Shown here: positions 1 through 64,000 of the stretch, one piece after another
Layout of the letters: each line of letters begins with the position of its first letter
Numbering within the stretch: the stretch's first letter is position 1
Sequence record: NC_028881.1
Reading direction: 5' to 3' (one strand)
Length of the DNA stretch: 64,000 bases
Source of the DNA: Escherichia phage vb_EcoM-VR5
The notes under the pieces: model-generated
Seen by the model: only the letters and a program-made list of their open reading frames with translations
Databases searched by the model: none
What the model was told of the DNA's origin: nothing
Program-made: the position numbers and the translations under genes

Positions 1-179
1 TCGTCACCAGAGAACCCTAGTATAGGCTCACCATGAGTATGATACATATGATGATGCATTGAGAGGTCGCATTTATAAAACATCTCACGTTTACCACGAA
101 TGAACAAGAAAGCTTGTCCGTTCATATAGAATTCTTTATCTGTTTTCAAAAGATATTTGAATACTGAATCTTTGTGCAT
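1..179 (-). CDS. Hypothetical protein, partial (continues beyond the window start)
   Basis: ATG at 177-179 (reverse strand) preceded by AGGAGGA; reading frame open to position 1 with no stop; not in the ORF track because it is truncated. Confidence 0.4.
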   Translation of the reverse strand, partial: MHKDSVFKYLLKTDKEFYMNGQAFLFIRGKREMFYKCDLSMHHHMYHTHGEPILGFSGD

Positions 180-217
180 AAGTCCTCCTACCACATCCGT
201 GTGATTATTATATCCTA

Positions 218-442
218 TTAACAGCTACTTGGATACCAGATTTTACCATCAGCTTGGGCAACGAAGGTGCGGCCAGCTTCTTCACCATAACAAGAGCTAT
301 TCAGCCAATCTTCAAGACGAACTTCGCCGTCATAATCGTCGAGCTCGACACCGAAATTTTGGGCAGAAGCCATATCTTTAACTTTCTTATACAATGCGGC
401 CAGTTCAAGAGCAGCTTTTTCCAATTCATTAATATCAGACAT
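218..442 (-). CDS. Small protein, member A of a five-gene paralog array (C-terminus ...WYPSSC)
   Basis: 74 aa ORF; tight tandem packing with the neighbours; shared C-terminal aromatic-SS-x-C tail. Confidence 0.55.
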   Translation of the reverse strand: MSDINELEKAALELAALYKKVKDMASAQNFGVELDDYDGEVRLEDWLNSSCYGEEAGRTFVAQADGKIWYPSSC

Positions 443-451
443 TTTTATTCC

Positions 452-673
452 TTAGCAAGACATAGAGGAGGTAAACCAAAAACCTTCACCATCATTAATA
501 CCATAATCACTGCGAACCCAGTCGTAATCTTCGTACTCAGGATTCTTCGGTGAAATATATTGTCCACGACCAGAAACATGGAAATCTTCACCAGTTTCAT
601 CAGCCACGCTCTGACCTTCACGAACTAAAGCTCGGATTTGGTCTTCAATTTCTCTAACAGTTTTAGTAGTCAT
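452..673 (-). CDS. Small protein, paralog B (C-terminus ...FWFTSSMSC)
   Basis: 73 aa ORF, about 10 nt from its neighbours; conserved C-terminal tail. Confidence 0.55.
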   Translation of the reverse strand: MTTKTVREIEDQIRALVREGQSVADETGEDFHVSGRGQYISPKNPEYEDYDWVRSDYGINDGEGFWFTSSMSC

Positions 674-682
674 TTTATTACC

Positions 683-880
683 TTAACATTCGTAAGAGGA
701 GGACACCCAAGAGGTACCGCTAATAGTAATGCATCCATTATAAAGCTCAATATGCCTGTCTAAGTCACGAACACCATCGATATAGATATCAGCTTCTTCA
801 CGTTCTTCTTTACAAATCTGGATAACATTTTCAATAGCCGCTTTAGCAGTACGGATTGCACAATCTAATTCACGAGACAT
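683..880 (-). CDS. Small protein, paralog C (C-terminus ...SWVSSSYEC)
   Basis: 65 aa ORF; conserved C-terminal WVSSSxEC. Confidence 0.55.
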   Translation of the reverse strand: MSRELDCAIRTAKAAIENVIQICKEEREEADIYIDGVRDLDRHIELYNGCITISGTSWVSSSYEC

Positions 881-889
881 AATATTTCC

Positions 890-1171
890 TTAACATTCAG
901 AAGAAGAGGACACCCAACCACCTTTTTCAAGGTCGGTGGTGTAGTCGTGGGTGTTAACGATAGCGTATTGAGGCTCACCATAGTTTTCCCAATGAGCAAG
1001 GTCGGCTTTCAGGGCGCCAGGAGAATAATAGTCACCGCCCATACCGCGAGCAGGGTATATATTAAAATGAGTCTCATATTTGTCTGCAATTTCCTCAGCT
1101 CGGCGAATAGCTTTATGGATTTCATTTACTGCGTTAGCCAGTTCTTTATTTTTACTGTAATCGTTCATCAT
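890..1171 (-). CDS. Small protein, paralog D (C-terminus ...GWVSSSSEC)
   Basis: 93 aa ORF; conserved C-terminal tail. Confidence 0.55.
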   Translation of the reverse strand: MMNDYSKNKELANAVNEIHKAIRRAEEIADKYETHFNIYPARGMGGDYYSPGALKADLAHWENYGEPQYAIVNTHDYTTDLEKGGWVSSSSEC

Positions 1172-1180
1172 AATAAACCC

Positions 1181-1474
1181 TTAACACATTTGAGAAGAGG
1201 ACACCCATGCACCAGAAGTAACGATACCGTTTTCATCGACTTCGCCACCATTGTTTTCAATTTCATCACGCATCCAGCGAGAGCATTCATAACCAACCGG
1301 ATAATAGGTGCGTCCAGAACCATATTCACCTACATCAAACGAGACACCATACTTATCTGCAATAATAGTAGCTTCATTCTCGATATGGTCTTGGGCCCGA
1401 AGAAGTTTGCTGATAGCGTCCGTTGCGGTTTGAACGTCATTGTATTCAGGGATAGCGATTTCAATTTTATTCAT
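1181..1474 (-). CDS. Small protein, paralog E (C-terminus ...AWVSSSQMC)
   Basis: 97 aa ORF; conserved C-terminal tail. Confidence 0.55.
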   Translation of the reverse strand: MNKIEIAIPEYNDVQTATDAISKLLRAQDHIENEATIIADKYGVSFDVGEYGSGRTYYPVGYECSRWMRDEIENNGGEVDENGIVTSGAWVSSSQMC

Positions 1475-1824
1475 GATTTACATTCCTTAATAAAGGTTTC
1501 AAGTTCATTACATTTGGTTTGTTTTACATACTCATTATAATTAGCCATAGCTAAAGCATATCTCTTACGGGCCGGGGCATTCAAGGCGTTTGTGTAACAG
1601 ATATCATACACAACCGGGATAAAATAGGCCACAACAGCCGGAGCAATTATCATAAAGAAGCCCATCTCAATAGGCATGACTCCCTCGATTGCCGCCATAA
1701 CCGTGGTCATTACCAGACCAACTAGACCGCCGAGCATACCGGTAGCAAGGCCTGCAAATAAAGTAATGGCTATATCGTAATCGGCTAATGCGTAACTAGG
1801 GTCGGTTTTACTAGGCTTATGCAT
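1471..1824 (-). CDS. Predicted small membrane protein (hydrophobic core, 2-3 TM segments)
   Basis: ORF 1471..1842; start probably the internal Met (MHKPSK) at 1824, which minimises overlap with the upstream gene; long hydrophobic stretch. Confidence 0.45.
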   Translation of the reverse strand: MHKPSKTDPSYALADYDIAITLFAGLATGMLGGLVGLVMTTVMAAIEGVMPIEMGFFMIIAPAVVAYFIPVVYDICYTNALNAPARKRYALAMANYNEYVKQTKCNELETFIKECKS

Positions 1825-2353
1825 TTTGGGCCTCTTTAGCATATTCGCGGCATTCTTTAATAAAACGATTAAGCTTACGTTGCTGTTTACGACTTTCTAA
1901 TGTATACTCGTCGGCCAAAATAATAAGCTCACCTTTATCGTAATTTTTAATATCAGAGTAAGATGGCCGCCGGTCAACCATTCCAAATAAATCACCGTTT
2001 TCTAGCGCCGCATAGCATACTAAATGATAATCGTCATCAGCATTAATAAGCTGCTTATAATCGCTAGGTTCGTTTAAAGCGTACACCGAATATCTTACTC
2101 CGGCGAATTCAACTCGCTTTATATCTAATCCAAGGTCAATAATTTCTAAAGCTTCTGCAAAAGAAAGGTCTTCTGCTAAAGCAAAAATAAAAGGTAATTT
2201 AGTAGTATAGCTACGGTTATTTGTTCTGCTTAAGAAATCATTAGAATAACCTAGGTCCTGGCGAATTCTATAAAGAACTGCATTAGTTTCATGGGCAAGA
2301 CCGCTATGTTTAAACCAATCAATATTTGATATAAGGTCATCATATAAGCTCAT
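1817..2353 (-). CDS. Hypothetical protein (178 aa)
   Basis: ORF with GGAGAGGAGA ribosome-binding site upstream of the ATG at 2353. Confidence 0.5.
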   Translation of the reverse strand: MSLYDDLISNIDWFKHSGLAHETNAVLYRIRQDLGYSNDFLSRTNNRSYTTKLPFIFALAEDLSFAEALEIIDLGLDIKRVEFAGVRYSVYALNEPSDYKQLINADDDYHLVCYAALENGDLFGMVDRRPSYSDIKNYDKGELIILADEYTLESRKQQRKLNRFIKECREYAKEAQNA

Positions 2354-2376
2354 AATATTCTCCTCTCCTCCAAAGA

Positions 2377-2394
2377 GGGAGACCGAAGTCTCCC
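2377..2394 (-). terminator. Stem-loop terminator (GGGAGAC-tetraloop-GTCTCCC)
   Basis: GC-rich hairpin with 4-nt loop directly downstream of the 2402..2995 gene. Confidence 0.45.
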
Positions 2395-2401
2395 AGTAAC
2401 A

Positions 2402-2995
2402 TTACTTAAGTGAATTGATGTAGTCTTCGATATCAGCTGAAGTCGTATCCATTCCAACTTGAGGGCCTTTAAACGTTTCTACACGCATCAGGGTATCTTC
2501 AATATCAATCTTAGTCAGTGCAGCGATTTCAACAACATCGTCAGCAGTAGCAATACCTAATGCAGCCATATTACGAGTTTCACGGATGTATTCAAGCTTA
2601 ACTGCTAGTTCTTGTCGAGAGTCATCAAGTTCCTTAACCTTAAGCTTGATTTCATTACGCATTTCGATATAATCGTCGGCTTTCTTACGAAGTTGAGTAG
2701 CTGTACGACGATAAAGGAGGCCGAGTTTAGCATGTACCTGGACATCGGCACCTTCAGCAATCAATTTACGGATTTCACGTTCTTTAGAACTAGCCAGTTG
2801 GTCCTTTTCGTTAGCGAGTTCACGAATACGTTTTTCTTCACTTACAGACTTAACGTGAGCAGTCTGGAGCTCGGTAATTTTATCAATTAGAGTAGAAGCA
2901 GCTTTAGTGTATTGGTCTTCAATTGACAGGTTCTGGGCCATTGCGGTACCAAGTTTAGAGCGGATGAATTCAACGATTTTCTTTAAAGTGTTCAT
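2402..2995 (-). CDS. Coiled-coil protein, possibly PspA/IM30-like
   Basis: 197 aa, predicted almost entirely heptad-rich alpha-helix; N-terminal amphipathic helix followed by long charged coiled coil resembling the PspA/Vipp1 pattern; driven by early promoter P1. Confidence 0.45.
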
Positions 2996-3033
2996 AGTAT
3001 TTCCTTCAGTGGTTGTTTCGTTTTGATAGGTCT

Positions 3034-3062
3034 ATAGTATCACGTTTAAAGGTGATGTAAAC
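3034..3062 (-). promoter_or_regulatory. Early sigma70-like promoter P1 (GTTTAC-N17-TACTAT) with A/T-rich upstream region
   Basis: Reverse strand reads GTTTACA..17 nt..TACTAT followed by the conserved leader TAGACCTATCAAAAC. Confidence 0.6.
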
Positions 3063-3096
3063 TGCTTTGTGAAATTATTTTTGGTCTAACCCCCTA

Positions 3097-3118
3097 AAAG
3101 GAGACCGAAGTCTCCTTT
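3097..3118 (-). terminator. Stem-loop terminator
   Basis: AAAGGAGAC-CGAA-GTCTCCTTT hairpin followed by a T-run on the minus strand. Confidence 0.5.
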
Positions 3119-3153
3119 CATTATTTACAGGTCTTTTCGAACTGGGCAGTGAA

Positions 3154-3708
3154 TCAGTTCTTGTAGAACCGGAATGGGTTTATGTGGAAGGCTAACATGG
3201 CTTTATGGATTTTACGAGACAAAAGACTCTTAAGCTTCCAGCCACAGTACACGCGAAGGTAAAATGTGATTCCACCAACCTTAAGATAAGGAACTGAAGC
3301 AAATACACCCCAGGCATCATCATTCCACATCCATAACCAACCATGGTGAGCTTTATCAGGAGAACCAGATTCTACATCAGGATTACCGCGATAATGGAAT
3401 TCTGAACTACAATCACGTCCTAGTTTATGGTAAGCAAAGTTATAAGCTTTATTTCGCCATAGCCAAGCTACTCTCTGGAGATAAACACCACCAGGCATTT
3501 TCCTGATTTTAGCCCAACGTTTAATATGACCTTTGTCGCCGTCAATTGGATTATCGTATGTCATCATCCAATCAAAGCCATAAGGCAATTTACCGGTCTT
3601 TTTATTGTAGAAAGGAACTACAAAAGGCGCAAGGATAACGGCTAGAACCATAGAGATAAAATCTAGTGGGACCAACAGAATCCAACTCAAATATTTTAAA
3701 AGTTTCAT
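3154..3708 (-). CDS. Membrane-anchored protein (N-terminal TM helix, Trp/His-rich C-terminal domain); late-expressed
   Basis: 184 aa ORF; exact TATAAATA on the minus strand (3735-3742) about 27 nt upstream of the ATG. Confidence 0.55.
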   Translation of the reverse strand: MKLLKYLSWILLVPLDFISMVLAVILAPFVVPFYNKKTGKLPYGFDWMMTYDNPIDGDKGHIKRWAKIRKMPGGVYLQRVAWLWRNKAYNFAYHKLGRDCSSEFHYRGNPDVESGSPDKAHHGWLWMWNDDAWGVFASVPYLKVGGITFYLRVYCGWKLKSLLSRKIHKAMLAFHINPFRFYKN

Positions 3709-3734
3709 ATTATTTCCTAAGTTAGTTTACTACA

Positions 3735-3742
3735 TATTTATA
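3735..3742 (-). promoter_or_regulatory. Late promoter (TATAAATA)
   Basis: Exact T4 late-promoter octamer on the minus strand upstream of the 184 aa gene. Confidence 0.55.
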
Positions 3743-3743
3743 C

Positions 3744-3771
3744 AAAAAAGGCCCAACCTTTCGGAAGGGCC
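3744..3771 (-). terminator. Rho-independent terminator (28-nt element, identical copy at 49509-49536)
   Basis: GGCCC..GGGCC hairpin followed by a T-run on the minus strand; lies downstream of the tRNA cluster. Confidence 0.55.
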
Positions 3772-3780
3772 TTTAACCTA

Positions 3781-3941
3781 GGGTAACCTTGTCGGGGTTC
3801 CACCTGCTAGGCAAGTGTTCGGTGCGCCGTTTCAGCTGTGATATAAGGGGGCATTAACAAAACATAAAGATTTATTAATGCCAGTCCTTAAACAGAGAAC
3901 TTCAGTCCGACGACTTACCGGTAGCGACCCGGTTTCTTGTT
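3781..3941 (-). ncRNA. Possible small structured RNA downstream of tRNA-Arg
   Basis: No ORF; several local hairpins (for example GGCATTAA..TTAATGCC); lies between tRNA-Arg and the terminator; by analogy to stable RNAs in T4 tRNA clusters. Confidence 0.2.
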
Positions 3942-4017
3942 TGGTCGAGACAGTAGGGATCGAACCTACGACCTAGGACTTAGAAGGTCCTTGCTCTTCC
4001 TTCTGAGCTATGCCTCG
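3942..4017 (-). tRNA. tRNA-Arg (anticodon UCU), CCA encoded
   Basis: Manual cloverleaf: acceptor CGAGGCA/TGTCTCG, D-stem GCTC/GAGC, anticodon stem AGGAC/GTCCT with loop CTTCTAA, T-arm GTAGG-TTCGATC-CCTAC, 3' ACCA. Confidence 0.8.
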
Positions 4018-4021
4018 TGTT

Positions 4022-4150
4022 TGTTCATAGCGGGGTGGACTCGAACCACCAATATTAAGTCACTCATGCTCCAAGCATGCTAGGGCACTTACCCCGGACG
4101 GAATCGAACCGCATCTACAATACCTATCGCCATGATAATTTAAAATAAGT
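4022..4150 (-). ncRNA. tRNA-like elements (two T-arm-like motifs) that do not fold into canonical cloverleafs; degenerate tRNAs or stable RNA
   Basis: GGTGG-TTCGAGT-CCACC and TGCGG-TTCGATT-CCGTC T-arm-like motifs, but no matching acceptor stems found by hand; includes a CATGC-TTGGA-GCATG hairpin. Confidence 0.3.
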
Positions 4151-4151
4151 T

Positions 4152-4225
4152 TGGTGGCCCTGGGTGGAATCGAACCACCATCCAGCGATTATGAGTCGCT
4201 CGCTTGACCGTCCAGCTACAGGGCC
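4152..4225 (-). tRNA. tRNA with anticodon CAU (Met or lysidine-modified Ile), CCA encoded
   Basis: Acceptor GGCCCTG/CAGGGCC (perfect 7 bp), anticodon stem AGCGA/TCGCT with loop CTCATAA, T-arm GGTGG-TTCGATT-CCACC, 3' ACCA. Confidence 0.75.
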
Positions 4226-4303
4226 TTAATTCTATTATGAAAGGCTCTTTGAGGGAAGAACCTTTGGTAATAGAGGGTACTTATTAATAATAACACATAA
4301 CTC

Positions 4304-4774
4304 TTAAAGCATATTAAGTGCTTTAACTTTCGGGATTTGGATTTCTTCTTCGATGATGTATAATTTTACCCACGAAACTACGCGCATAAAATCACTATCA
4401 TATTCCACTGGCTCACCCAGCAATTCCTGGAGAGAACACATTAATTCAAATTCCTGGCCATTGTCACCATCAACCAGATTTTCAATACAAAGTGTTTTGT
4501 TAATGAAGTCAGGAGTTAATTGACCGGATTTTACACCAGATTCAATGTGTGCGATAATCAAGTGCTTAACCACATCCCATTCTGAATTACCACATTTATT
4601 GCGGTTATTACAATGAGAGCCTTGAAAAAGTTCCAGGATATATTTGTACTGTTGGATTTCTTGTTCTTCTACACCAAATATTGTCTGGGTTTTGTAGTTG
4701 TCACCGTCATTTTCCCAGGTTTCAATTTCAATCACATAACCTTTAGGGATGGTTTGTCCGAATTTAATTTCCAT
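4304..4774 (-). CDS. Hypothetical protein (156 aa)
   Basis: ORF packed between neighbours in an early operon. Confidence 0.5.
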   Translation of the reverse strand: MEIKFGQTIPKGYVIEIETWENDGDNYKTQTIFGVEEQEIQQYKYILELFQGSHCNNRNKCGNSEWDVVKHLIIAHIESGVKSGQLTPDFINKTLCIENLVDGDNGQEFELMCSLQELLGEPVEYDSDFMRVVSWVKLYIIEEEIQIPKVKALNML

Positions 4775-5064
4775 TAAAATATACTCGCATATTGATGTTT
4801 GATTATATCAAGACCTAAAGGATTTTTAAAAATATCATAATCCTCTGGACCTGTTTCAGTTTCAATAAAGAAATTAAAATTCACAGTATTGAATTTACGG
4901 TCTTCCTTAACCAGTTTAACATTAGAATGACTACGACCTATTTCCAAACGTTCAACTTCAAAACAAGTTAAGATGCCATAATCATCAATCAACTGCTTTG
5001 CGGCATCTTGGTCTGATTTATACCCGTTATTAGCCTTGTCACCTATCGTAGCATAAAGAATCAT
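4774..5064 (-). CDS. Hypothetical protein (96 aa)
   Basis: ORF, start overlaps the stop of the upstream gene. Confidence 0.5.
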   Translation of the reverse strand: MILYATIGDKANNGYKSDQDAAKQLIDDYGILTCFEVERLEIGRSHSNVKLVKEDRKFNTVNFNFFIETETGPEDYDIFKNPLGLDIIKHQYASIF

Positions 5065-5066
5065 AA

Positions 5067-5447
5067 TTAACCTTCATCAACAATAGTATGGGTATTAGCA
5101 TTAACAATCTGCCACCAGTCAAAACGGTTAGAACCATATTGAGGCTTATTCTCGTTTTCTTTAATGATATCACGCAGTTCATCTTCGGTAGCGGCTTTTG
5201 CGATTAGGTCTGCATAACCGCCACGGGGATAATAGCTATCGCCAGCAAAGAGTAAAAAGTTTGTTTTGATATTCTTGAATTCTTCAAGAGTAATAACCGT
5301 TCCAGATGGTTGAACAATATCTACGTAACTATATCCTAATTTCTGGGCTTCATTTACTGCTTCAAGCAGGGTGTCATGGGCCCATCCGATTTGACAATCC
5401 GGTTTTTCAGATGGATTTGCTTGATAATCTGCGTACACTTTATACAT
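5067..5447 (-). CDS. Hypothetical protein (about 126 aa)
   Basis: ORF 5067..5495; start probably MYKVYADY at 5447 with AAAGGTGAG ribosome-binding site, stop of the upstream gene overlapping. Confidence 0.5.
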   Translation of the reverse strand: MYKVYADYQANPSEKPDCQIGWAHDTLLEAVNEAQKLGYSYVDIVQPSGTVITLEEFKNIKTNFLLFAGDSYYPRGGYADLIAKAATEDELRDIIKENENKPQYGSNRFDWWQIVNANTHTIVDEG

Positions 5448-5448
5448 T

Positions 5449-5634
5449 TTACTCACCTTTAGAGATTTTATCCATAACGAAAGAGATTGAACCAATTAAA
5501 AATGCCACTACTAAAGAGATTGTATTCTCGGAAGTTGTAAGCAAATCCAACATGAATCCTGCAAACATGCTAAAACCAAAAGCAGTAATAGCAACAAGCG
5601 CAGTAACATTTCTAATTAATTCACAACGTTTCAT
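5449..5634 (-). CDS. Small membrane protein (two hydrophobic helices)
   Basis: ORF 5449..5646; likely start MKRCEL at 5634 preceded by GGAGAA; first gene after promoter P2. Confidence 0.5.
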   Translation of the reverse strand: MKRCELIRNVTALVAITAFGFSMFAGFMLDLLTTSENTISLVVAFLIGSISFVMDKISKGE

Positions 5635-5670
5635 TTTATTCTCCAATCACTCATTTGTTTTGATAGGGCT

Positions 5671-5700
5671 ATAGTATCACCACTAGAGCCCATTGTAAAC
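5671..5700 (-). promoter_or_regulatory. Early promoter P2 (GTTTAC-N18-TACTAT) with conserved leader
   Basis: Reverse strand GTTTACA...TACTATAGCCCTATCAAAAC. Confidence 0.55.
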
Positions 5701-5702
5701 AA

Positions 5703-5975
5703 TTATTTTAGATAAATTGCATATTTTTTATAGCCAGCTGTCTCGTGGCGCAACCCTTTGTCATTAGCAAAGCGTTCAATATTATTAATTTGATTTTGGT
5801 CGAGTTCTGAAATATCAAATACAAAAAAGTTTCGCTTATTGCCTAAAGTTACATGATTAGTCAAATCGATGTTATAGAGATGATTTATATTATCAATCAT
5901 GGCCTTAACAGATTTGCTAATTTTTACTTCTTCATTAAGAATAGATTCAGCGATAAATTCTTGATAGGTTTTCAT
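5703..5975 (-). CDS. Internal-protein-like capsid-packaged protein with N-terminal capsid-targeting sequence MKTYQEFIAE
   Basis: ORF 5703..5987; internal Met gives MKTYQEFIAE, matching the T4 internal-protein capsid-targeting sequence that the prohead protease cleaves after Glu. Confidence 0.65.
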   Translation of the reverse strand: MKTYQEFIAESILNEEVKISKSVKAMIDNINHLYNIDLTNHVTLGNKRNFFVFDISELDQNQINNIERFANDKGLRHETAGYKKYAIYLK

Positions 5976-5976
5976 T

Positions 5977-6201
5977 TTATTCTGCACCAGCAGCTTTCAA
6001 AAGTTTTTTAAGATTGGCTGTGCCCTGAGCAGAAAATGTGACCTTGCCACCTTTTTCACTGATAGAACCAACCAATTTAGCAAGTTTATCATTAGGAATT
6101 TTTTTAAAATCAGCCAATGTTCCATCAAAGGTTTTTGAAACAAAAGGCAGTTCGTCTTCGTGTCTTTTAGCTTCGGTAATAAATTCTTGATAAGTTTTCA
6201 T
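5977..6201 (-). CDS. Internal-protein-like capsid-packaged protein with capsid-targeting sequence MKTYQEFITE
   Basis: 74 aa ORF starting MKTYQEFITE; AAGGA ribosome-binding site; driven by early promoter P3 with an overlapping late TATAAATA. Confidence 0.65.
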   Translation of the reverse strand: MKTYQEFITEAKRHEDELPFVSKTFDGTLADFKKIPNDKLAKLVGSISEKGGKVTFSAQGTANLKKLLKAAGAE

Positions 6202-6234
6202 TTTAAATCCTTAAGTAGTTGTTTTGATAGGTCT

Positions 6235-6263
6235 ATAGTATCATATTTATAAATGCTGTAAAC
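6235..6263 (-). promoter_or_regulatory. Early promoter P3 (GTTTAC-N17-TACTAT) with a late TATAAATA embedded in the spacer (6244-6251)
   Basis: Reverse strand GTTTACAGCATTTATAAATATGATACTATAGACCTATCAAAAC. Confidence 0.55.
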
Positions 6264-6275
6264 AACTTTTTGAAA

Positions 6276-6953
<678 letters not shown>

Positions 6954-6961
<8 letters not shown>

Positions 6962-7715
6962 TTTTATTTCCTAATAATTTATCAATAGTAGTGTATAGTT
7001 CAGAAAGGGTTCCGTTATTTTCAACAACAACGTCACCAGGTAAAATTGGTAGACCCGCTTCAGTAATGTGCGAGTCTTGTACTTGACCGGTATCAGCGCG
7101 AACTACGTGAATAATCGTAGCACCCATCGCCCTGAGCGAATCAATTTCATGTGTTTGACGAACATCAGGTACGACATAGTATTTCGCATCAGAATATATT
7201 TTATCAAAATAGTCTAAAGCGAATAACTTAACCCAATACATTTTATCAAATTGGTTAACAATAATATCGGTCCCAAGGGTCTGCATGAGACGACGTACTG
7301 ACCAATTGTTAATACTATTTATTACTTCAAACAGATGGTCTTTTGTTTCTTCAGACAAATACTGGACTGGGGTAAGACCATAATGATATGCAGTACGGAC
7401 ATCAATTCCGGGAATAGGAAGCATATTATTCAGTTTAACGATAGCATGTTCAAAGATGTCAATAACATCATATGGTTTTAAAGGAAGGATTTCTTCGCGG
7501 TTGTATCCAATACCTTCAAAACAGTTAAAATCTAGTTTAGGCATATAACTACGATCGAATACAGGGTCATCAGATATATATTCGTAGGCTTCTGCTAGAT
7601 ACTTTTTAATAGGCCCAGCGAGCTGGAATTTAACAGAATCCATATTCTCAATTACATAGTTAGCAACGGTGTCCTTACCGCTACGTTTGAGTCCTACAAT
7701 TGATATTAGTTTCAT
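6954..7715 (-). CDS. 1: gp1 deoxynucleoside monophosphate kinase
   Basis: 253 aa; N-terminal P-loop GLKRSGKDT; position between 57A and 3. Confidence 0.85.
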
Positions 7716-8305
7716 TATTTTCTCATAGATGGATGCATAGACATACGTGCCACACGTTGTTCGGCATACGAATCAATTTGTGGACGACCTGTAACTATTG
7801 TACCATCTATTTCTACAGCAAATGACTTAAAGTTGAATGTTGCCGTAGCGATTATCGCAGGGTCAGAATCTTCTTTATAAGAGTACTGAATCTCGGAAAG
7901 GTCTGACGGCCACCCACCATAGTAATGGATGCTCATTACGATTTTCTGTTTGTTGTTATCAAGGATATGAAGCGTAATCGCTTCAGGCAGGCCTTTAGGA
8001 TGCCAGGCTTCGGATTCATGTGTTACATAGTTGTTTAATGATAGCATCCATTTATAAATGTCCAGCCATGATTTCAGTTCTTTGTCTACAAGAAAGTTTA
8101 CAATCAAGGGATCGAATTCTACAGTAGAACCTGGCAGCTTAGCACGATGTATGCCCTGGGTCGATCCTGGGACATCTGAAATCGGAATATGGATACCTGG
8201 TAGTGTTACATCTTGCACGTTTAATTTGAATGCCTGCGTCATTCCTGCGTCACTAACCTCTAAGATAAAGTTAGTAGTGTTAGTTTGGTTAAATAAACCG
8301 TTCAT
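7715..8305 (-). CDS. 3: gp3 tail completion / sheath stabiliser protein
   Basis: 196 aa; conserved T4 order 1-3-2-4. Confidence 0.7.
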   Translation of the reverse strand: MNGLFNQTNTTNFILEVSDAGMTQAFKLNVQDVTLPGIHIPISDVPGSTQGIHRAKLPGSTVEFDPLIVNFLVDKELKSWLDIYKWMLSLNNYVTHESEAWHPKGLPEAITLHILDNNKQKIVMSIHYYGGWPSDLSEIQYSYKEDSDPAIIATATFNFKSFAVEIDGTIVTGRPQIDSYAEQRVARMSMHPSMRK

Positions 8306-8393
8306 AGTATTCCTATATTGCTTAAACCCTAGCCAGTGTATAATGGTCCTAGGTCTGTTCCATTCAATAACTGGCTGGGATAATAGATTAAGA

Positions 8394-9230
8394 TTATGCG
8401 TTCTTCCAAACTTTCTGAGCTGAGTAACGCTTGCCTTTAGACATGAACTGCTGGAGAGGCATCATTACTACATTAGCCCAATCAGATGGTTTTATCTCTA
8501 CCAAAGGACCTTTTATATTTCCTGGGATATAAGCTTTAATCATCATGTCGGCACCAGAGAATCCTTTAACTTTACTCCAATCTATTTTTAATTTCGTCGA
8601 GTTAGTAATGGTCGGCGTGCTCGCGTATTGCTTCAGCAATTCTTCTAGAAATTGTTGGCGTGCTTTAGGTGGAATATAGTGTAAGTTCAACCCGTACATA
8701 AGATTATGCTTACCAAGCCCTAGATAAATGATTAAAGGATATTTGTCCCAATACGGTAATGTATCCTTGTGTTTGGCATCATAGATATAAGCATAAAGCT
8801 TACCAGGAGATGGTTTAGACACCTGGTGTCCACGAATTCCTTTCTTTAATGTTTCTGTAAACCATTTAGCCGATTTATTGTTTACAGCAGCACCTTCGTT
8901 TGCAATCTTATCACGAATACTCTTTCTAAAACTATTTACCAAAATTAATTGTCGTTCAGCTTTGGTTAATTTATTGCCAGGTTTCTTCTGAAGTTTTTCG
9001 ACTTGTACAGCGGTTTTAATTCGACTCGAGTATCGAGACATCGCAGATGTAAAGCTAGAATACTTGATGCCTTTATCTTCAGCGAATTTCTTAGCCGAGA
9101 CACCTTTAGCCTTAGCTTTGGCATATTCAACACCCAAAGCTATCCATTGTTGTTCTGAACGAGTAGGCTTAGAACCTTTTGTGGTTTCAGTAGCCTCATT
9201 GATGTAGGAAAATATACTCATCCTTTCCAT
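8394..9230 (-). CDS. 2: gp2 DNA end-protector protein
   Basis: 278 aa basic protein; position between 3 and 4. Confidence 0.75.
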
Positions 9231-9667
9231 CCTAATTTTTTCAGTGAGTTTTCAGTTATCAATCTAAAATTGATTCCCATTTTATCTGCTGTGGCTTTAG
9301 CAGCTTTCCATTTATCTTTATTTACACTCCATGTATAATGTTCGTTGATATATCTCTTTTTAGCGGCTGTAGTCATTTTAACAGGCGCCGCTGGAGGATG
9401 GGTTTCTTTAAAAGGTTTGACTTCAAAAAAGAATTGTTGGCCGTTATCAAACTTAACCCAGAAGTCCATAAAATAACGACGTTTCTTTCCATCCGCATTA
9501 CTAAAATATGGGATTATCACTTCCTCCGAATTCCACTGGACCACGTTAGGATGATTATCAAGCCATCGCATGAGCCATGCTTCCCATGAGGAACGATATT
9601 GGATTTTCTTCCAGTCACCTTTATATTTTTGTAAGTTAGTAGGTTTAAATTTCCCTGAGTAAGCCAT
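9218..9667 (-). CDS. 4: gp4 head completion protein
   Basis: 149 aa; divergent from gene 53; late promoter at 9694-9701. Confidence 0.75.
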
Positions 9668-9678
9668 AGTCGCCTCCT

Positions 9679-9701
9679 TATAAATATTAATATTATTTAT
9701 A
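9679..9701. promoter_or_regulatory. Divergent late promoters: TATAAATA plus-strand 9679-9686 (gene 53) and minus-strand 9694-9701 (gene 4)
   Basis: Exact octamers about 27 nt upstream of each ATG. Confidence 0.65.
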
Positions 9702-9713
9702 CTCGGAGGCTCT

Positions 9714-10316
9714 ATGCTCTTCTCATTTTTCGATCCTATCGATTACGAATCAAAAACAGTCAAGCCGGATTCAGGCTCATTAACTAATGCCGATGTATTG
9801 AGCGTGCCGATGACTGATATATTTAGAAATTATAAAGAATATTTTGATAAAGTGGCTAAAAATTATACACTAAAAACTCATTACATCAACGGAGCACCTC
9901 GCCCGGAAGAATTGGCCCATATTCTTTATGGTAATGTCCAATTATATTGGGTTCTACTGATGTGTAATAATATATACGACCCTTATTATGGGTGGATTAC
10001 CGGACAAGAAGCAGCATATCAAGCGGCTATCCAAAGATATTCTACCGCTGGCGGAAACCAGGTCCTTTATCATGTTAATGAAAAGGGTGAGAAATTCTGG
10101 AATCTTGTTAACACACCAGAAAATCCATATACTTGGTATGACAAAGGTGATACAGAAAAACGGTATCCTCAGTACGAAGGCCCATTGGCCGCAGTAGATA
10201 TTTACGAGGATGCTATTCGTAAAAATGAATATAAGCGTGAAATAAAAATTATAGACCCTAACGATATCGAGTCTTTTGTTTCTGCTCTTATTCGCGAAAT
10301 GGAGAAAGCCCTCTAA
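9714..10316 (+). CDS. 53: gp53 baseplate wedge protein
   Basis: 200 aa; precedes gp5; late promoter upstream. Confidence 0.8.
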   Translation: MLFSFFDPIDYESKTVKPDSGSLTNADVLSVPMTDIFRNYKEYFDKVAKNYTLKTHYINGAPRPEELAHILYGNVQLYWVLLMCNNIYDPYYGWITGQEAAYQAAIQRYSTAGGNQVLYHVNEKGEKFWNLVNTPENPYTWYDKGDTEKRYPQYEGPLAAVDIYEDAIRKNEYKREIKIIDPNDIESFVSALIREMEKAL

Positions 10317-12058
10317 TGATTAACATGTCTGATAACGTAAGTTGGTTCGTCGGTGTAGTTGAAGACCGAATGGACCCTCTGCAACAAGGTCGAGTACGTG
10401 TACGTGTATGGGGTATGCATCCTTATGAAAAGGTACAGGGTCCTGTAAAGGGCCTTCGTACTGAAGATTTACCCTGGATGTCTGTATTGATGCCTACATC
10501 TTCAGCTTCTGTTTCTGGCATCCAGACAGCAATGACTGGCATGGTTCCTGGTACACAGGTTTATGGCCACTTTCTTGATAAGTGGAAATTAAATGGATTA
10601 GTAATTGGTACTTACGGCTCTGCTTCAAGACAAAAGGCAAATACAAACGAAGGTTTCGCCGATCCTACAGGACAATATCCACTTTATTTAGGTAATGACG
10701 CCGCTGCACTAAACAGAGGTGGTGAAGTTGGATACGACGCCACATCTAATATAATACAAGATGCAAACACCGATGTAGGTATTAATCCTGATGGATTAGA
10801 CTTAAGCCAAGTCAAGCCTGATGATAATCCTAATTTCACAATAGAAAACATGCTTCATCGTGATGAGGGACTTCGACTTAAGGTATATTGGGACACAGAA
10901 GGATATCCTACTATAGGTATAGGCCATCTTATTACTCCACAACCTATTAGAGATATGAATCAGATAAACAAAATATTATCTAATCAAATAGGCCGTGAAG
11001 TTAAAGGTAACCCTGGCGCAATATCAATGGACGAAGCTTCTAAGTTATTCCAAGAAGACCTTAAAAAAGTCCAAAACGATATAGGCAAACATAGTGTCGT
11101 AGGCCCTGTTTACAATAAAGAAAACCGCTCTAGACAAATGGCTCTTGAAAACATGGCTTTCCAAATGGGCCTAGGCGGACTCGCCAAATTCCGTGGTATG
11201 CTCGGTGCAATGCTAATAGGCGATTATAAAAAGGCATTTGAGGAAGCTCGAAATTCGGTATGGTTTAACCAAACTAAGGGCCGCGCATCAAGGGTATCAA
11301 TGATTATCCTTACAGGTAATATGGAATCATATGGTATTATGGCCCCTAAAGAAAGAGAATTTAACGGGCGTTCATATAGAATGATTCAAACCTTTGCCGC
11401 CCCTACAAATTCCGATCCAGCCGATCCATGGACTCCAGAAGATTCAAGGATTCTTTTTAAAGAACCTGATTCTAGCTATAAAGGCGAATATCCTTATGTC
11501 CAAACTATGCAAACTGAAGGCGGGCATATTCAAGAATTCGATAACACCCCTGGACAAGAACGTTATCGTTTAATCCACCCTACAGGTAGTTATGAAGAAG
11601 TTGCTCCTGATGGACGTAAAACAGTTAAGACCGTAGCCGATGGTTATTATATGACCCAAGGAGATTCTAGTACTTACGTGGGCGGTAATAATAAAGTCAA
11701 CGTGGGCGGTGACGAAACCTATTACAATATGGCTAACGTGCGACGTCAAACTGACGGTTCTGAAAGCATTCATATTCGTGGTAATGAAACCAAAACAGTA
11801 GAAGGCGATGGGACCCTTATTGTTAAAGGAAATGTTACGGTTATTGTTGAAGGCAATGCTGATATAACTGTTAAAGGTGATGCAAAAACTTTAGTTGAAG
11901 GCAACCATGATTATACTGTTAATGGAAACGTTACTTGGTCGGTAAATGGAAATGTTGATATGACCGTCGCTGGTAATTGGTCTGAAACTATGTCGACTAT
12001 GAGTTCTATTGCATCCGGTCAATATACTATTGATGGTTCGAGGATTGACATTGGCTAA
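10316..12058 (+). CDS. 5: gp5 baseplate central spike with tail lysozyme domain
   Basis: 580 aa; lysozyme core motif GYPTIGIGHLIT; C-terminal VxGNxxxxV beta-helix repeats. Confidence 0.95.
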   Translation: MINMSDNVSWFVGVVEDRMDPLQQGRVRVRVWGMHPYEKVQGPVKGLRTEDLPWMSVLMPTSSASVSGIQTAMTGMVPGTQVYGHFLDKWKLNGLVIGTYGSASRQKANTNEGFADPTGQYPLYLGNDAAALNRGGEVGYDATSNIIQDANTDVGINPDGLDLSQVKPDDNPNFTIENMLHRDEGLRLKVYWDTEGYPTIGIGHLITPQPIRDMNQINKILSNQIGREVKGNPGAISMDEASKLFQEDLKKVQNDIGKHSVVGPVYNKENRSRQMALENMAFQMGLGGLAKFRGMLGAMLIGDYKKAFEEARNSVWFNQTKGRASRVSMIILTGNMESYGIMAPKEREFNGRSYRMIQTFAAPTNSDPADPWTPEDSRILFKEPDSSYKGEYPYVQTMQTEGGHIQEFDNTPGQERYRLIHPTGSYEEVAPDGRKTVKTVADGYYMTQGDSSTYVGGNNKVNVGGDETYYNMANVRRQTDGSESIHIRGNETKTVEGDGTLIVKGNVTVIVEGNADITVKGDAKTLVEGNHDYTVNGNVTWSVNGNVDMTVAGNWSETMSTMSSIASGQYTIDGSRIDIG

Positions 12059-12092
12059 TATCCTACCAATGAGCACTGATTTAGGAGACTCC

Positions 12093-12590
12093 ATGGAAGG
12101 GGCCTCAATCGATGTTACGTTTACCGCTCAATTAGAAACAAACGAAACATTAGTCGAAATAAATATAACTGAATATGAGCCAACAGAAGGCATTATTGTC
12201 GATGGGGCTCGATTATACGGAACCTATGAATCGGTATTTGGATTCTCTGAAGATGCGTTAAAATATCGATTAGGTGATGAATTTAAAACTGCAGGTTCAT
12301 GGAAAGACCTACCGACCGATAGTAATGCCCAATTATACCTCTGGAAAGCTCCTGGTAATCTTCAGAAGACATTTTCTTACACAGTCACATTAACCTATGA
12401 CTTTCAAGAAGAGACGTCAGGAGGCGATACAGGGAACTCAGGCGGCAGTAACTCTAGGGCTGGCACTGAAACCGATCCACCTCCTGCTCCTGTAAGAAAA
12501 ACTCTTACCAAGGTTTATACCAAGGTTATAGTCGGAAATTGGAGCAAGTGGGCTAACCAATTAAGAGAATATGTATATGCGAGGGATTAA
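12093..12590 (+). CDS. Hypothetical protein in the gene 5.1 position
   Basis: ORF 12009..12590; start assigned to ATG 12093 after TAGGAGA, downstream of the gp5 stop. Confidence 0.5.
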   Translation: MEGASIDVTFTAQLETNETLVEINITEYEPTEGIIVDGARLYGTYESVFGFSEDALKYRLGDEFKTAGSWKDLPTDSNAQLYLWKAPGNLQKTFSYTVTLTYDFQEETSGGDTGNSGGSNSRAGTETDPPPAPVRKTLTKVYTKVIVGNWSKWANQLREYVYARD

Positions 12591-12884
12591 ATGGCTGGGT
12601 TAAGTTATAACCAATGTGTGACAGCGGGTCATGAAGCGTGGCCTCCTACCATAATTAACGCCACCCAAGGTAAAGTATTTACCGGTGGAATTCCTGTATT
12701 AGTTGATGGTGACCCTATTACAGAACATACTGAAATTAAAAAGCCATATGAAACTCATGGTGGAGTTACTCAACCTCGTACGTCTAAGGTATACGTAACC
12801 GGAAAGAAAGCTGTTCAAATGGCAGACCCGATTTCATGTGGTGATACAGTCGCCCAAGCCTCAGCAAAAGTGTTTATAAAATAG
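12591..12884 (+). CDS. 5.4: gp5.4 PAAR-repeat spike-tip protein
   Basis: 97 aa; size and position match T4 gp5.4. Confidence 0.8.
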
Positions 12885-12892
12885 GAAAACTA

Positions 12893-14851
12893 ATGGCTAC
12901 TCCTACGAATTACCAATTAACAAGAACCGTTAACGCTATCCCAAAAGTATTTGTGGGAGCTACGTTTGAAGAAATTAAAAAGAACATCATTGACTGGCTT
13001 TCTAGCCAGGAAGAATTTAAGGATTACGATTTCGTTGGTTCTCGAATGAATATCCTTATTGATATGCTTGCTTATAATACATTGTATATGCAGCAGTTTG
13101 CTAACACAGCTTTATACGAATCTTTTATAGGAACGGCCAACCTTCGTTCTTCGGTTGTCCAGGCAGCACAAGATAACGGATATCTCCCTAGTTCTAAATC
13201 CGCAGCCAAAACTACCGTAATGCTTACTTGTACTCAGGCCCTTAATGAAAAGAATATTCGTATCCCTAGAGGTACTAAATTCTTGGCTTATGCTCGTGAT
13301 ACATCAGCAGACCCGTATGCTTTTGTTACCATGGAAAACGTTATTGCCGTACGTGATGTTAATAACCAATATCTCCCTATTGTATCTTTAGCACAAGGTC
13401 GTATTATTCGTACTGAACTTAAATATGACCCTAAAACCCCTATTCTTATTCGGGACCCGGACATTGATAGACAAGAAGTTAAACTTTATGTCGATGGTGC
13501 AGAATGGACCAACTGGACTAATAAATCCATGGTTCATGCTGGTAGTACATCAACCATTTACTATATGCGTGAAACCGTAGATGGTAATACCGAATTCTTC
13601 TTTGGTGAAGGAGTTGCCGAAAAATCAGTTGCAGGTGGTGTATTAGAAGCTAATTATATTGGTGGTTTAAAACCTGTTAAAGATGCTACCGTTGTTATAG
13701 AATATCTTCGCACCGATGGTGAAGTTGCTAACGGTGCAGTGGATTTCAGTTATGCAGACTCATTGGCTTATATAACCGTAGAAAAAATTACAGAAAACTA
13801 TAATGACGACCCAGATTATGTGGGTGCTGACGGTGGTGGTGACCCTGAAGATATTGAACGTATTCGTGAACTGGCTGTAGTTAAACGCGAAGCCCAGATG
13901 CGTGCCGTAACCGGTACAGATTATGATACATTCGTTTCAGAGCGATTTGGTTCTATTGTACAGGCAGTACAAACCTTTACAGACCCAAATAAACCAGGTT
14001 ACGCCTTTGTTACCATTAAACCTAAATCAGGATTGTATTTGACAGCGGTTCAACGCGAAGATATCCAAAATTATCTTTCAGAATTTAACCTGGCGCCTAT
14101 TACTCCTTCGGTTATTTCTCCTGACTACTTGTTCTTAAAGCATAAAATTAAGGTTTCATATGCACTGAACAAATTACAGGAATCCGAACAATGGCTAACG
14201 GCTCAAATCCTTTCCCAAATAGACCGTTATTATATTAACGAAGTTGAAATATTCAACCATGGATTTGCCAAGTCTAAAATGTTGACTTATATTGATAATG
14301 CGGACCACAGTATCCTTGGCTCTTCGGCTACGGTAACAATGGTTCGCGAAGTATTAAACTTCTTCAAAACACCTGAAGCGGGTATTAAATACTATAATCA
14401 ATATACCAACCGTTCTGTAACTTCTAGTGAATTTGAGTTCGTCCCGACAAACGTATCGGATGATATTAAATCTTATAACGTACGTATTGTTGCCACAGAT
14501 AAAGACGAAAGAGGCGATGGTAAAATGGTTATAGGTCCTTTCCGACCAGGTGATGTAATTGAAAACCAGTACATCCAACCTTACACCGGAGATGACTTCG
14601 ATAAAATGGCAGCTCCTGCAGACCAATCAGTCTACTATGTTATTGGCGAAATTGATTATTACTCAGACTTTATTTTCTGGGATATCGCCGCAATAGGCCT
14701 TACTTCTGACCGTTTTGAAGTCCAGTCTATTGAACTTTATGCAGGACCAGACCAAGACAACATCTTTACCAAAGACGGTTCTTTAATCGTATTTGAAGAT
14801 GACCTTCGTCCTCAGTACACAACTATAGAGTTGGAACCAATTACAATATAA
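12893..14851 (+). CDS. 6: gp6 baseplate wedge protein
   Basis: 652 aa; T4 order. Confidence 0.9.
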   Translation: MATPTNYQLTRTVNAIPKVFVGATFEEIKKNIIDWLSSQEEFKDYDFVGSRMNILIDMLAYNTLYMQQFANTALYESFIGTANLRSSVVQAAQDNGYLPSSKSAAKTTVMLTCTQALNEKNIRIPRGTKFLAYARDTSADPYAFVTMENVIAVRDVNNQYLPIVSLAQGRIIRTELKYDPKTPILIRDPDIDRQEVKLYVDGAEWTNWTNKSMVHAGSTSTIYYMRETVDGNTEFFFGEGVAEKSVAGGVLEANYIGGLKPVKDATVVIEYLRTDGEVANGAVDFSYADSLAYITVEKITENYNDDPDYVGADGGGDPEDIERIRELAVVKREAQMRAVTGTDYDTFVSERFGSIVQAVQTFTDPNKPGYAFVTIKPKSGLYLTAVQREDIQNYLSEFNLAPITPSVISPDYLFLKHKIKVSYALNKLQESEQWLTAQILSQIDRYYINEVEIFNHGFAKSKMLTYIDNADHSILGSSATVTMVREVLNFFKTPEAGIKYYNQYTNRSVTSSEFEFVPTNVSDDIKSYNVRIVATDKDERGDGKMVIGPFRPGDVIENQYIQPYTGDDFDKMAAPADQSVYYVIGEIDYYSDFIFWDIAAIGLTSDRFEVQSIELYAGPDQDNIFTKDGSLIVFEDDLRPQYTTIELEPITI

Positions 14852-14878
14852 GCCTCTTCGGAGGTTTAAGGAGATTTA

Positions 14879-17800
14879 ATGTCTGTACAAGCGCCTTATG
14901 TTACTAGTCTGAGAATTGATAAACTCTCGGCTAACCATGTGAGCATTCTTTGGGATGACGTAGGCGCCAACTTCTATTATTTTGTAGAACTGGCCCAAAC
15001 GAAGGATGCGGGTGTAGAAATTCCCGATGAAAATTTATTTTGGAGAAATTTAGGTTACACCCCTAACAACGAATGGTTTGAAGAGACATTCATTTCTCCT
15101 AATTCGTTCTATAAGATGCGGGTGGCTGTTGCAGCCCAAGGCTTTGAACAGTCTGAATGGGTTTATACCGAAGAATTTGAAACCTTTGCCACGAACGCGT
15201 ATACGTTTGAACATATGCGCGAATTCACTTTATCTAATAAGTTTATTGAAGAAAAATTCACAAACAATAACCAGAATTATGTGAACTTTAATACTGATGC
15301 CATTATGGCTTCCTTAATGACGGAAGATTTTAACTTTACACCGGCTTATTCTCATTTATCGTCTATATCCAATTATGTTTTAAAAGCTGAACGTTTCCAT
15401 GAAATCCAAGGAAGTATTCAAGCGGTATGTAAAGACCCTAAAAGGTCCATACTTATGGAATTAGGTGGAGTTCTGTATCTTTTAGAAAGATTCCAAAGCA
15501 CCGCTAAAGTTTCTAATGATAAAGGACAGAACTGGCATTATATTAGATTGTTTAACGATAGAGTAGGTAATCCGGTATCTAGAACGGTGCATTACCAAAC
15601 AGAAACTACTACATATGTACTAGGTTATGACCAAATATTTTATGGGCGTAAATCAAGTGATATCCGTTGGTCTGCTGACGACGTCCGCTTTAGTTCCCAG
15701 GATGTAACATTTGCTAAAATCGGTAGTGATATTGACCTCCCGTTTGAAATAGAAATATTTGGGTCATACGCAAAACTTCCTTTGCCTATTTCTACTATTG
15801 CTGAAGCCATATGTGCTTCAGATGATTTCATTTATGTTGCAGGTAGAGACAGAGTTTATAAAGCAAAAACATCTGAGGCCCCTATAGATACCGACCCTAG
15901 CTCACCAACTTATGGCGAGAAGATATTTGAAAGCGGATATTCTACTATTACCGGGAATCCAAAAGCTGTTTGTTATAAATTAGATTCTATCCAAGGACAC
16001 ACGTTTGCTTTAATTACAGGCGAAGTTAAAGAAGAAAAAATGGACCCTACAGTAGAGGCCAACGTAATTGATTCTGAATCTAAAGGTGTCTATTGGTTAG
16101 ATGTAGAAACAGATACTTGGACTCGAGTATTCGGTAATACTGAAGAAGAACGTCGTAGAATAGAACATGGATATACTAGCATGTCTACAGATGGCGAAGA
16201 GTTATTTTTTAGTTCTAGCAACTTTAGATATGAGGTAGAGGTTGATTCTGAACTTCCTTTGGAATATCCTGAAATTGTTACTTCGGCCGTTAAATACGTT
16301 AAAGACGAACAGTGGATTCATGATAAGCATTATTTGATGATGAGTTTTAGGTCTAACTCTAAATCGGATTTTAAAGAATTCAAACCAGGCCGTATGGCTT
16401 ATTACGCTGAACCATTCTTTAGTTGGTCTCGCCGTGATGGGACCCGTTCTTGGATTACTACAGGTGACCATGCAATGGTCGTTTATAATGATGCTTTGTA
16501 TCAGAAAATAATCGACCTTAATAGTGGTTCATCGCCGGAGCGTATTGTTCATGAGATTTGGAATAAAGGTTTTTGTAAAGTTACATCGCCTAATATAGAG
16601 TTCAATGGCTTTAAGAAATATTCTTCCGGAATGATGATTCATAAATCAACAGGTGAATTGGTTGGGTATTTTGAATTCGACTACCGGGTACGCGATGAAG
16701 TTCGTGTTATTTGGAAGCCAAAAGAAATTATGTTTACGGCCGAACTTCAAAACCAAGAACATGAAATCCCATGGAAACCTAAAGAAGAAGTTGGTGAACA
16801 AGACCCAGACCTCCAACCGTTATTAGTTAAAATGATTCCAGATAGTTATTTGCTTCAAGATTCTAACTTTGAGAAATTCTGTGAATATTACTTACAGTTT
16901 ATTAGTGATGGCTCCGGTACGCATTATAACAATTTGTTGAATCTTATTCGTAACCAATATCCACGTGAAGAAGATTCATGGGAATATCTGTGGTCAGAAA
17001 TCTATAAGCGAAATATCTATTTGTCGAAGGAAAAACGTGATGAAGTGGTTCGTTTCTTCCAGGCTCGTCAATCAGATTTTTGGTCAACTAAAGGCACTGA
17101 AGCTTCATATAAATTCCTGTTTAAATTGCTTTATAATGAAGATGTTGAAATCGATATTGAGTCTAAAAACTCTATCGAATATGATATTATAGTTGAATCT
17201 GATAACATCAGTGAAGATATCGTTGGGCAAACCATTTATACCCCTACAGGTCGCAGTAATGTTACATACATTGAACGTAACTATAAACAAGGTAAATTGC
17301 AATGGCGTTTAACCATTCATAACCTTTTAGGTCGTTTTATAGTTGGCCAGGAAATCAAATCCGAACGTACTTCATTTAAGGGTATGATTGTACAGGGTGT
17401 GCGTGGTAAAGAGCTTTTGAGTAACAACATCGACTATATCAACCGTAACCGTTCTTATTATGTGATGACTATTAAGTCTAATCTCCCTACCTCTCGTTAT
17501 CGCAACGATGTTTTGAGATTTGTACACCCTGTCGGCTTCGGATTTGTAGGTATAACTTTGCTTTCTATGTTTGTTAACGTCGGATTGACACTAAAACATA
17601 CAGAAACTATTATTAATATCCTTAAGAACTATAAATGGGACGCCGGGTTGCCATCTGAATGGTATGATAGAGTTGCTGTAATAGGTTTTGATGGTAATAT
17701 AGAAAGAGACCCTCGTACAGGTGCTCCTGTGTATAATGTTGGGCCTAAAGCAGGAGAACCATTTGATATTCCCGCAGATTATGATGCAGAAAATGATTTC

Positions 17801-17974
17801 TCTATATTCCAAGGTCAATTACCACACGAACGTGTTAAAAAGCACAGTCCTCTATTCGACCAAAGTGCGGTGACTTTTGCTAATTGGCGAGAACTGGTTG
17901 ACAAACGCCTTAAAGACGATATTGGAAACCCTAGAGACCCTAAAGTTCCAACTCAGGTAAAACTTAATGATTAA
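14879..17974 (+). CDS. 7: gp7 baseplate wedge protein
   Basis: 1031 aa; T4 order. Confidence 0.9.
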   Translation: MSVQAPYVTSLRIDKLSANHVSILWDDVGANFYYFVELAQTKDAGVEIPDENLFWRNLGYTPNNEWFEETFISPNSFYKMRVAVAAQGFEQSEWVYTEEFETFATNAYTFEHMREFTLSNKFIEEKFTNNNQNYVNFNTDAIMASLMTEDFNFTPAYSHLSSISNYVLKAERFHEIQGSIQAVCKDPKRSILMELGGVLYLLERFQSTAKVSNDKGQNWHYIRLFNDRVGNPVSRTVHYQTETTTYVLGYDQIFYGRKSSDIRWSADDVRFSSQDVTFAKIGSDIDLPFEIEIFGSYAKLPLPISTIAEAICASDDFIYVAGRDRVYKAKTSEAPIDTDPSSPTYGEKIFESGYSTITGNPKAVCYKLDSIQGHTFALITGEVKEEKMDPTVEANVIDSESKGVYWLDVETDTWTRVFGNTEEERRRIEHGYTSMSTDGEELFFSSSNFRYEVEVDSELPLEYPEIVTSAVKYVKDEQWIHDKHYLMMSFRSNSKSDFKEFKPGRMAYYAEPFFSWSRRDGTRSWITTGDHAMVVYNDALYQKIIDLNSGSSPERIVHEIWNKGFCKVTSPNIEFNGFKKYSSGMMIHKSTGELVGYFEFDYRVRDEVRVIWKPKEIMFTAELQNQEHEIPWKPKEEVGEQDPDLQPLLVKMIPDSYLLQDSNFEKFCEYYLQFISDGSGTHYNNLLNLIRNQYPREEDSWEYLWSEIYKRNIYLSKEKRDEVVRFFQARQSDFWSTKGTEASYKFLFKLLYNEDVEIDIESKNSIEYDIIVESDNISEDIVGQTIYTPTGRSNVTYIERNYKQGKLQWRLTIHNLLGRFIVGQEIKSERTSFKGMIVQGVRGKELLSNNIDYINRNRSYYVMTIKSNLPTSRYRNDVLRFVHPVGFGFVGITLLSMFVNVGLTLKHTETIINILKNYKWDAGLPSEWYDRVAVIGFDGNIERDPRTGAPVYNVGPKAGEPFDIPADYDAENDFSIFQGQLPHERVKKHSPLFDQSAVTFANWRELVDKRLKDDIGNPRDPKVPTQVKLND

Positions 17975-18971
17975 TTCTACAGTAGTTTATCGTTCTATTG
18001 TGACTTCTAAATTTAGAACGGAAAAAATGTATAACTTTTACAGAACCATAGGTGATGGCGAAGACCAGAATACGATGTATGTATCTTTCGGAAGGGCCCG
18101 TCCATGGGCCGATAACGAAAACGACCCCGGGTTTGCACCACCATATCCTGTAGATGATTCTGAAGGCGTAGAAGACGTCTGGACCAACATGATGGGTTGT
18201 GTTAAGGTTTATAAGAGTATGTTAGATTGTGTTGTTCCTCGTAAAGACTGGGGCGATACCTCTTATCCTAACCCATTTACTTTCCAAATCGGTGAAATTG
18301 TGGTGGCTAATAGTCAACCACAAAACCGTACTGATGTTGGTGCTGGCTGGATGGTTTACCGTTGTGTAGACGTGCCTGAATCAGGAACTTGTTCTATTTT
18401 ATCTCTTGATAATAAGACCGAATGTATTAAACTAGGCGGAAAATGGACTTCCAATGTCCAATCTGTAAAAGCTCCTGCGGGACAAGGCGATACTGAAGGT
18501 ATGGTTGATACAGGCGATGGATATCTCTGGGAATATTTGTATGAGATTCCACCTGATGTAAGTATTAACCGTTGTACCAATGAATATATTGTGGTTCCAT
18601 GGCCGGAAGAAATTGCTGAAGACCCGGAACGTTGGGGATACGAGAATAATCTCACTTGGCAACAAGATGATTATGGATTAATTTACCGTATTAAAGGCAA
18701 TACTATTCGCTTTAAAGCATTCTTGGATTCAGTTTATTTCCCTGAATTTAGTCTCCCGGGAAACAAAGGTTTTAGACAGCTTTCGATAATTTCTAACCCG
18801 TTAGAAGCTAAAGCCCACCCATCCGATCCAATCATTAAAGCCGAAAAAGAGTACTATGATGTTATAGACCTCTCCCGCCACTCCGGTGAAATGATTTATA
18901 TGGAAAACCGTCCTCCGGTTATTCGTTCTATGGACCAAACCGAAGAAATTAACATTGTCTTCGAATTCTAA
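17967..18971 (+). CDS. 8: gp8 baseplate wedge protein
   Basis: 334 aa; N-terminus VYRSIVTSKFRTEKM; overlaps gp7 end by 8 nt. Confidence 0.9.
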   Translation: MINSTVVYRSIVTSKFRTEKMYNFYRTIGDGEDQNTMYVSFGRARPWADNENDPGFAPPYPVDDSEGVEDVWTNMMGCVKVYKSMLDCVVPRKDWGDTSYPNPFTFQIGEIVVANSQPQNRTDVGAGWMVYRCVDVPESGTCSILSLDNKTECIKLGGKWTSNVQSVKAPAGQGDTEGMVDTGDGYLWEYLYEIPPDVSINRCTNEYIVVPWPEEIAEDPERWGYENNLTWQQDDYGLIYRIKGNTIRFKAFLDSVYFPEFSLPGNKGFRQLSIISNPLEAKAHPSDPIIKAEKEYYDVIDLSRHSGEMIYMENRPPVIRSMDQTEEINIVFEF

Positions 18972-18972
18972 T

Positions 18973-19005
18973 AAGGGCCGCAAGGCCCTTTCGGGCTTAT
19001 AAATA
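18973..19005 (+). promoter_or_regulatory. Terminator hairpin (18973-18990) followed by late promoter TATAAATA (18998-19005) for gene 9
   Basis: AAGGGCC-GCAA-GGCCCTT stem-loop, then TATAAATA 27 nt before the gp9 ATG. Confidence 0.6.
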
Positions 19006-19031
19006 CATTATATCAATAATGAGGCATACCT

Positions 19032-19892
19032 ATGATTAAGCAAACTGGTAAAGAACTAATTGACGTCGGCGAAATTGGTAATGCCAGCACCGGCGACATC
19101 CTTTATGATGGTGGTGTTAAACTGAACACCGACTTAAATAACATCTATAACACTTTTGGCGACCAACGTAAAACTGCTTTAACCGGTGAATTGACCGGCC
19201 AGAAATTACATGCTACAGGATATTATCAAAAATTCGGAGATACTGACCAGGCAAGTTCTGTTGATTTAGGCTCTTTAGTTGACATTGACGCCTCTACTGG
19301 TTCTATTGTACTGACTACTGTAAAAGGTGCAGTCGGTGAAGGGATAGAAATTATTAACTCTAATGGAAGTATTTCACCTACCAACTATCTTGAAATCCGT
19401 ATATTAGATACTTTTGCAGGCCATCCTACTTCGACTCTACGTATTGTAACACCATATACAAGGGTTCTTTTATGGTGTGTATCGGATACAAACGGTATCG
19501 CGGTATGGGATTATTCTATAGAAAGTATGTTCGGTGACAAACGGGTTCCATTAAATAAGACATACAACATATCTTCTGTTGCCCGCGATATCCCGGTTGT
19601 TTACTCAGGCCAATATTCGCTTGTTAAACTTTTGGTAACAGCAGTTAATGCAAACGAGACTATATACAAAGCTTCGGAGTATCTAGTGTTTATAGATAAC
19701 CAAGCTAAAAAGATTTATTCTACTGAATACGCCGTTATTAAACGTGGGCAGACTTCAGACGAAGATGAAATTTATGCGTTAGATTTTAAATTTGACACAT
19801 CAAACTATATTATCGCAACCGTTTCTTCTGTTAATCCTATGAGATTGGCAATTAAGGTTGTAGAAACTCAAACTATCGGAGTTCCAGTATAA
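19032..19892 (+). CDS. 9: gp9 baseplate protein (long tail fibre socket)
   Basis: 286 aa; T4 order. Confidence 0.85.
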   Translation: MIKQTGKELIDVGEIGNASTGDILYDGGVKLNTDLNNIYNTFGDQRKTALTGELTGQKLHATGYYQKFGDTDQASSVDLGSLVDIDASTGSIVLTTVKGAVGEGIEIINSNGSISPTNYLEIRILDTFAGHPTSTLRIVTPYTRVLLWCVSDTNGIAVWDYSIESMFGDKRVPLNKTYNISSVARDIPVVYSGQYSLVKLLVTAVNANETIYKASEYLVFIDNQAKKIYSTEYAVIKRGQTSDEDEIYALDFKFDTSNYIIATVSSVNPMRLAIKVVETQTIGVPV

Positions 19893-21703
19893 TGAAACAA
19901 GACTTAAAAGTAGGTTCCGCTGTTGATGACGGGTCCGGTGATTACCTGCGCGCAGGCGGTCTTAAAATTAATAATAACTTCAATGAACTTTATTACCAAT
20001 TAGGTGACGGGAATAATCCGCATGCCGCCGGCGCATGGAAACAACATTCTACTGAAGACGGTGCTTTGTTGAATGCTGTAATGGGTCATAGTTATACATT
20101 GAATACCCAAGGTGGACGTATCAACGTTCAACTTCCTAAAGGTTCTCCAGAAGAATATAACTTTGTTATTCGTGTACGTGACGTTTATTCTTCATGGCAA
20201 GCGAATCCTGTAACCTTAATCCCTGCTACAGGCGATACTATTAAGGGTTCGGCTACACAAGTAGAAATTGCTCGTAACTTCTCTGACCTTGAATTGGTTT
20301 ATTGTGCTCCTGGTCGTTGGGAATATGTTGAAAACAAGCAAGTAAACCGCATTCCAAATAACGACCTCGCTACTGTAGCAACTAAGCAGTTTATTGCTAC
20401 TGAAGGCCAAACAGATTTTTTAGATATTTTCCCAGGTCTTTCTTATAATGTAGCGAGTTTAAGTGTTTCACAACGTGGTAACAACCTGTTTTATGGTATT
20501 GACGATATTTTCGATGAAGCTACCGCAGAATTTGGTTCTCCTGGTGCTAATCCGGGTGAGTTGGTTCCGTTGAACGGTAAAGATATTAGATTAAAGTATC
20601 CTTGCGAAGCCGGTGACACTGTTATAATTAAATCATATAATGATGGGCTGGCACAGTGGCGTAGTTCTTATAACCGTCGTGATATAACAATAAAAAGTTC
20701 TGAATTAACAAAAGATGCTTCTATTCCTGGGTCTTCTTTCGTAGCGGATTTGAATACTTCACATGTAATATCTGCTGCTGATTTGAATATTTCTGTTAAT
20801 AGTCCTATCAACCCTAATGCTTGTCAAGTTATGTTGAATAGTACATTACTTCATCAAGCTGGGACTGCAGGTCTTCCTTCGTTTTATTGTGAAGGCGCAG
20901 ATGGTCGTACTGCTACAGAATGTTTTAACGCAGGTGGACAATGGACCCAATCTAAATCAGATTATATTTTTAATTTGACTCCTGAAGATAAAATTGAAGC
21001 TATTGAATTTGGACGTGACTTTGAACATGGCGATATCCTTACGGTAATTTGGTATAATAATGATATCGGCACTACTATGGAAATAGATGAAATTTTGGAT
21101 TACACCAACAACATCTATATTTCTAAGGGTCCTTCTATCGATATAACAGGACAAGTCCGTATTACTGATGTAGACAATCCTTTTGCACCAAACGTTGAAC
21201 CGGTAGCCTCATCTAATATTACAATAGATACTGCAGCGACATTTTTTGATTTAATCTATCCTGTAGGAACCATCTACGAGAACACGGTGAACCCTAATAA
21301 CCCTAAAACTTATATGGGCTTTGGTTCATGGAAGCGTTTATCTGATGTGTTCTTAGTTGGTTGGTCACCGGACGCTGGTTCTTTGTTTAATGCAAACAAC
21401 AACGATTTGGATTCTGCAGGTATTCCGCAGTCATCTGCTGGAGGTACCGGTGGTAATCATGTTGCTAACTTGAAATATGAGAATATCCCAGAACTTAATA
21501 CAGATGATAAAGTCCTTATTGCTGATAACGACGGCCCTATTTTTGTAGGTGGATGTTTAGTTGACCCTGATTCACAAGGACCTGCTTATACAAAATATCG
21601 TGAAGATAAAGCCAGTATTAATAAGGCTCAAGGAACCAGTCCTATTCCTGTTAATACATTACCACCATATTTAACCGTTCATCGTTGGATGAGGATTGCA
21701 TAA
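19892..21703 (+). CDS. 10: gp10 baseplate wedge protein
   Basis: 603 aa; T4 order. Confidence 0.9.
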   Translation: MKQDLKVGSAVDDGSGDYLRAGGLKINNNFNELYYQLGDGNNPHAAGAWKQHSTEDGALLNAVMGHSYTLNTQGGRINVQLPKGSPEEYNFVIRVRDVYSSWQANPVTLIPATGDTIKGSATQVEIARNFSDLELVYCAPGRWEYVENKQVNRIPNNDLATVATKQFIATEGQTDFLDIFPGLSYNVASLSVSQRGNNLFYGIDDIFDEATAEFGSPGANPGELVPLNGKDIRLKYPCEAGDTVIIKSYNDGLAQWRSSYNRRDITIKSSELTKDASIPGSSFVADLNTSHVISAADLNISVNSPINPNACQVMLNSTLLHQAGTAGLPSFYCEGADGRTATECFNAGGQWTQSKSDYIFNLTPEDKIEAIEFGRDFEHGDILTVIWYNNDIGTTMEIDEILDYTNNIYISKGPSIDITGQVRITDVDNPFAPNVEPVASSNITIDTAATFFDLIYPVGTIYENTVNPNNPKTYMGFGSWKRLSDVFLVGWSPDAGSLFNANNNDLDSAGIPQSSAGGTGGNHVANLKYENIPELNTDDKVLIADNDGPIFVGGCLVDPDSQGPAYTKYREDKASINKAQGTSPIPVNTLPPYLTVHRWMRIA

Positions 21704-22368
21704 TGACTTTAACTGAAATGAAAAGCGGGTTAAAATCCCGCTTAGCCGATTATTTAGAATTATCTTATACCAGTGATAAGCCTACTGCTGTCGCTGACCA
21801 ACGTCCTATTGGTGGTCCTTCTGCAAACCAAACACAGAAGGGTGTTTATTTTCCTACCGTTCAGAGTGCAATAGATGATATTGCATTCCGAGCAGAACTT
21901 CCTGTGAACTCTGTTATTATTACTACAGAAAACAGAGCACCTGGTTTTATCCAACAATCAGATAAAATTACCTTTACTGGTTCCATTTCTTCCGGTGGTG
22001 AACTTGGCGACCCGGTTATTATTAAAGTGTTTGGGCTTCCTGTAGAGGTCATTGTTGGCGATTCATCTGTGCTAGTCGCATCTAAAGTAAATGATGTGTT
22101 TTTAGATGCAATTGCTAATAGCTATATTTTGGCTGAAACTGCTATTGATGCCTTAGACCAATCTACCTTGAATATTAAATACAATGACTATCAGAACCAT
22201 ATTTTTTCACCATATAAACAATCGGGTTGTACAATTTCCCATACTATAGTCCAGCAGCCAAGGTCTGGATACGGTAAGTGGGAATACTTAGGTAACTCTA
22301 CCCAATCGTTAGCAGGTGGTACAGTTAACGGCACGATTCCTTTATATTACTATAAGAGATTATATTAA
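21703..22368 (+). CDS. 11: gp11 baseplate wedge / short tail fibre attachment protein
   Basis: ORF 21685..22368; start reassigned to ATGA overlap with the gp10 stop at 21703 (221 aa). Confidence 0.8.
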   Translation: MTLTEMKSGLKSRLADYLELSYTSDKPTAVADQRPIGGPSANQTQKGVYFPTVQSAIDDIAFRAELPVNSVIITTENRAPGFIQQSDKITFTGSISSGGELGDPVIIKVFGLPVEVIVGDSSVLVASKVNDVFLDAIANSYILAETAIDALDQSTLNIKYNDYQNHIFSPYKQSGCTISHTIVQQPRSGYGKWEYLGNSTQSLAGGTVNGTIPLYYYKRLY

Positions 22369-23894
22369 TGTCAACAAACACACTAAAACACATTAGTGAT
22401 AAATCGGAATTCAAATCATTCGACCCTACTGGGTCGAATTTCCCGCCTGATATTACTAATGTTCAAGAAGCATTGGCAACTATTTCATTAATCGGCGTCA
22501 CAGGTAATGTCCCTTCAGCCACAGAAACATCCCAAGGTATTATTCGTCTTGCCACAACACAAGAAGTAATGGATGGGTTGGATGCTTATAGTGCAGTGAC
22601 TCCGGCAACTTTAAAAGCACGTTTAGATATTCCTACTCAGGCAACAGAAACTTATGTAGGTATCACCCGTTATGCTACTAACGCTGAAGCTATAGCAGGC
22701 ACAGAGCCCCAGGCTGCAATCGTAGCAACCTCTTTGAAAGCGGTAATGGATTATACATTTGAGAACCGGTTATCAACAGAGAATGCTACAGGCGTTATCA
22801 AGATTTCAACTACACCTGCCGCATTAGCTGGTACAGATGATACCACAGCAATGTCCCCACTTAAAGTATCTCAAGCAATTGGTGCGGCCACAGCAGCGTT
22901 ACCGGTTTATTCTACGGCAACGACCACAAATGAAGGTTTAGTTCGTTTAGCAACAAACGGTGAAGTAGGTAATGGAAATCTTTCTGTCGGTATTGCTATT
23001 TCTCCTGCTGGCTTGGCCACATTAACTTCTACCGAATCACGAAGTGGGATTATTAAACTTGCCGGTTGGGATTTAGTGTCAAATGGTACTGACCATACTG
23101 CCGCTGTTACTCCGGCATCTTTGCTAGCTCGTACAGGTAATACAGGACGAATTGGGTTGGTGCGTTTAACTACTACAGTAGGTCAAGGTGACGGTAATAC
23201 TGCCTTAGCTTATAACGCTAACGTTATTTCTACTTCAGGTGGTGATATTTGGGGAACATTAAACGTTAACGGAGCCTTACGTCGTAATGGTGTTGATGTT
23301 GTTACACATGACCAATTATCAGATAGTGTTCCTGTTGGTACTATTTGTATGTGGGGTGGAAATGAAGGTAATATCCCAGGTAAATGGCGAGCTTGTGTAG
23401 GTGGGACTTATACTGGTGGTGCATATTTAAATGCTGTTGGTGGGCGTTGGGGATGGTGGGGTGCTATTCCGGATTTCCGTGGATTATATCCTCGCGGCGC
23501 TAACATGGTTGGTGGATATTCTGAAGGTGAAGTAAACCCACATATTGCAGGCAATCGTGGTGAAGACGGTAAAGGCAAAGCCCGTTTAGGTAACGGTGTA
23601 GGTTCGTTCCCACAATCTTCAGTCCAGGCACAAGCATTAAGATATCATAAACACGCAGGTGGATTTGGCGAACACGATAACGCAGGCGCTTTTGGTAATA
23701 CTGCAAACCAAGGTTATGCAGGTACTCGTAAAGGCCTTGATTGGGACAACCGCAGTTATTATACCAACGAAGGTTTTGAGACAGTTGATGCATGGCAACG
23801 TGACGGTTATACCACACTGAACAGTGAAGGTCTTATTGCCAATGAAACACGTCCATGGACAATGTCCGTTCTTTTTATTATTAAAGTAGAATAA
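22368..23894 (+). CDS. 12: gp12 short tail fibre
   Basis: 508 aa; conserved C-terminal YHKHAGGFGEHDN...TRKGLDWDNRSY receptor-binding region. Confidence 0.9.
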   Translation: MSTNTLKHISDKSEFKSFDPTGSNFPPDITNVQEALATISLIGVTGNVPSATETSQGIIRLATTQEVMDGLDAYSAVTPATLKARLDIPTQATETYVGITRYATNAEAIAGTEPQAAIVATSLKAVMDYTFENRLSTENATGVIKISTTPAALAGTDDTTAMSPLKVSQAIGAATAALPVYSTATTTNEGLVRLATNGEVGNGNLSVGIAISPAGLATLTSTESRSGIIKLAGWDLVSNGTDHTAAVTPASLLARTGNTGRIGLVRLTTTVGQGDGNTALAYNANVISTSGGDIWGTLNVNGALRRNGVDVVTHDQLSDSVPVGTICMWGGNEGNIPGKWRACVGGTYTGGAYLNAVGGRWGWWGAIPDFRGLYPRGANMVGGYSEGEVNPHIAGNRGEDGKGKARLGNGVGSFPQSSVQAQALRYHKHAGGFGEHDNAGAFGNTANQGYAGTRKGLDWDNRSYYTNEGFETVDAWQRDGYTTLNSEGLIANETRPWTMSVLFIIKVE

Positions 23895-23903
23895 GGGTAA
23901 AAA

Positions 23904-26210
23904 ATGATTAACAAATTGGAACTTAGTGAGTTACCATTTGTTGACGGCGTACCTGAAGCTCCTCAAAAGCGTATCCAATGGATACGCGAGGGTGATTGTA
24001 TGTCTGCAGCAAAAACAAAATACGGCAATGAAGGTAATTTGAACGCTGCTGCTTTAGGAGTTCAGAAAAACGTAGAAGCTCTTGATGCCAACGATTTAAA
24101 AACTGCTGATAAAGTTAATGAGCTTATAGAAAACGTTAATATTATCAATGATGCTTTAGAAGTGTCTACAGATATTTCGGTTATCCAACAAATTGAGAAA
24201 AACCGTGTTGATATTGTAAACCTTAAAAAAGTCACTGAAGATACAACAGAAAAATTGGACACTTTAACAACCAATTTTGATTTCTTGCGTGAAGATGTTG
24301 GATATCATGACCCTTTACAAGATGGTCCATATTTAACCGTACGTGAAAATATCGTTCTTCTTAAAAATGAAATTGGCCACTATGAAAACCAGGATATAAA
24401 CGGTAATCCTTTACCCCCTGGTGAAACTAATGAAGCCACTGGTATTAAACGCCGCATCATGGATAATACCACTGAATTGGTCGACCATCGCCTTCGTATT
24501 GATACTCTTGAAAGGAATTATGAAGATTCTGATGTAGGGCAATTAGGTATTAAACTAAATGAAATTCGTTCGGAACTAGGCCCTCATTCCGATACGGTAG
24601 GTAAACAACCTGCTTATACCCGAATTTCAGTATTAGAAACGGCTGCAGTTAATTTTAATACGGCTATTGACGAAATTAAGGATAATATTGATTTCTCCGG
24701 CATGCCTATAAAGGACCGAGTAACTACTTTAGAAAGCAAAACTCTTACCTTAGAAAATTCGGTTAACGTTGATTTAAAACCTAGAGTAACTTCTATAGAA
24801 ACTCAAATCGGGTCCGAGGCCACACCTGCATCTATTAACGGACGTTTAAGCGGACTTCGTACTGATGTAAATGATTTAAAAACCATTGTAGGTAATAGTT
24901 CTAGTGAAGGGCTTCGTTTCCAGGTTTCCGATATTAATCGACGCCTTGGTAGTGAAGTGTCTCCTGCTGCCGGGACGCTTAATAAGCGTTTGAATGATGT
25001 TATTATTCAAGCAAACCAATCCACCTCGTCTATCCAGGATATTCAGGTAGAAATTGGTAACAACCAATCCGGTATAAAAGGTACTTTGCTTAAGCTCACA
25101 AATAAGGTTGACGGGACGAACCCTAACGGAGCTACTGTAGAAGAACGTGGTCTTATTAATGCGGTTACTTCTTTAGAAACTCAAATGCAAGGTAAATTAG
25201 GGGACGCACCTTCTGATGGTAAACTCTATGCACGTCGAAATGCGGCATGGGCTGAAGTTGTTAATAACTCCATGGAAATAGAATCTGTTAAGGCCGATTT
25301 AGTTGTTACCAATGGTAAAGTGACCACTTTAACTTCTAGAGTCGATGGTAATGATACCTCAATTTCTTCTCTTGATACTCGCACCGGTGCTTTAAACACC
25401 TCGGTAGGAGAAATTAAAGCCGATATTGTTTTGTTAAAATCTAAAGATACAGATCAGGATAATCGTATTACTGCTTTGGAAGAAAGTGACGTAACAATTA
25501 ATGGCAAAATAACGGCATTAGAAACCAAGACAGATACCACAGATTCTGACGTTACTGCTTTGGCTTTAGATGTGAGTTCTATAGAATCGCAATTAATTCC
25601 TATTAAAGCTGATATAACCAAGAATAAAGGTGATATCGTTACTTTAACCGGGCGAGTAGCAGCCAACGAAGGTGAAATTACTGATATTAAATTAGATACC
25701 GCTAAAATAGCTCCTTTGACTACTAGAGTTACTACCGCTGAAGGTAAAATTTCTACTCTTGAAACAGGTTTAGCCGCAGTTAAAGTTGAATCGGATAAAG
25801 TTGCAGGAATTGATACTCGCCTTGGCACTGCAGAAGGTGACATCGGAACACTTAAAACAGGTTTAGCTGCTGTTAAAGTCGAATCAGATAAAGTAGCGGC
25901 TATAGATACCCGTTTGGGTGTTGTTGAAGTTGAATCAGGTAAAGTAGCAGGAATCGATACCCGTTTAGCCACTGTTGAAGGTGAAGTTAGTACTCTTGAA
26001 ACAGGTTTAGCTGCTGTTAAAGTCGAATCAGATAAAGTTTCAGGAATTGATACTCGTTTATCTGCAGCCGAAGCTAAAATCACTGCACTAGAAACTGAAC
26101 TAGGTAAACGTCCACCGGTGGCTCCTGCTGCAGACGGACTTCCGTATGTTCTGGTTGATAATGCATGGGTGCTATTGTCAGATTTTGTGACTTTAAACCC
26201 GGCACCATAA
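23904..26210 (+). CDS. wac: Fibritin (wac) neck whiskers, expanded coiled-coil with tandem repeats and C-terminal foldon
   Basis: 768 aa; about 3.5 tandem repeats of a ~33 aa unit (LETGLAAVKVESDKVAGIDTRL) at 25740-26060; C-terminal ...PYVLVDNAWVLLSDF foldon-like. Confidence 0.85.
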   Translation: MINKLELSELPFVDGVPEAPQKRIQWIREGDCMSAAKTKYGNEGNLNAAALGVQKNVEALDANDLKTADKVNELIENVNIINDALEVSTDISVIQQIEKNRVDIVNLKKVTEDTTEKLDTLTTNFDFLREDVGYHDPLQDGPYLTVRENIVLLKNEIGHYENQDINGNPLPPGETNEATGIKRRIMDNTTELVDHRLRIDTLERNYEDSDVGQLGIKLNEIRSELGPHSDTVGKQPAYTRISVLETAAVNFNTAIDEIKDNIDFSGMPIKDRVTTLESKTLTLENSVNVDLKPRVTSIETQIGSEATPASINGRLSGLRTDVNDLKTIVGNSSSEGLRFQVSDINRRLGSEVSPAAGTLNKRLNDVIIQANQSTSSIQDIQVEIGNNQSGIKGTLLKLTNKVDGTNPNGATVEERGLINAVTSLETQMQGKLGDAPSDGKLYARRNAAWAEVVNNSMEIESVKADLVVTNGKVTTLTSRVDGNDTSISSLDTRTGALNTSVGEIKADIVLLKSKDTDQDNRITALEESDVTINGKITALETKTDTTDSDVTALALDVSSIESQLIPIKADITKNKGDIVTLTGRVAANEGEITDIKLDTAKIAPLTTRVTTAEGKISTLETGLAAVKVESDKVAGIDTRLGTAEGDIGTLKTGLAAVKVESDKVAAIDTRLGVVEVESGKVAGIDTRLATVEGEVSTLETGLAAVKVESDKVSGIDTRLSAAEAKITALETELGKRPPVAPAADGLPYVLVDNAWVLLSDFVTLNPAP

Positions 26211-26212
26211 TA

Positions 26213-26243
26213 AAAGGGCTTCGGCCCTTTTTTGCTATAAATA
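26213..26243 (+). promoter_or_regulatory. Terminator hairpin (26213-26234) followed by late promoter TATAAATA (26236-26243) for gene 13
   Basis: AAAGGGC-TTCG-GCCCTTTTTT then TATAAATA. Confidence 0.65.
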
Positions 26244-26264
26244 CGGTTATTAGAGGAATAAAAC

Positions 26265-27200
26265 ATGGCAAGTGAATCGTATAACCCTAAACAACTCAAG
26301 GACGCAATCTTACGTCGCCTGGGTGCGCCAATAACAAATATTGAAGTAACTACTGACCAAGTATATGATTGTATCCAGAGGGCTCTAGAGCTCTACGGTG
26401 AGTATCATTACAATGGCTACAATAAAGGCTATCAGGCTTTTTATATTGGCCATGATGACGAAGAAAAATTTCGAAACGGGGTATTTGACCTTAAAGGACG
26501 TAATATATTTGCGGTGACACAAATTTTAAGAACTAATGTCGGTTCTTTAACATCTATGGACGGGCAAGCAACTTATCCATGGTTTACCGACTTTGTATTA
26601 GGTTTGGCAGGTATTAATGGAGGTCTCGGGTCTTCATGTAATAGTTTCGGCCCTAATGCCTTTGGTGCAGACCTTGGATATTTTACCCAATTGATGCAGT
26701 ATCGTTCTATGATGCAAGACCTTTTAGTTCCACTACCAGATTATTGGTATAACGATGCCACAGAACAATTAAAAGTAATGGGTAACTTTGTTAAAGGCGA
26801 TTTTATCGTAATTGAAGTTTATACTCGCTCTTTTAACGGAGTTGATTCCATGGTAGGAAATACCGCAGGGTACGGCTATGCTTCCGGTGGCTGTGATGAA
26901 AACGAATGGAGTCCAGGGGCTATTTGGGACAATCCTGCACGTCGAATTTCAGGCATGAGAGCTGGCGAGGACCTTGGTCTACAAGACGGTGCATATAACA
27001 ACCGTTGGGTTAAAGATTACGCTACTGCATTAGTTAAAGAAGTCAATGGCAATATTCTAGCCAAACACCAGGGTATGCAATTGGCAGGTGGAACCACTGT
27101 AGATGGTATCCGATTAATTGAAGAAGCTCGTTTAGAAAAAGAACGTCTTCGCGAAGAATTAGATTTGCTCGACCCACCAACACCTATTTTAATTGGATAA
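26265..27200 (+). CDS. 13: gp13 neck protein
   Basis: 311 aa; T4 order. Confidence 0.85.
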
Positions 27201-27202
27201 TT

Positions 27203-27976
27203 ATGGCTACTTTCGATTCGAGTTTATTCGCTAAGCTAGAAAATAATACTGGCTATGCCACTACGAACGAAACTGAAATAATGAACCCTTTCGTCAACTT
27301 TTATCGCCATGAGAACACCCAAACATTGGCTGATGCTTTAGTTGCTGAGTCTATTCAAATGCGTGGTATCGAGCTTTATTATATACCACGTGAATATGTT
27401 AAACCCGACCAGCTATTTGGCGAAGACCTTCAGAATAAATTTACTAAGGCCTGGAAGTTTGCGGGTTATTTGGATTCCTTTGAAGGTTATTCTGGTGACA
27501 ATACTTATTTCAGTAAGTTTGGTATGATGGTTAATGATGAAGTAACAATCACAATTAACCCTAACCTTTTTAAACATCAATGCAATGGTACTGAACCAGC
27601 TTCAGGCGATTTGATTTATTTCCCTATGGATAATAGTCTATTCGAAATTAACTGGGTTCAACCTTACGACCCGTTCTATCAAGTTGGTACAAACGTCCAG
27701 CGTCGTATTACTGCTACCAAGTTCATTTATAATGGCGAAGAACTTCGTCCTGAATTACAGAGAAATGAAGGTATTAATATTCCTGAATTCAGTGAGCTTG
27801 ATTTAATGCCTGTTAAGAATATTGATGGGTTGGCTGATATCTCAGATATCCAATATGAAGAGGTTAATGAGATTAATGCTGAAGCGGCGGAATTCGTACA
27901 CCCTTATGTGGTGATTAATGGTAGAGGAGCATCTTCTCCTCCTACAGCATTTGATGATGCTTTTTTAGATGATTAA
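27203..27976 (+). CDS. 14: gp14 neck protein
   Basis: 257 aa; T4 order. Confidence 0.85.
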
Positions 27977-27983
27977 ATAATAC

Positions 27984-28002
27984 ATGGCGCGTGGTGCGCC
28001 AT
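27984..28002 (+). terminator. Stem-loop between genes 14 and 15 (attenuator or terminator)
   Basis: ATGGCGC-GTGGT-GCGCCAT hairpin followed by TTT and AGGAGG. Confidence 0.4.
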
Positions 28003-28015
28003 TTTAGGAGGTTTG

Positions 28016-28878
28016 ATGTTTGGACATTGGTATAATAGTTCGCTACGTCGCTATATTGTTTTGATGGGTGATTTATTTTCCCATGTTCAAGTAGCGCGTC
28101 AAAGAGAAGACACAGGGCTTAAATTTATTAAAGTTCCTATTACTTATGCTTCTAAAGAAAGATTTATGGCTAATTTAGGTAAGTGGACGGCAGTTCAAAA
28201 TATCCCAAACCCTAATATGTCTCCTAAAGAAAGGGCTGAACAAAAAGCTAAAGTGGAAACTGTTCTTCCACGTATGAACCTTCAAATGGTTGACATGCTT
28301 TATAACTCACAATACAAAACAGCCCTTCAAAATAGAACACAAATACAATTTGAGAATGGGGACCCGCGAAAACGAGTCAGCCAATATTCTCCTACTCCAG
28401 TAAAAATGATTTTTGAATTAGGCATTTACACTAGAACTCAAGATGATATGTTCCAAATTGTGGAACAAATTATGCCGTATTTCCAACCTCACTTTAATAC
28501 AACAATTACCGAACTCTATACAAACGAAATTAAATTTGACCGTGATATTCGTATTGTATTTCAATCTATAGCAATGGATGAGCAATTAGAAGGTGATACC
28601 AGTTCGCGTCGTCGCTTGGAATGGTCTATGATGTTTGAGGTTAACGGATGGCTGTATCCTCCTGTTAAAGAAATGGAAGGCGAAATCAAAACCATTTATC
28701 TTGATTTCTTTGCCAACTCTAAAGAACTCGCTCCTGAAGGTAATTTTGAATCTGTTGATAGTGAAGTGGTTCCTAGAGGCGTAGAAGAAAAAGAATGGGA
28801 TGGTAAATCCATTCAAACATATTCACAAGATATTCCGGTGCCTGTTGAACCAGAACCTCCAGCACCAAGGAGAAACTC

Positions 28879-28882
<4 letters not shown>
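28016..28882 (+). CDS. 15: gp15 tail sheath stabiliser / tail completion protein
   Basis: ORF track starts at TTG 28013; the ATG is at 28016 with AGGAGG upstream. Confidence 0.85.
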
Positions 28883-31192
<2,310 letters not shown>

Positions 31193-31221
31193 ACAATAAA
31201 GCATAACCAAGAGGATTCAAA

Positions 31222-33204
31222 ATGGCTTTATTATCACCGGGCATTGAGCTCAAAGAAACGTCCGTACAGAGTACTGTCGTTCGTAACGCAACGGGTCGTG
31301 CAGCGCTGGTTGGTAAATTCCAGTGGGGCCCTGCTTTCCAGGTAACTCAGATTACTAATGAAGTTGAACTGGTCGACTTATTTGGTGGCCCTAATAACGA
31401 AGTAGCAGATTACTTTATGTCTGGTATGAACTTCCTCCAGTATGGTAATGACCTTCGTACGGTTCGTGTTGTTAGTCGCGACCACGCTAAAAACGCATCA
31501 CCAGTTGCAGGTAACATTGAGACCACTATTACTACGGCAGGTTCCAACTATGCAGTAGGCGATAAAATCAATATTAAATATAACCAAACTGTTGTCGAAT
31601 CTGAAGGTCGTGTGACTTCCGTAGATACAGATGGTAAAATTCTTTCTGTGTTTATTCCATCAGCAAAAATTATTGCTTATGCCCGTTCTTTAAACCAGTA
31701 TCCTACCCTAGGCCCGGCATGGACCGCTGAAGTTACTTCTGCTTCTTCTGGTGTGTCTGGTACTATTACTGTTGGTAAAATCGTAACCGATTCCGGTATT
31801 CTTTTGACCGAAGCCGAGAATAGTGAAGAAGCTATTACTTCTCTTGAATTCCAAGCGGCCCTTAAGAAATTTGCTATGCCAGGCGTCGTGGCTCTTTATC
31901 CGGGTGAAATTGGTTCTACTCTGGAAGTTGAAATTGTTTCTAAAGCAGCTTATGATGCTGGTTCTTCTAAAATGTTGGATATTTATCCAAATGGCGGCAC
32001 TCGTGCTTCTATTGCCAAGGCGGTATTTAATTACGGTCCACAAACAGATGACCAATATGCTATTATTGTTAGACGCGATGGTGCTATCGTAGAATCTGTC
32101 GTACTTTCTACCAAAGAAGGTGAAAAAGACGTTTACGGTAATAACATTTATCTTGATGATTATTTCGCTAAAGGTACTTCTAACTATATTTTTGCTACCT
32201 CTTTGAATTGGCCTAAAGGCTTTAGTGGTATCATCAATCTTATGGGTGGTGTATCTGCGAACGATCAAGTTACTGCCGGTGATTTGATGCAGGGTTGGGA
32301 TTTGTTTGCTGATCGCGAAGCATTACACATTAACCTGCTTATTGCTGGTGCTGTTGCAGGTGAAGGTGATGAAGTAGCTTCTACTGTTCAGAAACATGTT
32401 GTGAGCATTGCTGATGAACGCCAGGATTGCTTAGCATTTATTTCTCCTCCTAAAGGACTGTTGGTTAACGTTCCACTGACTCGTGCAGTAGATAACCTTA
32501 TTGACTGGCGTACAGGTGGCGGCACATTCGATACTAACAACATGAACATCAGTACTACTTATGCTGCTATTGACGGTAACTATAAATATCAGTATGACAA
32601 ATATAACGACGTAAACCGTTGGGTACCACTGGCCGCCGATATGGCAGGTTTGTGTGCTCGTACCGATGATGTGGCTCAACCTTGGATGTCTCCTGCCGGT
32701 TATAACCGTGGTCAGATTCTTAACGTTCTGAAATTGGCAATTGAACCGCGTCAAGCACAACGTGACCGCATGTACCAGGAAGCTATTAACCCGGTTGTTG
32801 GTTTTGCTGGCGGTGATGGTTTCGTATTGTTTGGTGATAAGACTGCAACTAAAGTTCCATCTCCGATGGACCATATTAACGTTCGCCGTCTGTTCAACAT
32901 GCTTAAGAAAAATATTGGTGATGCCTCTAAATATAAACTGTTTGAGTTGAACGATAACTTCACTCGTTCAAGCTTCCGTATGGAAGTTTCTCAGTACTTA
33001 GATGGTATTAAGGCACTTGGTGGGATTTATGAAGGACGTGTGGTTTGTGATACTACAGTGAACACCCCTGCGGTTATTGACCGTAACGAGTTTATTGCTA
33101 ATATCTATGTTAAGCCTGCTCGTTCTATTAACTACATCACGTTGAACTTCGTTGCAACGAGTACTGGTGCTGATTTTGATGAATTGATTGGACCGCTAGT
33201 ATAA
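31222..33204 (+). CDS. 18: gp18 contractile tail sheath protein
   Basis: 660 aa; T4 order. Confidence 0.95.
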   Translation: MALLSPGIELKETSVQSTVVRNATGRAALVGKFQWGPAFQVTQITNEVELVDLFGGPNNEVADYFMSGMNFLQYGNDLRTVRVVSRDHAKNASPVAGNIETTITTAGSNYAVGDKINIKYNQTVVESEGRVTSVDTDGKILSVFIPSAKIIAYARSLNQYPTLGPAWTAEVTSASSGVSGTITVGKIVTDSGILLTEAENSEEAITSLEFQAALKKFAMPGVVALYPGEIGSTLEVEIVSKAAYDAGSSKMLDIYPNGGTRASIAKAVFNYGPQTDDQYAIIVRRDGAIVESVVLSTKEGEKDVYGNNIYLDDYFAKGTSNYIFATSLNWPKGFSGIINLMGGVSANDQVTAGDLMQGWDLFADREALHINLLIAGAVAGEGDEVASTVQKHVVSIADERQDCLAFISPPKGLLVNVPLTRAVDNLIDWRTGGGTFDTNNMNISTTYAAIDGNYKYQYDKYNDVNRWVPLAADMAGLCARTDDVAQPWMSPAGYNRGQILNVLKLAIEPRQAQRDRMYQEAINPVVGFAGGDGFVLFGDKTATKVPSPMDHINVRRLFNMLKKNIGDASKYKLFELNDNFTRSSFRMEVSQYLDGIKALGGIYEGRVVCDTTVNTPAVIDRNEFIANIYVKPARSINYITLNFVATSTGADFDELIGPLV

Positions 33205-33210
33205 TCTATT

Positions 33211-33296
33211 ATCCCAGGCTGTAATATAAAGGACCTAAAACCATTATACCATGTGTTTGGTTACAGCGTATATCACGCAGGAATTGCGCCTGGGAT
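33211..33296 (+). promoter_or_regulatory. Structured inverted-repeat element containing the motif GGACCTAAAACCATTATACC, in the gene 19 leader
   Basis: Outer stem ATCCCAGGC/GCCTGGGAT plus nested stem GCTGTAA/TTACAGC; motif repeated at 8331-8356 (minus strand) and 43358-43380. Confidence 0.4.
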
Positions 33297-33330
33297 TGAT
33301 TAACTATCAGGAATATGATTTATCAACTGT

Positions 33331-33338
33331 TATAAATA
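33331..33338 (+). promoter_or_regulatory. Late promoter TATAAATA for gene 19
   Basis: Exact octamer upstream of gp19; followed by hairpin GTTCCTGG-TGT-GGCCAGGAAC (33350-33370) next to the ribosome-binding site. Confidence 0.6.
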
Positions 33339-33390
33339 AATTAATCAGAACGTTCCTGGTGTGGCCAGGAACTGACTTATGAGGCATCCC

Positions 33391-33882
33391 ATGGAGTTGA
33401 CAGATATCACTCGTGCGTTTGAGTCAGGTGACTTTGCACGCCCTAACCTTTTCGAAGTGGAAATTCCATTTCTTGGTAAAAACTTTAGCTTTAAATGTAA
33501 AGCAGCACCTATGCCGGCTGGCATTGTAGAAAAAGTACCAGTTGGCTACATGAACCGTAAAATTAACGTAGCTGGTGACCGTACATTTGATGATTGGACC
33601 ATTACCATTTATAACGATGATGCTCATGACACCCGTCAGGCAATTGTTGATTGGCAGAACCTCTGTCATGGTATGACTAATGAAATTACCGGTGCTGCAC
33701 CTGCAGAATATAAGAAACAAGCAATTGTTCGTCAGTTCCACCGTGACGGCAAAACTGTGACTAAAGAAGTTACAATTTACGGCTTATGGCCTACTAACGT
33801 TGGTGAAGTCCAGATGGATTGGGATTCAAACAACGAGGTAGAAACTTTCGAATCTACGTTCGCTATCGATTGGTGGGAATGA
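33391..33882 (+). CDS. 19: gp19 tail tube protein
   Basis: ORF 33379..33882; start assigned to MELTDITRAFESGDFARPNLF (163 aa) with GAGG upstream. Confidence 0.9.
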   Translation: MELTDITRAFESGDFARPNLFEVEIPFLGKNFSFKCKAAPMPAGIVEKVPVGYMNRKINVAGDRTFDDWTITIYNDDAHDTRQAIVDWQNLCHGMTNEITGAAPAEYKKQAIVRQFHRDGKTVTKEVTIYGLWPTNVGEVQMDWDSNNEVETFESTFAIDWWE

Positions 33883-33883
33883 G

Positions 33884-33917
33884 TATAAATAGAACTATAA
33901 AGGAGCTTCGGCTCCTT
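33884..33917 (+). promoter_or_regulatory. Late promoter TATAAATA (33884-33891) followed by leader hairpin (33899-33917) for gene 20
   Basis: Octamer then AAGGAGC-TTCG-GCTCCTT stem-loop in the 5' leader. Confidence 0.55.
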
Positions 33918-33939
33918 ATCCCATTCATCGGAGACTCTA

Positions 33940-35514
33940 ATGGCAAACTTTAATACAATATTAAGTTTTCTTAAGCCATGGGCTAATGAAGACGAAAAAG
34001 AATATAAACAACAATTAAATAACAATTTAGAGTCTGTCACTGCACCTAAGCTTGATGATGGCGCTCGCGAAATTGAAACCCAAGAGCAAAATATCCCTTA
34101 TAACGCTCTTATGCAACAAATGTTTGGTAGTAATGAGCCTGAAGTAAAAAACACCAGGGAACTCATTGATACCTACCGTAATTTGATGAATAACTATGAA
34201 GTCGATAATGCAGTTCAAGAAATTGTGTCCGATGCTATTGTCTACGAGGATGATAAAGAAGTAGTTGCATTAAATTTAGACGGGACAGATTTCAGTCAAG
34301 GGATTAAAGATAAAATTCTAGACGAATTCAGTGAAGTTTTGAATCTTTTAAATTTCCAACGTAAAGGCACCGACCATTTCCAGCGTTGGTATGTAGACTC
34401 GAGAATATTCTTTCATAAAATTATAAACCCTAAAAAAATGAAAGATGGTGTACAAGAGCTCCGTCGTTTAGACCCTCGCCAACTCCAATATATCCGTGAA
34501 ATTGTTACACGTATGGAAGACGGTGTTAAAATTGTAGACGGATATCGCGAGTTTTTCGTTTACGATACAGGTCATGAAAGTTATTGTGCTGATGGACGCG
34601 TTTATTCAGCTGGGACTAAAGTTAAAATTCCTCGTGCCGCTGTGGTTTATGCACATTCCGGATTATTAGATTGTTGTGGTAAAAACATCATAGGTTATTT
34701 GCAACGGGCTATCAAACCTGCAAACCAGCTTAAATTGATGGAAGACGCAATGGTCATCTATCGTATTACCCGTGCTCCAGACCGTCGTGTATTTTATATC
34801 GATACAGGAAATATGCCTTCTCGTAAGGCCGCAGCACAAATGCAACATATCATGAACACGATGAAAAACCGTGTAGTATATGATGCTTCGACAGGTAAAA
34901 TTAAAAACCAACAACACAATATGTCAATGACTGAAGACTATTGGTTGCAACGTCGAGACGGTAAAGCAGTTACAGAAGTTGATACCATGCCAGGTGCCAC
35001 AGGTATGAGTGATATGGATGACGTTCTTTATTTCCGCACAGCACTTTATCGTGCGCTGCGTATCCCAGAGTCACGTATCCCTAGTGAATCTAATTCCGGC
35101 GTTATGTTTGATGCTGGCACGGCTATAACTCGTGATGAGTTGAAATTTGCTAAATGGATTCGTCAGCTCCAAAATAAATTCGAAGAAATTTTCTTAGACC
35201 CATTAAAAACAAACCTCATTCTTAAAAAGATTATTACAGAAGATGAGTGGGAAAGAGAAATAAATAATATTAAAGTTACGTTCAATCGTGATAGCTATTT
35301 CAGTGAAATGAAAGATGCTGAAATCATGGAACGCAGAATCAATATGCTAACGATGGCTGAACCATTTATTGGTAAGTATATTTCACATCAAACGGCTATG
35401 AAAGATTTCCTTCAGATGACTGACGAAGAAATTAATCAAGAAGCTAAGCAAATTGAAGAAGAGTCTAAAGAGGCTCGTTTCCAAAACCCAGATGAAGAAG
35501 AAGAGGATTTCTAA
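33940..35514 (+). CDS. 20: gp20 portal vertex protein
   Basis: 524 aa (same length as T4 gp20); acidic C-terminus. Confidence 0.95.
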
Positions 35515-35780
35515 TGGAAGATTTAATCGAAGCTATTAAATCAAACGACCTCGTAGCAGTTCGTAAAGCAGCAGCCCCGCTTATCGAATCTCGAGTAGCC
35601 GCTTTGATTGAAGCCCGTAAAGCAGAAATTGCTCGCTCCGTTATGATTGAAGGCGAAGAAGCCGAAGATGACGAAGACGAAGATAAAGACGAAAAATCCG
35701 ATAAAGCAGATAAGAAAGACAAAAAAGAATCTGATGATGCGGATGAAGGTGATGATGGCGATGACGAGGACGACGAATAA
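35514..35780 (+). CDS. 67: gp67 prohead core protein (acidic)
   Basis: 88 aa with poly-Asp/Glu C-terminus; position after portal. Confidence 0.8.
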
Positions 35781-36208
35781 TGTTCCTTATCCCTGATGAT
35801 TACGAATTAACTCTAGAAAGTGTAGAGGCCAAAATTCCAGAAGCACAGGGACGTTTTGCTGCTCTTTCTGAAGCCCTCGAGAAAAGCGATATAAATAATC
35901 TTGTAGAGAACATGATTGCTGATGGTGATATTGATACAGCTATTGCCATCGCCTCTTTGAATGAAAATATGGCTCTTAACGAATTTATCGTTAAGCACGT
36001 CTCCTCTAAAGGTGAGCTTACTCGTACTAAAGATATTAAAACCCGTCAACGCAACGCCTATCAAACGACTGGGTTATCTAAAGCAAAACGCCGTCAGATT
36101 GCTCGCAAAGCATCTAAAACCAAGCGTGCTAATCCATCTACTCAAGTACGTGCCGAACGTAAGCGTAAAAAAGCTCGTTCTAAACGTAAAGCCTTTGGAC
36201 TTAACTAA
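35780..36208 (+). CDS. 68: gp68 prohead core protein
   Basis: 142 aa with basic C-terminus; T4 order. Confidence 0.8.
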
Positions 36209-36843
36209 TGAAACCTGAATTGCTCATCGAACATTGGGGACAACCAGGTGAAATTATCGATGGGGTTCCTATGTTGGAATCTCATGATGGAAAAAATTCT
36301 GGACTTGCCCCAGGCCTTTATATAGAAGGCATATTCATGCAAGCCGAAGTAGTTAACCGTAATAAACGTCTTTATCCAAAACCTATTTTGGAAAAAGCGG
36401 TAGCCAACTATATGGCTGAACAGGTTGCTACTAAACAAGCTTTAGGAGAATTAAACCATCCGCCGCGTGCTAACGTTGACCCTATGCAAGCCGCTATTAT
36501 TATTGAAGATATGTGGTGGAAAGGTAATGACGTTTATGGACGTGCTCGTATTATTGAAGGCGACCATGGTCCTGGTGATAAACTAGCTGCTAATATTAGA
36601 GCCGGTTGGGTGCCTGGTGTTAGTTCTCGTGGTCTAGGTTCTTTAACCGAAACCAATAAAGGATATAAGCGTGTAAACGAAGGTTATAAATTAACCGTCG
36701 GTGTTGATGCAGTATGGGGCCCTTCTGCTCCGGATGCTTATGTAACGCCGAAACAAATTACAGAATCACAAACGGTAGAAACCGATACCAGTGCCGATGA
36801 CGCCTTTATGGCTCTCGCAGAGGCCATGAAAAAAGCGTTATAA
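36208..36843 (+). CDS. 21: gp21 prohead core scaffold protease
   Basis: 211 aa; T4 order 68-21-22. Confidence 0.9.
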   Translation: MKPELLIEHWGQPGEIIDGVPMLESHDGKNSGLAPGLYIEGIFMQAEVVNRNKRLYPKPILEKAVANYMAEQVATKQALGELNHPPRANVDPMQAAIIIEDMWWKGNDVYGRARIIEGDHGPGDKLAANIRAGWVPGVSSRGLGSLTETNKGYKRVNEGYKLTVGVDAVWGPSAPDAYVTPKQITESQTVETDTSADDAFMALAEAMKKAL

Positions 36844-36846
36844 ATA
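36839..36846 (+). promoter_or_regulatory. Late promoter TATAAATA for gene 22
   Basis: Octamer 28 nt upstream of the gp22 ATG, overlapping the gp21 stop. Confidence 0.6.
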
Positions 36847-36873
36847 TTATTATCTAAACAACAGGACTACAAA

Positions 36874-37689
36874 ATGCTTAAAGAACAACTGATCGCCGAA
36901 GCACAGAATATTGATGCTTCCGTTGCTCTTGATAGTATTTTCGAATCAGTTAATATTTCTCCGGAAGCAAAAGAAACTTTCGGCACTGTATTCGAAGCTA
37001 CCGTCAAGCAACACGCCGTGAAACTGGCTGAATCTCACATCGCTAAAATCGCTGAGAAAGCGGAAGAAGAAGTTGAGAAAAATAAAGAAGAAGCTGAAGA
37101 TAAAGCTGATAAGAAAATCCAAGAAGCTGCTGGTCGTTTCCTTGACCACGTCGCTAAAGAATGGATGGCTGAAAACCAGCTGGCTGTTGATAAAGGTATT
37201 AAAGCCGAACTGTTCGAATCCATGTTGATGGGTATGAAAGAACTGTTTGTTGAACACAATGTGGTTGTTCCAGAAGAAGCAGTAGATGTTGTTGCTGAAA
37301 TGGAAGAAGAACTGGCTGAACAGAAAGCCGAAACCGCTAGTCTGTTCGAAGAAGTTTCTAAGCGTGATGCTTATATCAATTATGTCCAACGTGAAGTTGC
37401 GTTGACTGAAGCAACTAAAGACCTGACTGAATCCCAGAAAGAAAAAGTTGGTTCTCTGGTAGAAGGCATGGATTATTCCGATGCATTTGGTAAAAAAATT
37501 GGCGCTATCGTTGAAATGGTTAAGGGTCAGACCGACGTTGAAAAACCAATCACTGAAGCCGCTATAAATAAAACTGAAGACGATGCTGCAGCACTGAATT
37601 ATATTTCGGAAGCAGTTGAAGAAAAAGGCGCTAAGCCTACCCTGTCCTTCGCGGACCTGTCTGCAATCGCAGCATCTCGAATTTCTTAA
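36874..37689 (+). CDS. 22: gp22 prohead core scaffold protein
   Basis: 271 aa, highly acidic helical protein; T4 order. Confidence 0.9.
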   Translation: MLKEQLIAEAQNIDASVALDSIFESVNISPEAKETFGTVFEATVKQHAVKLAESHIAKIAEKAEEEVEKNKEEAEDKADKKIQEAAGRFLDHVAKEWMAENQLAVDKGIKAELFESMLMGMKELFVEHNVVVPEEAVDVVAEMEEELAEQKAETASLFEEVSKRDAYINYVQREVALTEATKDLTESQKEKVGSLVEGMDYSDAFGKKIGAIVEMVKGQTDVEKPITEAAINKTEDDAAALNYISEAVEEKGAKPTLSFADLSAIAASRIS

Positions 37690-37710
37690 TTTAATAAGGT
37701 TATACAACAC

Positions 37711-39270
37711 ATGAAAAAGAATGCATTAGTACAAAAATGGTCCGCTCTGCTGGAAAACGAAGCTCTTCCTGAAATCGTTGGTGCTTCTAAACAAGCTATC
37801 ATCGCTAAAATCTTTGAAAACCAGGAACAAGATATTCTGACCGCTCCTGAATATCGTGACGAAAAAATCTCCGAAGCATTTGGTTCTTTCCTGACTGAAG
37901 CTGAAATCGGTGGTGACCACGGTTATGATGCTACCAATATCGCAGCTGGCCAGACCTCTGGTGCAGTAACTCAGATTGGGCCGGCAGTTATGGGTATGGT
38001 TCGTCGTGCTATTCCTCATCTGATTGCTTTTGATATTTGTGGTGTCCAGCCTCTGAATAACCCTACCGGCCAGGTATTTGCCCTGCGTGCAGTTTACGGT
38101 AAAGACCCTGTAGCTGCTGGTGCTAAAGAAGCTTTCCACCCGATGTATGCTCCGAACGCTATGTTCTCTGGTCAGGGCGCTGCTGAAGCTTTCGAAGCTC
38201 TGGCTGCAAGCAAAGTTCTTACCGTTGGTAAAATTTATTCTCACTTCTTCGAAGCAACCGGTTCTGCACACTTCCAGGCTGTTGAAGCTGTAACCGTTGA
38301 TGCCGCCGCTACTGATGCCGCTAAACTTGACGCTGAAGTTACCAAACTGCTCGAAGCTGGTAAGCTGGCAGAAATCGCTGAAGGTATGGCTACTTCTATC
38401 GCCGAACTTCAGGAAGGCTTTAACGGTTCCCAGGATAACCCGTGGAACGAAATGGGCTTCCGCATCGATAAACAAGTTATCGAAGCTAAATCCCGTCAGC
38501 TGAAAGCAAGCTACTCCATCGAACTGGCACAGGACCTTCGTGCAGTACACGGTATGGATGCAGATGCTGAACTGAGTGGTATTCTTGCTACTGAAATTAT
38601 GTTGGAAATCAACCGTGAAGTTATCGATTGGATTAACTATTCTGCACAGGTTGGTAAATCTGGTATGACCAACACCGTTGGCGCTAAAGCTGGTGTGTTT
38701 GACTTCCAGGACCCGATTGATATCCGTGGTGCTCGTTGGGCCGGTGAAAGCTTTAAAGCTCTCCTGTTCCAGATTGATAAAGAAGCCGCCGAAATCGCTC
38801 GTCAGACCGGTCGTGGTGCTGGTAACTTCATCATCGCTTCCCGTAACGTAGTTAACGTACTGGCTGCAGTTGATACTTCTGTAAGTTATGCCGCTCAGGG
38901 TCTTGGTCAAGGTTTCAACGTTGACACCACTAAAGCAGTATTTGCCGGTGTTCTTGGTGGTAAATATCGCGTTTACATCGACCAGTATGCTCGTGCTGAT
39001 TACTTCACCATCGGTTATAAAGGTTCTAACGAAATGGACGCAGGTATCTACTATGCTCCTTACGTTGCACTGACCCCACTGCGTGGTTCCGATCCGAAGA
39101 ACTTCCAGCCGGTAATGGGCTTCAAAACTCGTTACGGTATCGGTATTAACCCGTTCGCTGACCCAGCTGCTCAGGCACCTACCAAACGTATTCAGAATGG
39201 TATGCCGGACATCGTTAACAGCCTCGGTCTGAATGGTTACTTCCGTCGTGTTTACGTTAAAGGTATCTAA
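37711..39270 (+). CDS. 23: gp23 major capsid protein
   Basis: 519 aa; long blocks recognisably T4 gp23-like (for example GGDHGYDATNIAAGQTSGAVTQIGPAVMGMVRRAIP). Confidence 0.97.
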   Translation: MKKNALVQKWSALLENEALPEIVGASKQAIIAKIFENQEQDILTAPEYRDEKISEAFGSFLTEAEIGGDHGYDATNIAAGQTSGAVTQIGPAVMGMVRRAIPHLIAFDICGVQPLNNPTGQVFALRAVYGKDPVAAGAKEAFHPMYAPNAMFSGQGAAEAFEALAASKVLTVGKIYSHFFEATGSAHFQAVEAVTVDAAATDAAKLDAEVTKLLEAGKLAEIAEGMATSIAELQEGFNGSQDNPWNEMGFRIDKQVIEAKSRQLKASYSIELAQDLRAVHGMDADAELSGILATEIMLEINREVIDWINYSAQVGKSGMTNTVGAKAGVFDFQDPIDIRGARWAGESFKALLFQIDKEAAEIARQTGRGAGNFIIASRNVVNVLAAVDTSVSYAAQGLGQGFNVDTTKAVFAGVLGGKYRVYIDQYARADYFTIGYKGSNEMDAGIYYAPYVALTPLRGSDPKNFQPVMGFKTRYGIGINPFADPAAQAPTKRIQNGMPDIVNSLGLNGYFRRVYVKGI

Positions 39271-39285
39271 GACATAACCTTATTA

Positions 39286-39305
39286 TGGGAGACTTCGGTC
39301 TCCCA
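39286..39305 (+). terminator. Terminator after gene 23
   Basis: TGGGAGAC-TTCG-GTCTCCCA hairpin followed by a T-rich tract. Confidence 0.6.
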
Positions 39306-39319
39306 TTCTTGTTTCTGTA

Positions 39320-39586
39320 CTATACAATCTTGACTCGACGGTTGATAATATCGCGGAAGTCAATACGATTTTCTTGGATTTTCAACCAGTTACCAGATTT
39401 GTCTTTGGTGTGGGTAGAATATTCACCATTCCACCAGAAGTCAGTAGCATAAGTCATGGTTTCGTATTTCTTAACTAACGCATTAACTGCATTACCGTTA
39501 GGATTGCGGCCAAATTTTTCTACCAAGGCTTTGATGTCTTTATCAAGAGCTGAAAGTGTAGTACGAATAAAGTTTAACTTGTTCAT
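39320..39586 (-). CDS. Hypothetical early protein wedged between late genes 23 and 24
   Basis: ORF 39320..39601; likely start MNKLNFIR with AGGAGA ribosome-binding site; its own early promoter P4 directly upstream. Confidence 0.55.
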   Translation of the reverse strand: MNKLNFIRTTLSALDKDIKALVEKFGRNPNGNAVNALVKKYETMTYATDFWWNGEYSTHTKDKSGNWLKIQENRIDFRDIINRRVKIV

Positions 39587-39615
39587 TTTTAATCTCCTCA
39601 TGTTTTGATAGGTTT

Positions 39616-39645
39616 ATAGTAACACGTGAGAACCTTGCTGTAAAC
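39616..39645 (-). promoter_or_regulatory. Early promoter P4 (GTTTAC-N17-TACTAT) with conserved leader
   Basis: Reverse strand GTTTACAGCAAGGTTCTCACGTGTTACTATAAACCTATCAAAAC. Confidence 0.55.
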
Positions 39646-39651
39646 AACTTT

Positions 39652-39659
39652 TATAAATA
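39652..39659 (+). promoter_or_regulatory. Late promoter TATAAATA for gene 24
   Basis: Exact octamer 28 nt upstream of the gp24 ATG, back-to-back with P4. Confidence 0.6.
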
Positions 39660-39687
39660 AACATATACCCTCAATAAGGAAAGCGCA

Positions 39688-40968
39688 ATGGCAAAGATTA
39701 ACGAATTACTGCGCGAGTCAACAACTACTACCAGCAACTCATTGGGTCGCCCTAATCTTGTTGCTTTGACCCGTGCTACCACTAAACTAATTTATCGCGA
39801 TATCATCGCTGAACAGCGTACAAACCAGCCTATCGCTGCGTTATACGGTGTCAAATACCTTACCCCTGATAATGAATTTAGCTTCCAGACCGGTGCTACT
39901 TACGGTGGTGAAGTTGGTTCTAAAGACCGTGAAACTATCCCAGAATTAACAGATAAGTCCCAGGCTATTGCCAAGGGTGGCTACTTTAAGTATCAGAATG
40001 TGGTTTATAAGGCTTTGGTTGCAAGCCCACTCGCATCTACTAGCGCCATAGATTTGTCTGATGCTCTCCAAGAAGGTTTGGTGTCATTAACTTGCCGTCT
40101 TGTCCCTGATGCAGCTCATACCGAGAAATTCGAAGCTGGAGATGTTGAAATTAGTAATGCCGTGTTCCAGGTCAATAAATGGAACGCACCAGTTAAATCT
40201 CGTAAGCTGAAAACGGCTTTGACTGTAGAACTAGCCCAGGATATGGAATCTAATGGCTTTGATGCTCCAGCATTCCTTGAAGACCTCCTGGCTACAGTAA
40301 TGGCCGATGAAATTAACAAAGATGTTCTGCAGTCATTGATTACCGTATCTAAACGTTATAAAGTTACTGGTGTTTCTGATAACGGTATTATCGACCTTTC
40401 TTATGACTCTGCACCAGAATCTGCTCGTAAGCTGTACGAAATGGTTTGTGAAATGAATTCCGAAATCCAGAAAACAACTTCTTATTCCGCTACATTTGTT
40501 GTAGCTTCTTCACGTGTTGCTGCTATGCTTGCTGGTTCAGGTTGGTTAAAACACAAGCCGGAAGATGAGGCTTGGCTCCCGGAAACCGCGTATGGTTATT
40601 TGATTAATGGCTTACCTGTGTTCTGTGATGTGAATAGTCCATTGGATTATGTTACCGTAGGCGTTAAAGAAAACTATGGTGGTAATGAAGTTGTTGGTTC
40701 TATTTTCTATGCGCCGTATACTGAAGGCCTAGATTTAGATGATGAAGAACACGTCGGTGCTTATAAGGTAATTGTCGACCCAGACAGTTTACAACCTTCT
40801 ATTTCTCTGATGGTTCGTTATGCGTTGTCTGCCAACCCTTATACCGTAGCCAAAGATGATAAAGAAGCCCGTGTTATCGATGCAACTAATATGGACTTGA
40901 TGGCGGGCCAGAGCAATATGTCTTATCTGCTTGGTGTTAAATTGCCTAAAATAATTTATGAGGCGTAA
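39688..40968 (+). CDS. 24: gp24 capsid vertex protein (copy 1)
   Basis: 426 aa; gp23-related fold; position after gene 23. Confidence 0.9.
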   Translation: MAKINELLRESTTTTSNSLGRPNLVALTRATTKLIYRDIIAEQRTNQPIAALYGVKYLTPDNEFSFQTGATYGGEVGSKDRETIPELTDKSQAIAKGGYFKYQNVVYKALVASPLASTSAIDLSDALQEGLVSLTCRLVPDAAHTEKFEAGDVEISNAVFQVNKWNAPVKSRKLKTALTVELAQDMESNGFDAPAFLEDLLATVMADEINKDVLQSLITVSKRYKVTGVSDNGIIDLSYDSAPESARKLYEMVCEMNSEIQKTTSYSATFVVASSRVAAMLAGSGWLKHKPEDEAWLPETAYGYLINGLPVFCDVNSPLDYVTVGVKENYGGNEVVGSIFYAPYTEGLDLDDEEHVGAYKVIVDPDSLQPSISLMVRYALSANPYTVAKDDKEARVIDATNMDLMAGQSNMSYLLGVKLPKIIYEA

Positions 40969-42249
40969 ATGCAAAAGATTAACGCACTAATCCATGAATC
41001 AACTCTGACGGCGGCCAACTCGGTCGCTCGTCCTACTCTTCTCTCATATACTAAAGCTACTAACAAACGTATCTTTAAATCACTTGTAGCCGAACAAAAG
41101 ACACGCCAGCCTGTGGCGGCGCTTTATGGTATTCGTGTTCTGAACCCAGCAGATAAAATGACTTATCTTGGCGGCGCAACGTTTGCTGGTGAAATTGGTA
41201 TGTTTGAACGTTCTCAGATTCCAGAGGTAGTAGGTCCTAATGAAGCTTATGTCGTCGGTGATATGTTCCAATTTGAAAATGTTGTTTTCAAAGTACTAGA
41301 AGCATCTCCTTTCGCCGGTACAGCCGAAACTGAGATGGGTGAAGTTATTTCTGAAGCTATTGCTGCTGGTCATATTCGTATGGTTTCTGATGCGGCTCAG
41401 ACTTCTAAATTTGAAAAAGGTCATCCTGAGATTGCCGAAGCCGGATTCCGTATCGATAAATGGCAGACTGAAGTTAAATCTCGTAAGTTAAAAACTTCAT
41501 TAACTGTAGAACTAGCCCAAGACCTAGAATCCAATGGATTCAATGCCCCAGGATTTATCGAAGATATTCTTGGAATCCAGATGGCAGAGGAAATTAATAA
41601 GGACGTACTTCAGTCATTGATTACTGTAAGTTCCCGTTTTAAAGTCCAAGGTGTTTCTGAAAAAGGTGTTCTTAACCTTACAGACCCACAGTATGATAAT
41701 GCCCAAGACCGAGCTCGTACATTGTATTATTATATGTGTGAAATGAACTCAGCGGTCCAACGTAATACATCATTCGCTGGTACATATGCCGTAGCTAGTT
41801 CCCGTTGTGCCGCTATTCTTGCCGCGTCCGGCTGGGTCGAGAAAAAAGATGACCAAGACGAATTAGCTTATGGTGTTCTGAAGAACGGTCTACCACTTTA
41901 TGCTGATGTGAATAGTCCGTGTGATTATGTTATCGTCGGTGTGAATGCAGATATTGGTGAAGGACAGACGGTCGCATCTTTGTACTATGCGCCTTATGTG
42001 GAAGGCCTGGACAACGTAGATGATGAGGGTGATACTTCTGTAGGTGAATTCAAGGTTATCGTTGACCCTGAAAGCTTACAGCCTACCGTCGCCTTGTTGG
42101 CTCGATATGCACTGACAGCAAACCCGTATACCGTTGCCAAAGATGATAAAGAAGCTCGTATTATTGATGGGTCCGATATGGATAAGATGGCTAACCAAAG
42201 TCAATTGAGTTCTTATCTTGGTGTTAAACTTCCACCACTAGAAAAATAA
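40969..42249 (+). CDS. gp24 paralog (copy 2), tandem duplicate
   Basis: 426 aa; clearly homologous to copy 1 along the whole length but substantially diverged (shared blocks WQTEVKSRKLKT, TVELAQDLESNGF, ANPYTVAKDDKEAR). Confidence 0.85.
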   Translation: MQKINALIHESTLTAANSVARPTLLSYTKATNKRIFKSLVAEQKTRQPVAALYGIRVLNPADKMTYLGGATFAGEIGMFERSQIPEVVGPNEAYVVGDMFQFENVVFKVLEASPFAGTAETEMGEVISEAIAAGHIRMVSDAAQTSKFEKGHPEIAEAGFRIDKWQTEVKSRKLKTSLTVELAQDLESNGFNAPGFIEDILGIQMAEEINKDVLQSLITVSSRFKVQGVSEKGVLNLTDPQYDNAQDRARTLYYYMCEMNSAVQRNTSFAGTYAVASSRCAAILAASGWVEKKDDQDELAYGVLKNGLPLYADVNSPCDYVIVGVNADIGEGQTVASLYYAPYVEGLDNVDDEGDTSVGEFKVIVDPESLQPTVALLARYALTANPYTVAKDDKEARIIDGSDMDKMANQSQLSSYLGVKLPPLEK

Positions 42250-42270
42250 AAGGGACCGTAAGGTCCCTTT
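42248..42270. terminator. Bidirectional terminator between gp24 copy 2 and rnlB
   Basis: AAAGGGACC-GTAA-GGTCCCTTT hairpin flanked by A-run and T-run. Confidence 0.6.
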
Positions 42271-42275
42271 ATCGT

Positions 42276-43283
42276 TTATTTGGATACTAATTCAATCCAC
42301 ACAGCTCGTAGCGTATCTTTAACACACTCAATGAGCTGCTTTTTAACTTCAACAGGATTTTCTGCATCGGTTAATTCTAATTCTTCACGGGACGCCTCTT
42401 CCAAAATATCTTGGACTGTTAGTCCCATTACCTTTCCGAAATCCTTAGGCGTTACTTCACCAATCTTACTGATAACATTGTTAATACGGTTAACAGTCAC
42501 ATAATCAGTGAATTGCCACATCAGGTCCATGTCATCTTGGGACAATACTACTACAGCCTTGATAGGCTTATCGGATTTTTTCTTCTCGCTGAATTTAGAG
42601 TTCTTACATTTAATCGCTACTCGATTTCCATTTGGAAGCCAGGTAGGAACATCAGGTTTCAGTACAAAGCCTTCAGCCGTAAATACTTTGCCTTCAACCT
42701 TTGGAATAAAATCAGTCGAGTTTGCGATAGTCAGGCCTGCATTATCCACCGCAAAATTGTAATCAGGAACCACAGAATCAAAATCATTAGGGAGCTTAAT
42801 AAGGTCTTCAAAGCTACCAGTAGCCAGACATGGAGCCACCTTAAACTTGTGGATAATACAGAAAGCTTCCATCAATGTATCAGTCAGAACAGATTCTGTG
42901 CCGTCGTCTTTAGTAACGCGGATATCGAACACATAAAAATCTTTATCACCATAATCCACATTCTTCTGAATACCTGAACCGGCGAACTCGCCATAAATCT
43001 GGTACGACTGATAATCAATCGATTCAATTAGATGCTGAACAGATTTAATAGAATCAGCATAATTCTTTAAAACAATTTCATAACCATAAAAGTCTTCAGC
43101 AGGAAGAATAGGGCCTGTGCGCTTAGCGCATGTGACTGCGTCACGTTCAATAATTAAACTAAAGTTCGTACCATGAATCTTCTCACGTGCTACCCACTCA
43201 CCATCGGTCATACCATGGGTACGGAGTTTTTCAATGAACTTATTGTTGTAGTGGTTTTCCAGACTGCTATATTTCTTGAACAT
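42276..43283 (-). CDS. rnlB: RNA ligase 2 (Rnl2)
   Basis: 335 aa; N-terminus [13 protein letters not shown] and nucleotidyltransferase motif I EKIHGTNF; T4-like throughout. Confidence 0.92.
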
Positions 43284-43397
43284 AAATCACCATAATAAAT
43301 ATAATTAAATAGAAGAGCTAGTAATCTTCTGTCACCAAGCCAAATGGTTTAACGGAAGGACCTAGACCCATTATAACACACCTAAATTTAAAGCATA

Positions 43398-43622
43398 TTA
43401 CTTTAGACAAAAAACGCGCTTAGCGCCGACCTTTTTATTAACCAAACGTTTACGATACACTACTTTTTCTCGTGCTTTAAATTTCTCTTTGGCATTTTCA
43501 ACTTCAACCCAGGCCTTACCCATTTCTTTAGCAGTACCGCCTAAGAGCTTGGCTATTTCAATAAACGTCATACCGGATTCATGTAAAAAATGTACTTTAA
43601 CCTTATCCATAATGATTCCCAT
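43398..43622 (-). CDS. Small basic protein, possible helix-turn-helix DNA-binding
   Basis: 74 aa (or 70 aa from the internal Met); basic C-terminus; early promoter-like signal upstream. Confidence 0.45.
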   Translation of the reverse strand: MGIIMDKVKVHFLHESGMTFIEIAKLLGGTAKEMGKAWVEVENAKEKFKAREKVVYRKRLVNKKVGAKRVFCLK

Positions 43623-43640
43623 GTTGAGTTAGTGAAGCTA

Positions 43641-43669
43641 TCTTAACATGGGATTTTTAACTTGTAAAC
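43641..43669 (-). promoter_or_regulatory. Early promoter P5 candidate (GTTTAC-N18-TAAGAT)
   Basis: Reverse strand GTTTACAAGTTAAAAATCCCATGTTAAGAT; weaker -10 than P1-P4. Confidence 0.35.
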
Positions 43670-43760
43670 AGGAGTTTTATGCCAGATATTCTTGAACGTA
43701 AAGATTTACTTTACATACCGCTAGTACCTTAATAAATATTAAATTAATAACGGGGGATTT

Positions 43761-45062
<1,302 letters not shown>

Positions 45063-45071
45063 GGACTACAA

Positions 45072-45890
45072 ATGGCTATTACATTAAGTCCATCTTCAAT
45101 AGACGTAGAATACGGTGACTCTTATACAGTCACTGCTAATATTCCAGATATTAGCCCTGGTTCATCTATTGTGTATAACTGGACTAAGAATAAAAAATTT
45201 ATTAGTTCCGGAACTAATGTATTCACTGAAATAGCATCATCGGTAGAAACATTCAGTATTGCGTGCCGAATTGAAATTATATCACCTGATAAAAACACTG
45301 AATATATTTTATCGGATTCTTGCTTGGTTAATGTTAGTAAAAACATAAAAGCGGACGGTATAAATTCTCAGCTAGTTTATTCACCGGATGTTCATAAAAT
45401 AGGTGACCAAGTTATTCTTTCTGTAGAATCCCACCATGTAGACCCTGGCTATATTAAAGGAGTTATTTGGAAAGATCCATCGGGTAATGTCGTGTCAATT
45501 GGTAAAGAATATACGCATAAGATTAAGACGACAGAAGATGTTGTAGATGTAAAAATAGATTTGGCTTCTGAAAATTATGCATATTACAATAAAACACTTC
45601 AAATTGTTCTTAAAGCTATTGAAGAAGATAATTCGGAGTGTAGTGTAAGATATATTCATCCTTTAGACCACAGGGATTCAGGATACATCTGGATGGGTTG
45701 GTGGGTTATGGACGAAATTGAAAGGGCTACGGTAGAAGGATTAAATTGGAAAGCGCCGGACGGTACTGACCTGAAGTATAAGTGCGACTTGAAAACTCTT
45801 TCTATAATGCTTGACTTATATAATAATGTTGAAGTACAAGAATCAAGGAATGGTTATATTCTAAACAGGGCAGATTTACTTCCAAAATAA
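45072..45890 (+). CDS. Hoc-like paralog: two Ig-like domains plus a Hoc-type C-terminal capsid-binding domain
   Basis: 272 aa; C-terminal YIHPLDHRDSGYIWMGWWVMDEI...VEVQESRNGYILNRADL aligns with the Hoc C-terminus on the opposite strand (YVHPLPVRSTAYIWCGWWVMDAI...VDVQESRNGRIVHRSAL). Confidence 0.7.
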   Translation: MAITLSPSSIDVEYGDSYTVTANIPDISPGSSIVYNWTKNKKFISSGTNVFTEIASSVETFSIACRIEIISPDKNTEYILSDSCLVNVSKNIKADGINSQLVYSPDVHKIGDQVILSVESHHVDPGYIKGVIWKDPSGNVVSIGKEYTHKIKTTEDVVDVKIDLASENYAYYNKTLQIVLKAIEEDNSECSVRYIHPLDHRDSGYIWMGWWVMDEIERATVEGLNWKAPDGTDLKYKCDLKTLSIMLDLYNNVEVQESRNGYILNRADLLPK

Positions 45891-45910
45891 AAAGGGCCGC
45901 AAGGCCCTTT
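45891..45910. terminator. Bidirectional terminator between the convergent hoc-like and hoc genes
   Basis: AAAGGGCC-GCAA-GGCCCTTT hairpin. Confidence 0.6.
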
Positions 45911-45914
45911 ATCA

Positions 45915-47018
45915 TTAATAGACGTAATCGTATATAATACCAGCTTCCAATGCCGAACGGTGGACGATACGACCGTTACGAGATTCCTGTACATCAACTT
46001 CCGGGTAATCACTAAGCATTTTGGCTAATACCGCCAGATGACAATAATATGGTGTATTCTCTTTAGTGGCTTTTTTCCAATCTGTACTTTCAGATGTTAA
46101 TTTCTGAATGGCGTCCATAACCCACCAACCACACCAAATATACGCAGTACTACGAACAGGAAGTGGATGTACATAAATTAAAGGACATTCTTCTGGAACA
46201 ACAGGCTCTGCTTCTGCCACCGTAACAGACTTATTACCTGATTTAACTGAATTTGTAAAGCCTGTTTGCGATGCTGTAACTTCACAAGTATATGACTTCA
46301 AGCCTTCAGTGGATTCCGTTATTGCTCTTGTTGCTTCTGTTGAGTTGTCGTCCCATTTATATGCAAGAGTAGCGCCAGGAATAGCAGGGGACACAGAAGC
46401 TGTCAAATTGAATGGAACATCAACCGTCGCAGTAGACGGGCCTGAAATCTCAACAGTGAACTCAGGAAATGTATTGTTTTCGACCGTAACAACTACTGCA
46501 TCAGGATTAATAACTTGATTGTCATAATCTGCCGCAGAAACGGTAATTTGGCAAGTTAAAGAAACCGGTCCTGCAACAGTAGCGGTACGAGTAATATCTT
46601 TAGTAGTTTCACCAGTAGACCACAAATATGCTATTGTAGCTCCACCTGGTTCACCTGTTACATTAGCCGAAGCGTTATATTCCTGACCAACTTTAACAGT
46701 AGGAGTGGAAGTTGTTAATGTTGCAGTTGCAGCCATAGTCTTATTATTAACCGTGATGGTTGTTTGAGCCTCTGCCGTTTCAGGCTCTCCTTCTTCCGGC
46801 GTTGTGGTGGCAACAACTTTAATTACTTTTGAACCTGCTGGCCCAGCTGCAATATAATCCATAGTAGCAATAACAGAATCTTGTGGAACATCATCAACGG
46901 TCCATACAAAAGATTCGGTACCAGCGACAGCGGCTCCAGCTCCAGTGGCAGTAAAATTAGTTGTTGCACCTATAACCGCTGTAGGTGTTAAAGGGGCAAT
47001 TGATACAGTATAAGCCAT
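45915..47018 (-). CDS. hoc: Hoc, highly immunogenic outer capsid protein (three Ig-like domains plus capsid-binding domain)
   Basis: 367 aa; Ig-like repeats; C-terminal capsid-binding block; adjacent to inh as in T4. Confidence 0.85.
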   Translation of the reverse strand: MAYTVSIAPLTPTAVIGATTNFTATGAGAAVAGTESFVWTVDDVPQDSVIATMDYIAAGPAGSKVIKVVATTTPEEGEPETAEAQTTITVNNKTMAATATLTTSTPTVKVGQEYNASANVTGEPGGATIAYLWSTGETTKDITRTATVAGPVSLTCQITVSAADYDNQVINPDAVVVTVENNTFPEFTVEISGPSTATVDVPFNLTASVSPAIPGATLAYKWDDNSTEATRAITESTEGLKSYTCEVTASQTGFTNSVKSGNKSVTVAEAEPVVPEECPLIYVHPLPVRSTAYIWCGWWVMDAIQKLTSESTDWKKATKENTPYYCHLAVLAKMLSDYPEVDVQESRNGRIVHRSALEAGIIYDYVY

Positions 47019-47044
47019 AAAATCTCCAAAAGGCCCTAGTGGCC

Positions 47045-47728
47045 TTAGTTTAAACGAATAAAAGATGAGTTACGTGTTTCACGAATAAGAATGGAACCGT
47101 CACGATTGATATAGTAAATCAAACTAAACAATGTTTGGTGTGCGCTTGCATGAGTAAAAGAAGTAGGGCGTTCTTTCCAGTCCGGGGTCTCTTTAATCCA
47201 CTGGTAAATCCACCAAGGAAGAGTACAATAACCTGGGGCTTTGCCCAGCATAAGCAGATTAGGACTAAAATTTTCAGGTAATTTAAATTTAGGGTTTTCA
47301 GATTCAACAATCTTAGATACCGCTTCTTCGAACTTCTCTTCAACAAAAGGAGTTTCAACAACAGCTATTTCAACTGTTTCTGGGATATCTTTGATTTCAA
47401 TAACTTCAACAGGTTCGGCAGGGGCCGTCGGAGCGTCAAATAATAATTTAGCTTCAATTTTAGATTCTTCAACATTTGCCAGGTGAGCATTAGTGCCCTG
47501 AAGCTCATCGTCGGCATCGATTAAATCAGTAATAGATAAACCTTCAGTTTCAGGTATAGGTTCATCTGCTATAGCCTTAAGGGCTTCAGCGATGTCTATT
47601 ACCAAGTTGTCAAAACTTTTAGTTTTCTTAAGTTTTAAACCGAACTGTTCGCCGTATTCGATTAACTTAGCTTTAGCTTCTTTTTTATCTTCGAGTGAAC
47701 GAAGCTCTTCAATATATTGAGTATCCAT
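47045..47728 (-). CDS. inh: Inh, inhibitor of prohead protease gp21
   Basis: 227 aa; position hoc-inh; late promoter at 47761-47768. Confidence 0.75.
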   Translation of the reverse strand: MDTQYIEELRSLEDKKEAKAKLIEYGEQFGLKLKKTKSFDNLVIDIAEALKAIADEPIPETEGLSITDLIDADDELQGTNAHLANVEESKIEAKLLFDAPTAPAEPVEVIEIKDIPETVEIAVVETPFVEEKFEEAVSKIVESENPKFKLPENFSPNLLMLGKAPGYCTLPWWIYQWIKETPDWKERPTSFTHASAHQTLFSLIYYINRDGSILIRETRNSSFIRLN

Positions 47729-47746
47729 AATTAGTCTCTTGTTGGT

Positions 47747-47768
47747 GTATAAATATAACTATATTTAT
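47747..47768. promoter_or_regulatory. Divergent late promoters: TATAAATA plus-strand 47747-47754 (uvsW) and minus-strand 47761-47768 (inh/hoc)
   Basis: Exact octamers on both strands. Confidence 0.6.
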
Positions 47769-47783
47769 AACTGAGAATTAGAC

Positions 47784-49280
47784 ATGCAAATTCAAGTACA
47801 TTTTGATAATTTTAGTCATGTTCGTATTGAGTGTGATGAATCCACATTCTACGAACTTAGAGACTATTTCAGTTTTGAAGCTGATGGATACAAATTTAAC
47901 CCTAAATATCGTTATGGTCAATGGGACGGGAGAATTCGTCTTCTAGATTATAACCGTAAACTTCCATACGGTTTAGTCCCACAAATTAAAAAATTCGCTG
48001 ACCAGTTTGAATACTCTCTTTGGATAGACCCTCGTATTCTTGAACAAGAAGATATTTCTCGTGAAGATTTTGACTCATGGGTGGCTTCCCAGGAAATTTA
48101 TTCGGGTTCTACCAAGATTGAGCCTCATTGGTATCAGAGTGAAGCAGTATACAACGGCCTGACAAAACGTCGTGCAATTCTGAATTTACCTACATCTGCA
48201 GGTAAATCATTGATTCAGGCGCTCCTGAGTCGATATTACGTTGAGAACTATGAAGGTAAAATTTTAATCCTTGTCCCAACTACTGCACTCGTCGACCAGA
48301 TGATTAATGACTTCATCGATTATCGCTTGTTCCCTAAATCTGCTATGCTTGGTATTCGTTCAGGTACTGCACGTGATTCAGATGCAATGATTTATGTTTC
48401 AACTTATCAGACTGCTATTAAACAACCTAAAGAATGGTTTGCCCAGTTTGGTATGTTTATGAACGATGAATGTCATTTGGCTACAGGTAAATCAATTTCT
48501 ACTATTATCGAAGGCCTTACCAATTGTATGTTTAAATTTGGTTTGTCTGGTTCTTTAAAAGATGGTAAAGCTAACCTTATGCAATACATGGGTTTGTTTG
48601 GTGATATTTTTAAACCCGTTTCCACCTCCCAATTAATGGAAGAAGGACAGGTCACTGATTTAAAAATAAACAGTATTTTCCTTCGTTACCCTGATGAATT
48701 CACCATTAAGATGAAAGGTAAAGATTACCAATCAGAAATTAAAGTCATTACTAAGGCTACTCGTCGTAATAAATGGGTTGCTAATTTAGCTGTTAAACTC
48801 GCTAAGAAAGAAGAGAATGTATTCTTGATGTTTAAAAACATCGAGCATGGTAAAACTCTTTTTGAAATGGTTAAAGAGCAACATAAAGAAGTTTATTACG
48901 TATCAGGCGAAGTTAATACAGAAACTCGTAATGCTCTTAAGTTAATGGCTGAAAATGGTAAGGGTATTATTGTTGTGGCAAGTTATGGTGTATTTTCTAC
49001 AGGTATTTCTGTTAAGAATCTCCATCACGTAATATTTGCCCATCCTGTAAAATCTAAAATTATTGTGCTGCAAACCATCGGTCGTGTACTTCGTAAACAT
49101 GCATCCAAGACCACCGCACAGGTTTGGGATATTATAGACGACATGGGCGTTAAGCCTAAATCAGCAAATGCCAAAAAGAAGTATGTTCATTTGAATTATG
49201 CATTAAAACATGCCTTAGAACGTATTCAACGTTATGCTGACGAAAAATTTAATTACGTAATGAAACAGGTGGATTTATGA
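47784..49280 (+). CDS. uvsW: UvsW superfamily-2 helicase
   Basis: 498 aa; Walker A LPTSAGKS, DECH box. Confidence 0.9.
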   Translation: MQIQVHFDNFSHVRIECDESTFYELRDYFSFEADGYKFNPKYRYGQWDGRIRLLDYNRKLPYGLVPQIKKFADQFEYSLWIDPRILEQEDISREDFDSWVASQEIYSGSTKIEPHWYQSEAVYNGLTKRRAILNLPTSAGKSLIQALLSRYYVENYEGKILILVPTTALVDQMINDFIDYRLFPKSAMLGIRSGTARDSDAMIYVSTYQTAIKQPKEWFAQFGMFMNDECHLATGKSISTIIEGLTNCMFKFGLSGSLKDGKANLMQYMGLFGDIFKPVSTSQLMEEGQVTDLKINSIFLRYPDEFTIKMKGKDYQSEIKVITKATRRNKWVANLAVKLAKKEENVFLMFKNIEHGKTLFEMVKEQHKEVYYVSGEVNTETRNALKLMAENGKGIIVVASYGVFSTGISVKNLHHVIFAHPVKSKIIVLQTIGRVLRKHASKTTAQVWDIIDDMGVKPKSANAKKKYVHLNYALKHALERIQRYADEKFNYVMKQVDL

Positions 49281-49504
49281 AGTCCTTTAAAGAAGTTATC
49301 TATGAAGCCTCTATCGAGAGCTTCATGTCTAAAATTAGTTCTTGCCAAACCATGGACGGTTTGGAGGAATTGGAGAAGTATTACAAAACCCGAAGTAAAG
49401 AAGCCGAACTTCGTGATTCGGATGATATCAGTGTCCGTGATGCCCTAGCAGGTAAACGATCTGAATTAGAATCTATGGATGATGACGAAGAAGAAGAGTT
49501 CTAA
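49277..49504 (+). CDS. uvsW.1: UvsW.1 small acidic protein
   Basis: 75 aa, start overlaps the uvsW stop; acidic C-terminus DDDEEEEF. Confidence 0.75.
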   Translation: MKSFKEVIYEASIESFMSKISSCQTMDGLEELEKYYKTRSKEAELRDSDDISVRDALAGKRSELESMDDDEEEEF

Positions 49505-49508
49505 AACA

Positions 49509-49536
49509 AAAAAAGGCCCAACCTTTCGGAAGGGCC
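49509..49536 (-). terminator. Rho-independent terminator (identical 28-nt element to 3744-3771)
   Basis: Same GGCCCAACCTTTCGGAAGGGCC hairpin preceded on the plus strand by an A-run (T-run on the minus strand). Confidence 0.55.
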
Positions 49537-49567
49537 AATAACCATAAAAATGGCTATACACACTAGA

Positions 49568-49735
49568 CTAAAGCAATAATTGTGTTTCGTTCAGCTGTTC
49601 TTCAGTGTTTTCCGTAACAGGCATGCTTTGAACGTAATTATAACATGGACCTGGATGAACCGGACCTTTTTCTGTTTCAACAACCAATGCAGCATCGATT
49701 GGAGTTTTACAGACAACGCAAATCTTATCTGACAT
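49568..49735 (-). CDS. Small Cys-containing protein (55 aa), not in the ORF track
   Basis: ATG preceded by AAGGAGA; MSDKICVVCK...PCYNY suggests a small zinc-ribbon-like protein. Confidence 0.4.
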   Translation of the reverse strand: MSDKICVVCKTPIDAALVVETEKGPVHPGPCYNYVQSMPVTENTEEQLNETQLLL

Positions 49736-49875
49736 GATTGTCTCCTTAGTTTATCTTACATATCTATTTATTACTCTTCATAATAGCAGCACGAGCTTTC
49801 ATCTCATTAACAATTTCGGTTATTCGGTTTGCAGAGATAACCATCTCGTCGAGAATCTTACTAATATTTTTTCAT

Positions 49876-50109
49876 TTAACTTTCCTTAAAGTATCTCATA
49901 CCCGTATCTATCCCCATATTGTGAGAATAGAACGCATCATCGATGTATCCTGCAAATTTACCTTTAACATAGATAACATCTTCACCACAAGGGTGGTCAG
50001 CGCAGATACGAATATCTGCACGATTCAATTTCCATTCCTTCATCATATACTTAATTTCTTCTTCGAACTCTTCGTCTTGGTTAAACGCATCGTCGATAGA
50101 ATATCGCAT
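49876..50109 (-). CDS. Small acidic protein in the uvsY.-1 position
   Basis: 77 aa ORF immediately downstream of uvsY. Confidence 0.5.
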   Translation of the reverse strand: MRYSIDDAFNQDEEFEEEIKYMMKEWKLNRADIRICADHPCGEDVIYVKGKFAGYIDDAFYSHNMGIDTGMRYFKES

Positions 50110-50543
50110 TACTTGCCTGCCTCAAATTGTCTCATCTCATGCATTGTCTTAAGGTTAAAACCCCGTGCCTTAATAGCATCTAATGCCGAACTACAAAAGT
50201 CTTGTAATAAAGCCCAATACTGGATTGATGTATCGATTTTAATTACGCTTGAATCCGCAGCCATTACGGTCTTTAATTCCGACTTCTCGTACTGGTCCAT
50301 ACAAACCTCATCACCAGGCTCTCCACGTCCCGTGTAGAAATCTAATCTCTTCTTAAGAGAGGTCTTTTTCTGGATTTCTAATCGCATTATCTCTTTCTTA
50401 CAATTCGTATATAGTCTTAGCCATTTGCTGTGCAGCAAAACGTTGTTCTGTACTTCATACTGTAAACGAGTCCCATCAATCTTTAAATCTTCATCTAATG
50501 CATCTTGGAACGATTCTAATTTATATTCAATCTCTTTACTCAT
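50109..50543 (-). CDS. uvsY: UvsY recombination mediator protein
   Basis: ORF 50109..50609; start assigned to MSKEIEYKLESF (144 aa) with AGGAAA upstream. Confidence 0.85.
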   Translation of the reverse strand: MSKEIEYKLESFQDALDEDLKIDGTRLQYEVQNNVLLHSKWLRLYTNCKKEIMRLEIQKKTSLKKRLDFYTGRGEPGDEVCMDQYEKSELKTVMAADSSVIKIDTSIQYWALLQDFCSSALDAIKARGFNLKTMHEMRQFEAGK

Positions 50544-50601
50544 AGCATGTTTCCTGTTGAATGACCGTAGGACCATTATACACCATTTGTTTGTACAGCA
50601 A

Positions 50602-50991
50602 TTAACCACTCTGTGAGAGCTGGATTCTAATTTGCTCTAATGTGTCCGGGTCGTCAACAATACTAAACTGGACTGTTACTATAATAGAGTTGTCATCATA
50701 AACAGGGGTTACACCTACAGCAAGAGCAGAAATTCTGGGTTCGAAGTTCCGCACGGCGGAAACTATATTACGCTTAATGGTATCTGTTATTAATGGGGTA
50801 ATATTCTCAAACAACTGATTGCTAATATCACATCCAAATTCAGGCATAAAAGGGCGAGAACCTTTACGAGTAGTAATAATGCCTAACAAACTATTTTTTA
50901 CTGCACGGGACCCTGTAGCTTTAGCGACGTCTCTATTCCAAGACGTCCTCATTTCGGGGTCCAAATCTGAATACATTTTATTGATATTCAT
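50602..50991 (-). CDS. 25: gp25 baseplate wedge protein
   Basis: 129 aa; N-terminal motif LLGIITTRKGSRPF.PEFGCD. Confidence 0.92.
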   Translation of the reverse strand: MNINKMYSDLDPEMRTSWNRDVAKATGSRAVKNSLLGIITTRKGSRPFMPEFGCDISNQLFENITPLITDTIKRNIVSAVRNFEPRISALAVGVTPVYDDNSIIVTVQFSIVDDPDTLEQIRIQLSQSG

Positions 50992-51614
50992 TACATCACC
51001 TTAAAGAACTCTTTAAGTCCCTCAATAACGTGGACGGTGTGCTCACCACATTCACAAGAAATAGGTATAGCCAAAATAGGCTTAGGGGCGACTAGAGCGT
51101 CATAAACTTCTTTTATATCTTTTTCTGTTATCACAGAATAAAGGTCATCTAGTTCCGCATCACTTAAATCGGAAAGAAGAAGCTTTTCGCCTGCAGAAGT
51201 TAAAATATAATCGATACACCCTGCGACCATCATAGCTCTATTTTTGTCTTCAAAGAGTTTAGGATATCTGAACACAATTTTAAAGTTACCAAAGTCCTTA
51301 ATAACATCAGGCTCTTTACCTAATGTAGCGCGAGTTAATGTCATAGGGACAACCTGTGAGCGACCACAACTACAAACCCACTCACGTTCTATATTCACTT
51401 CAGCTAATGAATGGGCCCACAGGTTTATCACCAGGAGATCAGATTCTTGCTTGTTTAAATCACGAGCATCTGTGCAATTCAAAATGAGTTCATTGATAAA
51501 GGACTCTATTCTGTCTTCTAATTTAGCTTGGAGCAAGTCCTTATACTCTCTGAGGGTAAATGCTCTGCATTTTATAGTCTTGTTTTTAATTTTTACATCA
51601 AAAGTATAATTCAT
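50991..51614 (-). CDS. 26: gp26 baseplate hub protein
   Basis: 207 aa; T4 order 25-26-51. Confidence 0.8.
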   Translation of the reverse strand: MNYTFDVKIKNKTIKCRAFTLREYKDLLQAKLEDRIESFINELILNCTDARDLNKQESDLLVINLWAHSLAEVNIEREWVCSCGRSQVVPMTLTRATLGKEPDVIKDFGNFKIVFRYPKLFEDKNRAMMVAGCIDYILTSAGEKLLLSDLSDAELDDLYSVITEKDIKEVYDALVAPKPILAIPISCECGEHTVHVIEGLKEFFKVM

Positions 51615-51632
51615 TGTCTTCTCCTTTAAGCT

Positions 51633-51644
51633 TATTTATAAATA
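51633..51644. promoter_or_regulatory. Palindromic bidirectional late promoter TATTTATAAATA (genes 26 and 51)
   Basis: Perfect 12-nt palindrome containing TATAAATA on both strands, placed between divergent genes. Confidence 0.6.
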
Positions 51645-51664
51645 CATCAATAAGAGGATACCTT

Positions 51665-52417
51665 ATGGCTAATATAGTACGTTGCGAAATGCCTGATGGA
51701 GTCCACCGATTTAAACCTTTTACCGTAGCTGATTATCGTGATTTTATTTTGATTCGAAATGATATGAATAACAAATCACCTGAAGAGCAAAAACAAATTT
51801 TAGATGAGTTACTAGAAGAATATTTCGGTGAGTACCCTATGTCATGGCGACCATACATGTTTATTGAACTGTATACGTCATCTCTCGGCAAGACCAAAAT
51901 TCCTATCCGTTACACTTGCAGTAAGTGTGAAAAAGATAGACAAGTTTTATTTAATTTGAAGCAGACTAAGTTAGATAACCCTACAATTGAAGTGGCTGGC
52001 TTGAAACTGACCTTCAAATTCCCTGAAATAGAATATCATGATAAATCTGAATTGATTTTGAATACCCTCCAAACCGTAGAAGATGAAAACGGGGTTTATA
52101 ATTGGGTAGACCTTTCTGAAGAGGACCAGTTAGCTGTAATAGATGCTATAGACTTATCTACTTTAGAGGATATAGTCAAACAAACCAGCCCTATTCATTT
52201 CGAACTCAAGTATGGATGCTGTAATCGTAGAACAATTACGTATACCGATATTTTAGAAGTGTTTAAGCTTATAGTCAATCCGGATGAGATATTTTTATTT
52301 TACCAAATAAACCATTTACTGGTAAAGAACAATTATTCGTTAGAAAGCATTATGCAGATGATTCCAATCGAACGCGGTATTGCTTTGTCTTTGGTTGAAA
52401 AGGACCTTAAGAAATGA
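51665..52417 (+). CDS. 51: gp51 baseplate hub assembly protein
   Basis: ORF 51614..52417; start assigned to [12 protein letters not shown] (250 aa) with AAGAGGA ribosome-binding site. Confidence 0.8.
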
Positions 52418-53583
52418 GTTCAAAAACTATGCAGCGTGAAGGCTTTCCTAATATTAGTATACGCCTTTACGAAGATTATGACGCCTGGTTAGAGCATCGT
52501 TTTGTTGAACTAGGCGCGACATTTACTACCCTAACAATGCGAGACGGGCTTTACGGTAGTAATGAAGGATTGCTCCAGTTTTATGATGCAAAAAACCTTC
52601 ATACCAAAATGGATGGTGAACAGATTATCCAAGTTTCCGTTAAGAACGCCAACTCAGAACGTACCCAATCAAGAATTTATGGAACCAAGCATTTTGCCGT
52701 AGGAGTGGATTCTAAGGGCGATAATATCATAACAATACAACTCGCCCCGATCCACTTTTTAGAAAATCTTAAATTCGGACGTATGTTTTTCCCTAGTGTT
52801 CAAGAAACATTAACTGAAATGATTGGGGTTATTTACCAGGACCGACCGCTTCTTGCCCCACCACTGAACGGGATAAACGTTTATGTTCCTAATGTCCCGT
52901 GGTGTGATTCTATGGATAGATATATGGAGTTTGTACGAGAAGTCGGTATGGCCGTTGAATCTGATAAATTTGTATTTGTTTGGGAAGATATAGATGGTAT
53001 TTCTATTATGGACTACGAATTTATGGTTAATCAAGAGCCGATCAATTTTGTAGTAGGTGAGCCTCGTTTAATAGGACAGTATGTCCAAGATATGGACACT
53101 CCTATTGCATTTGATTTTGAGTGGCTAACTAAAGCTAACCAACATAGCCGAAAACCATACGAAAACGCCACAGTATACGCCCATTCGTTCTTAGATAAAA
53201 ACGCTACACGAATTACTTTTGGAGACGGGCAAAACAGTATATTAGTTTCTCGTTCCGGTGGATATTCTGATTATACATATCGAAACGGATTTGAAGAAGC
53301 CGATAGATTAGTTACTATGGCCCAGTATGATGGATATGCTCATTGCAAGGTATACGGGAACTTTGAATTAACCCCAGGTGATAAGATTAATTTCTATGAC
53401 CCTAAAAACCAATTCCAGTACGATTTTTATGTAGACGAAGTTATTCATGAAGTGAGTAACAATACATCAATTACAAACCTTTATATGTTTACCAATGGTA
53501 AGCCTATTAAGATTGAAGAACCACCGAAGGTTAAAAATGAACTTAAAACTGATACTCCCGATCAAGAAAATAACGCTGGGTGA
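52414..53583 (+). CDS. 27: gp27 baseplate hub protein
   Basis: 389 aa; T4 order. Confidence 0.9.
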
Positions 53584-54058
53584 TAAAGAGATTTCTATTC
53601 CTAAATTAGGTCTTAAACACCAGAAATTGGTTAAAGATGAAAAGGACCCTTATAAAGCTCTTCATATATTAATGGATTCCATTTATAAGGGTTTAACTGC
53701 AGCAGAAACTGATTTTGCTGCACTCCATCTTTTAGAATTCAACGGACGGCTAAAAGAAAAAGTAACCAAAGACGGGTTTACATATAATCTAAATGACCTT
53801 TATATCTGTCAACGTCTTGAATTCCAATTCCAAGGTAAAACGTTTAAATTTAAATCACACAATCCATTCCAAACATTTGGTCCTGTTGATAGTGTACTAC
53901 AATCTCTTTATCTTGGTGATGATGTACCAGATTTTCTGGATATGCCTGCCTTTGTTGCGACATGGGCCGACGATATAACTTCTACTGTAGCTATCCCTGG
54001 TCCTAATGGTCCTATTAAAGGATTGCTTAAAATCATGGATATCTTAAATGAAGAATGA
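53537..54058 (+). CDS. 28: gp28 baseplate hub distal protein
   Basis: ORF 53495..54058; start probably MNLKLILP at 53537 (overlaps gp27 end). Confidence 0.75.
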
Positions 54059-55784
54059 ATCTAATCAGAATAGTTTTCGTCGCAATAAACTGATTGAAGA
54101 AATGGCTCCTCAGCGTCGTGCTGAGGCGCTAGCCCAAACTCAGAACGACGAATTAGGGAATATAACAGAAGCTTTATCAGAAACCCAGGCGACGTCTGAA
54201 TTGCTCTCTGAAGTTGTTGAAACAAAGTCTAATCAGATTATTAGTTCTGTAGACCGAGTAGATAAAAGTGTCCAAGATGTTGTCGCCGGAACAGAATTAA
54301 CAGCTGAAGCTATATCAGAACAGACCCAACAATCTAAAGCTCTTTCAGACGCATTAAACGAAAAGATTAATAAGCTTTCTAATATGTTGGAGGCTAAATT
54401 TTCTGGTATTTCTATACCTCCAGAAGGGAGCTCGCTAAAGGTTATTGAGGACTCTATTCCAGAAGAACCTAAGGCCGAAACTCCTAAAGTCCCGGCAGTT
54501 ATTGAAGATATTCTCCCGCCGGAAGATAATAAACCTGATGCTGAATTTGTACCAGAGCCTCCTAAAAATTCGGATGAAGGTGGAGAAGGTGGTAAGAGTT
54601 CTCTTTCTGATAAAATTGAAGCCCTTACAAAAATAACCGAAAAAGGATTTAAAGCTTCTGTAAGCGTAGCCGATAGAATTTCAGGTATGCTTTTTAAGTA
54701 TACCATTACTGCTGCCGCTGAAGCAGCTAAACTGGCCGCTGGTCTGGTCCTTTTAATATTTGGTATAGATGCCATTAGAGTTTACTTCCAATATTTTATG
54801 AAGCAATTTGAAGCCGGTTGGAAAGAATTTAATGAAAAGTTTAAAGAGTGGGGACCCGTACTTGAAGGATTAATGACTTGGGCCAAGAATGCTGAAGCCA
54901 TGTTTAGTGAAGGAAATTGGCTAGGCCTGGCTGAAGCTATTATTCGTGGTATGGTTAATCTTACTAAAAATATGGCACAACTTTTAATGCTTGGTATTTC
55001 TAAGTTGATTTCAGCTATTTTAAGTAAAATACCTGGTATGGGTGATTTAGCTGAAAATGTAGAGGCGTCCGCTTTAATGTCGTATCAACAAAATACAGGA
55101 GCCACTTTAGATGACGAAGACCAAACTAAAGTAGCCAAGTACCATGATAGACGTTCAGCAGAGGCTTTAGAAACAGCCGAGAAAATGAATAAGAAGTATA
55201 AAGATAAACCTGAGCTTATAAACCAGGCAGAGAAATACGGTAACCTTACCAAAGAACAAGCTGACCAGTTACGTGCAGGTGGTATTGACACAAGCTTCCG
55301 CGATCTCCCTGAAGAAGAACGTTTGGACTATTTCAAGAAACGTGATAAAGCCCAGGCTGATATTATTCGTTTAACCCAAACCGCTGATAATATAATGAAG
55401 CCTGATTCTAAAGATATCGAAAACGCTAAGGCATTTAAAGCGGATATCGAGAAACAATTAGCCGACCCTATTATGGCTAAAGGTGGAGCACCCAAAGACC
55501 TTAATATTCAGCAATTACTTGATAAGATGAATAACTCTTTAGAGAAATTTAATGATGCTGAAAAGCCTAAACCTGCTTCTGTAGCTGAAGCCCCTGAAAC
55601 AGCTCAAGCTAAAAAGGTTGACGAGCAAATGAGAGCAAAGGAAAATGCTAAATATAGTCAGCAAGCTCCAACTCAAATAAATCAGCAAACGAATATCAAG
55701 AAAACGAGTAAGACTAGTTATAATTTACCACCACAGTCTTCTACTCCTGCCCCTGGTATGCGTCAAGCTACTAAAGTTAATTAG
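54048..55784 (+). CDS. 29: gp29 tail tube length tape-measure / baseplate hub protein
   Basis: 578 aa; T4 order. Confidence 0.9.
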   Translation: MKNESNQNSFRRNKLIEEMAPQRRAEALAQTQNDELGNITEALSETQATSELLSEVVETKSNQIISSVDRVDKSVQDVVAGTELTAEAISEQTQQSKALSDALNEKINKLSNMLEAKFSGISIPPEGSSLKVIEDSIPEEPKAETPKVPAVIEDILPPEDNKPDAEFVPEPPKNSDEGGEGGKSSLSDKIEALTKITEKGFKASVSVADRISGMLFKYTITAAAEAAKLAAGLVLLIFGIDAIRVYFQYFMKQFEAGWKEFNEKFKEWGPVLEGLMTWAKNAEAMFSEGNWLGLAEAIIRGMVNLTKNMAQLLMLGISKLISAILSKIPGMGDLAENVEASALMSYQQNTGATLDDEDQTKVAKYHDRRSAEALETAEKMNKKYKDKPELINQAEKYGNLTKEQADQLRAGGIDTSFRDLPEEERLDYFKKRDKAQADIIRLTQTADNIMKPDSKDIENAKAFKADIEKQLADPIMAKGGAPKDLNIQQLLDKMNNSLEKFNDAEKPKPASVAEAPETAQAKKVDEQMRAKENAKYSQQAPTQINQQTNIKKTSKTSYNLPPQSSTPAPGMRQATKVN

Positions 55785-55786
55785 GA

Positions 55787-56881
55787 TTGATAATGAAAGT
55801 AAAAGAAATTGACATTGACGTAGCCTCCTTATTTAAAGGAGGTTCAAAAACCTCCGCGGGACAATCTAAAGCTAAACCGGTCCAAACTACGGTAACAGCC
55901 CAGTATCCAGCAGAGAGGGCTTCCGGTAATGATACTTCTACAGATATGGTACTAAACGATTTATATAAAAATGGTTTACTTTTTACAGCATATAATTTTA
56001 GCTCTCGTGTATCACCCGATTTGCGTAATGACCGTTCGAGCCAAATGACTAAAAAGTTTTCAAAAGCCGCTAATAAACTTACCGGTAATACTGGTGGGTT
56101 CAGTGCGGTTAAAAACTTGTTTAGTAGCAACTCTAAAGGAGTAAAATTTGATAGCCAGGCTTTAGCAAACATTTTACTCCCACGTTCCAAGTCTGATGTG
56201 GATTCGGTCACCCATAAATTTAATGATGTAGGCGAATCATTAATTACTAAAGGCGGTGGTACTGCTACAGGTATTTTGAGTAACGTTGCTAGTACGGCGG
56301 TATTTGGTGCATTGGAATCTGTAACTAATGGGGTAATGGCTGATTCAGGAGAACAGATATATACCACAGCTCGTAGTATGTACGCAGGACCTGATAACCG
56401 TACTAAAGTATTTACTTGGGAAATGACCCCTAGAAATGCTCAGGACCTTATCCAGATTATCAAAATATACGAAATCTTTAATTATTATTCTTATGGCGAA
56501 ACAGGCAACTCCGCCTTCGCAGGTGAATTAAAAGAGAAGATTGACACATGGTACAGGTCTACATTTAAAAAAGAAGCTATTGATAACTTTGATGGTAAGC
56601 TATTAGGAGAAGGTATTACAAGTTTCCTTTCCAATGTTATTGTAGTAAGTAACCCAACCATTTGGTATATTCGAAACTTTGGCGATACAAGTTCATATGA
56701 CGGGCGCGAAGATATTTTTGGGCCGTGTCAAATCCAGAGTATACGATTTGACAAAACTCCCGATGGGCATTTTAATGGTTTGGCTATTGCTCCTAACTTA
56801 CCATCTACATTTAGTTTAGAAGTTACTTTCCGTGAAATCATTACTTTGAACCGTGGCTCACTTTATACGGAAGGATTCTAA
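55787..56881 (+). CDS. 48: gp48 baseplate tail-tube cap protein
   Basis: 364 aa; T4 order. Confidence 0.9.
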   Translation: MIMKVKEIDIDVASLFKGGSKTSAGQSKAKPVQTTVTAQYPAERASGNDTSTDMVLNDLYKNGLLFTAYNFSSRVSPDLRNDRSSQMTKKFSKAANKLTGNTGGFSAVKNLFSSNSKGVKFDSQALANILLPRSKSDVDSVTHKFNDVGESLITKGGGTATGILSNVASTAVFGALESVTNGVMADSGEQIYTTARSMYAGPDNRTKVFTWEMTPRNAQDLIQIIKIYEIFNYYSYGETGNSAFAGELKEKIDTWYRSTFKKEAIDNFDGKLLGEGITSFLSNVIVVSNPTIWYIRNFGDTSSYDGREDIFGPCQIQSIRFDKTPDGHFNGLAIAPNLPSTFSLEVTFREIITLNRGSLYTEGF

Positions 56882-57834
56882 TGTATACTTTACAAGAATT
56901 TCAGAATCAGGCAATTAATATTGACCTACAAAGGAATAACCTGTTTAGCGTAGTATTTGCTACAGTTCCTTCTTCTAAATCCCAAGCGCTCCTCGACCAG
57001 TTCGGTGGAGCTTTATTTAACAACATCCCTTTAAATACAGATTTGTTGGGTATTACACAAGGAGAGTTGACTCAAGGTGTTACGACATTAGTGACAGCGG
57101 GCACTCAGAAGTTGATTCGTAAGTCAGGCATAAGTAAATATCTGATTGGTGCTATGTCATCCAGGGTTGTGCAGAGTTTACTAGGTGAGTTTGAAGTCGG
57201 GACTTATCTTATGGATTTTTTCAATATGGCTTATCCTACTGCAGGGCTTTTAGTCCATGCAGTTAAAATCCCGGATAACACGTTGAATTATGAAATGGAC
57301 CTTAACCATAACTCTCCTAATATAAAAATCACCGGAAGAGAATATTCCCCATTAGTATTAAGCTTCCGTATGGATTCTGAAGCTGCTAACTATCGTGCTT
57401 TTAATGATTGGGTCAATAGTGTCCAAGACCCTATTACGCAGCTAAGAGCATTACCTGAAGATGTTGAAGCTGACATCCAAGTTAACCTTCATTCTCGTAA
57501 TGGATTGCCGCATACGGTAGTAATGCTTAATGGATGCGTTCCTGTTAGTGTTTCATCACCGGAATTATCCTACGACGGTGATAACCAAATTGCTTCGTTT
57601 GATGTTACATTTGCTTATAGAAGTATACAGACAGGTGCAGTTGGTAAACAAGCTGCTTACGAATGGTTGGAAGATAAAGTCCTTAAAGGTGTAGCGGGTC
57701 TAAGTGAGAGTAACTCATTAAGTTCTTCTGTAGCTAAATTGAGTAGACTTTCAGGAGCTTCTAGTGGATTGACTGGATTGGTTAATACATTTGGCGGGCG
57801 TGCTATCAATAACGGAATATCAAGGTTGTTATAA
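56881..57834 (+). CDS. 54: gp54 baseplate tail-tube initiator protein
   Basis: 317 aa; T4 order. Confidence 0.9.
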   Translation: MYTLQEFQNQAINIDLQRNNLFSVVFATVPSSKSQALLDQFGGALFNNIPLNTDLLGITQGELTQGVTTLVTAGTQKLIRKSGISKYLIGAMSSRVVQSLLGEFEVGTYLMDFFNMAYPTAGLLVHAVKIPDNTLNYEMDLNHNSPNIKITGREYSPLVLSFRMDSEAANYRAFNDWVNSVQDPITQLRALPEDVEADIQVNLHSRNGLPHTVVMLNGCVPVSVSSPELSYDGDNQIASFDVTFAYRSIQTGAVGKQAAYEWLEDKVLKGVAGLSESNSLSSSVAKLSRLSGASSGLTGLVNTFGGRAINNGISRLL

Positions 57835-57840
57835 CAAAAA

Positions 57841-57860
57841 AGGAGAGCGTATGCTCTCCT
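57841..57860. terminator. Bidirectional terminator after gene 54
   Basis: AGGAGAGC-GTAT-GCTCTCCT hairpin flanked by A-run and T-rich tract. Confidence 0.6.
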
Positions 57861-57868
57861 TTAGGGGT

Positions 57869-58159
57869 TTACTTACGGAACGAAATGAAACCTGCTGCAG
57901 TCATTAAGGGTTGCTTTTTAACAAATACAGTAACTGAAATAGGAGCTTCGGATTCAAGCTGACCTGTCACTACACCATTAAAGATGTTTTCGGTTTGCTC
58001 AGGTTGTGAAAAATTTTCAACCGGGCGTAAGTCGAACTGCTTGTCTTCACCGAAAACACGACGTAATTCATTACCTACTGCACTGTCGAACTCTTCAGAA
58101 GCCGGGATAACGTTTTCAACTACCAGTTCTTGACCATTAAAGCGGAATGATGATTTCAT
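57869..58159 (-). CDS. Hypothetical early protein (96 aa)
   Basis: ORF with AGGAGA ribosome-binding site; early promoter P6 upstream. Confidence 0.5.
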   Translation of the reverse strand: MKSSFRFNGQELVVENVIPASEEFDSAVGNELRRVFGEDKQFDLRPVENFSQPEQTENIFNGVVTGQLESEAPISVTVFVKKQPLMTAAGFISFRK

Positions 58160-58187
58160 AATGTTCTCCTCATGTTTGTGTAAGGTA

Positions 58188-58217
58188 ATAGTACCACATC
58201 CTTGTGGTGTTGTAAAC
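58188..58217 (-). promoter_or_regulatory. Early promoter P6 (GTTTAC-N18-TACTAT)
   Basis: Reverse strand GTTTACAACACCACAAGGATGTGGTACTAT immediately downstream of the alt stop. Confidence 0.5.
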
Positions 58218-58219
58218 TG

Positions 58220-60268
58220 TTATCTGAATTTTTCCGGAAGGGCATTGATATCAGTCAATGCACACAGGATTTTATCAACTTCGTTATCTGAAGCTTCTTT
58301 AGATTCTGTAAGGAACCCAGAGAAAGATAATGTTTTGTTTACTGGTTCCAACTTACCGGATTCCAAGAACAAATCACCGTCGTAAACTACTTCGCTTTCG
58401 GCGACGATACGGTCCAGGTCCATTACTTCACACTCTAACAAGAAACGGTTAAAGGATTTAGACAGGCTAGCCGTAGTGGTCTTGTTAACTCGCAGTGTAG
58501 TACCACGTGGCAACAGAACTTCAGCCTCTTCAGGGTATTCAGACAAACTACCTGGCATAATAACCTTAATCTTCTCAATACCACGAATAACAAATGAGAT
58601 ATCAATCTTAGAATTACCTTCGGTTTTCAGTGCATTAGTTACTGTCTGGTTAGCATCTTGTGAACGCCAATCATCAGAGAATGCATGACCATCAGTATAA
58701 GTAGACGAGAAGTCATCTAATGTGATACCCATACCATTGCCGGACATTTGTCCAGGAACGTTACTAAAAATGTTAGGCTTCAACGAAGTAGAAACATAGT
58801 TACGGAAGTAGAATGTACGGCCTGTAATATTGCGACGAAGAGTATTAGAATCACCACCCTGACCACGATAAACCGTAGTACCCTTAGGCAAAGTTACACC
58901 TTTAGAGAACGCGCTATCAAGTTTCTCAATTTCACCTTCAACAAACTTAATGGAAGTATCCTCATCAGGAGTACCAAGCAAGAACGTGTTAATATCATAG
59001 AACGAGTTCATACAATATTCTGATACAGCCTGTTTTTCTTCCTTGGTAAGGTCTGCTTCTGGTTCAACGTTCTGGGCCACTTCATACGAATTGGTAAAAA
59101 CATCATCAATCATCTGAGTAATAATAGCCATAGGACGTTGAAGAGCCTGGGCCTTAACATCTACATCTACCGAAGAACCTGCAGTAATTTCACGAACAAT
59201 TCTTTGCATGATTTCGTACGAGTTTGTAGTATCAAGATTTTTAAATTCTTCAGCCATCAATCTAACGATGTCAGAAGGGTAATTTCTGGTACGTAGCTTA
59301 CCTTTAGCTTCGGATAATGCATCCATTAAAGAAGATACTTGAGGTGATAAACCGGAACTAGACGAAATATTAATATAAGCCAATTCAGATTGGGTTTTCT
59401 TAGCAAAGGTCTTCATAGAGGCTTCAAATGATTCGAATTCTTTAGATTTCTTACCATCTGATTTATATAAAGGAACTTCGTCATCATACTTAGCAAAGAT
59501 TTTAGCAGTCTCTGCATCGGCCTCAATATTTTCAGGAGTAACTGCGTATTGAGCCGCAATAGTAGCACGAACGTTTAATTTAGTACGAGAGATAACAGCC
59601 TTATCGGTACGCTTTTCTTCAACCTGCGCTACAGAAGCTACAACGGCTTCAACCTTACTTACGGCTTGGCCAGTTTTCTTGGAAACATAAACTTCGCCAA
59701 CTTTAGAATCAACTTTAGTATAAAGGTCAGCATCAATTTCCGGCATGCCTTTGATGTCTTCGATATTCGCACCACGACGTACTAAAAGAACGTAAGTATG
59801 TTTACCGCTGAACTGGAACATATCATTAACAACTTTAAACTTACCACCTGTACGAGCCATGGCCAAACGAGCCAATACACGTTGTACAGTAGGACCCTTA
59901 CCTTTCATTTTCTTAGTAGGGAAACGGAACAGAACTGCATCCATTTTAAGTTTATTTACTTGTTCATATACCGTATCGAAAATAGTATTCAATGCACCAA
60001 GTGGGTCAGAACCAAGTCCACCTTTGAGTTCAGCCGGGGCACCTTTGCTTGACAAACTCATTAGAATAACATGAACATATTTGTCACCTGGCTTAACCAT
60101 TTTAACTGCGTCTCCTTGAGACGCATAAGATACCATACGAGCCACAAGGTTATCATTACCTGGTGCTTGGATAGAGAAAATCTGTGGGATACCGGAACCT
60201 GGTTTAAGATTTGTTACTGGATAGTTTTTAGCTGAATCACTATCAAAAACTTCGTTTAAATTTTCCAT
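58220..60268 (-). CDS. alt: Alt-like ADP-ribosyltransferase (packaged head protein), copy 1
   Basis: 682 aa (same length as T4 Alt); N-terminal L-x-E motif; ADP-ribosyltransferase-type Arg / STS / Glu motifs (FYFRNYVSTSLKPNIF). Confidence 0.85.
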   Translation of the reverse strand: MENLNEVFDSDSAKNYPVTNLKPGSGIPQIFSIQAPGNDNLVARMVSYASQGDAVKMVKPGDKYVHVILMSLSSKGAPAELKGGLGSDPLGALNTIFDTVYEQVNKLKMDAVLFRFPTKKMKGKGPTVQRVLARLAMARTGGKFKVVNDMFQFSGKHTYVLLVRRGANIEDIKGMPEIDADLYTKVDSKVGEVYVSKKTGQAVSKVEAVVASVAQVEEKRTDKAVISRTKLNVRATIAAQYAVTPENIEADAETAKIFAKYDDEVPLYKSDGKKSKEFESFEASMKTFAKKTQSELAYINISSSSGLSPQVSSLMDALSEAKGKLRTRNYPSDIVRLMAEEFKNLDTTNSYEIMQRIVREITAGSSVDVDVKAQALQRPMAIITQMIDDVFTNSYEVAQNVEPEADLTKEEKQAVSEYCMNSFYDINTFLLGTPDEDTSIKFVEGEIEKLDSAFSKGVTLPKGTTVYRGQGGDSNTLRRNITGRTFYFRNYVSTSLKPNIFSNVPGQMSGNGMGITLDDFSSTYTDGHAFSDDWRSQDANQTVTNALKTEGNSKIDISFVIRGIEKIKVIMPGSLSEYPEEAEVLLPRGTTLRVNKTTTASLSKSFNRFLLECEVMDLDRIVAESEVVYDGDLFLESGKLEPVNKTLSFSGFLTESKEASDNEVDKILCALTDINALPEKFR

Positions 60269-60271
60269 TAT

Positions 60272-62326
60272 TTACCCTTGGATGAATTTTTCTGGCATAT
60301 CATTAAGATTCATACATGATGCTAAAAGAGGTAGTACATCAAACTTAGTTGATTTTACAAATGAGTCAAAAGATACAGGGTTTTCGGTAGTATCGAAATC
60401 ATCTTGATACACAACCAATTCACCGGTTTCCATTAACATGTTTCCATCATATACTACTGACTCTTGAAGCTCATCTGATGTCATAACTTCGGCTTGAACT
60501 AATTTATTATTAGTTTTAGAAGTACCGTCGTTATAAGAAGCATCTGTTATTTTATTAATTTTGAGCATTAACCCACGTGGAAGAATAATTTCCATTTCGT
60601 TAGAAGGAGCAAGACCTGCACCAGGGAACACCACGTTTATTTTGTGAGCACCTGAAATAGCCCAACCGATACCAACTTGGTCGTCATTAGACTTAACAAG
60701 TCCTTCATCCGATTTGTCTATGGAAACATCTAAACGGACTTCATCAGGCAGAGTACCTACTGAAGCATCTGTCATCCAAGTACCAAAAATATTAGGATAT
60801 AAAGATGTAGATACAAAGTTTCTGAAATAGAATACCTTGTTTTTAACCATTGCTTCGTAAATAGGTGGAATCATTTTCTGGGAACGATACAGTGTAATTC
60901 CTTCTGGTAATCTATCACCATTTTTAAAAGCATCATCTAAGTTATCAATAGCTTTTTCGATTTCCGGGCCAGTCAAAATACTAGAACGAACTTCTGGATT
61001 GTATATACCTAAAAGTGCATTGTTCATATCTTCATAACCGGAACCAACATACTCACGGATACCACGTTTTTGTGCTGGAGTATACTGGGTTTCATCTCGG
61101 TTATCAACAATAGAGAACATTGTCCAACCGGCAGCCAATGCAAATCCACGAATTTCTTTTTTAATGACCTTAGTCTTAGCGACGTTCCAAGAGCTTTCAG
61201 ACAATTCCATGGCTACAGTATAATCTAAATTAGAATGTTTAGCAAAGAATTTTCCTAACCAGGCACCTTTATATTCTTCAAGAACTTCGTTTAGTACTGA
61301 AGCAAAACTGCTTAATGCATCCATAGACGTTATAGGCTTACCGTGGATTTTTTGGAATGCACGAACTTTAACATCATGGTCGACTTCTTTTATTTTGCTT
61401 TTAGTTACTATTCCGCTATCGGCAAAGGCATCACCAACACCATTTATATTTGTAACTGTATTAAGAACACTTTCTAAAGAAAACGATGCGGTAGAAATAG
61501 TAGATAATTCGTTAGATTGTGGAATAAGTGGCGCGGTAGCAGGTTTACTTAATTCGGATGCAGAAGCTTCAAATTTGGTAAACATAGGTGTTTCAAAACG
61601 CGCTGATTCTAAGGATTGCGACATAGCAATAGCACGTCGTGAAATCTTGGTCTTAGTAATAACGGTTTTATCTGTACGGCGTTCTTCAACCTTAGCAATA
61701 CTACCTGCAATAGCGGTTTCTTTAGTAACCTGTACACCTTCTTTTTTGCTTACATAAACATCACCAACATCAGAATCAACTTTAGTATAAAGTTCAGCAT
61801 TAATTTCTGGAATACCTTTGATGTCTTCAATATTAGCTTGTTTACGGACAACTAAAATATAAGTATGCTTGCCAGTGAATTCATACATGGCAGGAACTAC
61901 TTTAAAACGGCCACCAGTTTTCTGTGCAACTAAACGTTGAATAAGGCGCTGTACGATAGGACCTTGTCCTTTCATTTTCTTAGTAGGAAAACGGAACATA
62001 ACCGCGTCCATACGAAGTTTTTTAACTTGCTCGTATACTACATCAAAAATGGTATTAATAGCATCAATAGGAGTTGCTCCTAAGCCACCTTTTAATTCGG
62101 CAGGGGCGCCTTTGGCTGACAGACTCATTAAAATAACGTGAGCATATTTGTCGCCTAATTTAACTTGTTTGATAGCATCACCTTCAGATGAATATGACAC
62201 CATACGTGCTACCAATTGAGACTCAACGCCGCCAATCTTCCAAATCTGTGGTACTTTAAGTTTCGGGTTCAAGTTTACAGTAGGTAATGTACCTTCAGAC
62301 TCGAACACTTCATTTAATTGGGTCAT
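60272..62326 (-). CDS. Alt-like ADP-ribosyltransferase paralog, copy 2
   Basis: 684 aa; first ~200 aa well conserved with copy 1, central region diverged; STS motif FYFRNFVSTSLYPNIF retained. Confidence 0.85.
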   Translation of the reverse strand: MTQLNEVFESEGTLPTVNLNPKLKVPQIWKIGGVESQLVARMVSYSSEGDAIKQVKLGDKYAHVILMSLSAKGAPAELKGGLGATPIDAINTIFDVVYEQVKKLRMDAVMFRFPTKKMKGQGPIVQRLIQRLVAQKTGGRFKVVPAMYEFTGKHTYILVVRKQANIEDIKGIPEINAELYTKVDSDVGDVYVSKKEGVQVTKETAIAGSIAKVEERRTDKTVITKTKISRRAIAMSQSLESARFETPMFTKFEASASELSKPATAPLIPQSNELSTISTASFSLESVLNTVTNINGVGDAFADSGIVTKSKIKEVDHDVKVRAFQKIHGKPITSMDALSSFASVLNEVLEEYKGAWLGKFFAKHSNLDYTVAMELSESSWNVAKTKVIKKEIRGFALAAGWTMFSIVDNRDETQYTPAQKRGIREYVGSGYEDMNNALLGIYNPEVRSSILTGPEIEKAIDNLDDAFKNGDRLPEGITLYRSQKMIPPIYEAMVKNKVFYFRNFVSTSLYPNIFGTWMTDASVGTLPDEVRLDVSIDKSDEGLVKSNDDQVGIGWAISGAHKINVVFPGAGLAPSNEMEIILPRGLMLKINKITDASYNDGTSKTNNKLVQAEVMTSDELQESVVYDGNMLMETGELVVYQDDFDTTENPVSFDSFVKSTKFDVLPLLASCMNLNDMPEKFIQG

Positions 62327-62360
62327 AATAATTCCTCTCTAATAACCTTATTTATGCCAT

Positions 62361-62378
62361 AAAGGGCCCGAAGGCCCA
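62361..62378 (-). terminator. Stem-loop terminator
   Basis: AAAGGGCC-CGAA-GGCCC hairpin between the 62381 gene and alt copy 2. Confidence 0.45.
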
Positions 62379-62380
62379 TA

Positions 62381-62587
62381 TCAGTATAGTGGAACAATAG
62401 GGACTAAAGTTCGATATAGCTCGAAATTATATCCTTTTTCATATTTTGATAACTTTCCTGCAAATACTTCAAACTCATCACGCGAGTTGAAATCAAGGAT
62501 AGTCGTTGTTACAGAGGTAGAAACTTCACCAGAGCCGTTACCACCTTGACGTTGTGCAATAATAACTAATTCTAAATAAGCTTTCAT
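62381..62587 (-). CDS. Hypothetical small protein
   Basis: ORF 62381..62653; start assigned to MKAYLEL at 62587, immediately after the ligase stop. Confidence 0.45.
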   Translation of the reverse strand: MKAYLELVIIAQRQGGNGSGEVSTSVTTTILDFNSRDEFEVFAGKLSKYEKGYNFELYRTLVPIVPLY

Positions 62588-62588
62588 A

Positions 62589-64000
62589 TTAAAGTCCTGT
62601 CTGAGACCAATCACCAAATACGTCTTCAAACGTATCAGCTTCTGTTTTATCAAATCGCCAACCTTTAATGATTGGAAGGAAAATACCTACAGTATCAGTA
62701 CGTCCTTTAGAATGAACCCAACCATTGCATTCACAATCAGCAATACGTCCAATCAACTTACCTTCACGTGCTTGTTTCATAAGAAGTTCACGGTCTAAAT
62801 CAGGACGGTCTTCCAATGGAATCAACACCTTTTTACCTGATTTATCTTTCTTATGGGTAGTATCTTTAAAGCCGGAACCACAGTCACTTGTAATTCGACG
62901 ACAACGTGATACTAACTCGACACCACCAAGTTTGTTAGGGTCTTTAGAGTGTTCATAATAACCTACTACTTCTAAAGCGATATCGATTACTTCTTTGAAC
63001 TTGATAAGATTCTTAGAACGGCGGTTTTCCCAGTAGGAGTCCATGTTCTTAAGGATAATACCTTCCAGACCTTGGTCGACGTATTTTTTATAAACGACTT
63101 TAGCTTCAGCCAAATTGTTAACCCATTGGTTTTCAATAGCTTCAACACGTGTTGTACCATGCAATACGACATTATGAGCAACCATAAGTTCTAAGGCAGT
63201 AAAGCGTACATCATACTTATCGCCTTTAATTTTACCTTCAGAATACACTACATCTAACGGAACGTAATCCCACGCCTGTAATACCATGCCAGCAGCTTCA
63301 GTAGCAGAAATAGTTCCTTGAAGAGCTTTGTTAGCCAAGCCGTTTGATGTAGAACGATCGGCGACGGTTTGGAATTCCTTTGCCTTACTTAATTCAGGGA
63401 CTTCTTCATCAAACATGCTAAACAAGTCATTGGATGTTTTAGGTTCAACCTTAGGGGTATGGTAAACTAATTCACCATCAATCATAACACCATTAGGATG
63501 ACGTTTACGAGCTTCTTCAGTCATCACCATTAATTCGGCTGCCAAAAGATTAAGTCCTTGGTATTCATTACCACCACGGGTAAGGAATGTAACACCCGAA
63601 TCACGTACTTCAGCAAAGCAACGGGCCCCATCAGCTTTTAATTGAGCAAATGCGGGCCATTTAATATTTTTCTTAATCAGAGCTTCATCATAAGAACTAG
63701 CCAACATCTGAGGTTGTTCAGGGATTAAACCTTTCCAAACCTTGTTGGCAATAGAAATCGATGCACCACATTCAAGGTCCCGCATCATTACTCGACGTAA
63801 AACCTCAGCATCCGGACCCTTGGCATCAGCAATAATTTGGGCAAGTTCTTCAATAGCCGCATTACCTGTAATCTTACGGGTGGCTAGTGTGAACTCAGCG
63901 AAATCAAGAAGGTCTTCAAGTGTAATCATACCAAAGGATTGAGACGTAAATCCAGGTTCTGGCCACTTTTTAATACCGTAGTTTAATCGACGCGTATAAG
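62589..64000 (-). CDS. 30: gp30 ATP-dependent DNA ligase, partial (N-terminus lies beyond the window end)
   Basis: Adenylation motif I AQLKADGARCFAEV; reading frame stays open upstream of the track's Met to the window edge (...YGIKKWPEPGFTSQSFGMITLEDLL). Confidence 0.92.
   Translation of the reverse strand, partial: YTRRLNYGIKKWPEPGFTSQSFGMITLEDLLDFAEFTLATRKITGNAAIEELAQIIADAKGPDAEVLRRVMMRDLECGASISIANKVWKGLIPEQPQMLASSYDEALIKKNIKWPAFAQLKADGARCFAEVRDSGVTFLTRGGNEYQGLNLLAAELMVMTEEARKRHPNGVMIDGELVYHTPKVEPKTSNDLFSMFDEEVPELSKAKEFQTVADRSTSNGLANKALQGTISATEAAGMVLQAWDYVPLDVVYSEGKIKGDKYDVRFTALELMVAHNVVLHGTTRVEAIENQWVNNLAEAKVVYKKYVDQGLEGIILKNMDSYWENRRSKNLIKFKEVIDIALEVVGYYEHSKDPNKLGGVELVSRCRRITSDCGSGFKDTTHKKDKSGKKVLIPLEDRPDLDRELLMKQAREGKLIGRIADCECNGWVHSKGRTDTVGIFLPIIKGWRFDKTEADTFEDVFGDWSQTGL

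Follow-up and report, generated by a model that had tools for sequence, protein, structure and literature searches.

What does a phage gain from a row of small genes whose products differ along most of their length and yet close on nearly the same residues? The question is raised by a 64-kb stretch of the Escherichia phage vb_EcoM-VR5 genome (NC_028881.1; the whole stretch is referred to below as the window), whose ORF list contains five co-directional minus-strand ORFs that end W-x-x-S-S-(x-x)-C-stop (Table 1). The initial annotation had described five tandem small minus-strand genes of 65-97 aa with a common C-terminal motif; coordinates and sizes were verified, the gaps of about 10 nt proved to be exactly 9 nt, and the frames and stops on which the description depended proved correct. 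All array junctions consist of a stop codon, 9 nt and an ATG, with an AAGG-type Shine-Dalgarno (SD) sequence inside. At the upstream end, the ATG of ORF1 overlaps the stop of the gene for a 123-aa membrane protein (ATGA), which places both genes in one translationally coupled string. Among the 1207 stop-to-stop segments of at least 25 aa in the six frames of the window, these five are the only ones with a W..SS.{0,2}C ending, and Cys-terminal segments of any kind number 35. Searching the window with a profile of the family yielded no members beyond the five. The shared ending is therefore real and not a chance pattern.

Table 1. The array and neighbouring features (window positions)
Feature	Position	Strand	Product	C-terminal end	Tail codons	Profile match
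ORF1	1181-1474	-	97 aa	GAWVSSSQMC	1184-1207	PHROG 899, E 1.8e-22
ORF2	890-1171	-	93 aa	GGWVSSSSEC	893-916	PHROG 899, E 9.7e-22
ORF3	683-880	-	65 aa	TSWVSSSYEC	686-709	PHROG 4882 subfamily, E 3.6e-36
ORF4	452-673	-	73 aa	GFWFTSSMSC	455-478	PHROG 899, E 5.5e-14
ORF5	218-442	-	74 aa, divergent member	...KIWYPSSC		PHROG 899, E 5e-10
Upstream co-directional gene	1471-1842	-	123 aa, predicted membrane protein			PHROG 2330
Next downstream gene, 5' part	1-178	-	109 aa in closest relative			PHROG 9796
184-aa ORF	3154-3708	-	184 aa, full-length DUF7338 protein			DUF7338, E 2e-63
tRNA-Arg(TCT)	3942-4017	-				
tRNA-Met(CAT)	4152-4225	-				

Bases 1-3000 of the window match Dhakavirus phages (T4-like, Straboviridae), with 94.6% identity to vB_EcoM_ESCO10 and about 85% to JS98, JS10 and others. 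The array sits in the e.6–e.2 accessory stretch, near the genes for tRNA-Arg and tRNA-Met; JS10 has three tRNAs there (Arg, Asn and Met), VR5 being without tRNA-Asn. The DUF7338 ORF of the window, which has a strong terminator-like hairpin beside it (3097-3118), represents a further uncharacterised conserved phage family. Orthologues of all five array ORFs are present in JS10, where that of ORF4 (5668-5877, 69 aa, ending ...GFWFSSSMSC) is left unannotated in the RefSeq record. In RB69 (locus L003, 2676-2982), RB69ORF139c (71 aa, ending ...SQWYEK) and ORF138c resemble a frameshift-split ORF1 orthologue; since intact 101-aa versions occur in related Mosigvirus phages (P0022, L011, L023), one paralogue appears to be degenerating in the reference genome of RB69.

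An ending of this kind could arise artefactually, from mis-called frames or from conservation acting on DNA or RNA around embedded ribosome-binding sites or recombination repeats. Two features of the array give some substance to this possibility: the SD sequence of the following gene is made up of the stop codon and the two bases after it (TAA-GG), TAAGG being found at four of the five junctions, and the tail codons of ORF1, ORF2 and ORF3 are nearly identical, reading TGGGTGTCCTC(T/C)TCT. Codon usage was examined in 151 distinct tail sequences from the loci of many phages. All six Ser codons (TCT, TCC, TCA, TCG, AGT and AGC) are used at the invariant Ser positions, in one of which TCT occurs 67 times, TCG 22, AGC 22, AGT 18, TCA 16 and TCC 6. 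The terminal Cys is encoded by TGC in 97 tails and by TGT in 54, and the Val and Gly codons vary too. Thus, synonymous codons vary freely, even though switching from TCN to AGY requires two base changes. ORF5 itself has AGT AGC as its tail Ser codons and belongs to the 50 of the 151 tails that lack an ATG in the 18 bases examined downstream of the stop. The diversity of Ser and Cys codons indicates that conservation acts on the protein, and it excludes what the initial annotation had named as a way in which the motif could lose its meaning, namely conservation at the DNA level alone for the embedded ribosome-binding sites. With HMM and PHROG matches that span full lengths and a confident structural model (see below) also opposing it, we consider the probability of an artefact to be negligible.

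Full-length profile matches assigned ORF1, ORF2, ORF4 and ORF5 to PHROG 899 and ORF3 to PHROG 4882, both labelled "unknown function". No matches were obtained with the array proteins in Pfam, NCBIfam or PADLOC, and thus no described defence or anti-defence family; neither did the family have a PDB relative by sequence or fold, and its matches in BFVD were uncharacterised family members only. An exhaustive HMMER search against 1.84 billion representatives returned 132 clusters (50% identity). The 128 small-protein clusters among them are nearly all made of proteins of 75-120 aa, and their alignments extend to the final residue; four long matches (P0035, P0049, P0084 and P0127) are repeat proteins summing weak matches and were judged spurious. 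Three blocks are conserved: an N-terminal helix ending in A-E-x-I-A-D, a Y-G-M-G-G-T-Y-Y-P hairpin and the tail, G-x-W-[VI]-S-S-S-x-x-C, which is preceded by a variable linker that is acidic and has many Trp and Tyr residues. ORF2, with its helix, GMGG hairpin and tail, is a canonical member. Tail statistics were drawn from 139 sequences comprising the small representatives and close relatives (mean pI 4.6). Trp is found at position -8 in 132 of them, Ser at -5 in 136 and at -4 in 132, and the terminal Cys in 132. As 76 of the 139 contain no other Cys, the invariant one cannot usually serve as an intraprotein disulphide partner. The motif also recurs internally, in 16 of 116 representatives (1.2 expected); in 6 of the 116 (0.08 expected) the internal copy includes the Cys. 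ORF5 is one such case, having an internal DWLNSSC (290-307) in addition to its terminal IWYPSSC (221-238).

The five proteins had been thought to possess divergent helical N-terminal regions. When the tail was removed, a family profile built without the window proteins or their close relatives still matched ORF1 (1.1e-18), ORF2 (1.5e-17) and ORF4 (1.8e-11), and the hhalign probability for ORF5 was 93.5% at full length and 36% without the tail. With ORF3, hhalign detected nothing in common with the family past the 12-residue tail. The bodies are thus more than divergent helical regions: the tail-less profile recognizes ORF1, ORF2 and ORF4, and ORF5 matches over its full length, ORF3 alone sharing just the tail. 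Orthologues of the ORF3 type, of the ORF5 type and of ORF1, ORF2 and ORF4 recur across several T4-like lineages, so the array is not the product of recent duplication. In the literature searched, no paper was found on the small proteins or on the nucleotidyltransferase described below. Judging from sequence comparison, the array proteins belong to a widespread, uncharacterised phage protein family.

AlphaFold2 was run on ORF2 with a 117-sequence alignment and gave a model with a pLDDT of 94.1 and a pTM of 0.81. The model comprises a helix (residues 5-32), a hairpin (35-41/44-49) with the GMGG turn, a second helix (51-64), a strand formed by G-G-W-V-S (84-88) and a short terminal turn formed by S-S-S-E (89-92). 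The family is thus confidently predicted to adopt a small acidic alpha/beta fold, in which the G-x-W-V-S part of the tail would be the third strand of a small sheet packed on the N-terminal helix. According to the model, the tail contributes its first half to the core as a strand and leaves the Ser-Ser...Cys tip exposed. Since this strand is an integral element of the predicted structure, part of the tail conservation may be purely structural.

A candidate for what the tip might be exposed to came from the neighbourhood of the family in other phages. Downstream of their tailed genes, RB69 and an Erwinia jumbo phage each encode a protein of about 310 aa with Pfam domains DUF7277 and DUF7275 (PHROG 2141); the two proteins are 56% identical. 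The association was examined from both sides. A DUF7275 alignment was used to retrieve 80 IMG/VR loci. In 72 of these, one or more small ORFs that are tailed or profile-positive lie upstream of the enzyme gene on the same strand, a count that, like the others given here, overstates the number of independent observations because many of the loci come from closely related T4-like phages. Nowhere else in the 80 loci are tailed ORFs found. Two of the eight negative loci carry variant tails (…NWDSSTC and …EWESSESSEC) directly upstream of the enzyme gene, and in one the upstream sequence is too short to judge. Divergent loci (39-57% identity to the query) encode a tailed protein in 45-47 of 52 cases. 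Starting from the small proteins, a tail-independent pattern (YGMGG[TS]YY) identified 23 loci; in 22 the enzyme gene lies within 1.4 kb downstream, and the single exception ends at a contig boundary. When all ORFs were clustered, the tailed proteins were the only real gene family that recurred with the enzyme across unrelated contigs. A word-indexed protein search yielded nothing further and showed no domain fusions. Linkage is kept in T4-like phages, in phages of about 100 kb and in jumbo phages of about 360 kb, with order and strand constant. Altogether, this two-way, same-strand, fixed-order linkage across otherwise unrelated phages argues for functional coupling and suggests a two-part phage system made of small proteins and a nucleotidyltransferase.

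The enzyme is encoded by 730 of 50,697 deposited phage genomes. A scan of prokaryotes (one genome for each of 185,579 species) produced four matches, all on contigs of metagenome-assembled genomes (MAGs), one of them 167 kb long, and all with tailed proteins upstream; these contigs are probable phage sequence. The pair is thus essentially restricted to phages. On a MAG contig labelled Thermosynechococcus (L123, 6547-8554), the module stands beside a permuted tmRNA-like call and seven tRNA genes; this contig is probably phage sequence binned into the MAG. Some enzyme clades have no tailed protein (L058 and L086/88/91/109), which indicates that the enzyme is not strictly dependent on such proteins, and no tailed neighbours accompany distant homologues (28-34% identity) in Gordonia, Limnohabitans, DSS3_PM1 and Vibrio phages. 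In two of these, Limnohabitans phage DC31 (L118, 3719-4066) and Vibrio phage R16F (L120, 3608-3973), a conserved gene for a protein of about 115-120 aa (PHROG 18295/8206, ending ...KTITV[FY]E) is found directly downstream of the enzyme gene, and its product may be an alternative partner.

The nucleotidyltransferase gene was not found inside the 64-kb window. In the closest relative of VR5, three unrelated small genes, beginning with one that matches PHROG 9796, separate the array from the enzyme gene downstream. By inference from relatives at 85-95% identity, the gene should be located downstream of the VR5 array, about 0.9 kb beyond window position 1.

A tRNA-related role, as the proximity of tRNA genes might suggest, did not generalize, a tRNA gene being present within 5 kb in only 5 of 56 divergent loci. 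Such genes do lie near the enzyme gene in Dhakavirus, Gordonia and Limnohabitans phages (L117, 4847-5355; L118, 4067-4141). In roseophage DSS3_PM1 (L119, 1-1546) the enzyme gene adjoins genes for an RNA ligase 2 and a metallophosphoesterase. The RNA ligase 2 and tRNA neighbours in some distant lineages hint at RNA-end chemistry.

The DUF7277-DUF7275 protein is predicted to have a MenT-type nucleotidyltransferase fold (MenT/AbiEii/ANT-like). Pfam searches up to an E value of 10 returned DUF7275 and DUF7277 only, and not DUF1814/AbiEii; no AbiE or other PADLOC model matched. The catalytic motifs hG[GS] and [DE]h[DE]h, a third carboxylate and a conserved Lys are all present. G6, S7, D25, D27 and K125 are invariant in one alignment (A4); in another (A5), S7, E69 and K125 are invariant, and G6, D25 and D27 nearly so. 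A candidate for the equivalent of MenT D152 is the column of His143 of protein P0182, within K-T-M-x-[D/H]-I (A4): it holds Asp in many phages and His in Dhakavirus, Mosigvirus and related enterobacterial T4-like phages, and, judging from the motif pattern, may correspond to an essential MenT Asp. MenT toxins extend tRNA 3' ends with added nucleotides, under the control of partners encoded upstream (PMC10435456); one mechanism of control is partner-induced auto-phosphorylation of an active-site Ser/Thr (PMC11375011).

We thus favour a reading, to which we would give a probability of about 0.55, in which the array genes constitute the upstream half of a two-part module, the single MenT/AbiEii/ANT-like nucleotidyltransferase is the downstream half, and the tail is the element through which all the paralogues engage the enzyme. 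The tail would be a handle by which one enzyme takes hold of several partners, as suggested by its presence in all paralogues (most of which also have the helix-hairpin scaffold in common), by the variation of the acidic linker and by the iteration of the motif above chance. The tip could offer its Ser hydroxyls, or the Cys thiol, to the active site, whether as an acceptor or as a pseudo-substrate, and the variable acidic body could give each paralogue a role of its own. The family, the protein-level constraint on its tail, the predicted folds on both sides and the two-way gene linkage are the ground on which this reading is built; it is from these that we infer a physical interaction, the tail as its contact and any chemistry that might follow. 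The initial annotation had proposed that the C-terminus is recognized by a shared partner: genomic linkage provides a candidate for that partner, the MenT/ANT-like nucleotidyltransferase. Its other proposal, a diversifying effector or anti-defence family, was neither strengthened nor eliminated by the Pfam, NCBIfam and PADLOC searches, which gave no matches. As to what engagement might achieve, nucleotidylation of the tip would best fit the multiple paralogues and the motif iteration, inhibition of the enzyme by the small proteins would fit the analogy with MenA-MenT and the acidity, and the tailed proteins might also act as adaptors that target the enzyme. More tentatively, one may envisage a hitherto unrecognized protein-modification system of large virulent phages, whereby the enzyme nucleotidylates the Ser/Cys tip of small acidic proteins, or primes nucleotide addition on it, and the one to five tandem paralogues are alternative substrates or effectors, armed or switched by the modification during infection.

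Two other readings, both of which we regard as rather unlikely, assign the small proteins a different part. In one, the enzyme would be a MenT-like, tRNA-modifying phage toxin, and the small acidic proteins encoded upstream would be antitoxin-like regulators that bind and restrain it, as MenA1 restrains MenT1; they might occupy the electropositive tRNA groove while the Ser/Cys tip plugs the active site. The same acidity and MenA-MenT resemblance that fit inhibition bear on this reading. In the other, the small proteins would be independent effectors acting on host or defence targets, such as acidic nucleic-acid mimics or metal- or thiol-dependent binders, with a tail that serves folding and a chemistry of their own, and the enzyme would be a syntenic passenger in a mobile cassette. 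The placement of the tail strand in the predicted core and the location of the array in an accessory, hyperplastic region of a T4-like genome agree with this, as may the variable acidic linkers, if their resemblance to mimic-type anti-restriction proteins is taken as a guide; and the three unrelated genes intercalated between array and enzyme gene in Dhakavirus speak against coupling. However, no known defence or anti-defence family was matched, and the maintenance of linkage, with constant order and strand, across contigs that share no other gene family makes hitch-hiking unlikely. A purely independent effector with passive synteny would fit the linkage poorly.

The layout of the locus also invites comparison with clusters for ribosomally synthesized peptides (RiPPs, e.g. 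ProcA/ProcM), in which tandem precursor genes with a short common element and a variable remainder typically lie beside one enzyme gene. The spacing in S-x-x-C-COOH resembles that of AviCys-forming ends, and the Ser-Ser-Ser-x-x-Cys segment could be imagined as a core peptide set free after cyclisation of the lanthionine or AviCys type. However, no dehydratase, cyclase, radical-SAM enzyme, flavin decarboxylase or protease recurs nearby, the nucleotidyltransferase being the only enzyme that does, and the module includes no protease or exporter. Unlike leader-plus-core precursors, the phage proteins are confidently predicted to be globular, with a conserved element that is C-terminal and part of the fold, its strand buried. 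A RiPP-like origin was rejected on these grounds as highly improbable.

Both halves of the module are annotated as hypothetical only (PHROG 899/4882 and PHROG 2141; DUF7275/7277). The 730 phages with the enzyme include many T4-like coliphages that are candidates for therapy, as well as Klebsiella, Acinetobacter, Aeromonas, Pseudomonas and jumbo phages. A phage-restricted MenT-type branch with its own small partners would extend a class of enzymes known as tRNA-blocking bacterial toxins to the viral side. The module would offer a defined, testable pair, whose Ser-Ser...Cys tip lends itself to mutagenesis and to mass spectrometry. Some database annotations of this region are corrected by these results. 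The ESCO10 record (OM386655.1) is annotated out of register, as are several others; small tailed ORFs are mislabelled "DNA helicase", "group I intron endonuclease", "inhibitor of prohead protease" or "head outer capsid protein", the nucleotidyltransferase is named "baseplate hub subunit", and other records name the ORF2 orthologue "tail completion protein". Such names for the array ORFs and the nucleotidyltransferase are spurious.

Among described systems, the closest analogues are the MenAT and AbiE pairs and, as regards chemistry, MntA-HepT. The phage enzyme is like those of MenA1-MenT1 and AbiEi-AbiEii (DUF1814) in predicted fold and motifs, although it lacks a DUF1814 sequence match and carries an additional, strongly conserved helical C-terminal region of about 150 residues that MenAT and AbiE enzymes do not have. 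The order, with small genes upstream, is shared as well. In contrast, the phage small proteins are unrelated to MenA1, MenA3 and AbiEi; there are one to five paralogues per enzyme, commonly two to five, and such arrays, restricted to phages, are atypical of the bicistronic bacterial toxin-antitoxin operons that MenAT and AbiE represent. In MntA-HepT (MNT-HEPN), a minimal nucleotidyltransferase of the Pol-beta type AMPylates an adjacently encoded small partner on a hydroxyl side chain. This system resembles the phage module in pairing a nucleotidyltransferase with a small partner, and its chemistry is that proposed for the phage Ser tip, but the partner has a HEPN fold and a Tyr acceptor and belongs to a bacterial toxin-antitoxin context, unlike the phage small proteins. 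ANT and Lnu enzymes nucleotidylate hydroxyl groups; the substrates of ANT(2''), LnuA and JHP933 are antibiotics or unknown small molecules, and no protein partner is dedicated to these enzymes, whereas the phage enzyme has candidates for one. The module would thus be a nucleotidyltransferase with dedicated small partners, and there is a substantial chance that its chemistry is new.

Follow-up and report, generated by a model that had tools for sequence, protein, structure and literature searches.

Two putative T4-type internal-protein cassettes between 57B and trna.4 in a Dhakavirus-group phage, with a late-promoter motif in the spacer of their early promoter

The T4 internal proteins (IPs) Ip1, Ip2 and Ip3 have unrelated sequences beyond their leader and each blocks a distinct GmrSD enzyme, and a like role has been proposed for other proteins of the Ip loci (PMC12373910). 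IPIII that lacks the leader still works in trans when supplied from a plasmid (PMC9391042). Residues 1-10 of IPIII are enough for packaging into the head, with targeting governed by residues 4 and 7 and processing by residues 8 and 10; gp21 recognises the motif L/I-X-E and cuts after the glutamate, and the gp22 core is the structure that is thought to bind the capsid-targeting leaders (PMC9026906, a review of Black's work). The polymorphism of the IP loci is credited in later papers to Repoila et al. 1994 (PMC2839356; PMC3012670), and PeSL-like elements, which combine a promoter with a stem-loop, may confine the shuffling of IPs to two loci (PMC2839356; PMC4122927; PMC3012670).

The window analysed here, a single stretch of 64,000 nucleotides, belongs to the Dhakavirus (JS98/IME08) group of T4-type phages; over positions 5400-6800 its best matches at the DNA level are ~90-92% identical. 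Two small ORFs, ORF-A and ORF-B (Table 1), are flanked on the same strand by 57B, 57A and homologues of genes 1, 3 and 2 upstream, and by trna.4, trna.3, trna.2 and the tRNA-Met and tRNA-Arg genes downstream. The order 57B - IP(s) - trna.4 is that of T4, 57B - ipI - trna.4, so that the pair occupies one of the two T-even IP loci, in the same position as the T4 GmrSD inhibitor IPI/IPI* and between the same early promoter and hairpin cassettes that flank ipI. The 57B homologue belongs to the Acb1 anti-CBASS family and the IP cassettes therefore adjoin another counter-defence gene. It is a full-length member of that family, labelled 'RNA ligase' by PHROGs and in several GenBank records.

Table 1. 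Positions of the IP genes, their promoter elements and related features in the 64,000-nt window.
Feature	Positions	Strand	Details
ORF-A	6201-5977	minus	74 aa, starts MKTYQEFITEAKRHED (MKTYQEFITEAKRHEDELPF in longer form); leader MKTYQEFITE
ORF-B (Ip9, internal head protein)	5975-5703	minus	90 aa, starts MKTYQEFIAESILNEE (MKTYQEFIAESILNEEVKISK in longer form); leader MKTYQEFIAE
T4-early-type promoter of ORF-A and ORF-B	6263-6235	minus	GTTTACA 6263-6257, 16-nt spacer, TG-n-TACTAT with TACTAT 6240-6235
TATAAATA, T4 late-promoter consensus	6251-6244	minus	within the early-promoter spacer, 42 nt before the ORF-A ATG
68-nt promoter cassette, upstream bound of IP array	6221-6288	minus	85% identical to the copy at 3020-3087
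68-nt promoter cassette, downstream bound of IP array, drives trna.4	5657-5724	minus	GTTTACA...TACTAT 5700-5671; hairpin
68-nt promoter cassette, further copy	3020-3087	minus	from repeat comparison
57B homologue, Acb1 anti-CBASS family	6276-6731	minus	Pfam PF23474, E 7.4e-59; conserved left flank
trna.4 homologue	5449-5634	minus	phrog_1692, E 2.5e-34; trna.4 in IME08 and T4; conserved right flank
gp21 prohead protease (Peptidase_S77)	36208-36843	plus	Pfam PF03420, E 1.3e-102; expected leader-removing enzyme
gp22 scaffolding core protein	36874-37689	plus	Pfam PF25623 T4_CASP, E 7.6e-90

Both proteins begin MKTYQEFI(A/T)E, as had been noted in the initial annotation of this DNA. When all six frames of the 64 kb were scanned for M-K-x(0-2)-[YF]-x-[EKD]-[FY] at a methionine only these two ORFs matched, so that their pairing is not due to chance. 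The stop of ORF-A is separated from the start of ORF-B by 1 nt, so that ORF-B lacks a promoter of its own and would be co-transcribed with ORF-A. A GTG at 5987 was considered as the start of ORF-B and rejected, because the ATG at 5975 is conserved in the homologues and places the leader at the N-terminus.

The leader of ORF-B is identical to that of T4 IPII and IPIII, which both start MKTYQEFIAEA, and the leader of ORF-A differs from it at one residue (A9T). The initial description of the sequence as the leader of the T4 internal proteins therefore holds for IPII and IPIII (MKTYQEFIAE) but not for IPI, which has a longer and different leader of its own, MKTFKEFTSTTTPVSTITEA. Tyr4, Phe7, Ile8 and Glu10 are all kept in both ORFs and each leader ends in the I-x-E motif of gp21 followed by a small residue (ITE↓A in ORF-A, IAE↓S in ORF-B), in agreement with the capsid-targeting role first proposed for it. 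With the predicted cut after E10, the mature part of ORF-A would be 64 residues long with a pI of 9.6 and that of ORF-B would have a pI of 8.0-9.3, compared with 9.0-9.65 for the mature T4 IPs. A possible second gp21 site is present in ORF-B at L-N-E15, and the homology of this protein to leaderless relatives begins a few residues past it. Across more than 100 phages the leader is constant residue for residue while the cargo diverges, indicative of selection on packaging and processing. In the first ten residues, the gp21 site and the small, basic mature proteins the two ORFs thus resemble IPII and IPIII, and by analogy they would fall in the same class of packaged and injected accessory proteins. 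They differ in that their cargo is unrelated and in that they occupy the IP locus flanked by 57B and trna.4 and not that of ipII and ipIII.

The window also encodes head-assembly machinery that the mechanism proposed below would need, namely gp21 and gp22 together with the gp20 portal, gp67, gp68 and gp23. The gp21 protease (36208-36840, plus) is 100% identical to its counterpart in Salmonella phage vB_SalM_ABTNLsp5. ESCO10 matches the window in 57B and in the promoter variant described below, and Ip9 shares 98.9% identity with the Ip9 of phage NC-G. Judged by these matches, known Dhakavirus lineages are combined in the window as a mosaic. Two tandem ORFs of 426 residues at 39688-40968 and 40969-42249 (plus) correspond to the duplicated gp24 vertex genes (24a/24b) of the IME08 annotation.

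ORF-A and ORF-B are of an already catalogued kind and the element is typical of T-even-type genomes, the new details being limited to a rare promoter variant and a wider distribution of the Ip9 cargo domain. ORF-B matches phrog_7673, 'internal head protein', with an E-value of 7.2e-57. It is the same protein as Ip9 of RB15, K3, RB32 and IME08 (names from Repoila et al. 1994), with 80-96% identity over all 90 residues: 95.6% to Ip9 of IME08, where the gene is labelled Ip9, 'similar to RB15 and K3 Ip9', 81% to that of RB32 and 80% to that of RB15. For ORF-A the PHROG family matched is phrog_8765, 'internal virion protein', with an E-value of 3e-27; homologues with 75-99% identity are present in 106 phage records, from phages of Escherichia, Klebsiella, Shigella and Salmonella. 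The ORF-A homologue is unannotated in the IME08 record (HM071924.1), where tblastn places one between Ip9 and 57B (NC_014260 70938-71159). In the ESCO10 record (OM386655.1) the product names are displaced: ORF-A appears there as 'prohead core protein', and the 57B homologue bears the name 'portal vertex of the head'.

The content of the interval between the anchors 57B and trna.4 varies. It holds ipI alone in T4, ORF-A alone without Ip9 in ESCO10, ORF-A and Ip9 in the window, UGJNEcP3, QL01 and vB_EcoM_005, a 58-aa ORF followed by ORF-A and Ip9 in IME08, IME281 and IME341, and the same three with Ip7 in addition in WG01; other combinations are found in two IMG/VR contigs. Between one and three leader-bearing cassettes are present in the relatives, and T4-early-type promoters bound every array compared. 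The hypervariability that had been suggested for the pair is thus borne out by this anchored comparison, the locus being the T4 ipI site and its cassettes differing among relatives. The last 35 residues of the 'Ip7' of OLB35 are 80% identical to the C-terminus of Ip9, and another IP consists of the N-terminal half of Ip9 followed by unrelated sequence. Such chimeric IPs suggest that cargo domains have been altered internally, either by recombination or by frameshifts.

Beyond the leader ORF-A and ORF-B could not be aligned with one another by BLASTP at E<=100, consistent with the earlier statement that their downstream parts are unrelated. The cargo of neither ORF gave a meaningful match to mature T4 IPI, IPII or IPIII. 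Scans of both proteins against Pfam, NCBIfam and PADLOC returned nothing meaningful, and sequence searches of the PDB gave only noise (E>0.2). The AF2 model of ORF-B has a pLDDT of 84.5 and the cargo is predicted to adopt an alpha-beta-beta-alpha-beta-beta arrangement over residues 21-88. A Foldseek search against BFVD gave one match at E<=0.001, to a protein of 535 residues. Neither cargo matched a known inhibitor fold, and no similarity was seen to the characterised GmrSD inhibitors IPI*, Ip2 and Ip3. For T4 Ip2 and Ip3 the GmrSD variants that they inhibit have been defined (PMC12373910). No mention of Ip9, and no reported function for it, was found in the literature searched, which also contained no report of Ip9 or ORF-A as a processed protein of the mature head.

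The Ip9 cargo family is small, an exhaustive HMMER search having recovered no more than 9 representatives. In the Kagunavirus/Guernseyvirinae siphoviruses the homologues are leaderless proteins of 66-74 residues with 43-49% identity to approximately residues 19-90 of Ip9 (window 5703-5945, minus). A 72-aa Kagunavirus ORF matches phrog_7673 with an E-value of 3e-27, over profile positions 20-90 only, and the Kagunavirus gene heads a block of small ORFs that is divergent from the replication genes. In the two loci examined from these siphoviruses the homologues lie at 3004-3222 and 3007-3225. In Kuttervirus (Ackermannviridae) the Ip9 cargo forms the C-terminal ~80 residues of a protein of 964 residues (31% identity, profile E 3e-8). 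N-termini resembling the T4 leader are seen in this protein (MAIPSFLNFLEE↓S) and in the products of the next two genes downstream (MKPFIEYFKE↓Q, MKGFKDFLTE↓A); in Salmonella phage allotria the three genes are at 364-3258, 3331-3900 and 3910-4149. The Ackermannviridae also encode a gp21-like protease with 35-37% identity. Taken as sequence likenesses, these features suggest a T4-like capsid-targeting system in the Ackermannviridae, and in the Kuttervirus locus a second phage family may have a counterpart of the T4 internal-protein loci.

The DNA chemistry of Kagunavirus and Kuttervirus differs from that of the T-even phages, and the presence of Ip9-cargo homologues in them argues against a target specific to restriction of glucosyl-hmC DNA. 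Their occurrence there is in keeping with an effector that is required as infection begins. It is a tentative and rather doubtful extension of this that the Ip9 cargo is a portable first-strike effector which differs in its mode of delivery, as a leader fusion in the Straboviridae, as part of the 964-aa protein in Kuttervirus and as a leaderless gene in Kagunavirus.

The promoter upstream of ORF-A lies in one of three copies of a 68-nt cassette (60-85% identity to the reference copy) that bracket the tRNA/trna.x block and the IP array, and the promoter named P3 in the initial annotation fits the third copy (3020-3087, 5657-5724, 6221-6288). The pattern GTTTAC-N16-18-TAYWAT, which the copies fit, occurs 5 times in the window compared with 0.3 expected; two more GTTTAC-N-TACTAT promoters are at 39616-39645 and 58188-58217 (minus). 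The spacer of the IP promoter, at 16 nt, agrees with the early consensus TTTACW-N17-TAYWAT of Comeau 2014 within the N16-18 allowed in the scan. In their repetition, in the T4-early-type promoter with its -10 in a hairpin and in flanking swappable small ORFs, the cassettes resemble the PeSL-like cassettes already described (Arbiol 2010; Comeau 2014). The copy in front of ORF-A is unlike these in that it lacks the hairpin and contains a late-promoter consensus, a variant that is shared with ESCO10 only.

In UGJNEcP3, IME08, WG01, QL01, vB_EcoM_005, IME281 and IME341 the spacer is AAGGTCTATAGGCATGA, the first part of which pairs with ATAGACCT downstream of the -10 to form the hairpin. The folding energy of this promoter in the relatives is -18.1 kcal/mol (z -5.4), and similar values were obtained for the trna.4 promoter of the window (-16.9 kcal/mol, z -4.05) and for the T4 ipI promoter (-17.4 kcal/mol, z -4.0). 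For the IP promoter of the window the value is -6.6 kcal/mol (z -1.7) and there is no stable stem-loop around the -10. The left arm is replaced by a sequence that creates TATAAATA. The motif lies in the spacer between GTTTACA and TACTAT, as was initially reported. The motif is found 19 times in the window compared with 7.8 expected, a count reached in 0 of 100 shuffles, and at the homologues of gp18, gp19, gp20, gp22 and gp24 it is 26-48 nt from the start, so that at 42 nt from the ORF-A ATG the exact copy in the spacer is placed like a working late promoter. A clean late-promoter motif is also present on the minus strand at 3735-3742, after a GC-rich hairpin and a T-run and 26 nt before an ORF of 184 residues (3154-3708, minus) with a hydrophobic N-terminus, which looks like a late gene within an otherwise early region.

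The late-promoter motif is not conserved at the IP locus. Among 50,697 phage records the variant is carried only by the window and ESCO10, and the exact promoter variant had no match in IMG/VR. TATAAATA was not found near the IP genes in the seven close relatives or near T4 ipI, nor at any point between the tRNA genes and gene 2 of UGJNEcP3. Packaging of IPs in this group therefore does not require the motif, which may be neutral. No statement on the early or late timing of T4 ip transcription was found in the open-access literature. It is quite possible, if somewhat doubtful, that the motif is a neutral by-product, left in an AT-rich spacer when the hairpin arm was exchanged through recombination or mutation, with late IP being supplied by read-through or from the sigma70-type promoter. 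The exact 8-mer, on the other hand, would be expected only ~5e-4 times in a given 16-nt spacer, as estimated from the shuffle rate, and its distance from the ATG matches that of real late genes in the window. T4 late promoters, which are transcribed in a gp55/gp33/gp45-dependent manner, need little beyond the late element, so that this one is probably functional. The same change also abolishes the hairpin, and expression is therefore likely to be altered either way. Given that the motif is exact and spaced like the real late promoters of the window, the dual early and late promoter proposed in the initial annotation is plausible for this phage. Our own reading of the sequences is that replacement of the hairpin arm in one lineage removed an attenuator and created a probably functional late promoter.

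It is very probable that ORF-A and ORF-B are two T4-type IP cassettes at the hypervariable ipI locus that work in the following way. The two genes would be transcribed together from the promoter at 6263-6235. During prohead assembly the ten-residue leader would tie each protein to the gp22 core and gp21 would cut past Glu10, at I-T-E↓A in ORF-A and I-A-E↓S in ORF-B. The small basic mature proteins would then remain in the head with the DNA, enter the host along with it and act in the new cell ahead of any phage gene expression, where the most likely role for each would be the stoichiometric inhibition of a first-line nuclease, for example a type IV restriction enzyme of the GmrSD type. Late transcription that depends on gp55 is probably gained in the window phage and ESCO10, where TATAAATA stands in for the left hairpin arm; with the attenuator hairpin lost as well, more IP would probably be available while heads are being assembled. 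For ORF-A and ORF-B, entry into the head, cleavage, injection and the anti-restriction target are all assigned by analogy with the T4 proteins.

A physical or structural job for packaged IPs, in DNA charge, condensation, ejection or the morphogenesis of the core and head, would account for the small size and basic pI (8.0-9.6) of the mature forms without any specific host target, and for the failure of either cargo to match a known inhibitor fold. It would also be in keeping with the ~1000 IP molecules embedded in T4 DNA (PMC3012670) and with the morphogenetic part suggested for IPIII together with gp22 (PMC9026906). We consider it improbable, however, since presence and absence vary in close relatives, with ESCO10 lacking Ip9 and WG01 adding Ip7, a pattern usual for accessory genes that serve in particular hosts. 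Specific GmrSD targets are known, moreover, for each of the three T4 IPs (PMC12373910), and the siphovirus Ip9 cargo, as a free leaderless gene of the early region, cannot be a head component delivered by a leader. It seems very unlikely that the two proteins work chiefly in the cytoplasm after fresh synthesis early in infection, with an inherited leader and little packaging in this phage. The strong T4-early-type promoter directly upstream, the activity of leaderless IPIII in trans (PMC9391042) and the leaderless Ip9-cargo homologues in early-looking gene blocks would all suit such a role, but the leader has stayed constant in more than 100 phages despite the diverging cargo, the gp21/gp22 machinery is present in the window and the additional late promoter suggests that the genes are expressed while heads assemble.

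IPs are the first phage products to face host immunity, each characterised IP disabling a specific restriction enzyme, and their cataloguing helps to predict the host range of therapeutic T4-like phages. Neither ORF is new in kind, Ip9 having already been named and ORF-A annotated in more than 100 genomes; both are candidates for inhibitor screens like those carried out on T4 Ip1-3. Sensible starting points are the spread of the Ip9 cargo across phage families and the Kuttervirus locus with its similar leaders. If the Ip9 cargo is indeed a portable effector, its target would be a widespread defence and not a restriction enzyme specific to glucosyl-hmC, and the Ackermannviridae would use T4-like capsid targeting and gp21 processing for injected proteins. 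The switch from the hairpin to TATAAATA could be a simple evolutionary route to a higher dose of packaged IP.

Follow-up and report, generated by a model that had tools for sequence, protein, structure and literature searches.

An antisense gene with an early-type promoter between the late genes 23 and 24 of Escherichia phage vb_EcoM-VR5, a probable accessory cassette

The presence of a short gene on the opposite strand between two late head genes of a T4-type phage raises the question of what it encodes, when and from which promoter it is transcribed, and how it came to occupy this position. Antisense cargo at the junction of genes 23 and 24 is already textbook knowledge for T4, which carries segD there. 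Here, the junction was analyzed in a stretch of 64,000 nt from Escherichia phage vb_EcoM-VR5 (NC_028881.1), in the following called the window, the positions of which are used throughout. We consider it probable that the ORF belongs to a self-contained early transcription unit, i.e., an accessory cassette located in a slot between the late genes 23 and 24, and those parts of the explanation that concern the transcription unit and the cassette are well supported.

The phage is a JS98-like coliphage of the genus Dhakavirus within the T4-type Straboviridae; the best match to the region was phage ESCO10 with 97.6% over 39250-39700, and the value for JS98 was 92.9%. The local gene order is gp21, gp22, gp23, the minus-strand ORF, gp24a, gp24b and rnlB, with the following features around the junction:

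37711-39270, plus strand: gp23, major capsid protein; flanks the cassette on the left and serves as its left recombination arm
39320-39586, minus strand: 88-aa protein-coding gene (ATG 39586, stop TAG 39322-39320), product MNKLNFIRTTLSALDKDIK...RRVKIV
39594-39599, minus strand: Shine-Dalgarno sequence GAGGAG, 7 nt before ATG 39586, read from the sequence
39688-40968, plus strand: gp24a, vertex protein, right flank of the cassette
40969-42249, plus strand: gp24b, paralogue of gp24a, directly after it
42276-43283, minus strand: rnlB

The tandem paralogues gp24a and gp24b (39688-42249, plus strand), with 426 aa each, abut without a spacer; the pair is likewise annotated in JS98 and VR26, and T4, G28 and HX01 possess a single gp24.

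The 88-aa gene and its protein family

The original prediction had placed a protein of about 88 aa on the opposite strand between genes 23 and 24, and its position, orientation and size were found to be as claimed, the ORF being antisense to both neighbours, gp23 and gp24a. An alternative in-frame ATG at 39601 would yield 93 aa, i.e., five extra residues, but it is an unlikely start codon since it lies inside the Shine-Dalgarno sequence, the GGAG core of which is retained in most of the aligned lineages. The 88-aa form, which is also the one annotated in JS98, is therefore the likely product. Comparison of eight ORF alleles revealed that third codon positions hold 35 of the 51 variable sites and that pairwise dN/dS values range from 0.03 to 0.14, which indicates strong purifying selection; on account of this third-position bias and of the low dN/dS values the ORF is regarded as a translated gene. 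That the ORF arose by chance in the spacer between two genes, for which nothing but the small size and the lack of an annotated function could be put forward, has next to no probability, as this is refuted by the third-position bias and is at odds with the conservation of the family and the confidently predicted fold described below.

The protein matched PHROG 6003 with an E-value of 1.1e-48 over residues 1-87 of the 90-position profile and shares 94% identity with JS98 orf173 (EpJS98_0173, AAU29301), which is found at the same place and in the same orientation between 23 and 24a; the five amino-acid differences between the two are not material. Both PHROG 6003 and JS98 orf173 are annotated merely as 'hypothetical protein' or 'unknown function'. 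Homologues were detected by tblastn in 224 phage records, and the matches in 68 records extend over at least 80% of the region. Absence or lack of conservation in close relatives, which had been named as a finding that would speak against the original prediction, was not observed, as all close relatives possess the ORF in conserved form. Its antisense position between gp23 and gp24 was found in Dhakavirus, in some Tequatroviruses such as G28, in Gaprivervirus VR26 (60% identity), in Mosigvirus HX01 (31%) and in two uncultured T4-like contigs (25% and 56%). Comparison of the junction across these relatives showed that the position of the ORF is kept between genera and that the contents of the slot are polymorphic. 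In addition, two non-T4-like phages encode homologues with 34-39% identity within same-strand arrays of small ORFs, an arrangement typical of early regions.

A profile search, exhaustive over 1.8 billion representative proteins, returned no more than nine matches, three of which were artefacts: the long matches P0025 and P0026 are repeat proteins with scores that sum over the repeats, and P0023 is an apparently chimeric assembly that joins an unrelated N-terminal sequence to a match of 32 residues. The IMG/VR scans for the ORF returned sequenced isolates alone, or nothing. It is a small family and, as far as the contexts examined reach, confined to phages. Scans of the window protein and 19 family members against Pfam, NCBIfam and PADLOC yielded nothing above threshold. 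DUF5380 was rejected as a Pfam assignment, with 12.6 bits and an E-value of 0.13 against a gathering threshold of 29 bits; five of the 19 members matched it, the best with an E-value of 0.075. None of the PADLOC defence profiles matched the window protein, and two isolated weak matches occurred among the 19 members. A degraded SegD, or a remnant of its DNA-binding domain, was likewise discarded as an identity for the protein, given that BLASTP against T4 SegD gave an E-value of 0.55 over eight residues, and the Pfam scan found no GIY-YIG catalytic domain in the 88-aa protein.

For the monomer, AlphaFold2 with an alignment of 19 sequences returned a model with a pLDDT of 94 and a pTM of 0.79, in which helix 3-25, helix 31-48, a beta-hairpin (52-61 and 67-71) and helix 77-87 follow each other (alpha-alpha-beta-beta-alpha). 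Length and predicted fold are retained at 25-40% identity, and the invariant residues are M1, K3, F6, the N30-G31-N32 motif in the loop or cap before helix 2, and Q71. The protein is basic (net charge +6, pI 9.8) and contains no cysteine; in the family, 18 of the 19 members carry a net charge of +3 to +8, with pI values of 9.2-10.1. By eye, the sequence shows no hydrophobic stretch long enough to point to a membrane segment or a signal peptide. PDB sequence profiles gave no match, and neither a structural nor a sequence relative was detectable outside this small phage family.

Promoters and hairpin of the intergenic region

Early promoters of T4 are recognized by sigma-70 and combine a GTTTAC -35 element, an extended -10 element TGnTATAAT and an A-rich upstream region. 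The region between the ORF and its two neighbours contains the following elements:

39639-39645, minus strand: -35 element GTTTACA of the T4 early-promoter type, 17-nt spacer to the -10 element (sigma-70 scan)
39616-39624, minus strand: extended -10 element TGtTACTAT with the hexamer TACTAT at 39621-39616 (sigma-70 scan)
39646-39669, minus strand: A/T-rich stretch upstream of the -35 element (ATTTATAAAAGTT...), overlapping the late promoter of the other strand
39652-39659, plus strand: late-promoter octamer TATAAATA for gp24a, 28 nt before ATG 39688
39285-39316, plus strand: intrinsic terminator of the gp23 transcript, hairpin ATGGGAGAC-TTCG-GTCTCCCAT (39285-39306) followed by the tail TCTTGTTTCT

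An early promoter of its own had been proposed for the ORF, and this is borne out by the site at 39645->39616, in which the TTTACA hexamer (39644-39639, minus strand) is followed after 17 nt by the hexamer of the extended -10 element TGtTACTAT. As in T4 early promoters, GTTTACA, a 17-nt spacer, a TG-extended -10 element and an A/T-rich upstream stretch occur together, and the site points in the same direction as the other early and middle genes; unlike in T4, the -10 hexamer is TACTAT instead of TATAAT. The traits of the promoter class, namely a GTTTAC(A) -35 element, a spacer of 16-18 nt and a TG-extended -10 element TAnnnT, are all found at this site. Transcription would start at about 39609 on the minus strand, and the A/T-rich stretch at 39646-39669 might act as an UP-like element.

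In the 64-kb window, the composite motif GTTTACA-N12-16-TGNTAMKAT was counted six times, always on the minus strand (3034-3062, 5671-5700, 6235-6263, 39616-39645, 43640-43669 and 58188-58217), and was absent from 100 shuffled sequences. These six copies look like the early-promoter set of the phage within the window, and since the promoter of the ORF is one of them, it is assigned to the phage's own early-promoter class. TACTAT is the -10 variant preferred by this phage (five of the six copies). The copy at 6235-6263 contains TATAAATA (6244-6251, minus strand) within its spacer, such that an early promoter coincides in part with a late promoter of the same strand.

The spacer between the ORF and gp24 was aligned for seven lineages, T4 segD included. 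TTTACA was found in six of them, among these upstream of T4 segD, and TGTACA in the seventh (L017); the -10 element is TACTAT, TATTAT or CATAAT, usually preceded by TG. The distance between both elements is constant at 17 nt in all seven lineages, whereas the spacer sequence itself varies freely, and hexamers and spacing persist while the encoded protein diverges to 25-31% identity. In phage G8, the slot of which is empty, no GTTTACA element was found in the gp23-gp24 interval. The conserved hexamers are, judged from this alignment, the phylogenetic footprint left by a functional sigma-70 promoter, irrespective of its cargo.

Comparison with the segD locus of T4 supports the same arrangement: slot, antisense orientation and the combination of terminator hairpin and late promoter are alike, and in both phages a promoter of the type TTTACA-17-TGnTAnTAT abuts TATAAATA, although the cargo is unrelated, lacks a nuclease domain and comprises 88 aa as compared to the 223 aa of SegD. 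In the T4 genome, positions 107253-107281 (minus strand) read TTTACA-17-TGaTATTAT, with 10 of 12 matches to the consensus and 21 nt upstream of the segD ATG. This reading of the T4 sequence, by which a segD promoter would be present, conflicts with a review of 2010 according to which bioinformatic searches had found no segD-specific promoter in T4 (PMC2988022). Time-resolved omics data of T4, in which segD RNA was classed as early and SegD protein as middle (PMC9697503), fit the proposed promoter with respect to the RNA class. The shared promoter abutting the late promoter of gp24 is, hence, a concrete candidate for the promoter of T4 segD.

From the promoter class and the timing of the T4 segD RNA, we infer that the ORF is expressed early. 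Expression at middle or late times, for instance by read-through from minus-strand promoters beyond gp24b and rnlB, with the sigma-70-like site being weak or unused, appears quite unlikely. Such read-through was proposed for T4 segD, taken to have no dedicated promoter (PMC2988022), and would agree with the accumulation of SegD protein at middle times (PMC9697503), but it would imply transcription through 2.6 kb in which gp24a and gp24b lie antisense, and it leaves the fixed spacing of the hexamers in seven lineages, with a spacer free to vary, the fit of the site to the six-member early motif and the early class of the T4 segD RNA (PMC9697503) unaccounted for. Moreover, neither a MotA-box-like TGCTT nor a minus-strand TATAAATA was found near the ORF, and a middle or late promoter was rejected on this sequence evidence.

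The octamer TATAAATA is enriched in the window (19 copies as compared to 7.8 expected). Upstream of gp24 it is invariant in all aligned lineages, and for gp24a it stands where a T4 late promoter is expected, i.e., at about -10 and shortly before a late gene. The early -35 element and this octamer are divergent and 7-8 bp apart, in agreement with the claim of back-to-back promoters made in the original prediction, by which the region upstream of the early -35 element overlaps the late octamer (39652-39659, plus strand). Because TATAAATA lies so closely behind the early -35 element, one module of about 100 bp would drive divergent early and late transcription. Pairs of TATAAATA on opposite strands, 4-23 bp apart, were also seen at 9679-9701, 47748-47769 and 51633-51644 of the window; they look like divergent late promoters at points of strand switch.

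On the other side of the ORF, the gp23 terminator consists of a 9-bp UUCG hairpin and a T-rich tail, with a folding energy of -15.2 kcal/mol and a z-score of -3.9 on the plus strand. The same hairpin (39285-39306) also forms on the minus strand, 13 nt past the ORF stop, where it lacks a following U-run; the terminator scan scored 39285-39316 on the plus strand alone and predicted no intrinsic terminator for the minus-strand transcript of the ORF. The early transcript could in this situation run antisense into gene 23, and the early -35 element and its upstream region physically overlap the late promoter; both observations would suit a role at the level of RNA or DNA, by which antisense RNA into gene 23 or competition between the promoters would tune gp23 and gp24 and the peptide would be incidental. 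We regard such a role as very improbable, considering that the amino-acid sequence is under strong purifying selection, that the length and predicted fold of the protein are maintained in distant homologues and that phages with an empty slot express gp24 from TATAAATA without the module.

Contents of the 23|24 slot and exchange between genera

Four states of the 23|24 slot were found, namely empty, ORF alone, ORF with segD, and segD alone. Many Tequatroviruses and T4-like phages of Klebsiella or Salmonella have an empty slot; in G8 it measures 83 nt in all, and in empty-slot phages TATAAATA directly follows the gp23 terminator. The ORF without segD is present in the window phage, JS98 and G28. 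In IME08 (Dhakavirus) and LF82-9 (Mosigvirus), a gene of segD type follows the ORF 3 nt downstream on the same strand. Among the 85 records with a Dhaka-type allele, 38 have this ORF-segD junction and 47 have the ORF without segD. T4 carries segD, which codes for a GIY-YIG homing endonuclease, antisense in the same slot, and a segD-only junction of T4 type was detected in 53 records.

The sequence identities at the junction reveal how the contents are exchanged. Window and Tequatrovirus G28 are 90-95% identical over 39250-39700 as compared to 50-88% in the flanks, more precisely 68-90% towards the 3' end of gp23 and 50-85% within gp24. No difference separates G28 from the empty-slot Tequatrovirus G8 as far as the gp23 stop codon and again from the gp24 ATG, but the two differ in all that lies between, including the terminator hairpin; the hairpin moves with the cassette, G28 having the version of the window and G8 a different one. 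Within Mosigvirus, LF82-9 and HX01 share 99-100% identity to the left and to the right of the slot, and its contents have been swapped: LF82-9 contains the Dhaka-type ORF and an endonuclease gene, HX01 the resident allele with 31% identity. One junction of the swapped tract falls within the final approximately 50 nt of gp23, the other at the ORF's ribosome site (the comparison covered 1950-3000 of the LF82-9 sequence, L009, against HX01, L004). Over the ORF and the half of the endonuclease gene next to it, the LF82-9 tract shares 92-100% identity with IME08. Based on the patterns of window/G28, G28/G8 and LF82-9/HX01, it is concluded that homologous recombination in the conserved flanks carries the cassette from genus to genus.

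The original prediction had further noted that insertions at this position are often mobile or accessory, which agrees with segD in T4, the empty slots of Tequatroviruses, the phages with ORF and segD, and the elevated identity of the cassette. Presence/absence polymorphism at a fixed site and identity above that of the flanks are traits that it shares with mobile elements. As to autonomous mobility, the 88-aa ORF is the sole ORF of the cassette, and no nuclease, recombinase or transposase domain was found.

As segD so often accompanies the ORF, endonuclease-stimulated gene conversion may contribute to the movement of the cassette. This might be extended to a functional tie between the ORF and SegD, with the ORF being co-converted cargo or a modulating or protective partner that owes its spread to cleavage of the SegD type and not to a host-directed function. 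Such a tie would fit the 38 records in which segD directly follows in the same transcription unit, the replacement of the resident allele in LF82-9 by a tract of ORF and endonuclease gene in a background otherwise almost equal to HX01 (99-100%), and the use of the same promoter for segD alone in T4. We nevertheless hold it to be unlikely: the window phage, JS98, G28 and 47 of the 85 records do without segD, as do the divergent alleles in Gaprivervirus, Mosigvirus and the uncultured T4-like phages, the homologues in non-T4-like phages have no adjacent endonuclease, and T4, in turn, has segD without the ORF. Furthermore, in work of 2018 attributed to Sokolov et al., T4 SegD reportedly did not drive the homing of its own gene, which also counts against this tie.

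A further patch of the window, 36750-37050, which comprises the end of gp21 and the start of gp22, is 95-97% identical to G28 amid flanks of 55-88%, suggesting that it may be another recent tract of recombination between genera.

Proposed course of expression and role of the product

For the self-contained early unit, we propose that the host RNA polymerase would transcribe the ORF in the first minutes of infection and that use of the promoter would end once the phage blocks region 4 of sigma-70, after which just the late promoter of the module would be active. The early transcript would end at the hairpin common with gene 23, or be stabilised by it. The promoter is retained whichever cargo follows, and the cargo has been swapped between genera by recombination in the conserved end of gp23 and in the region of promoter and ribosome site.

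Since the ORF is missing from T4 and from many relatives, it is considered a dispensable accessory factor of host takeover or counter-defence that is probably of use under certain conditions. Its product would be a small, soluble and basic protein of alpha-alpha-beta-beta-alpha fold without a catalytic signature. Among conceivable functions, stoichiometric binding to a nucleic acid or to an acidic protein of host or phage seems the most likely, a guess that we offer tentatively; the conserved basic charge is weak evidence of nucleic-acid binding. By analogy, the protein resembles small non-essential T4 early proteins such as AsiA, Arn and Dmd, which work by binding to factors of host or phage, in its size class and early-type promoter, in being dispensable and patchily distributed across relatives, and in its fast sequence divergence, although nothing similar to them in sequence or structure was found. 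A bolder version, in which the protein would found a new fold and neutralise a factor or a defence system of the host early in infection, spread on a portable-promoter cassette by SegD-assisted conversion, with 23|24 serving as an 'accessory socket' and the promoter explaining segD expression in T4, is rather unlikely when taken as a whole.

The gene is an ordinary and not a surprising one, already deposited and clustered (JS98 orf173, PHROG 6003; >200 phage records), and a hypothetical protein since the JS98 genome, such that it matters little in itself. The literature search found no paper on orf173, nor on the transcriptomes of Dhakavirus, Mosigvirus or Gaprivervirus. The AV110 screen of early proteins selected its genes by homology to T4 and would miss the ORF, as the phage tblastn search gave no T4 match. 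What the locus does offer is a confidently predicted, basic early protein of orphan fold as a candidate host-interaction factor; with the four allelic states of the 23|24 junction, a clear natural case of cassettes being exchanged among genera of the Tevenvirinae; and, with HX01 and LF82-9, a near-isogenic pair usable for measuring the fitness effect of the cassette.

Downstream of the junction, the window contains two ORFs at 43761-45890 (plus strand), between the gp24.3-like region and hoc (45915-47018, minus strand). The first codes for 433 aa with collagen triple-helix repeats (Pfam E-value 4e-36) and the second for 272 aa without a Pfam match. At the corresponding site of JS98, gp24.3 is followed directly by hoc, without both ORFs, and the pair is possibly an acquired fibre or decoration module.

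Follow-up and report, generated by a model that had tools for sequence, protein, structure and literature searches.

Two anciently diverged gp24 genes, probably forming one late operon, in phage vB_EcoM-VR5 and related T4-like phages

The window analyzed here, a stretch of 64,000 nucleotides from Escherichia phage vB_EcoM-VR5, carries two adjacent genes encoding gp24-type capsid vertex proteins. We consider it fairly probable that they form a conserved two-gene late operon encoding paralogous vertex proteins that split long ago and have non-identical roles, most likely as paralog-specific homopentamers. The sections below show how the two genes are built, what they are related to, how old the pair is, what selection acts on it and where it occurs. 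The T4 head is the standard model for the building and closure of a prolate icosahedral shell and serves as a vaccine-display platform. If a second vertex protein, conserved over a long time in a good number of close relatives of T4, is really present in heads, the textbook composition (gp23 hexamers, one type of gp24 pentamer and the portal) would become one variant of several. VR5 and JS98 are culturable coliphages that are also candidates for therapeutic use. By itself, the observation of two genes repeats what is already annotated; what is added here is their evolutionary history, that of an old paralog, reassorted as a cassette and apparently dispensable in some backgrounds.

Gene pair and existing annotation

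The first gene, 24-I (24a; 39688..40968, + strand), encodes capsid vertex protein I, a T4 gp24 orthologue of 426 aa identical to VR5 AIZ01962.1. It is followed by 24-II (24b; 40969..42249, + strand), whose 426-aa product, capsid vertex protein II, represents a separate old gp24 lineage and is identical to VR5 AIZ01963.1. The window matches phage vB_EcoM-VR5, genus Dhakavirus. The gene order is gp21-gp22-gp23-(small ORF)-24-I-24-II-rnlB, with the gp23 gene at 37711-39270, and no internal stops or frameshifts are found in either copy of gene 24. The two proteins match over their full length with 54% identity and 74% positives (BLASTP, E 5e-173). The original prediction of two head-to-tail gp24 homologs of 426 aa, substantially diverged, is borne out by these values and by the abutting ORFs; it was also right in giving T4 a single gp24, as T4 records contain one gp24 place per genome.

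The pair is already known. Public records annotate “capsid vertex protein I” and “II” in VR5, JS98 (EF469154) has the same pair annotated as 24a/24b, and the same annotated pair is found in VR25, S16, F48 and many others. The window proteins are 95.5% identical to JS98 24a and 90% identical to 24b, and at the level of observation the VR5 I/II and JS98 24a/24b pairs are the same thing as the pair described here. The duplication of gene 24 in JS98 was reportedly noted by Chibani-Chennoufi et al. in J Bacteriol in 2004. Searches of open-access full texts turned up neither a treatment of paired gp24 genes nor virion proteomics or any experiment on a two-copy phage. The sole proteomics paper found there that cites F48 deals with a single-copy Jiaodavirus. 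What goes beyond the visible database annotations is that type II is an old lineage, that it reaches FBB1-like phages, that it reassorts with type I and that it is missing in some Gaprivervirus.

Both products are of the gp24 type

Both copies align over their full length with T4 gp24 (PDB 1YUE; capsid structures 5VF3, 7VS5 and 8GMO), 24-I with 71% and 24-II with 57% identity, and in both this full-length similarity far exceeds that to gp23. For 24-II, the match to T4 gp24 (PDB 1YUE/7VS5) spans residues 1-423 with an E value of 1.7e-149, whereas the T4 gp23 chains are matched at about 2e-11 over residues 153-394 only. With the gp23 of the window, 24-I and 24-II share 29% identity, and this only in their C-terminal 250-280 aa (E 5e-19 and 1e-21, respectively). 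The Pfam family PF07068 (Gp23 family; gathering cutoff 24.4 bits) is hit with 325.9 bits (E 5.7e-97) by 24-I and 330.3 bits by 24-II. The 57-71% identity to the solved T4 gp24 suggests an HK97 fold with an insertion domain in both products; an AF2 model of 24-II, for which 30 sequences were aligned, had a low mean pLDDT of 45.6.

Like T4 gp24, which has the same length, both proteins carry a 10-residue N-terminal propeptide motif ending in E|S. At the putative prohead-protease site, the residues are LLRE|S (copy I) and LIHE|S (copy II). All 30/30 sequences have E10 and S11, and the mature T4 gp24* chain starts at the residue aligned with Ser11 of 24-II, a start also given in the literature (PMC9546572). 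The mature forms of I and II would be nearly alike in mass (about 45 kDa predicted) and in pI (4.7), too close for separation on gels. The pair recalls the paralogy of gp23 and gp24, in which a capsid gene duplicates and one copy specializes for a subset of lattice positions. However, gp23 and gp24 are about 29% identical in the C-terminal part only and form hexamers and pentamers, respectively, whereas I and II are 54% identical throughout and both look like pentamer proteins.

Organization of the transcription unit

As in T4, the genes belong to the late head-gene cluster. They stand between gene 23 and rnlB and are preceded by a T4 late promoter, which 24-II would use through its neighbor. 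A terminator-like hairpin (39285..39306, + strand), with a 9-bp stem containing 5 GC pairs and then a T-rich tail, parts the end of the gene 23 transcript from the gene 24 unit. Downstream of it, a T4-type late promoter, TATAAATA (39652..39659, + strand), starts 36 nt 5' of the 24-I ATG. The motif was matched 19 times in the window against 7.8 expected, with no match at 39660-42249 and hence none inside 24-I or 24-II. In 9/9 genomes with two copies it begins 33-37 nt upstream of gene I, and in none of these nine does gene I itself contain it. A single late promoter upstream of 24-I thus appears to serve both genes, 24-II having none of its own. A sigma-70 promoter scan was uninformative (12 sites against 12.7 expected).

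As read from the sequence, the Shine-Dalgarno motif of 24-I is AAGGA (39677..39681, + strand), 6 nt before the ATG at 39688. That of 24-II is GAGG (40960..40963, + strand), within the last codons of 24-I and 5 nt before the second ATG. The 24-I stop codon TAA (40966-40968) directly abuts the 24-II ATG, and in the ten genomes compared gene II always adjoins the stop codon of gene I, with ATGA or TAATG overlaps in other genomes. This junction suggests that translation of 24-II is coupled to that of 24-I. A bidirectional terminator-like hairpin (42249..42270, both strands; 9-bp stem, 5 GC pairs) is common to 24-II and the convergent rnlB (42276-43283, - strand).

Age of the split

In a 26-sequence tree, copy I groups with the gp24 of T4, Karamvirus and PM2 (bootstrap 88%). 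In a 106-sequence tree, this grouping has 78%, the clade of type I and T4 has a bootstrap of 74% (64% with gamma distances), and the type-II clade lies outside it with 98% (88% with gamma distances). Over the two trees, the bootstrap of the type-II clade is 98-100%. The type-I synapomorphies I39, N164 and D208 are lacking in II, which has the outgroup state. As part of the explanation to which we give fair confidence as a whole, the I/II split would predate the divergence of the type-I genes of T4, Karamvirus, PM2-like phages and Dhakavirus; the basal position of II comes from NJ trees and a few conservative substitutions, and II could have been drawn outward by rapid change following the duplication.

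Pairwise alignment and phylogeny, as originally proposed, place both copies in the gp24 type with II in a separate clade (98%). The accompanying term “tandem duplication” is misleading when taken for an event in this phage, since the copies are not mutual closest relatives; because II branches outside the clade of copy I and T4 gp24, it applies only in a deep sense. A recent lineage-specific duplication was likewise rejected, the pair not being confined to one lineage. Identity between I and II stays at 54-57% in 10 genomes, which span four genera together with Erwinia phage FBB1 and contigs from metagenomes, and the I-I and II-II pairwise identities correlate strongly (Spearman 0.95). Gene conversion between I and II was rejected as no tracts were found, the maximum being 70-71% nucleotide identity over 194-300 nt. 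With the pair conserved at this level in at least four genera and FBB1, the single gp24 of T4 may reflect the loss of a copy and not the original condition.

Selection and divergence of the two copies

Both copies are under strong purifying selection. For 24-I, compared with its orthologues in Dhaka-, Gapriver- and Gelderlandvirus, dN/dS is 0.03-0.05; for 24-II it is 0.02-0.08, and it is 0.01-0.14 in every region of both copies. Together with the retention of the prohead-protease site (E10-S11), this argues that neither copy is a pseudogene. A decaying duplicate, an incipient pseudogene or a sequencing or assembly artefact would follow from the general expectation that duplicates decay and from nothing else, and we find this hardly credible: neither ORF is disrupted in any of the ten genomes and contigs examined, which come from independent isolates and metagenomes, dN/dS is low throughout, and of about 1416 phage records with gp24, at least 92 contain a type-II gene (at least 80% identity). 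These conservation and selection data refute it. The degraded copy that the original prediction had allowed for is likewise excluded by a dN/dS of 0.03-0.07 in both.

Divergence between the copies is uneven. Identity is 33% in the insertion domain, 71% in residues 155-230 and 67% at the C-terminus, and the 52 fixed differences are densest in residues 11-59 and 231-347. The insertion domain, which is surface-exposed, is the most divergent and the least constrained region in both copies (omega 0.10-0.14). At positions invariant in the eight single-copy gp24s compared, about 10 changes are found in II and 2 in I; in this 24-II is unlike T4 gp24, and its substitutions include L27Y, L34R, Y57V, P244Q and E335Q. 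Codon adaptation to gp23 usage is lower for II than for I in 6/6 genomes (0.41 versus 0.46 in the window), the difference being marginal in ESCO10 (0.442 versus 0.444), and several genomes have only weak ribosome sites for II, which suggests a lower abundance of II.

The lineage-specific substitutions, the lower codon adaptation and the weak ribosome sites would also fit a gp24-II that is no vertex subunit of the mature head but acts as a factor in assembly or its initiation, belongs to the prohead for a time only, or serves as a decoy against capsid-sensing defence. We regard such a recruited role as quite improbable, as II is full length with all domains, the protease site, the spine/P region (71% identical to I) and the C-terminus kept, each of its regions is constrained much like the corresponding region of I, and its only domain matches are PF07068 and phrog_138, with nothing in its sequence pointing to a new domain or activity.

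Possible arrangement in the head

We favor instead a model where both paralogs are vertex subunits. One late promoter would drive 24-I and 24-II, and translation of the latter would start at a weak-to-moderate ribosome site of its own, next to the 24-I stop codon. The N-terminal (L/I)-x-E|S site, which the prohead protease cuts in T4, is retained in both products. We infer that both proteins are expressed late, undergo processing and form pentamers that occupy the non-portal corners of the virion head, possibly with some division of labour between them. Their long retention under purifying selection argues for non-identical roles. In T4, one gene provides all 55 vertex subunits, unlike in the window, where two apparently co-transcribed paralogs are present. 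The most likely arrangement would be one of paralog-specific homopentamers, giving two kinds of head corner; this is suggested by the concentration of divergence in the part that docks on the neighboring subunit, the insertion domain, and of the fixed differences in the N-arm and residues 231-347.

The 55 gp24* subunits of T4 do not show significant conformational differences (PMC9546572), so that a second vertex protein is not a geometric necessity. Specialized or mixed vertices, which the original prediction took the two diverged copies to imply, are plausible and a reasonable inference from the sequences, although two copies alone do not imply them. A more specific version, in which I and II homopentamers occupy different corners (for example, one at the apical vertex and the other at the ten shoulder vertices, or one in the portal-proximal and the other in the distal ring) and the ancestral T4-like head had two proteins, with T4 as a secondary simplification, seems unlikely to us. 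In T4 itself, the gp24-bypass (byp24) mutants indicate that vertex occupancy is plastic (PMC3012670; PMC10580926).

Distribution and reassortment

Members of Dhakavirus, Gaprivervirus, Gelderlandvirus and Marfavirus carry the pair, as do Erwinia phage FBB1 and several metagenomic contigs, and the synteny gp23 / I / II ... rnlB was found in every metagenomic contig checked. A single gp24 is found in SP18, RZ, DK-13, P479 and AnYang. Gaprivervirus phages such as SP18 and RZ combine one gp24 with a 98%-identical gp23 (98% identity to the window gp23 in the case of RZ), so that II would not be required for closing this lattice and appears dispensable in at least some backgrounds. On the gp23 tree, one- and two-copy genomes are interleaved and II is patchy. 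T4-like phages recombine freely, and I and II do reassort: closely related II genes (a subclade with 90% bootstrap) stand beside type-I genes of three subclades. The I-II cassette and single-gene alleles have probably been swapped by recombination among enterobacterial T4-like phages since the split.

This accessory pattern, with viable single-gp24 Gaprivervirus phages, and the reassortment of the two types would be expected if I and II were interchangeable or conditional, either of them filling all 11 vertices and particles being a random or condition-dependent mixture. The second allele could then be kept for temperature, gut or environmental capsid stress, chaperone dependence, or escape from defence or antibodies; the VR phages are low-temperature isolates. 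The weak constraint on the exposed insertion domain also fits, as does the lower resistance of T4 particles lacking gp24 to environmental and gut conditions (PMC10580926). We nevertheless hold this reading to be somewhat doubtful. Pure redundancy seldom keeps both copies at an omega of about 0.05 across deep divergence, obligatory co-transcription from one promoter leaves no obvious route to conditional expression, and the fixed changes of II at positions otherwise invariant point to a changed rather than an alternative function.

As blastn aligned the 3' end of the RZ gp24 gene to both VR25 copies, we also asked if this gene could be an I/II fusion formed by unequal recombination. In sliding windows, its nucleotide identity was ~70% to I throughout and lower to II, so the RZ gp24 is a foreign type-I allele and not a chimera.

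Two adjacent genes for gp24 homologs

The region holds two ORFs of 426 aa on the + strand, 24-I (39688-40968) and 24-II (40969-42249), the TAA stop of the first being followed immediately by the ATG of the second. Both products are homologs of the T4 capsid vertex protein gp24, matching Pfam PF07068 far over the cutoff, and BLASTP aligned them over their entire length with 54% identity and 74% positives (E 5e-173). The major capsid protein gp23 (37711-39270) shares 29% identity with each, over the C-terminal 250-280 residues only. Copy II matched the solved T4 gp24 structures (1YUE and 7VS5) with an E-value of 1.7e-149 over residues 1-423, and T4 gp23 chains at ~2e-11 only. The original prediction of two head-to-tail gp24 homologs of 426 aa, diverged and alike over their full length, was thus borne out, and every detail of that observation was correct. 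That copies I and II are structural proteins is well supported at the sequence level, and a role for gp24-II outside the shell appears improbable.

As first stated, the gene pair was already annotated and known, since it is recorded in Escherichia phage vB_EcoM-VR5 (VR5), JS98, VR25, S16, F48, and BM7. Copies I and II are identical to the VR5 “capsid vertex protein I” (AIZ01962.1/YP_009205869.1) and “capsid vertex protein II” (AIZ01963.1/YP_009205870.1). The pair is named 24a and 24b in the JS98 annotation and vertex proteins I and II in VR25, and two adjoining vertex genes are also found in S16 (Gelderlandvirus) and in F48 and BM7 (Marfavirus). At the DNA level, JS98-like coliphages (genus Dhakavirus) match the region with 88-92% identity. 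The 2004 paper on JS98 is said to mention the gene 24 duplication.

The pair as an expression unit

The two genes appear to form a conserved bicistronic late operon. A terminator-like hairpin lies 3' of gene 23 (39285-39306), the T4 late promoter TATAAATA is found at 39652-39659, and gene I has the ribosome site AAGGA 6 nt upstream of its ATG. No second copy of the promoter motif was found from there to 42249. The ribosome site of gene II, GAGG, is embedded in the final codons of gene I and precedes the ATG of II by 5 nt, and a bidirectional hairpin (42249-42270) closes the unit against the convergent gene rnlB. Nine two-copy genomes likewise have the late promoter, starting 33-37 nt upstream of gene I, and none within gene I. 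In all genomes whose I/II junction was read, gene II begins right at the stop of gene I or overlaps it, and its ribosome site is weak in several of them; translational coupling of the pair is probable.

Between gene 23 and 24-I, a 93-aa ORF on the - strand (39320-39601; phrog_6003, E 1.4e-48) occupies the position where the T4 record has homing-endonuclease genes. It is kept in JS98 (orf173), VR25 (VR25_190), and RZ.

Purifying selection on both copies

Pairwise Nei-Gojobori comparisons of Dhaka-, Gapriver-, and Gelderlandvirus orthologues gave dN/dS values of 0.03-0.06 for I and 0.02-0.07 for II, with a regional profile alike in the two copies, from 0.012-0.016 in residues 155-230 up to 0.10-0.14 in the insertion-domain segment. 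All 30 aligned sequences carry E10 and S11. In T4, the prohead protease cuts between the equivalent residues and removes ten residues (PMC9546572); Ser11 of copy II aligns with the first residue of the mature T4 chain in 5VF3. The low dN/dS of both copies and the invariant E10/S11 exclude the degraded pseudogene that the original prediction had named as its possible refutation, and decay or artefact of one copy is exceedingly unlikely.

Age of the type-II lineage

A neighbor-joining tree (200 bootstraps, gp23 root) was built from 26 gp24 sequences of 18 annotated phage loci and the window. Type-I copies formed a clade at 98% that joined the gp24 of T4, Karamvirus, and PM2 at 88%, and type-II copies formed their own clade at 100%, outside that whole group. 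After further relatives were added from one search of a large protein collection, the type-II family comprised proteins of 77-96% identity plus a second set, at 68-70%, to which Erwinia phage FBB1 belongs. Support for the family was 98% (88% with gamma-corrected distances), and that of the clade uniting type I with T4-like single genes was 74% (64% with gamma). The type-I synapomorphies I39, N164, and D208 are missing from II, which retains the state of more distant gp24s.

Across ten genomes, I and II differ from each other to a constant degree (54-57% identity), and pairwise identities among I copies track those among II copies (Spearman 0.95). No gene-conversion tracts were found when looked for between I and II. 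On six contigs, all four metagenomic type-II genes share the order gp23, I, II, and rnlB further downstream. Together, the trees, the constant identity, the lack of conversion, and the shared synteny place the I/II split no later than the radiation of the T4, Karamvirus, and Dhakavirus type-I genes. The tree and the constant identity rule out a duplication in this phage or genus. The “tandem duplication” first proposed therefore holds as two adjacent homologous copies and fails as a recent event; it is better read as an old paralogy that travels as a cassette.

Patchy occurrence and reassortment of the copies

On the gp23 tree, genomes with one copy and genomes with two are interleaved: S16 (two) is sister to CkP1 (one) at 100%, a two-copy contig to JD18 (one) at 100%, and the Dhaka/Gapriver group (two) to PM2 (one) at 97%. 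Closely related type-II genes (a subclade with 90% bootstrap) adjoin type-I genes from three different subclades. The interleaving and this reassortment argue that the cassette and the single-gene state have been exchanged via recombination.

A mosaic history with a recombination breakpoint inside the gene 24 pair is also indicated. In the 26-sequence tree, copy I of the window groups with JS98 and ESCO10 (100%) and copy II branches outside these two and VR25 (97%), so the branching orders of the two copies disagree. Synonymous divergence between the window and JS98 is ~0.2 in gene 23 (37711-39270) versus 0.9-1.1 in both gene 24 copies (39688-42249).

A single gp24 adjoins rnlB in Gaprivervirus RZ, SP18, DK-13, and P479, and more distantly AnYang. 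RZ gp23 is 98.1% identical to that of the window, and RZ gp24 (2501-3781 of the locus extracted from NC_070780) is ~70% identical to copy I throughout its length, so we rejected a I/II chimera in favor of a foreign type-I allele. Type II is not needed for closing a JS98-type gp23 lattice. All five isolates carry one foreign type-I gp24 without type II, and VR25, of the same genus, has the pair. The vertex locus here shows a natural exchange of alleles.

Possible division of labor at the vertices

Positions follow T4 numbering, with domain limits after PMC9546572. I and II share 33% identity within the insertion domain (82-142) and 36% within linker 1, versus 71% across residues 155-230 and 67% across the last 68 residues. 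Fifty-two columns are fixed differently between the clades, most densely in the N-arm (11-59) and residues 231-347. At positions invariant in the eight single-copy gp24s compared, type II has ~10 substitutions (L27Y, T32N, L34R, Y36F, K56R, Y57V, P244Q, L288V, E335Q, and F341Y) and type I two (L312V and Y313F). In T4, the insertion domain rests on the adjacent subunit within the same capsomer (PMC9546572). Its strong divergence and the dense fixed differences in 231-347 argue weakly for paralog-specific homopentamers. In 6/6 genomes, II is less well adapted than I to the codon usage of gp23 (marginally so in ESCO10; 0.41 versus 0.46 in the window), a weak hint that gp24-II is the less abundant.

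The reading we moderately favor is that both are true vertex subunits, which would be expressed late from one shared transcript, be cleaved by the prohead protease gp21, assemble into pentamers, and have non-identical roles. The division of labor is the part we infer, and specialized or mixed vertices are plausible, although the data do not compel them. Alternatively, the two could be interchangeable vertex proteins, or conditional ones, whose retention would serve stability, temperature range, or evasion of surface recognition. This alternative, which we hold possible yet rather unlikely, fits the distribution of II as an accessory gene that reassorts and the conformational uniformity of T4 gp24 subunits at all vertices (PMC9546572). 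No virion proteomics of any two-copy phage was found in the literature searched. Mature I and II have nearly equal predicted mass and pI, which leaves mass spectrometry or cryo-EM as the only means of telling one from the other.

Other genes near the head cluster

A second head-surface protein gene is likewise doubled in this phage, as the window has two convergent Hoc-like head-decoration genes (45072-45890, +, and 45915-47018, -; phrog_1149, E 1.8e-57 and 1.4e-114) versus a single hoc at this site in JS98. Both carry the C-terminal capsid-binding motif YIHPL...GWWVMD...VQESRNG.

The head-gene cluster holds, between rnlB/24.3 and hoc, a gene missing from JS98 that encodes a 433-aa collagen-repeat protein (43761-45062, +; PF01391, E 4e-36; phrog_5073 “tail fiber protein,” E 1.5e-111), which may be a head fiber instead of a tail fiber. 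The matching position in ESCO10 is occupied by a “host specificity protein,” and a “tail fiber-like protein” is listed in the same region of IME08. A faint collagen ORF is also found directly 3' of gp24-II in an FBB1-like contig (2676-3674).

Follow-up and report, generated by a model that had tools for sequence, protein, structure and literature searches.

The 50-bp gap between genes 26 and 51 of Escherichia phage vb_EcoM-VR5 very probably holds two gp55-dependent late promoters of the T4 type, which stand back to back and share 4 bp. Their boxes make up a 12-bp palindrome, TATTTATAAATA, at positions 51633-51644 of the analyzed stretch of DNA (64,000 nucleotides from record NC_028881.1, referred to here as the window). 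This palindrome is real, non-random, and almost certainly functional on both strands. An earlier note on this DNA had proposed that the site is a bidirectional late promoter. Our analysis supports this reading at the level of sequence, where all of its predictions hold: each strand carries a box, each of the two genes has a Shine-Dalgarno sequence, and the genes that diverge from the site are orthologs of late genes.

Two late promoter boxes within one palindrome

Direct reading of the sequence confirms that TATTTATAAATA is its own reverse complement, as had been claimed. It also contains, as stated, one TATAAATA per strand, and the two copies overlap by 4 nt: the plus-strand box occupies positions 51637-51644, the minus-strand box runs from 51640 to 51633, and positions 51637-51640 are common to both. 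In T4, a late promoter has no -35 element and consists of an 8-bp TATA box that precedes the start by approximately one helical turn (positions -13 to -6); the consensus box is TATAAATA, and its commonest variant has A at -13 (PMC1524935, PMC2988020). Applying this rule of position (PMC1524935) to the VR5 sequence, we predict two transcription starts. The plus-strand box (51637-51644, termed P51 here), which is 20 nt away from the ATG of gene 51, would direct a rightward start at the A at position 51650 and a 15-nt leader. The minus-strand box (51633-51640, termed P26), 18 nt away from the ATG of gene 26, would direct a leftward start at position 51627 (A on the minus strand) and a 13-nt leader. 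A distance of 23 bp separates the two predicted starts, such that the +1 position of each promoter falls at -23 of the other. For T4 (NC_000866.4), the same rule puts the predicted starts near 116467 on the plus strand and 116444 on the minus strand.

Both genes are preceded by recognizable ribosome-binding signals. The Shine-Dalgarno sequence of gene 51, AAGAGGA, is found at 51652-51658 on the plus strand, and all relatives have an AGGAG/GAGG element at the equivalent place; that of gene 26, AAGGAG, is found at 51621-51626 on the minus strand (CTCCTT on the plus strand), and the CTCC element is kept in relatives. No candidate late box beyond the overlapping pair was detected in the 50-bp gap. 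The six nucleotides 3' of the boxes, CATCAA on the plus strand and AGCTTA on the minus strand, are A or T at four of six positions each; because the genome itself is 60% A+T, an AT-rich segment at this place discriminates little.

The exact 12-mer is present only once in the 64-kb window, where shuffles that preserve dinucleotide composition give an expectation of 0.04 copies (a copy appeared in 4 of 100 shuffles). Its constituent box is more frequent than expected: TATAAATA was found 19 times in the window versus 7.8 times expected, and none of 100 shuffles reached this count. Pairs of boxes on opposite strands no more than 30 bp apart number three in the window versus 0.067 expected, and three such pairs were not obtained in any of 20,000 random placements. 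A chance origin of the palindrome is ruled out by the shuffles and the random placement, together with the conservation described below. A role of the palindrome in RNA or as a cruciform was rejected by reasoning: it lies outside both predicted transcripts, and 12 bp without a loop would not form a stable hairpin.

Genes and transcription units flanking the palindrome

The VR5 window represents a JS98/JS10-like Dhakavirus, not T4, and is most similar to vB_EcoM_ESCO10 (99.5%) and JS10/JS98 (approximately 95 to 96%). The palindrome had been placed between divergently transcribed baseplate hub genes, and this placement is correct: gene 26 on the minus strand and gene 51 on the plus strand are separated by 50 bp. 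Gene 26 (50991-51614, minus strand) encodes a baseplate hub protein of 207 amino acids and heads the leftward unit 26-25-uvsY, in which it is followed by gene 25, encoding a baseplate wedge subunit (50602-50991, minus strand; JS98 annotation). Gene 51 (51665-52417, plus strand) encodes a baseplate hub assembly protein of 250 amino acids and heads the rightward unit 51-27-28-29-48-54, in which it is followed by gene 27, encoding a baseplate hub subunit (52414-53583, plus strand; JS98 annotation). The identity of genes 26 and 51 is given by matches to baseplate hub families in PHROGs and to Pfam PF12322 as well as by the JS98 annotation, and the products are annotated as gp26 and gp51 in phages that are 94 to 99.5% identical.

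On the JS98 map, the leftward series comprises genes 26, 25, and uvsY together with small open reading frames and ends where it converges with uvsW, and the rightward series comprises genes 51, 27, 28, 29, 48, and 54 and ends where it converges with alt.-3. On the plus strand between positions 51645 and 58600, neither an exact box nor the variant with A at -13 was found upstream of genes 27, 28, 29, 48, or 54. Because there is no further box up to 58600, the box at 51637 is perhaps the sole consensus late promoter for the approximately 6 kb of baseplate and tail tube genes from gene 51 to gene 54.

The products of genes 26 and 51 are paralogs, as both match PF12322 and phrog_150. Their similarity is low in a BLASTP comparison (19% identity, E value of 1e-4) and clear in a profile-profile comparison with hhalign (99.3% probability, E value of 7e-21). 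Their membership in a common family is already recorded in databases. The divergent gene pair would therefore be an inverted duplication, with the promoter palindrome as its probable axis of symmetry.

Conservation of the palindrome among relatives

To compare the site across relatives, we chose 15 lineages with the divergent 26/51 order and used a single representative of each. The exact TATTTATAAATA was found in 12 of them: Dhakavirus, Tequatrovirus, Gaprivervirus, Karamvirus, Klebsiella phage Roth19, Gelderlandvirus, Mosigvirus, Yersinia phage MHG19, Marfavirus, Lasallevirus, Lazarusvirus, and Bragavirus. Two genera of Aeromonas phages have a 10-bp palindrome instead, TATTTAAATA, with a TAAATA core on both strands; in this version, 6 bp are common to both boxes, and position -12 is T. 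The remaining lineage, Krischvirus (RB49-like), has TATTTTATAAATA, which is rendered non-palindromic by one extra base and in which the plus-strand box is intact. Further to the left of TATTTTATAAATA, Krischvirus has a possible ACTAAATA box for gene 26.

The same three forms were seen in 50 loci from IMG/VR, which were retrieved by an alignment-based search with gp51 (a search with a single protein gave close relatives only): the exact 12-mer was present in 44, the 10-mer in 3, and the Krischvirus form in 3. When 33 distinct orthologous intergenic sequences, representing at least 12 genera, were anchored at the 12-mer, none of its 12 positions varied. On each side, the three adjacent positions carry approximately 0 bits of information, and conservation resumes at the two Shine-Dalgarno sequences. 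Two overlapping signals of 8 bp can thus hold 12 bp invariant over many genera. The window has 17 other TATAAATA boxes, and the four bases located 5' of these are freely variable; because the upstream bases of other boxes vary, we conclude that TATT at 51633-51636 is kept as a part of the opposite-strand box and not as an upstream element of the plus-strand promoter.

Gene order provides a further comparison. In Pseudotevenvirus, Slopekvirus, and Pectobacterium phage POP12, the genes lie in tandem on one strand in the order 54>51>26>25, and none of these three lineages has the palindrome or a late box upstream of gene 51. The P26/P51 pair is present as a unit where the gene order is divergent and is absent in the three tandem-order genera. 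The tandem and the T4-type arrangements are separated by an inversion or by the reverse event, and the relatives offer a natural experiment in which the palindrome occurs only where genes 26 and 51 diverge. In two of the three tandem-order lineages, represented by Banach (Pseudotevenvirus) and 05F (Slopekvirus), a GC-rich hairpin followed by a run of T is found between genes 54 and 51.

The T4 counterpart

The identical TATTTATAAATA is found in T4 between genes 26 and 51, which are likewise separated by 50 bp. The T4 and VR5 sites thus agree in the 12-mer itself, in the orthologous genes on both sides, in the length of the intergenic region, and in the 4-bp overlap of the boxes. However, the distance from the box to the start codon is 21 nt for gene 26 and 17 nt for gene 51 in T4, whereas it is 18 and 20 nt, respectively, in VR5, and the remaining intergenic flanks of the two phages are unrelated. 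Furthermore, T4 has an extra box with one mismatch, GATAAATA, on the minus strand 12 nt from the start codon of gene 26 (positions 4441-4448 of T4 locus L001), whereas VR5 has no counterpart of it.

Annotation of the site varies among records. The record MZ726795 (Tequatrovirus ASO78A) lists promoters, labeled as resembling the T4 late promoter, at 111876-111883 on the minus strand and at 111880-111887 on the plus strand, which is the same overlapping pair, and it also annotates the one-mismatch box nearer to gene 26 as a promoter. The record of Yersinia phage fPS-2 has the minus-strand box alone, and the T4 reference records NC_000866 and AF158101 contain no promoter feature at the 26/51 site. 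Because the same site is annotated in close relatives of T4, the VR5 site is ordinary and already known, and its significance goes little beyond correct annotation. In 1989, Scarlato, Storlazzi, Gargano, and Cascino reportedly mapped overlapping divergent promoters of the T4 base plate cluster by experiment (Virology 171:475), and we take the T4 promoters upstream of genes 26 and 51 to be that pair.

A time-resolved transcriptome and proteome of T4 assigns genes 25 and 26 on the minus strand and genes 51, 27, and 28 on the plus strand to the late class at both the RNA and the protein level (PMC9697503 supplements). As the T4 genes on either side are late, both strands beside the identical T4 palindrome therefore give late RNA. 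A preprint on differential RNA sequencing (dRNA-seq) of T4 reports 150 start sites, and a study by Gruidl et al. (1991), by its title, assigns genes 25, 26, and uvsY to common transcription units.

How the overlapping promoters may operate

In T4, the late box is recognized by gp55 bound to the host RNA polymerase, and transcription is activated by gp33 and the gp45 sliding clamp (PMC1524935, PMC2988020). The genes for gp55, gp45, and the clamp loader fall outside the 64-kb window and were checked in a relative, the Dhakavirus type phage JS98; JS98, which is approximately 95% identical to VR5 at the 26/51 locus, encodes gp55, gp45, and gp44/62. Late in infection, the host RNA polymerase together with gp55, gp33, and the gp45 clamp would bind TATAAATA without the help of a -35 element. 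Reading of the box on the plus strand would start transcription near 51650 and yield the 51-27-28-29-48-54 transcript, and reading on the minus strand would start transcription near 51627 and yield the 26-25-uvsY transcript. Because the palindrome is absent from both predicted transcripts, it would act as DNA alone.

In the activated complex, the gp45 clamp occupies the upstream end, where it extends the footprint by 13 bp, and gp33 is found near -35/-39; the orientation of the clamp, which is fixed by the nicked strand, sets the polarity of activation (PMC2988020). Two activated complexes would probably be mutually exclusive at the palindrome, because each of them would cover the box, the start, and the early transcribed region of the other. 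With gp33 near -35/-39 and a further 13 bp upstream covered by the clamp, each initiation event would therefore proceed one way only, and the orientation in which the clamp arrives would decide which. It is conceivable, if rather unlikely, that the invariance of the 12-mer reflects a two-way toggle, in which one polymerase-clamp complex is accommodated at a time, its direction is chosen by the gp45 clamp and the nicked strand, the polarity of replication apportions transcription between two operons headed by the paralogous genes 26 and 51, and the palindrome marks the axis of an old inverted duplication. The 26/51 site would explain how two essential baseplate operons are supplied with late promoters from a gap of only 50 bp, and it could serve as a convenient template for studying how clamp orientation selects the direction of transcription.

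Alternative explanations of the palindrome

The palindrome might contain a single working box, the second being a by-product of a motif that is AT-rich and nearly self-complementary, in which case the gene on that side would be expressed from elsewhere. In favor of this reading, TATAAATA is AT-rich and partly self-complementary, another box in the window has ATT upstream of it by chance (6244-6255), and some of the listed T4 late promoter sites lack demonstrated activity in vivo, according to a review (PMC2988020). However, across at least 12 genera all 12 bases stay the same next to adjacent bases that vary, and the bases upstream of the other 17 boxes in the window are unconstrained. Expression from elsewhere also lacks a candidate source, as the 50-bp gap holds no alternative box and no consensus box is found further upstream on either strand, and in T4 the gene sets on both sides of the site are late (PMC9697503). 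We therefore consider a single working box very unlikely. Much the same can be said about the possibility that the palindrome is kept mainly as a binding site for a dimeric, DsbA-like protein that regulates or replaces the promoter function. Perfect dyad symmetry is a typical trait of operators, and T4 DsbA binds, with micromolar affinity, AT-rich sites that overlap two late promoters; however, DsbA is not essential and does not affect late transcription in vitro (PMC2988020). Each of the 12 positions belongs to one of the 8-bp boxes or to both, and conservation ends exactly at the box edges, so that a dimeric protein with its own operator need not be invoked. Moreover, the Aeromonas phages keep overlapping boxes within a different, 10-bp palindrome, which fits the logic of promoters and not that of a fixed operator, and thus we regard this explanation as highly improbable too.

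A host sigma-70 promoter used early or in the middle of infection, with TATAAAT as its -10 element, is the least credible of the alternatives, and we give it virtually no weight. TATAAAT does resemble TATAAT; however, the T4 genes flanking the site are late (PMC9697503). A scan with the sigma-70 consensus also revealed no promoter-like site at 51600-51680, and the number of such sites in the region, 16, does not exceed the 18.7 seen in shuffles. In bacteria, the symmetry of the -10 element reportedly gives rise to bidirectional sigma-70 promoters (Warman et al. 2021, Nat Microbiol). The overlapping late promoters of VR5 resemble them in having an AT-rich, nearly self-complementary element of the -10 type that would be read on both strands to give closely spaced divergent starts. 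On the other hand, the VR5 site would use the phage factor gp55 and an 8-bp box without a -35 element, its starts are predicted to be 23 bp apart, and its activation would depend on a sliding clamp whose orientation sets the polarity (PMC2988020).

Face-to-face promoter pairs in the same window

The earlier note had also pointed to similar divergent pairs of boxes at two other places in the window. Non-overlapping pairs are indeed found there between divergent late genes, 4/53 and inh/uvsW, but their geometry is face-to-face rather than back-to-back; the position reported for the first pair, 9679-9701, is correct, whereas the second pair is located at 47748-47769 and not at 47747-47768. The 4/53 pair consists of a plus-strand box at 9679-9686 and a minus-strand box at 9694-9701 separated by a 7-bp spacer, with predicted starts at 9692 (plus) and 9688 (minus). 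The inh/uvsW pair consists of a plus-strand box at 47748-47755 and a minus-strand box at 47762-47769 separated by a 6-bp spacer, with predicted starts at 47761 (plus) and 47756 (minus). As the plus-strand box lies to the left of the minus-strand box in both cases, the predicted starts are crossed, and the two transcripts would overlap by 5 to 6 nt at their 5' ends. Like the 26/51 site, these pairs combine a consensus box on each strand within a span of 25 bp and are located between divergent late genes. However, each of their boxes would lie inside the leader transcribed from the other, whereas at 26/51 neither box would be transcribed. Because of this face-to-face placement and the crossing of the predicted transcripts, the similarity is only partial.

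Both pairs keep this geometry in T4, with spacers that are again 7 bp at 4/53 (locus L075, 1850-1872) and 6 bp at inh/uvsW (locus L001, 22-43), and the T4 genes 4, 53, segE, and uvsW are likewise late by both RNA and protein (PMC9697503 supplements). The face-to-face pairs are therefore a different arrangement that is likewise conserved between VR5 and T4. The inh box of T4 reads AATAAATA.

A one-mismatch copy of the palindrome

A copy of the palindrome with one mismatch, TATTTATAAATG, is located at 6244-6255 and contains TATAAATA on the minus strand. It is found approximately 42 nt upstream of two adjacent small open reading frames on the minus strand (5977-6201 and 5703-5987), and the predicted products of both start with MKTYQEFI. 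This N terminus resembles the capsid-targeting leader of T4 internal proteins. In JS98, this stretch of approximately 650 bp carries no annotation.

Follow-up and report, generated by a model that had tools for sequence, protein, structure and literature searches.

Tandem altA and altB genes of Escherichia phage vB_EcoM-VR5 couple lineage-bound N-terminal modules with exchangeable ADP-ribosyltransferase cassettes

The window analysed here, a stretch of 64,000 nucleotides from Escherichia phage vB_EcoM-VR5 (NC_028881.1), contains two adjoining minus-strand open reading frames of 684 and 682 aa, separated by 3 nt, for which the original prediction proposed tandem Alt-type ADP-ribosyltransferase (ART) genes of about 683 aa each. 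This assignment is borne out by the family profile PHROG 802 (Alt-like), which matches both proteins over their full length (E = 4.2e-253 for residues 1-683 of the upstream protein, AltA, and 2.1e-224 for residues 1-681 of the downstream protein, AltB), and by Pfam PF03496 (ADPrib_exo_Tox), which scores 109.1 bits for AltA and 80.8 bits for AltB against a gathering cut-off of 23.4. AltA and AltB are identical to YP_009205892.1 and YP_009205891.1, respectively, the annotated proteins of vB_EcoM-VR5 (Dhakavirus vr5), and the same layout is annotated in JS98 and T2; the pair is thus already known. We consider it highly probable, for the explanation developed below as a whole, that these reading frames are the altA/altB pair of a Dhakavirus and encode two Alt-type ADP-ribosyltransferases.

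The pair is located between gene 30/alt.1 and alt.-3/gene 54, which is the locus of the Alt family. The order ligase-alt.1-altA-altB-alt.-3-gene 54 is common to JS98, T2, T4 (where the second copy is a remnant) and one metagenome contig. A 446-aa reading frame that could be taken for a truncated DNA ligase was rejected as such, since its frame leaves the end of the window and the protein matches JS98 gp30. The features of the locus are summarized in Table 1.

Table 1. Genes, protein segments and candidate regulatory elements of the VR5 alt locus (positions refer to the window)
Feature	Coordinates	Strand	Description
Terminator-like hairpin and T-run	57839..57862	-	located after alt.-3
alt.-3 homolog	57869..58159	-	96 aa, DUF5498; conserved neighbour downstream of altB
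altB-position gene	58220..60268	-	682 aa; adjoins alt.-3 and gene 54; rare C-terminal cassette
AltB C-terminal tail, residues 621-682 and stop	58220..58408	-	invariant E624, then conserved YDGD motif, terminal P-E-K-F
AltB ART domain, residues 406-620	58409..59053	-	R468, S493-T-S495, E581-A-E583
AltB middle region, residues 236-405	59054..59563	-	all-helical in model; 11% identity to AltA, 20% to JS98 altb
AltB N-terminal module, residues 1-235	59564..60268	-	propeptide MENLNE; 94% identity to JS98 altb, 66% to AltA
altA-position gene	60272..62326	-	684 aa; adjoins alt.1 and DNA ligase; T4-Alt-type catalytic cassette
AltA ART domain, residues 378-616 (PF03496 match)	60479..61195	-	R481, S506-T-S508, E577-M-E579; 80% identity to T4 Alt
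AltA N-terminal module, residues 1-233	61628..62326	-	propeptide MTQLNE; 93% identity to JS98 alta
Hairpin GGGCCTTCGGGCCC (62377-62364), then CATAAATA (62356-62349)	62349..62377	-	about 22 nt upstream of altA ATG
alt.1 homolog	62381..62587	-	68 aa, PF24647; conserved neighbour upstream of altA

AltA and AltB are homologous far above chance (BLASTP 413 bits, E = 1e-139), with an overall identity of 38%. The identity is distributed unevenly, as had been anticipated from the conserved first ~200 residues and the diverged centre and C-terminus: in AltB numbering, it amounts to 66% in the N-terminal segment (1-235), 11% in the middle (236-405), 38% in the ART domain (406-620) and 32% in the tail (621-682).

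The N-terminal L-x-E motif noted previously is present in both copies as L4-N5-E6, in the contexts MENLNE|VFDS (AltB) and MTQLNE|VFES (AltA). Its counterpart in T4 Alt is cut by the prohead protease gp21 at ITE-6, and a second gp21 cleavage of T4 Alt occurs at LTE-619 (PMC5694885). Position 6 is Glu in at least 90% of 57 aligned sequences and in every member of both N-module alignments (56 and 18 sequences); F8 comes close to invariance in each of these alignments. The residues aligned with LTE-619 are the canonical L620-Q621-E622 in AltA and V622-A623-E624 in AltB, and constitute putative C-terminal gp21 sites. AltB retains the invariant Glu, with V in place of L/I at P3, and its C-terminal trimming may therefore differ. 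A profile search with the N-module retrieves Alt-like proteins only, and Pfam PF26846 (Tevenvirinae_ADPRT) is carried by relatives that are 79-93% identical over the C-terminal half.

The catalytic-type motif FRN(Y/F)VSTS, also part of the original prediction, reads FYFRNFVSTS at residues 499-508 of AltA and FYFRNYVSTS at residues 486-495 of AltB. The alignment of 57 Alt family members reveals invariant R, F, N, S, S, E and E positions, and the R, S-T-S and E-x-E elements are complete in both VR5 copies. AltB retains every invariant catalytic position, namely R468, F488, N490, S493, S495, E581, E583 and P587-R588-G589. A T4 Alt mutant in a Glu of the E-x-E element, E577A, is inactive (PMC11404850). 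Loss of catalytic residues from one copy, which the original prediction named as a refutation, is thus not seen, and both VR5 copies are apparently active enzymes.

The predicted structure of the catalytic domain was examined for AltB, and the AlphaFold model (pLDDT 76.8) displays a canonical ART core of the C3/Vis/VIP2 type. R468 lies on strand 466-473, the STS motif on strand 492-495, and E-x-E immediately before strand 583-586; residues 506-546, between the STS and E-x-E motifs, form a variable insert of very low model confidence. Foldseek comparison of AltB with the PDB gave 79 matches at E <= 0.001, with a target-normalised TM score of up to 0.63, and the best of these (E of 4e-7 to 5e-5) are Vis, Certhrax, C3 exoenzymes (C3bot), CDTa, iota and VIP2. 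When the AltA sequence alone was searched against PDB sequences, no match was obtained, and the kinship with toxins emerged only from the fold comparison.

The possibility that one of the two proteins (most likely AltB) lacks catalytic activity, being a structural core protein or a pseudo-enzyme, has to be weighed against these observations. [quoted passage not shown] Nevertheless, the intact invariant positions of AltB, its PF03496 score far above the cut-off and the canonical ART core of its model render a dead copy very unlikely.

The N-module invites a different question, whether it adopts the GNAT (acyl-CoA N-acyltransferase) fold and acts as an enzyme or binds a cofactor, so that Alt would be bifunctional rather than a packaging module plus an ART. 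The loops G84-L-G86 and K120-x-x-G123 are conserved and precede helices, and neither fits the GNAT motif A, Q/R-x-x-G-x-G/A, in all members. The N-module profile found no match among PDB sequences at E <= 10, and a Pfam scan of 18 N-module members found no acetyltransferase match at the same threshold. Since such sequence and profile searches gave no meaningful match, the GNAT idea is no more than a lead from structure comparison. Foldseek with the N-module model returned no significant match; we regard a bifunctional Alt as unlikely.

The hairpin and the C/TATAAATA element before altA are shared by VR5 with T4 and T2, and in VR5 the element lines up with the TATAAATA late promoter motif that precedes alt in those two phages. 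The VR5 motif is CATAAATA where the consensus is TATAAATA, a deviation that counts against the favoured explanation. Exact TATAAATA late promoters are absent from 51645-64000, including internal ones able to drive altB separately. A scan for sigma-70-like promoters found 16, with 13.8 expected from shuffled sequences, a result no better than chance that was disregarded. An altA-altB-alt.-3 transcript probably ends at the terminator-like hairpin.

How the pair arose is best considered in relation to JS98. Each VR5 copy has a positional counterpart there, with N-modules that are 93-94% identical and flanking DNA that is 92-93% identical. This is in contrast to the remainder of the proteins: AltB and JS98 altb share 20% of the middle and 40% of the ART residues, and AltA and JS98 alta share 33% and 59%, respectively. 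At the DNA level, similarity between VR5 and JS98 is undetectable across 58232-59579 and 60953-61625. Such abrupt loss of similarity between well-conserved flanks points to cassette replacement rather than gradual drift. The composition profile shows no GC step at the cassette borders, and so gives no hint of foreign origin. The ART domain of AltA is 80% identical to that of T4 Alt, against 59% for JS98 alta. Within the family, at least seven ART clusters occur in combination with one and the same N-module cluster, and only 2-4 of 72 clusters are without a recognisable ART. The C-terminal half of AltB is rare: among 5.8 billion protein clusters, no more than two have a representative close to it.

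These patterns bear on the proposal of a duplicated effector, which is supported in part. The two-gene arrangement is old, whereas the view that the gene was duplicated in this genome alone and that the copies diverged where they stand is not supported, given the mosaic cassettes and the layouts of JS98, T2 and T4. The two VR5 N-modules share 66% of their residues but only 40-45% with T-even N-modules of either type, which alone could be taken as a sign that the gene was duplicated within the Dhakavirus lineage. A recent tandem duplication in place, with C-terminal parts that then diverged fast, is nonetheless very unlikely in view of the JS98 counterparts of both copies, the sharp ends of DNA similarity, the T4-like ART of AltA and the remnant of a second alt copy retained in T4. 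Moreover, the B-type middle and ART parts form a group across genera: JS98 altb shares 45% and 59%, respectively, with the downstream alt of T2, versus 13-18% and 34-39% with A-type parts. The pair is an old duplication in which the N-modules follow the phage lineage and the middle and ART cassettes have been swapped between lineages.

The properties of T4 Alt, of which ~40 copies per head are ejected into the host (PMC9026906) and which modifies RNA polymerase upon injection (PMC10468400), suggest how the VR5 proteins would act. Each alt gene is predicted to give rise to a precursor of ~76 kDa in five parts, comprising a 6-residue propeptide ending in L-N-E, the N-module of ~230 aa, a variable helical middle, a C3/VIP2-type R-S-ExE ART and a tail of ~60 aa. 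If they behave as T4 Alt does, both would be expressed late and incorporated in the prohead core, where gp21 probably trims them behind Glu6 and may also cut at the Glu aligned with T4 LTE-619. Both would travel in the head and be ejected together with the DNA. Injection by the phage is probable for both, and once in the cell they would immediately transfer ADP-ribose from NAD+ to arginines of host proteins. Because the AltA cassette is T4-Alt-like (80% ART identity), its most likely substrate is RNA polymerase alpha, which the Alt family modifies at Arg265 besides other host proteins; AltB, with its rare cassette, probably has a different substrate set.

A broader proposal, which we put forward tentatively and hold to be doubtful as a whole, is that the N-module (~230 aa, PF26846) is a portable unit for head packaging and ejection, which may be a repurposed GNAT-fold domain and onto which Tevenvirinae swap effector cassettes in the manner of polymorphic toxins. 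The AltB cassette would then confer a distinct substrate or anti-defence specificity and not serve as a redundant RNA polymerase modifier.

As the gene pair was annotated before, its rediscovery carries little weight by itself. The value of the VR5 genes lies in offering a clean example of how an injected phage effector may diversify, with a lineage-bound N-module and exchangeable ART cassettes, one of the two being rare. According to a recent preprint, T4 Alt helps to evade the Mokosh type I defence, and Alt variants are not interchangeable against it (bioRxiv 10.1101/2025.11.20.689424). An arms race with host defences may therefore lie behind the variety of cassettes in tandem alt genes, and AltA and AltB would provide a convenient natural pair for probing this idea.

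Among known systems, T4 Alt (gpAlt, UniProt P12726) resembles the VR5 proteins in length (682 aa), five-part layout, x-x-E6 site, R/STS/ExE residues and genomic position. AltA is 57% identical to it overall and 80% in the ART domain, and AltB 33% overall and 42% in the ART domain, with a middle region (15%) that looks unrelated; the N-modules of both VR5 proteins are only 40-44% identical to that of T4 Alt. T4 differs in having one intact alt gene and the remnants alt.-1/alt.-2, which according to its annotation stem from an old duplication of alt, versus two full genes in VR5. The alta/altb genes of JS98 and those of other Dhakavirus phages (JS10, IME08, and Bp7 with alt/alt') have the same gene order and orientation as in VR5. 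Similarly, T2 contains two full-length tandem alt genes (YP_010073851.1 and YP_010073850.1) at the same locus, with N-modules that are 67-68% identical to each other, close to the 66% in VR5. The T2 N-modules nevertheless belong to another lineage (40-45% identical to those of VR5), while the T2 upstream ART is 64% identical to that of AltA and the downstream ART 41% identical to that of AltB.

C3 exoenzyme, Vis, Certhrax, VIP2, iota-Ia and CDTa toxins share the fold, with R on strand 1, STS on strand 2 and E/Q-x-E in the ARTT loop. The E-x-E form, found in both VR5 proteins, typifies the arginine-specific members of the R-S-E toxin class. For C3/VIP2-type toxins, however, sequence identity is only 13-18%; they lack the phage N-module, and they reach their targets by secretion or through binary-toxin pores and not out of a phage head. 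T4 ModA and ModB are small (~200 aa) and lack the N-module. They are phage R-S-E ARTs that target the transcription and translation machinery of the host (PMC10468400); they are expressed early inside the cell and, unlike Alt, are not packaged (PMC10468400, PMC5512222). Phage ARTs are frequently fused to head-packaged MuF domains (PMC9503650). The Alt N-module is not MuF, and in contrast to MuF effectors the cargo of Alt is nearly always an ART. Polymorphic toxins and MuF-fused head-packaged effectors nonetheless follow the same logic as the VR5 pair, in which a constant N-terminal module is combined with interchangeable C-terminal cassettes.

The genes at the altA and altB positions lie on the minus strand in the order gp30, alt.1, altA, altB and alt.-3 (window 57.8-64.0 kb). 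Their products, AltA and AltB, can be aligned over their whole length (BLASTP, 413 bits, E=1e-139, 38% identity). The Alt-like family PHROG 802 is matched at full length by AltB (E=2e-224) and AltA (E=4e-253), and Pfam ADPrib_exo_Tox is found in both with scores far over the gathering score. The original prediction of two Alt-type ADP-ribosyltransferase genes therefore stands, and its coordinates, lengths and motifs for both ORFs proved correct on ORF calling and alignment. We also note that alt.1 and alt.-3 are small conserved neighbours bordering the alt pair in every genome examined.

Features of the alt locus and other elements of the window
Feature	Position	Strand	Remark
DNA ligase gp30	past window end	-	reading frame exits window
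alt.1	62381-62587	-	PF24647 'Phage blade protein'
altA upstream element	62349-62377	-	
AltA ORF	60272-62326	-	684 aa
AltB ORF	58220-60268	-	682 aa
AltB C-terminal tail	58220-58396		AltB 625-682
alt.-3	57869-58159	-	DUF5498
Genes 54, 48, 29		+	convergent to alt locus
gp24-type vertex paralogs	39688-40968; 40969-42249	+	426 aa each; PF07068
Most TATAAATA copies	18998-47755	+	preceding structural genes
Opposite-strand TATAAATA pairs	9679/9694; 47748/47762; 51633/51637		
tRNA-Arg(TCT)	3942-4017	-	ARAGORN and Rfam
tRNA-Met(CAT)	4152-4225	-	ARAGORN and Rfam

The catalytic set is complete in AltB (R468, S493-T494-S495, E581-A-E583) and in AltA (R481, S506-T507-S508, E577-M-E579); the catalytic residues are thus kept as proposed, with no loss found in either copy. 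R468, F488, N490, S493, S495, E581, E583 and P587-R588-G589 (AltB numbering) are invariant in the 57-sequence family alignment, and both proteins are predicted to be active enzymes. Arginine-specific C3-like ADP-ribosyltransferases (ARTs) are marked by E-x-E in place of Q-x-E, and the motif suggests arginine specificity for AltA and AltB. A T4 Alt mutant in an ExE glutamate, named E577A, is inactive (PMC11404850). Since the T4 GT7 sequence (3001-5049 of reference locus L002), whose numbering agrees with the published ITE-6 and LTE-619 sites, has this motif at E574-M-E576, the mutant name appears to be off by one.

The AlphaFold2 model of AltB, built with the 57-sequence alignment (mean pLDDT 76.8, pTM 0.69), consists of an alpha/beta N-terminal module (N-module, ~residues 18-200) followed by linker helices, an all-helical middle region (250-400) and the ART core, in which R468 is situated on strand 466-473, STS on strand 492-495 and ExE immediately before strand 583-586. 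Foldseek comparison with the PDB gave 79 matches at E <=0.001, the best 50 of which are all R-S-E toxins (Vis, Certhrax, C3 exoenzymes, CDTa, iota, C2-I and VIP2). A 41-residue insert between STS and ExE (506-546) has pLDDT below 50; as the two proteins also diverge most strongly in this stretch, in length as well as in sequence, it is plausibly a substrate-recognition element.

Segment-wise comparison (AltB residues) reveals 66% identity between AltA and AltB in the N-module (1-235), 11% in the middle (236-405), 38% in the ART domain (406-620) and 32% in the tail (621-682), in agreement with the predicted conservation of the first ~200 residues and divergence of the centre and C-terminus. Rather than a local duplication diverging in place, however, the pair is better described as old paralogs with cassette exchange, in which N-modules are bound to the lineage and the middle and ART regions (the cassette) are swapped. 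The N-modules of AltA and AltB are 93% and 94% identical to those of JS98 alta and altb, respectively, and any Dhakavirus N-module of either type shares 40-46% with any T-even one. The within-genome value for the T2 pair, 67-68%, is like that of the window pair. The AltB middle is 20% identical to JS98 altb, and its ART domain 40% to JS98 altb and 36-42% to every other reference. In these two regions AltA is closer to T4 Alt (ART 80%, middle 50%) than to JS98 alta (59% and 33%). At the DNA level, similarity to JS98 is absent over 58232-59579 (AltB residues ~230-679) and over 60953-61625 (AltA middle region), and T4 alt is alignable across 60413-61828.

The same pattern extends to the 57-protein alignment, where some pairs have N-module identity >=85% yet ART identity <=45%, and 62 pairs have N-module identity <=50% yet ART identity >=70%. 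AltB and the homologous protein P0039 exemplify the first kind, with identity of 89% for the N-module but 9% for the middle and 37% for the ART domain. By single-linkage clustering, the Dhakavirus-type N-module cluster is joined with at least seven ART clusters and the T-even-type cluster with four, and three of the ART clusters are each combined with several N-module clusters. A possible alternative is that the genes duplicated independently and captured their cassettes afterwards; the altA/altB pair is instead read as an old duplication because B-type cassettes group across genera, JS98 altb being 45% (middle) and 59% (ART domain) identical to the T2 downstream gene. Following such an old duplication, either gene conversion or joint adaptation to the common prohead core would keep N-modules alike inside one genome, and the cassettes would be swapped horizontally.

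A search of ~5.8 billion protein clusters with the C-terminal 447 residues of AltB provided two close representatives: P0001 (93%), whose 90%-identity cluster includes VR5 AltB itself, and P0002 (79%), from a 173-kb metagenome contig with the locus layout of the window. These two and AltB constitute the entire ART cluster of AltB. The remaining matches have <=39% identity, and the best among 50,697 phage records has 34.6%. Among 1.84 billion proteins, the N-module profile picked up no more than 72 clusters (at 50% identity), mostly of 560-712 aa, and the module is essentially confined to the Alt-like family. In four atypical matches Pfam detects no ART: P0122 and P0128 resemble degenerate ARTs, P0121 (1142 aa) combines an ART-like stretch with ~600 additional residues, and no ART motif was seen in the sequence of P0123 (541 aa). 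P0121 and P0123, both rare homologs of the module, possibly place other cargo on it. Two conserved glycine loops precede long helices of the N-module, G84-L-G86-x-x-P89 and K120-x-x-G123 (G123 invariant), and either could correspond to GNAT motif A. A GNAT-like fold is a tentative, unproven lead, somewhat less probable than its absence, and GNAT-type enzymatic activity is very unlikely; the literature search found no paper tying the Alt N-module to the GNAT fold.

Both N-termini read x-x-x-L-N-E6, which confirms at the sequence level the L-x-E motif expected in each copy. E6 shows no variation in the N-module alignments of 56 and 18 sequences and is nearly invariant (>=90%) in the alignment of 57; in each of these alignments F8, too, is nearly invariant. 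In T4, gp21 cuts Alt at ITE-6 and LTE-619 with loss of 63 C-terminal residues (PMC5694885). The E619 column is an invariant Glu across the 57 sequences (E624 in AltB). The putative C-terminal site is canonical in AltA (L620-Q621-E622), while AltB, like its two close relatives, reads (I/V)-V-A-E624, with Val rather than Leu/Ile/Met at P3. AltB 623-626, at this putative site, is a low-confidence linker in the model, a placement consistent with protease access. Y629, D630, G631 and D632, right after E624 within the would-be removed propeptide, are strongly conserved, and F681 at the tail end is near-invariant. The C-terminal tail (AltA 623-684 and its AltB counterpart) thus contains several of the best-conserved positions in the family, though gp21 removes its T4 Alt equivalent.

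Upstream of altA, ~22 nt before the ATG, a GGGCCTTCGGGCCC hairpin is followed by CATAAATA. This element aligns position by position with the hairpin and TATAAATA ahead of alt in T4 and T2; the C variant of the window recurs in JS98 and the metagenome contig. Conserved 5' of the first alt gene in T4, T2, JS98, the metagenome contig and the window is a UUCG-loop hairpin, GGCCTTCGGGCC, with C/TATAAATA immediately after it, and all Dhakavirus-type elements have C at the first promoter position. Exact TATAAATA is absent from window 51645-64000. The altB start lies 3 nt past the altA stop codon with AAGGG just ahead, and alt.-3 begins 60 nt after altB, followed by a terminator-like hairpin and T-run; one late altA-altB-alt.-3 transcript is the simplest reading. 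Across the whole window TATAAATA occurs 19 times against 7.8 expected, and its three tight opposite-strand pairs resemble divergent late promoters. Two phage tRNA genes are also present (Table).

Each T4 head contains ~40 copies of Alt, which are ejected into the host (PMC9026906). By analogy (PMC9026906, PMC5694885, PMC10468400), AltA and AltB are probably made late, associated with the prohead core, trimmed by gp21 and ejected together with DNA, and would then ADP-ribosylate host proteins. RNA polymerase alpha is the best guess for the AltA substrate because its cassette is T4-like. According to a 2025 preprint (10.1101/2025.11.20.689424), T4 requires Alt for evasion of Mokosh type I, and the Alt variant of Bas37 does not replace it; escape from host defences is therefore a credible cause of the diversity of cassettes.

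The altA and altB genes and their tandem arrangement are already annotated and not new; what remains of interest is the modular build of the proteins, the rarity of the AltB cassette and the tentative GNAT-like lead. AltB and AltA are exact matches to AIZ01984.1/YP_009205891.1 and AIZ01985.1/YP_009205892.1, respectively, of phage vB_EcoM-VR5, both named "Alt-like RNA polymerase ADP-ribosyltransferase" in RefSeq. Dhakavirus vr5 is a recognised species; the DNA bordering the alt pair is 92-93% identical to Dhakavirus phage JS98, and several Dhakavirus phages match a 20-kb block of structural genes at ~92% identity. The window also contains tandem gp24-type paralogs (54% identical), annotated 24/24b in JS98; tandem duplication of virion genes therefore recurs in Dhakavirus. 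The alt pair corresponds to altb and alta in JS98, JS10 and IME08 and to alt and alt' in Bp7. T2 carries a tandem pair of full-length alt genes at this locus, and the T4 record states that alt.-1/alt.-2 "reflect an old duplication of the first part of gene alt". The tandem pair, with its remnant in T4, is therefore a known conserved feature of the Tevenvirinae.
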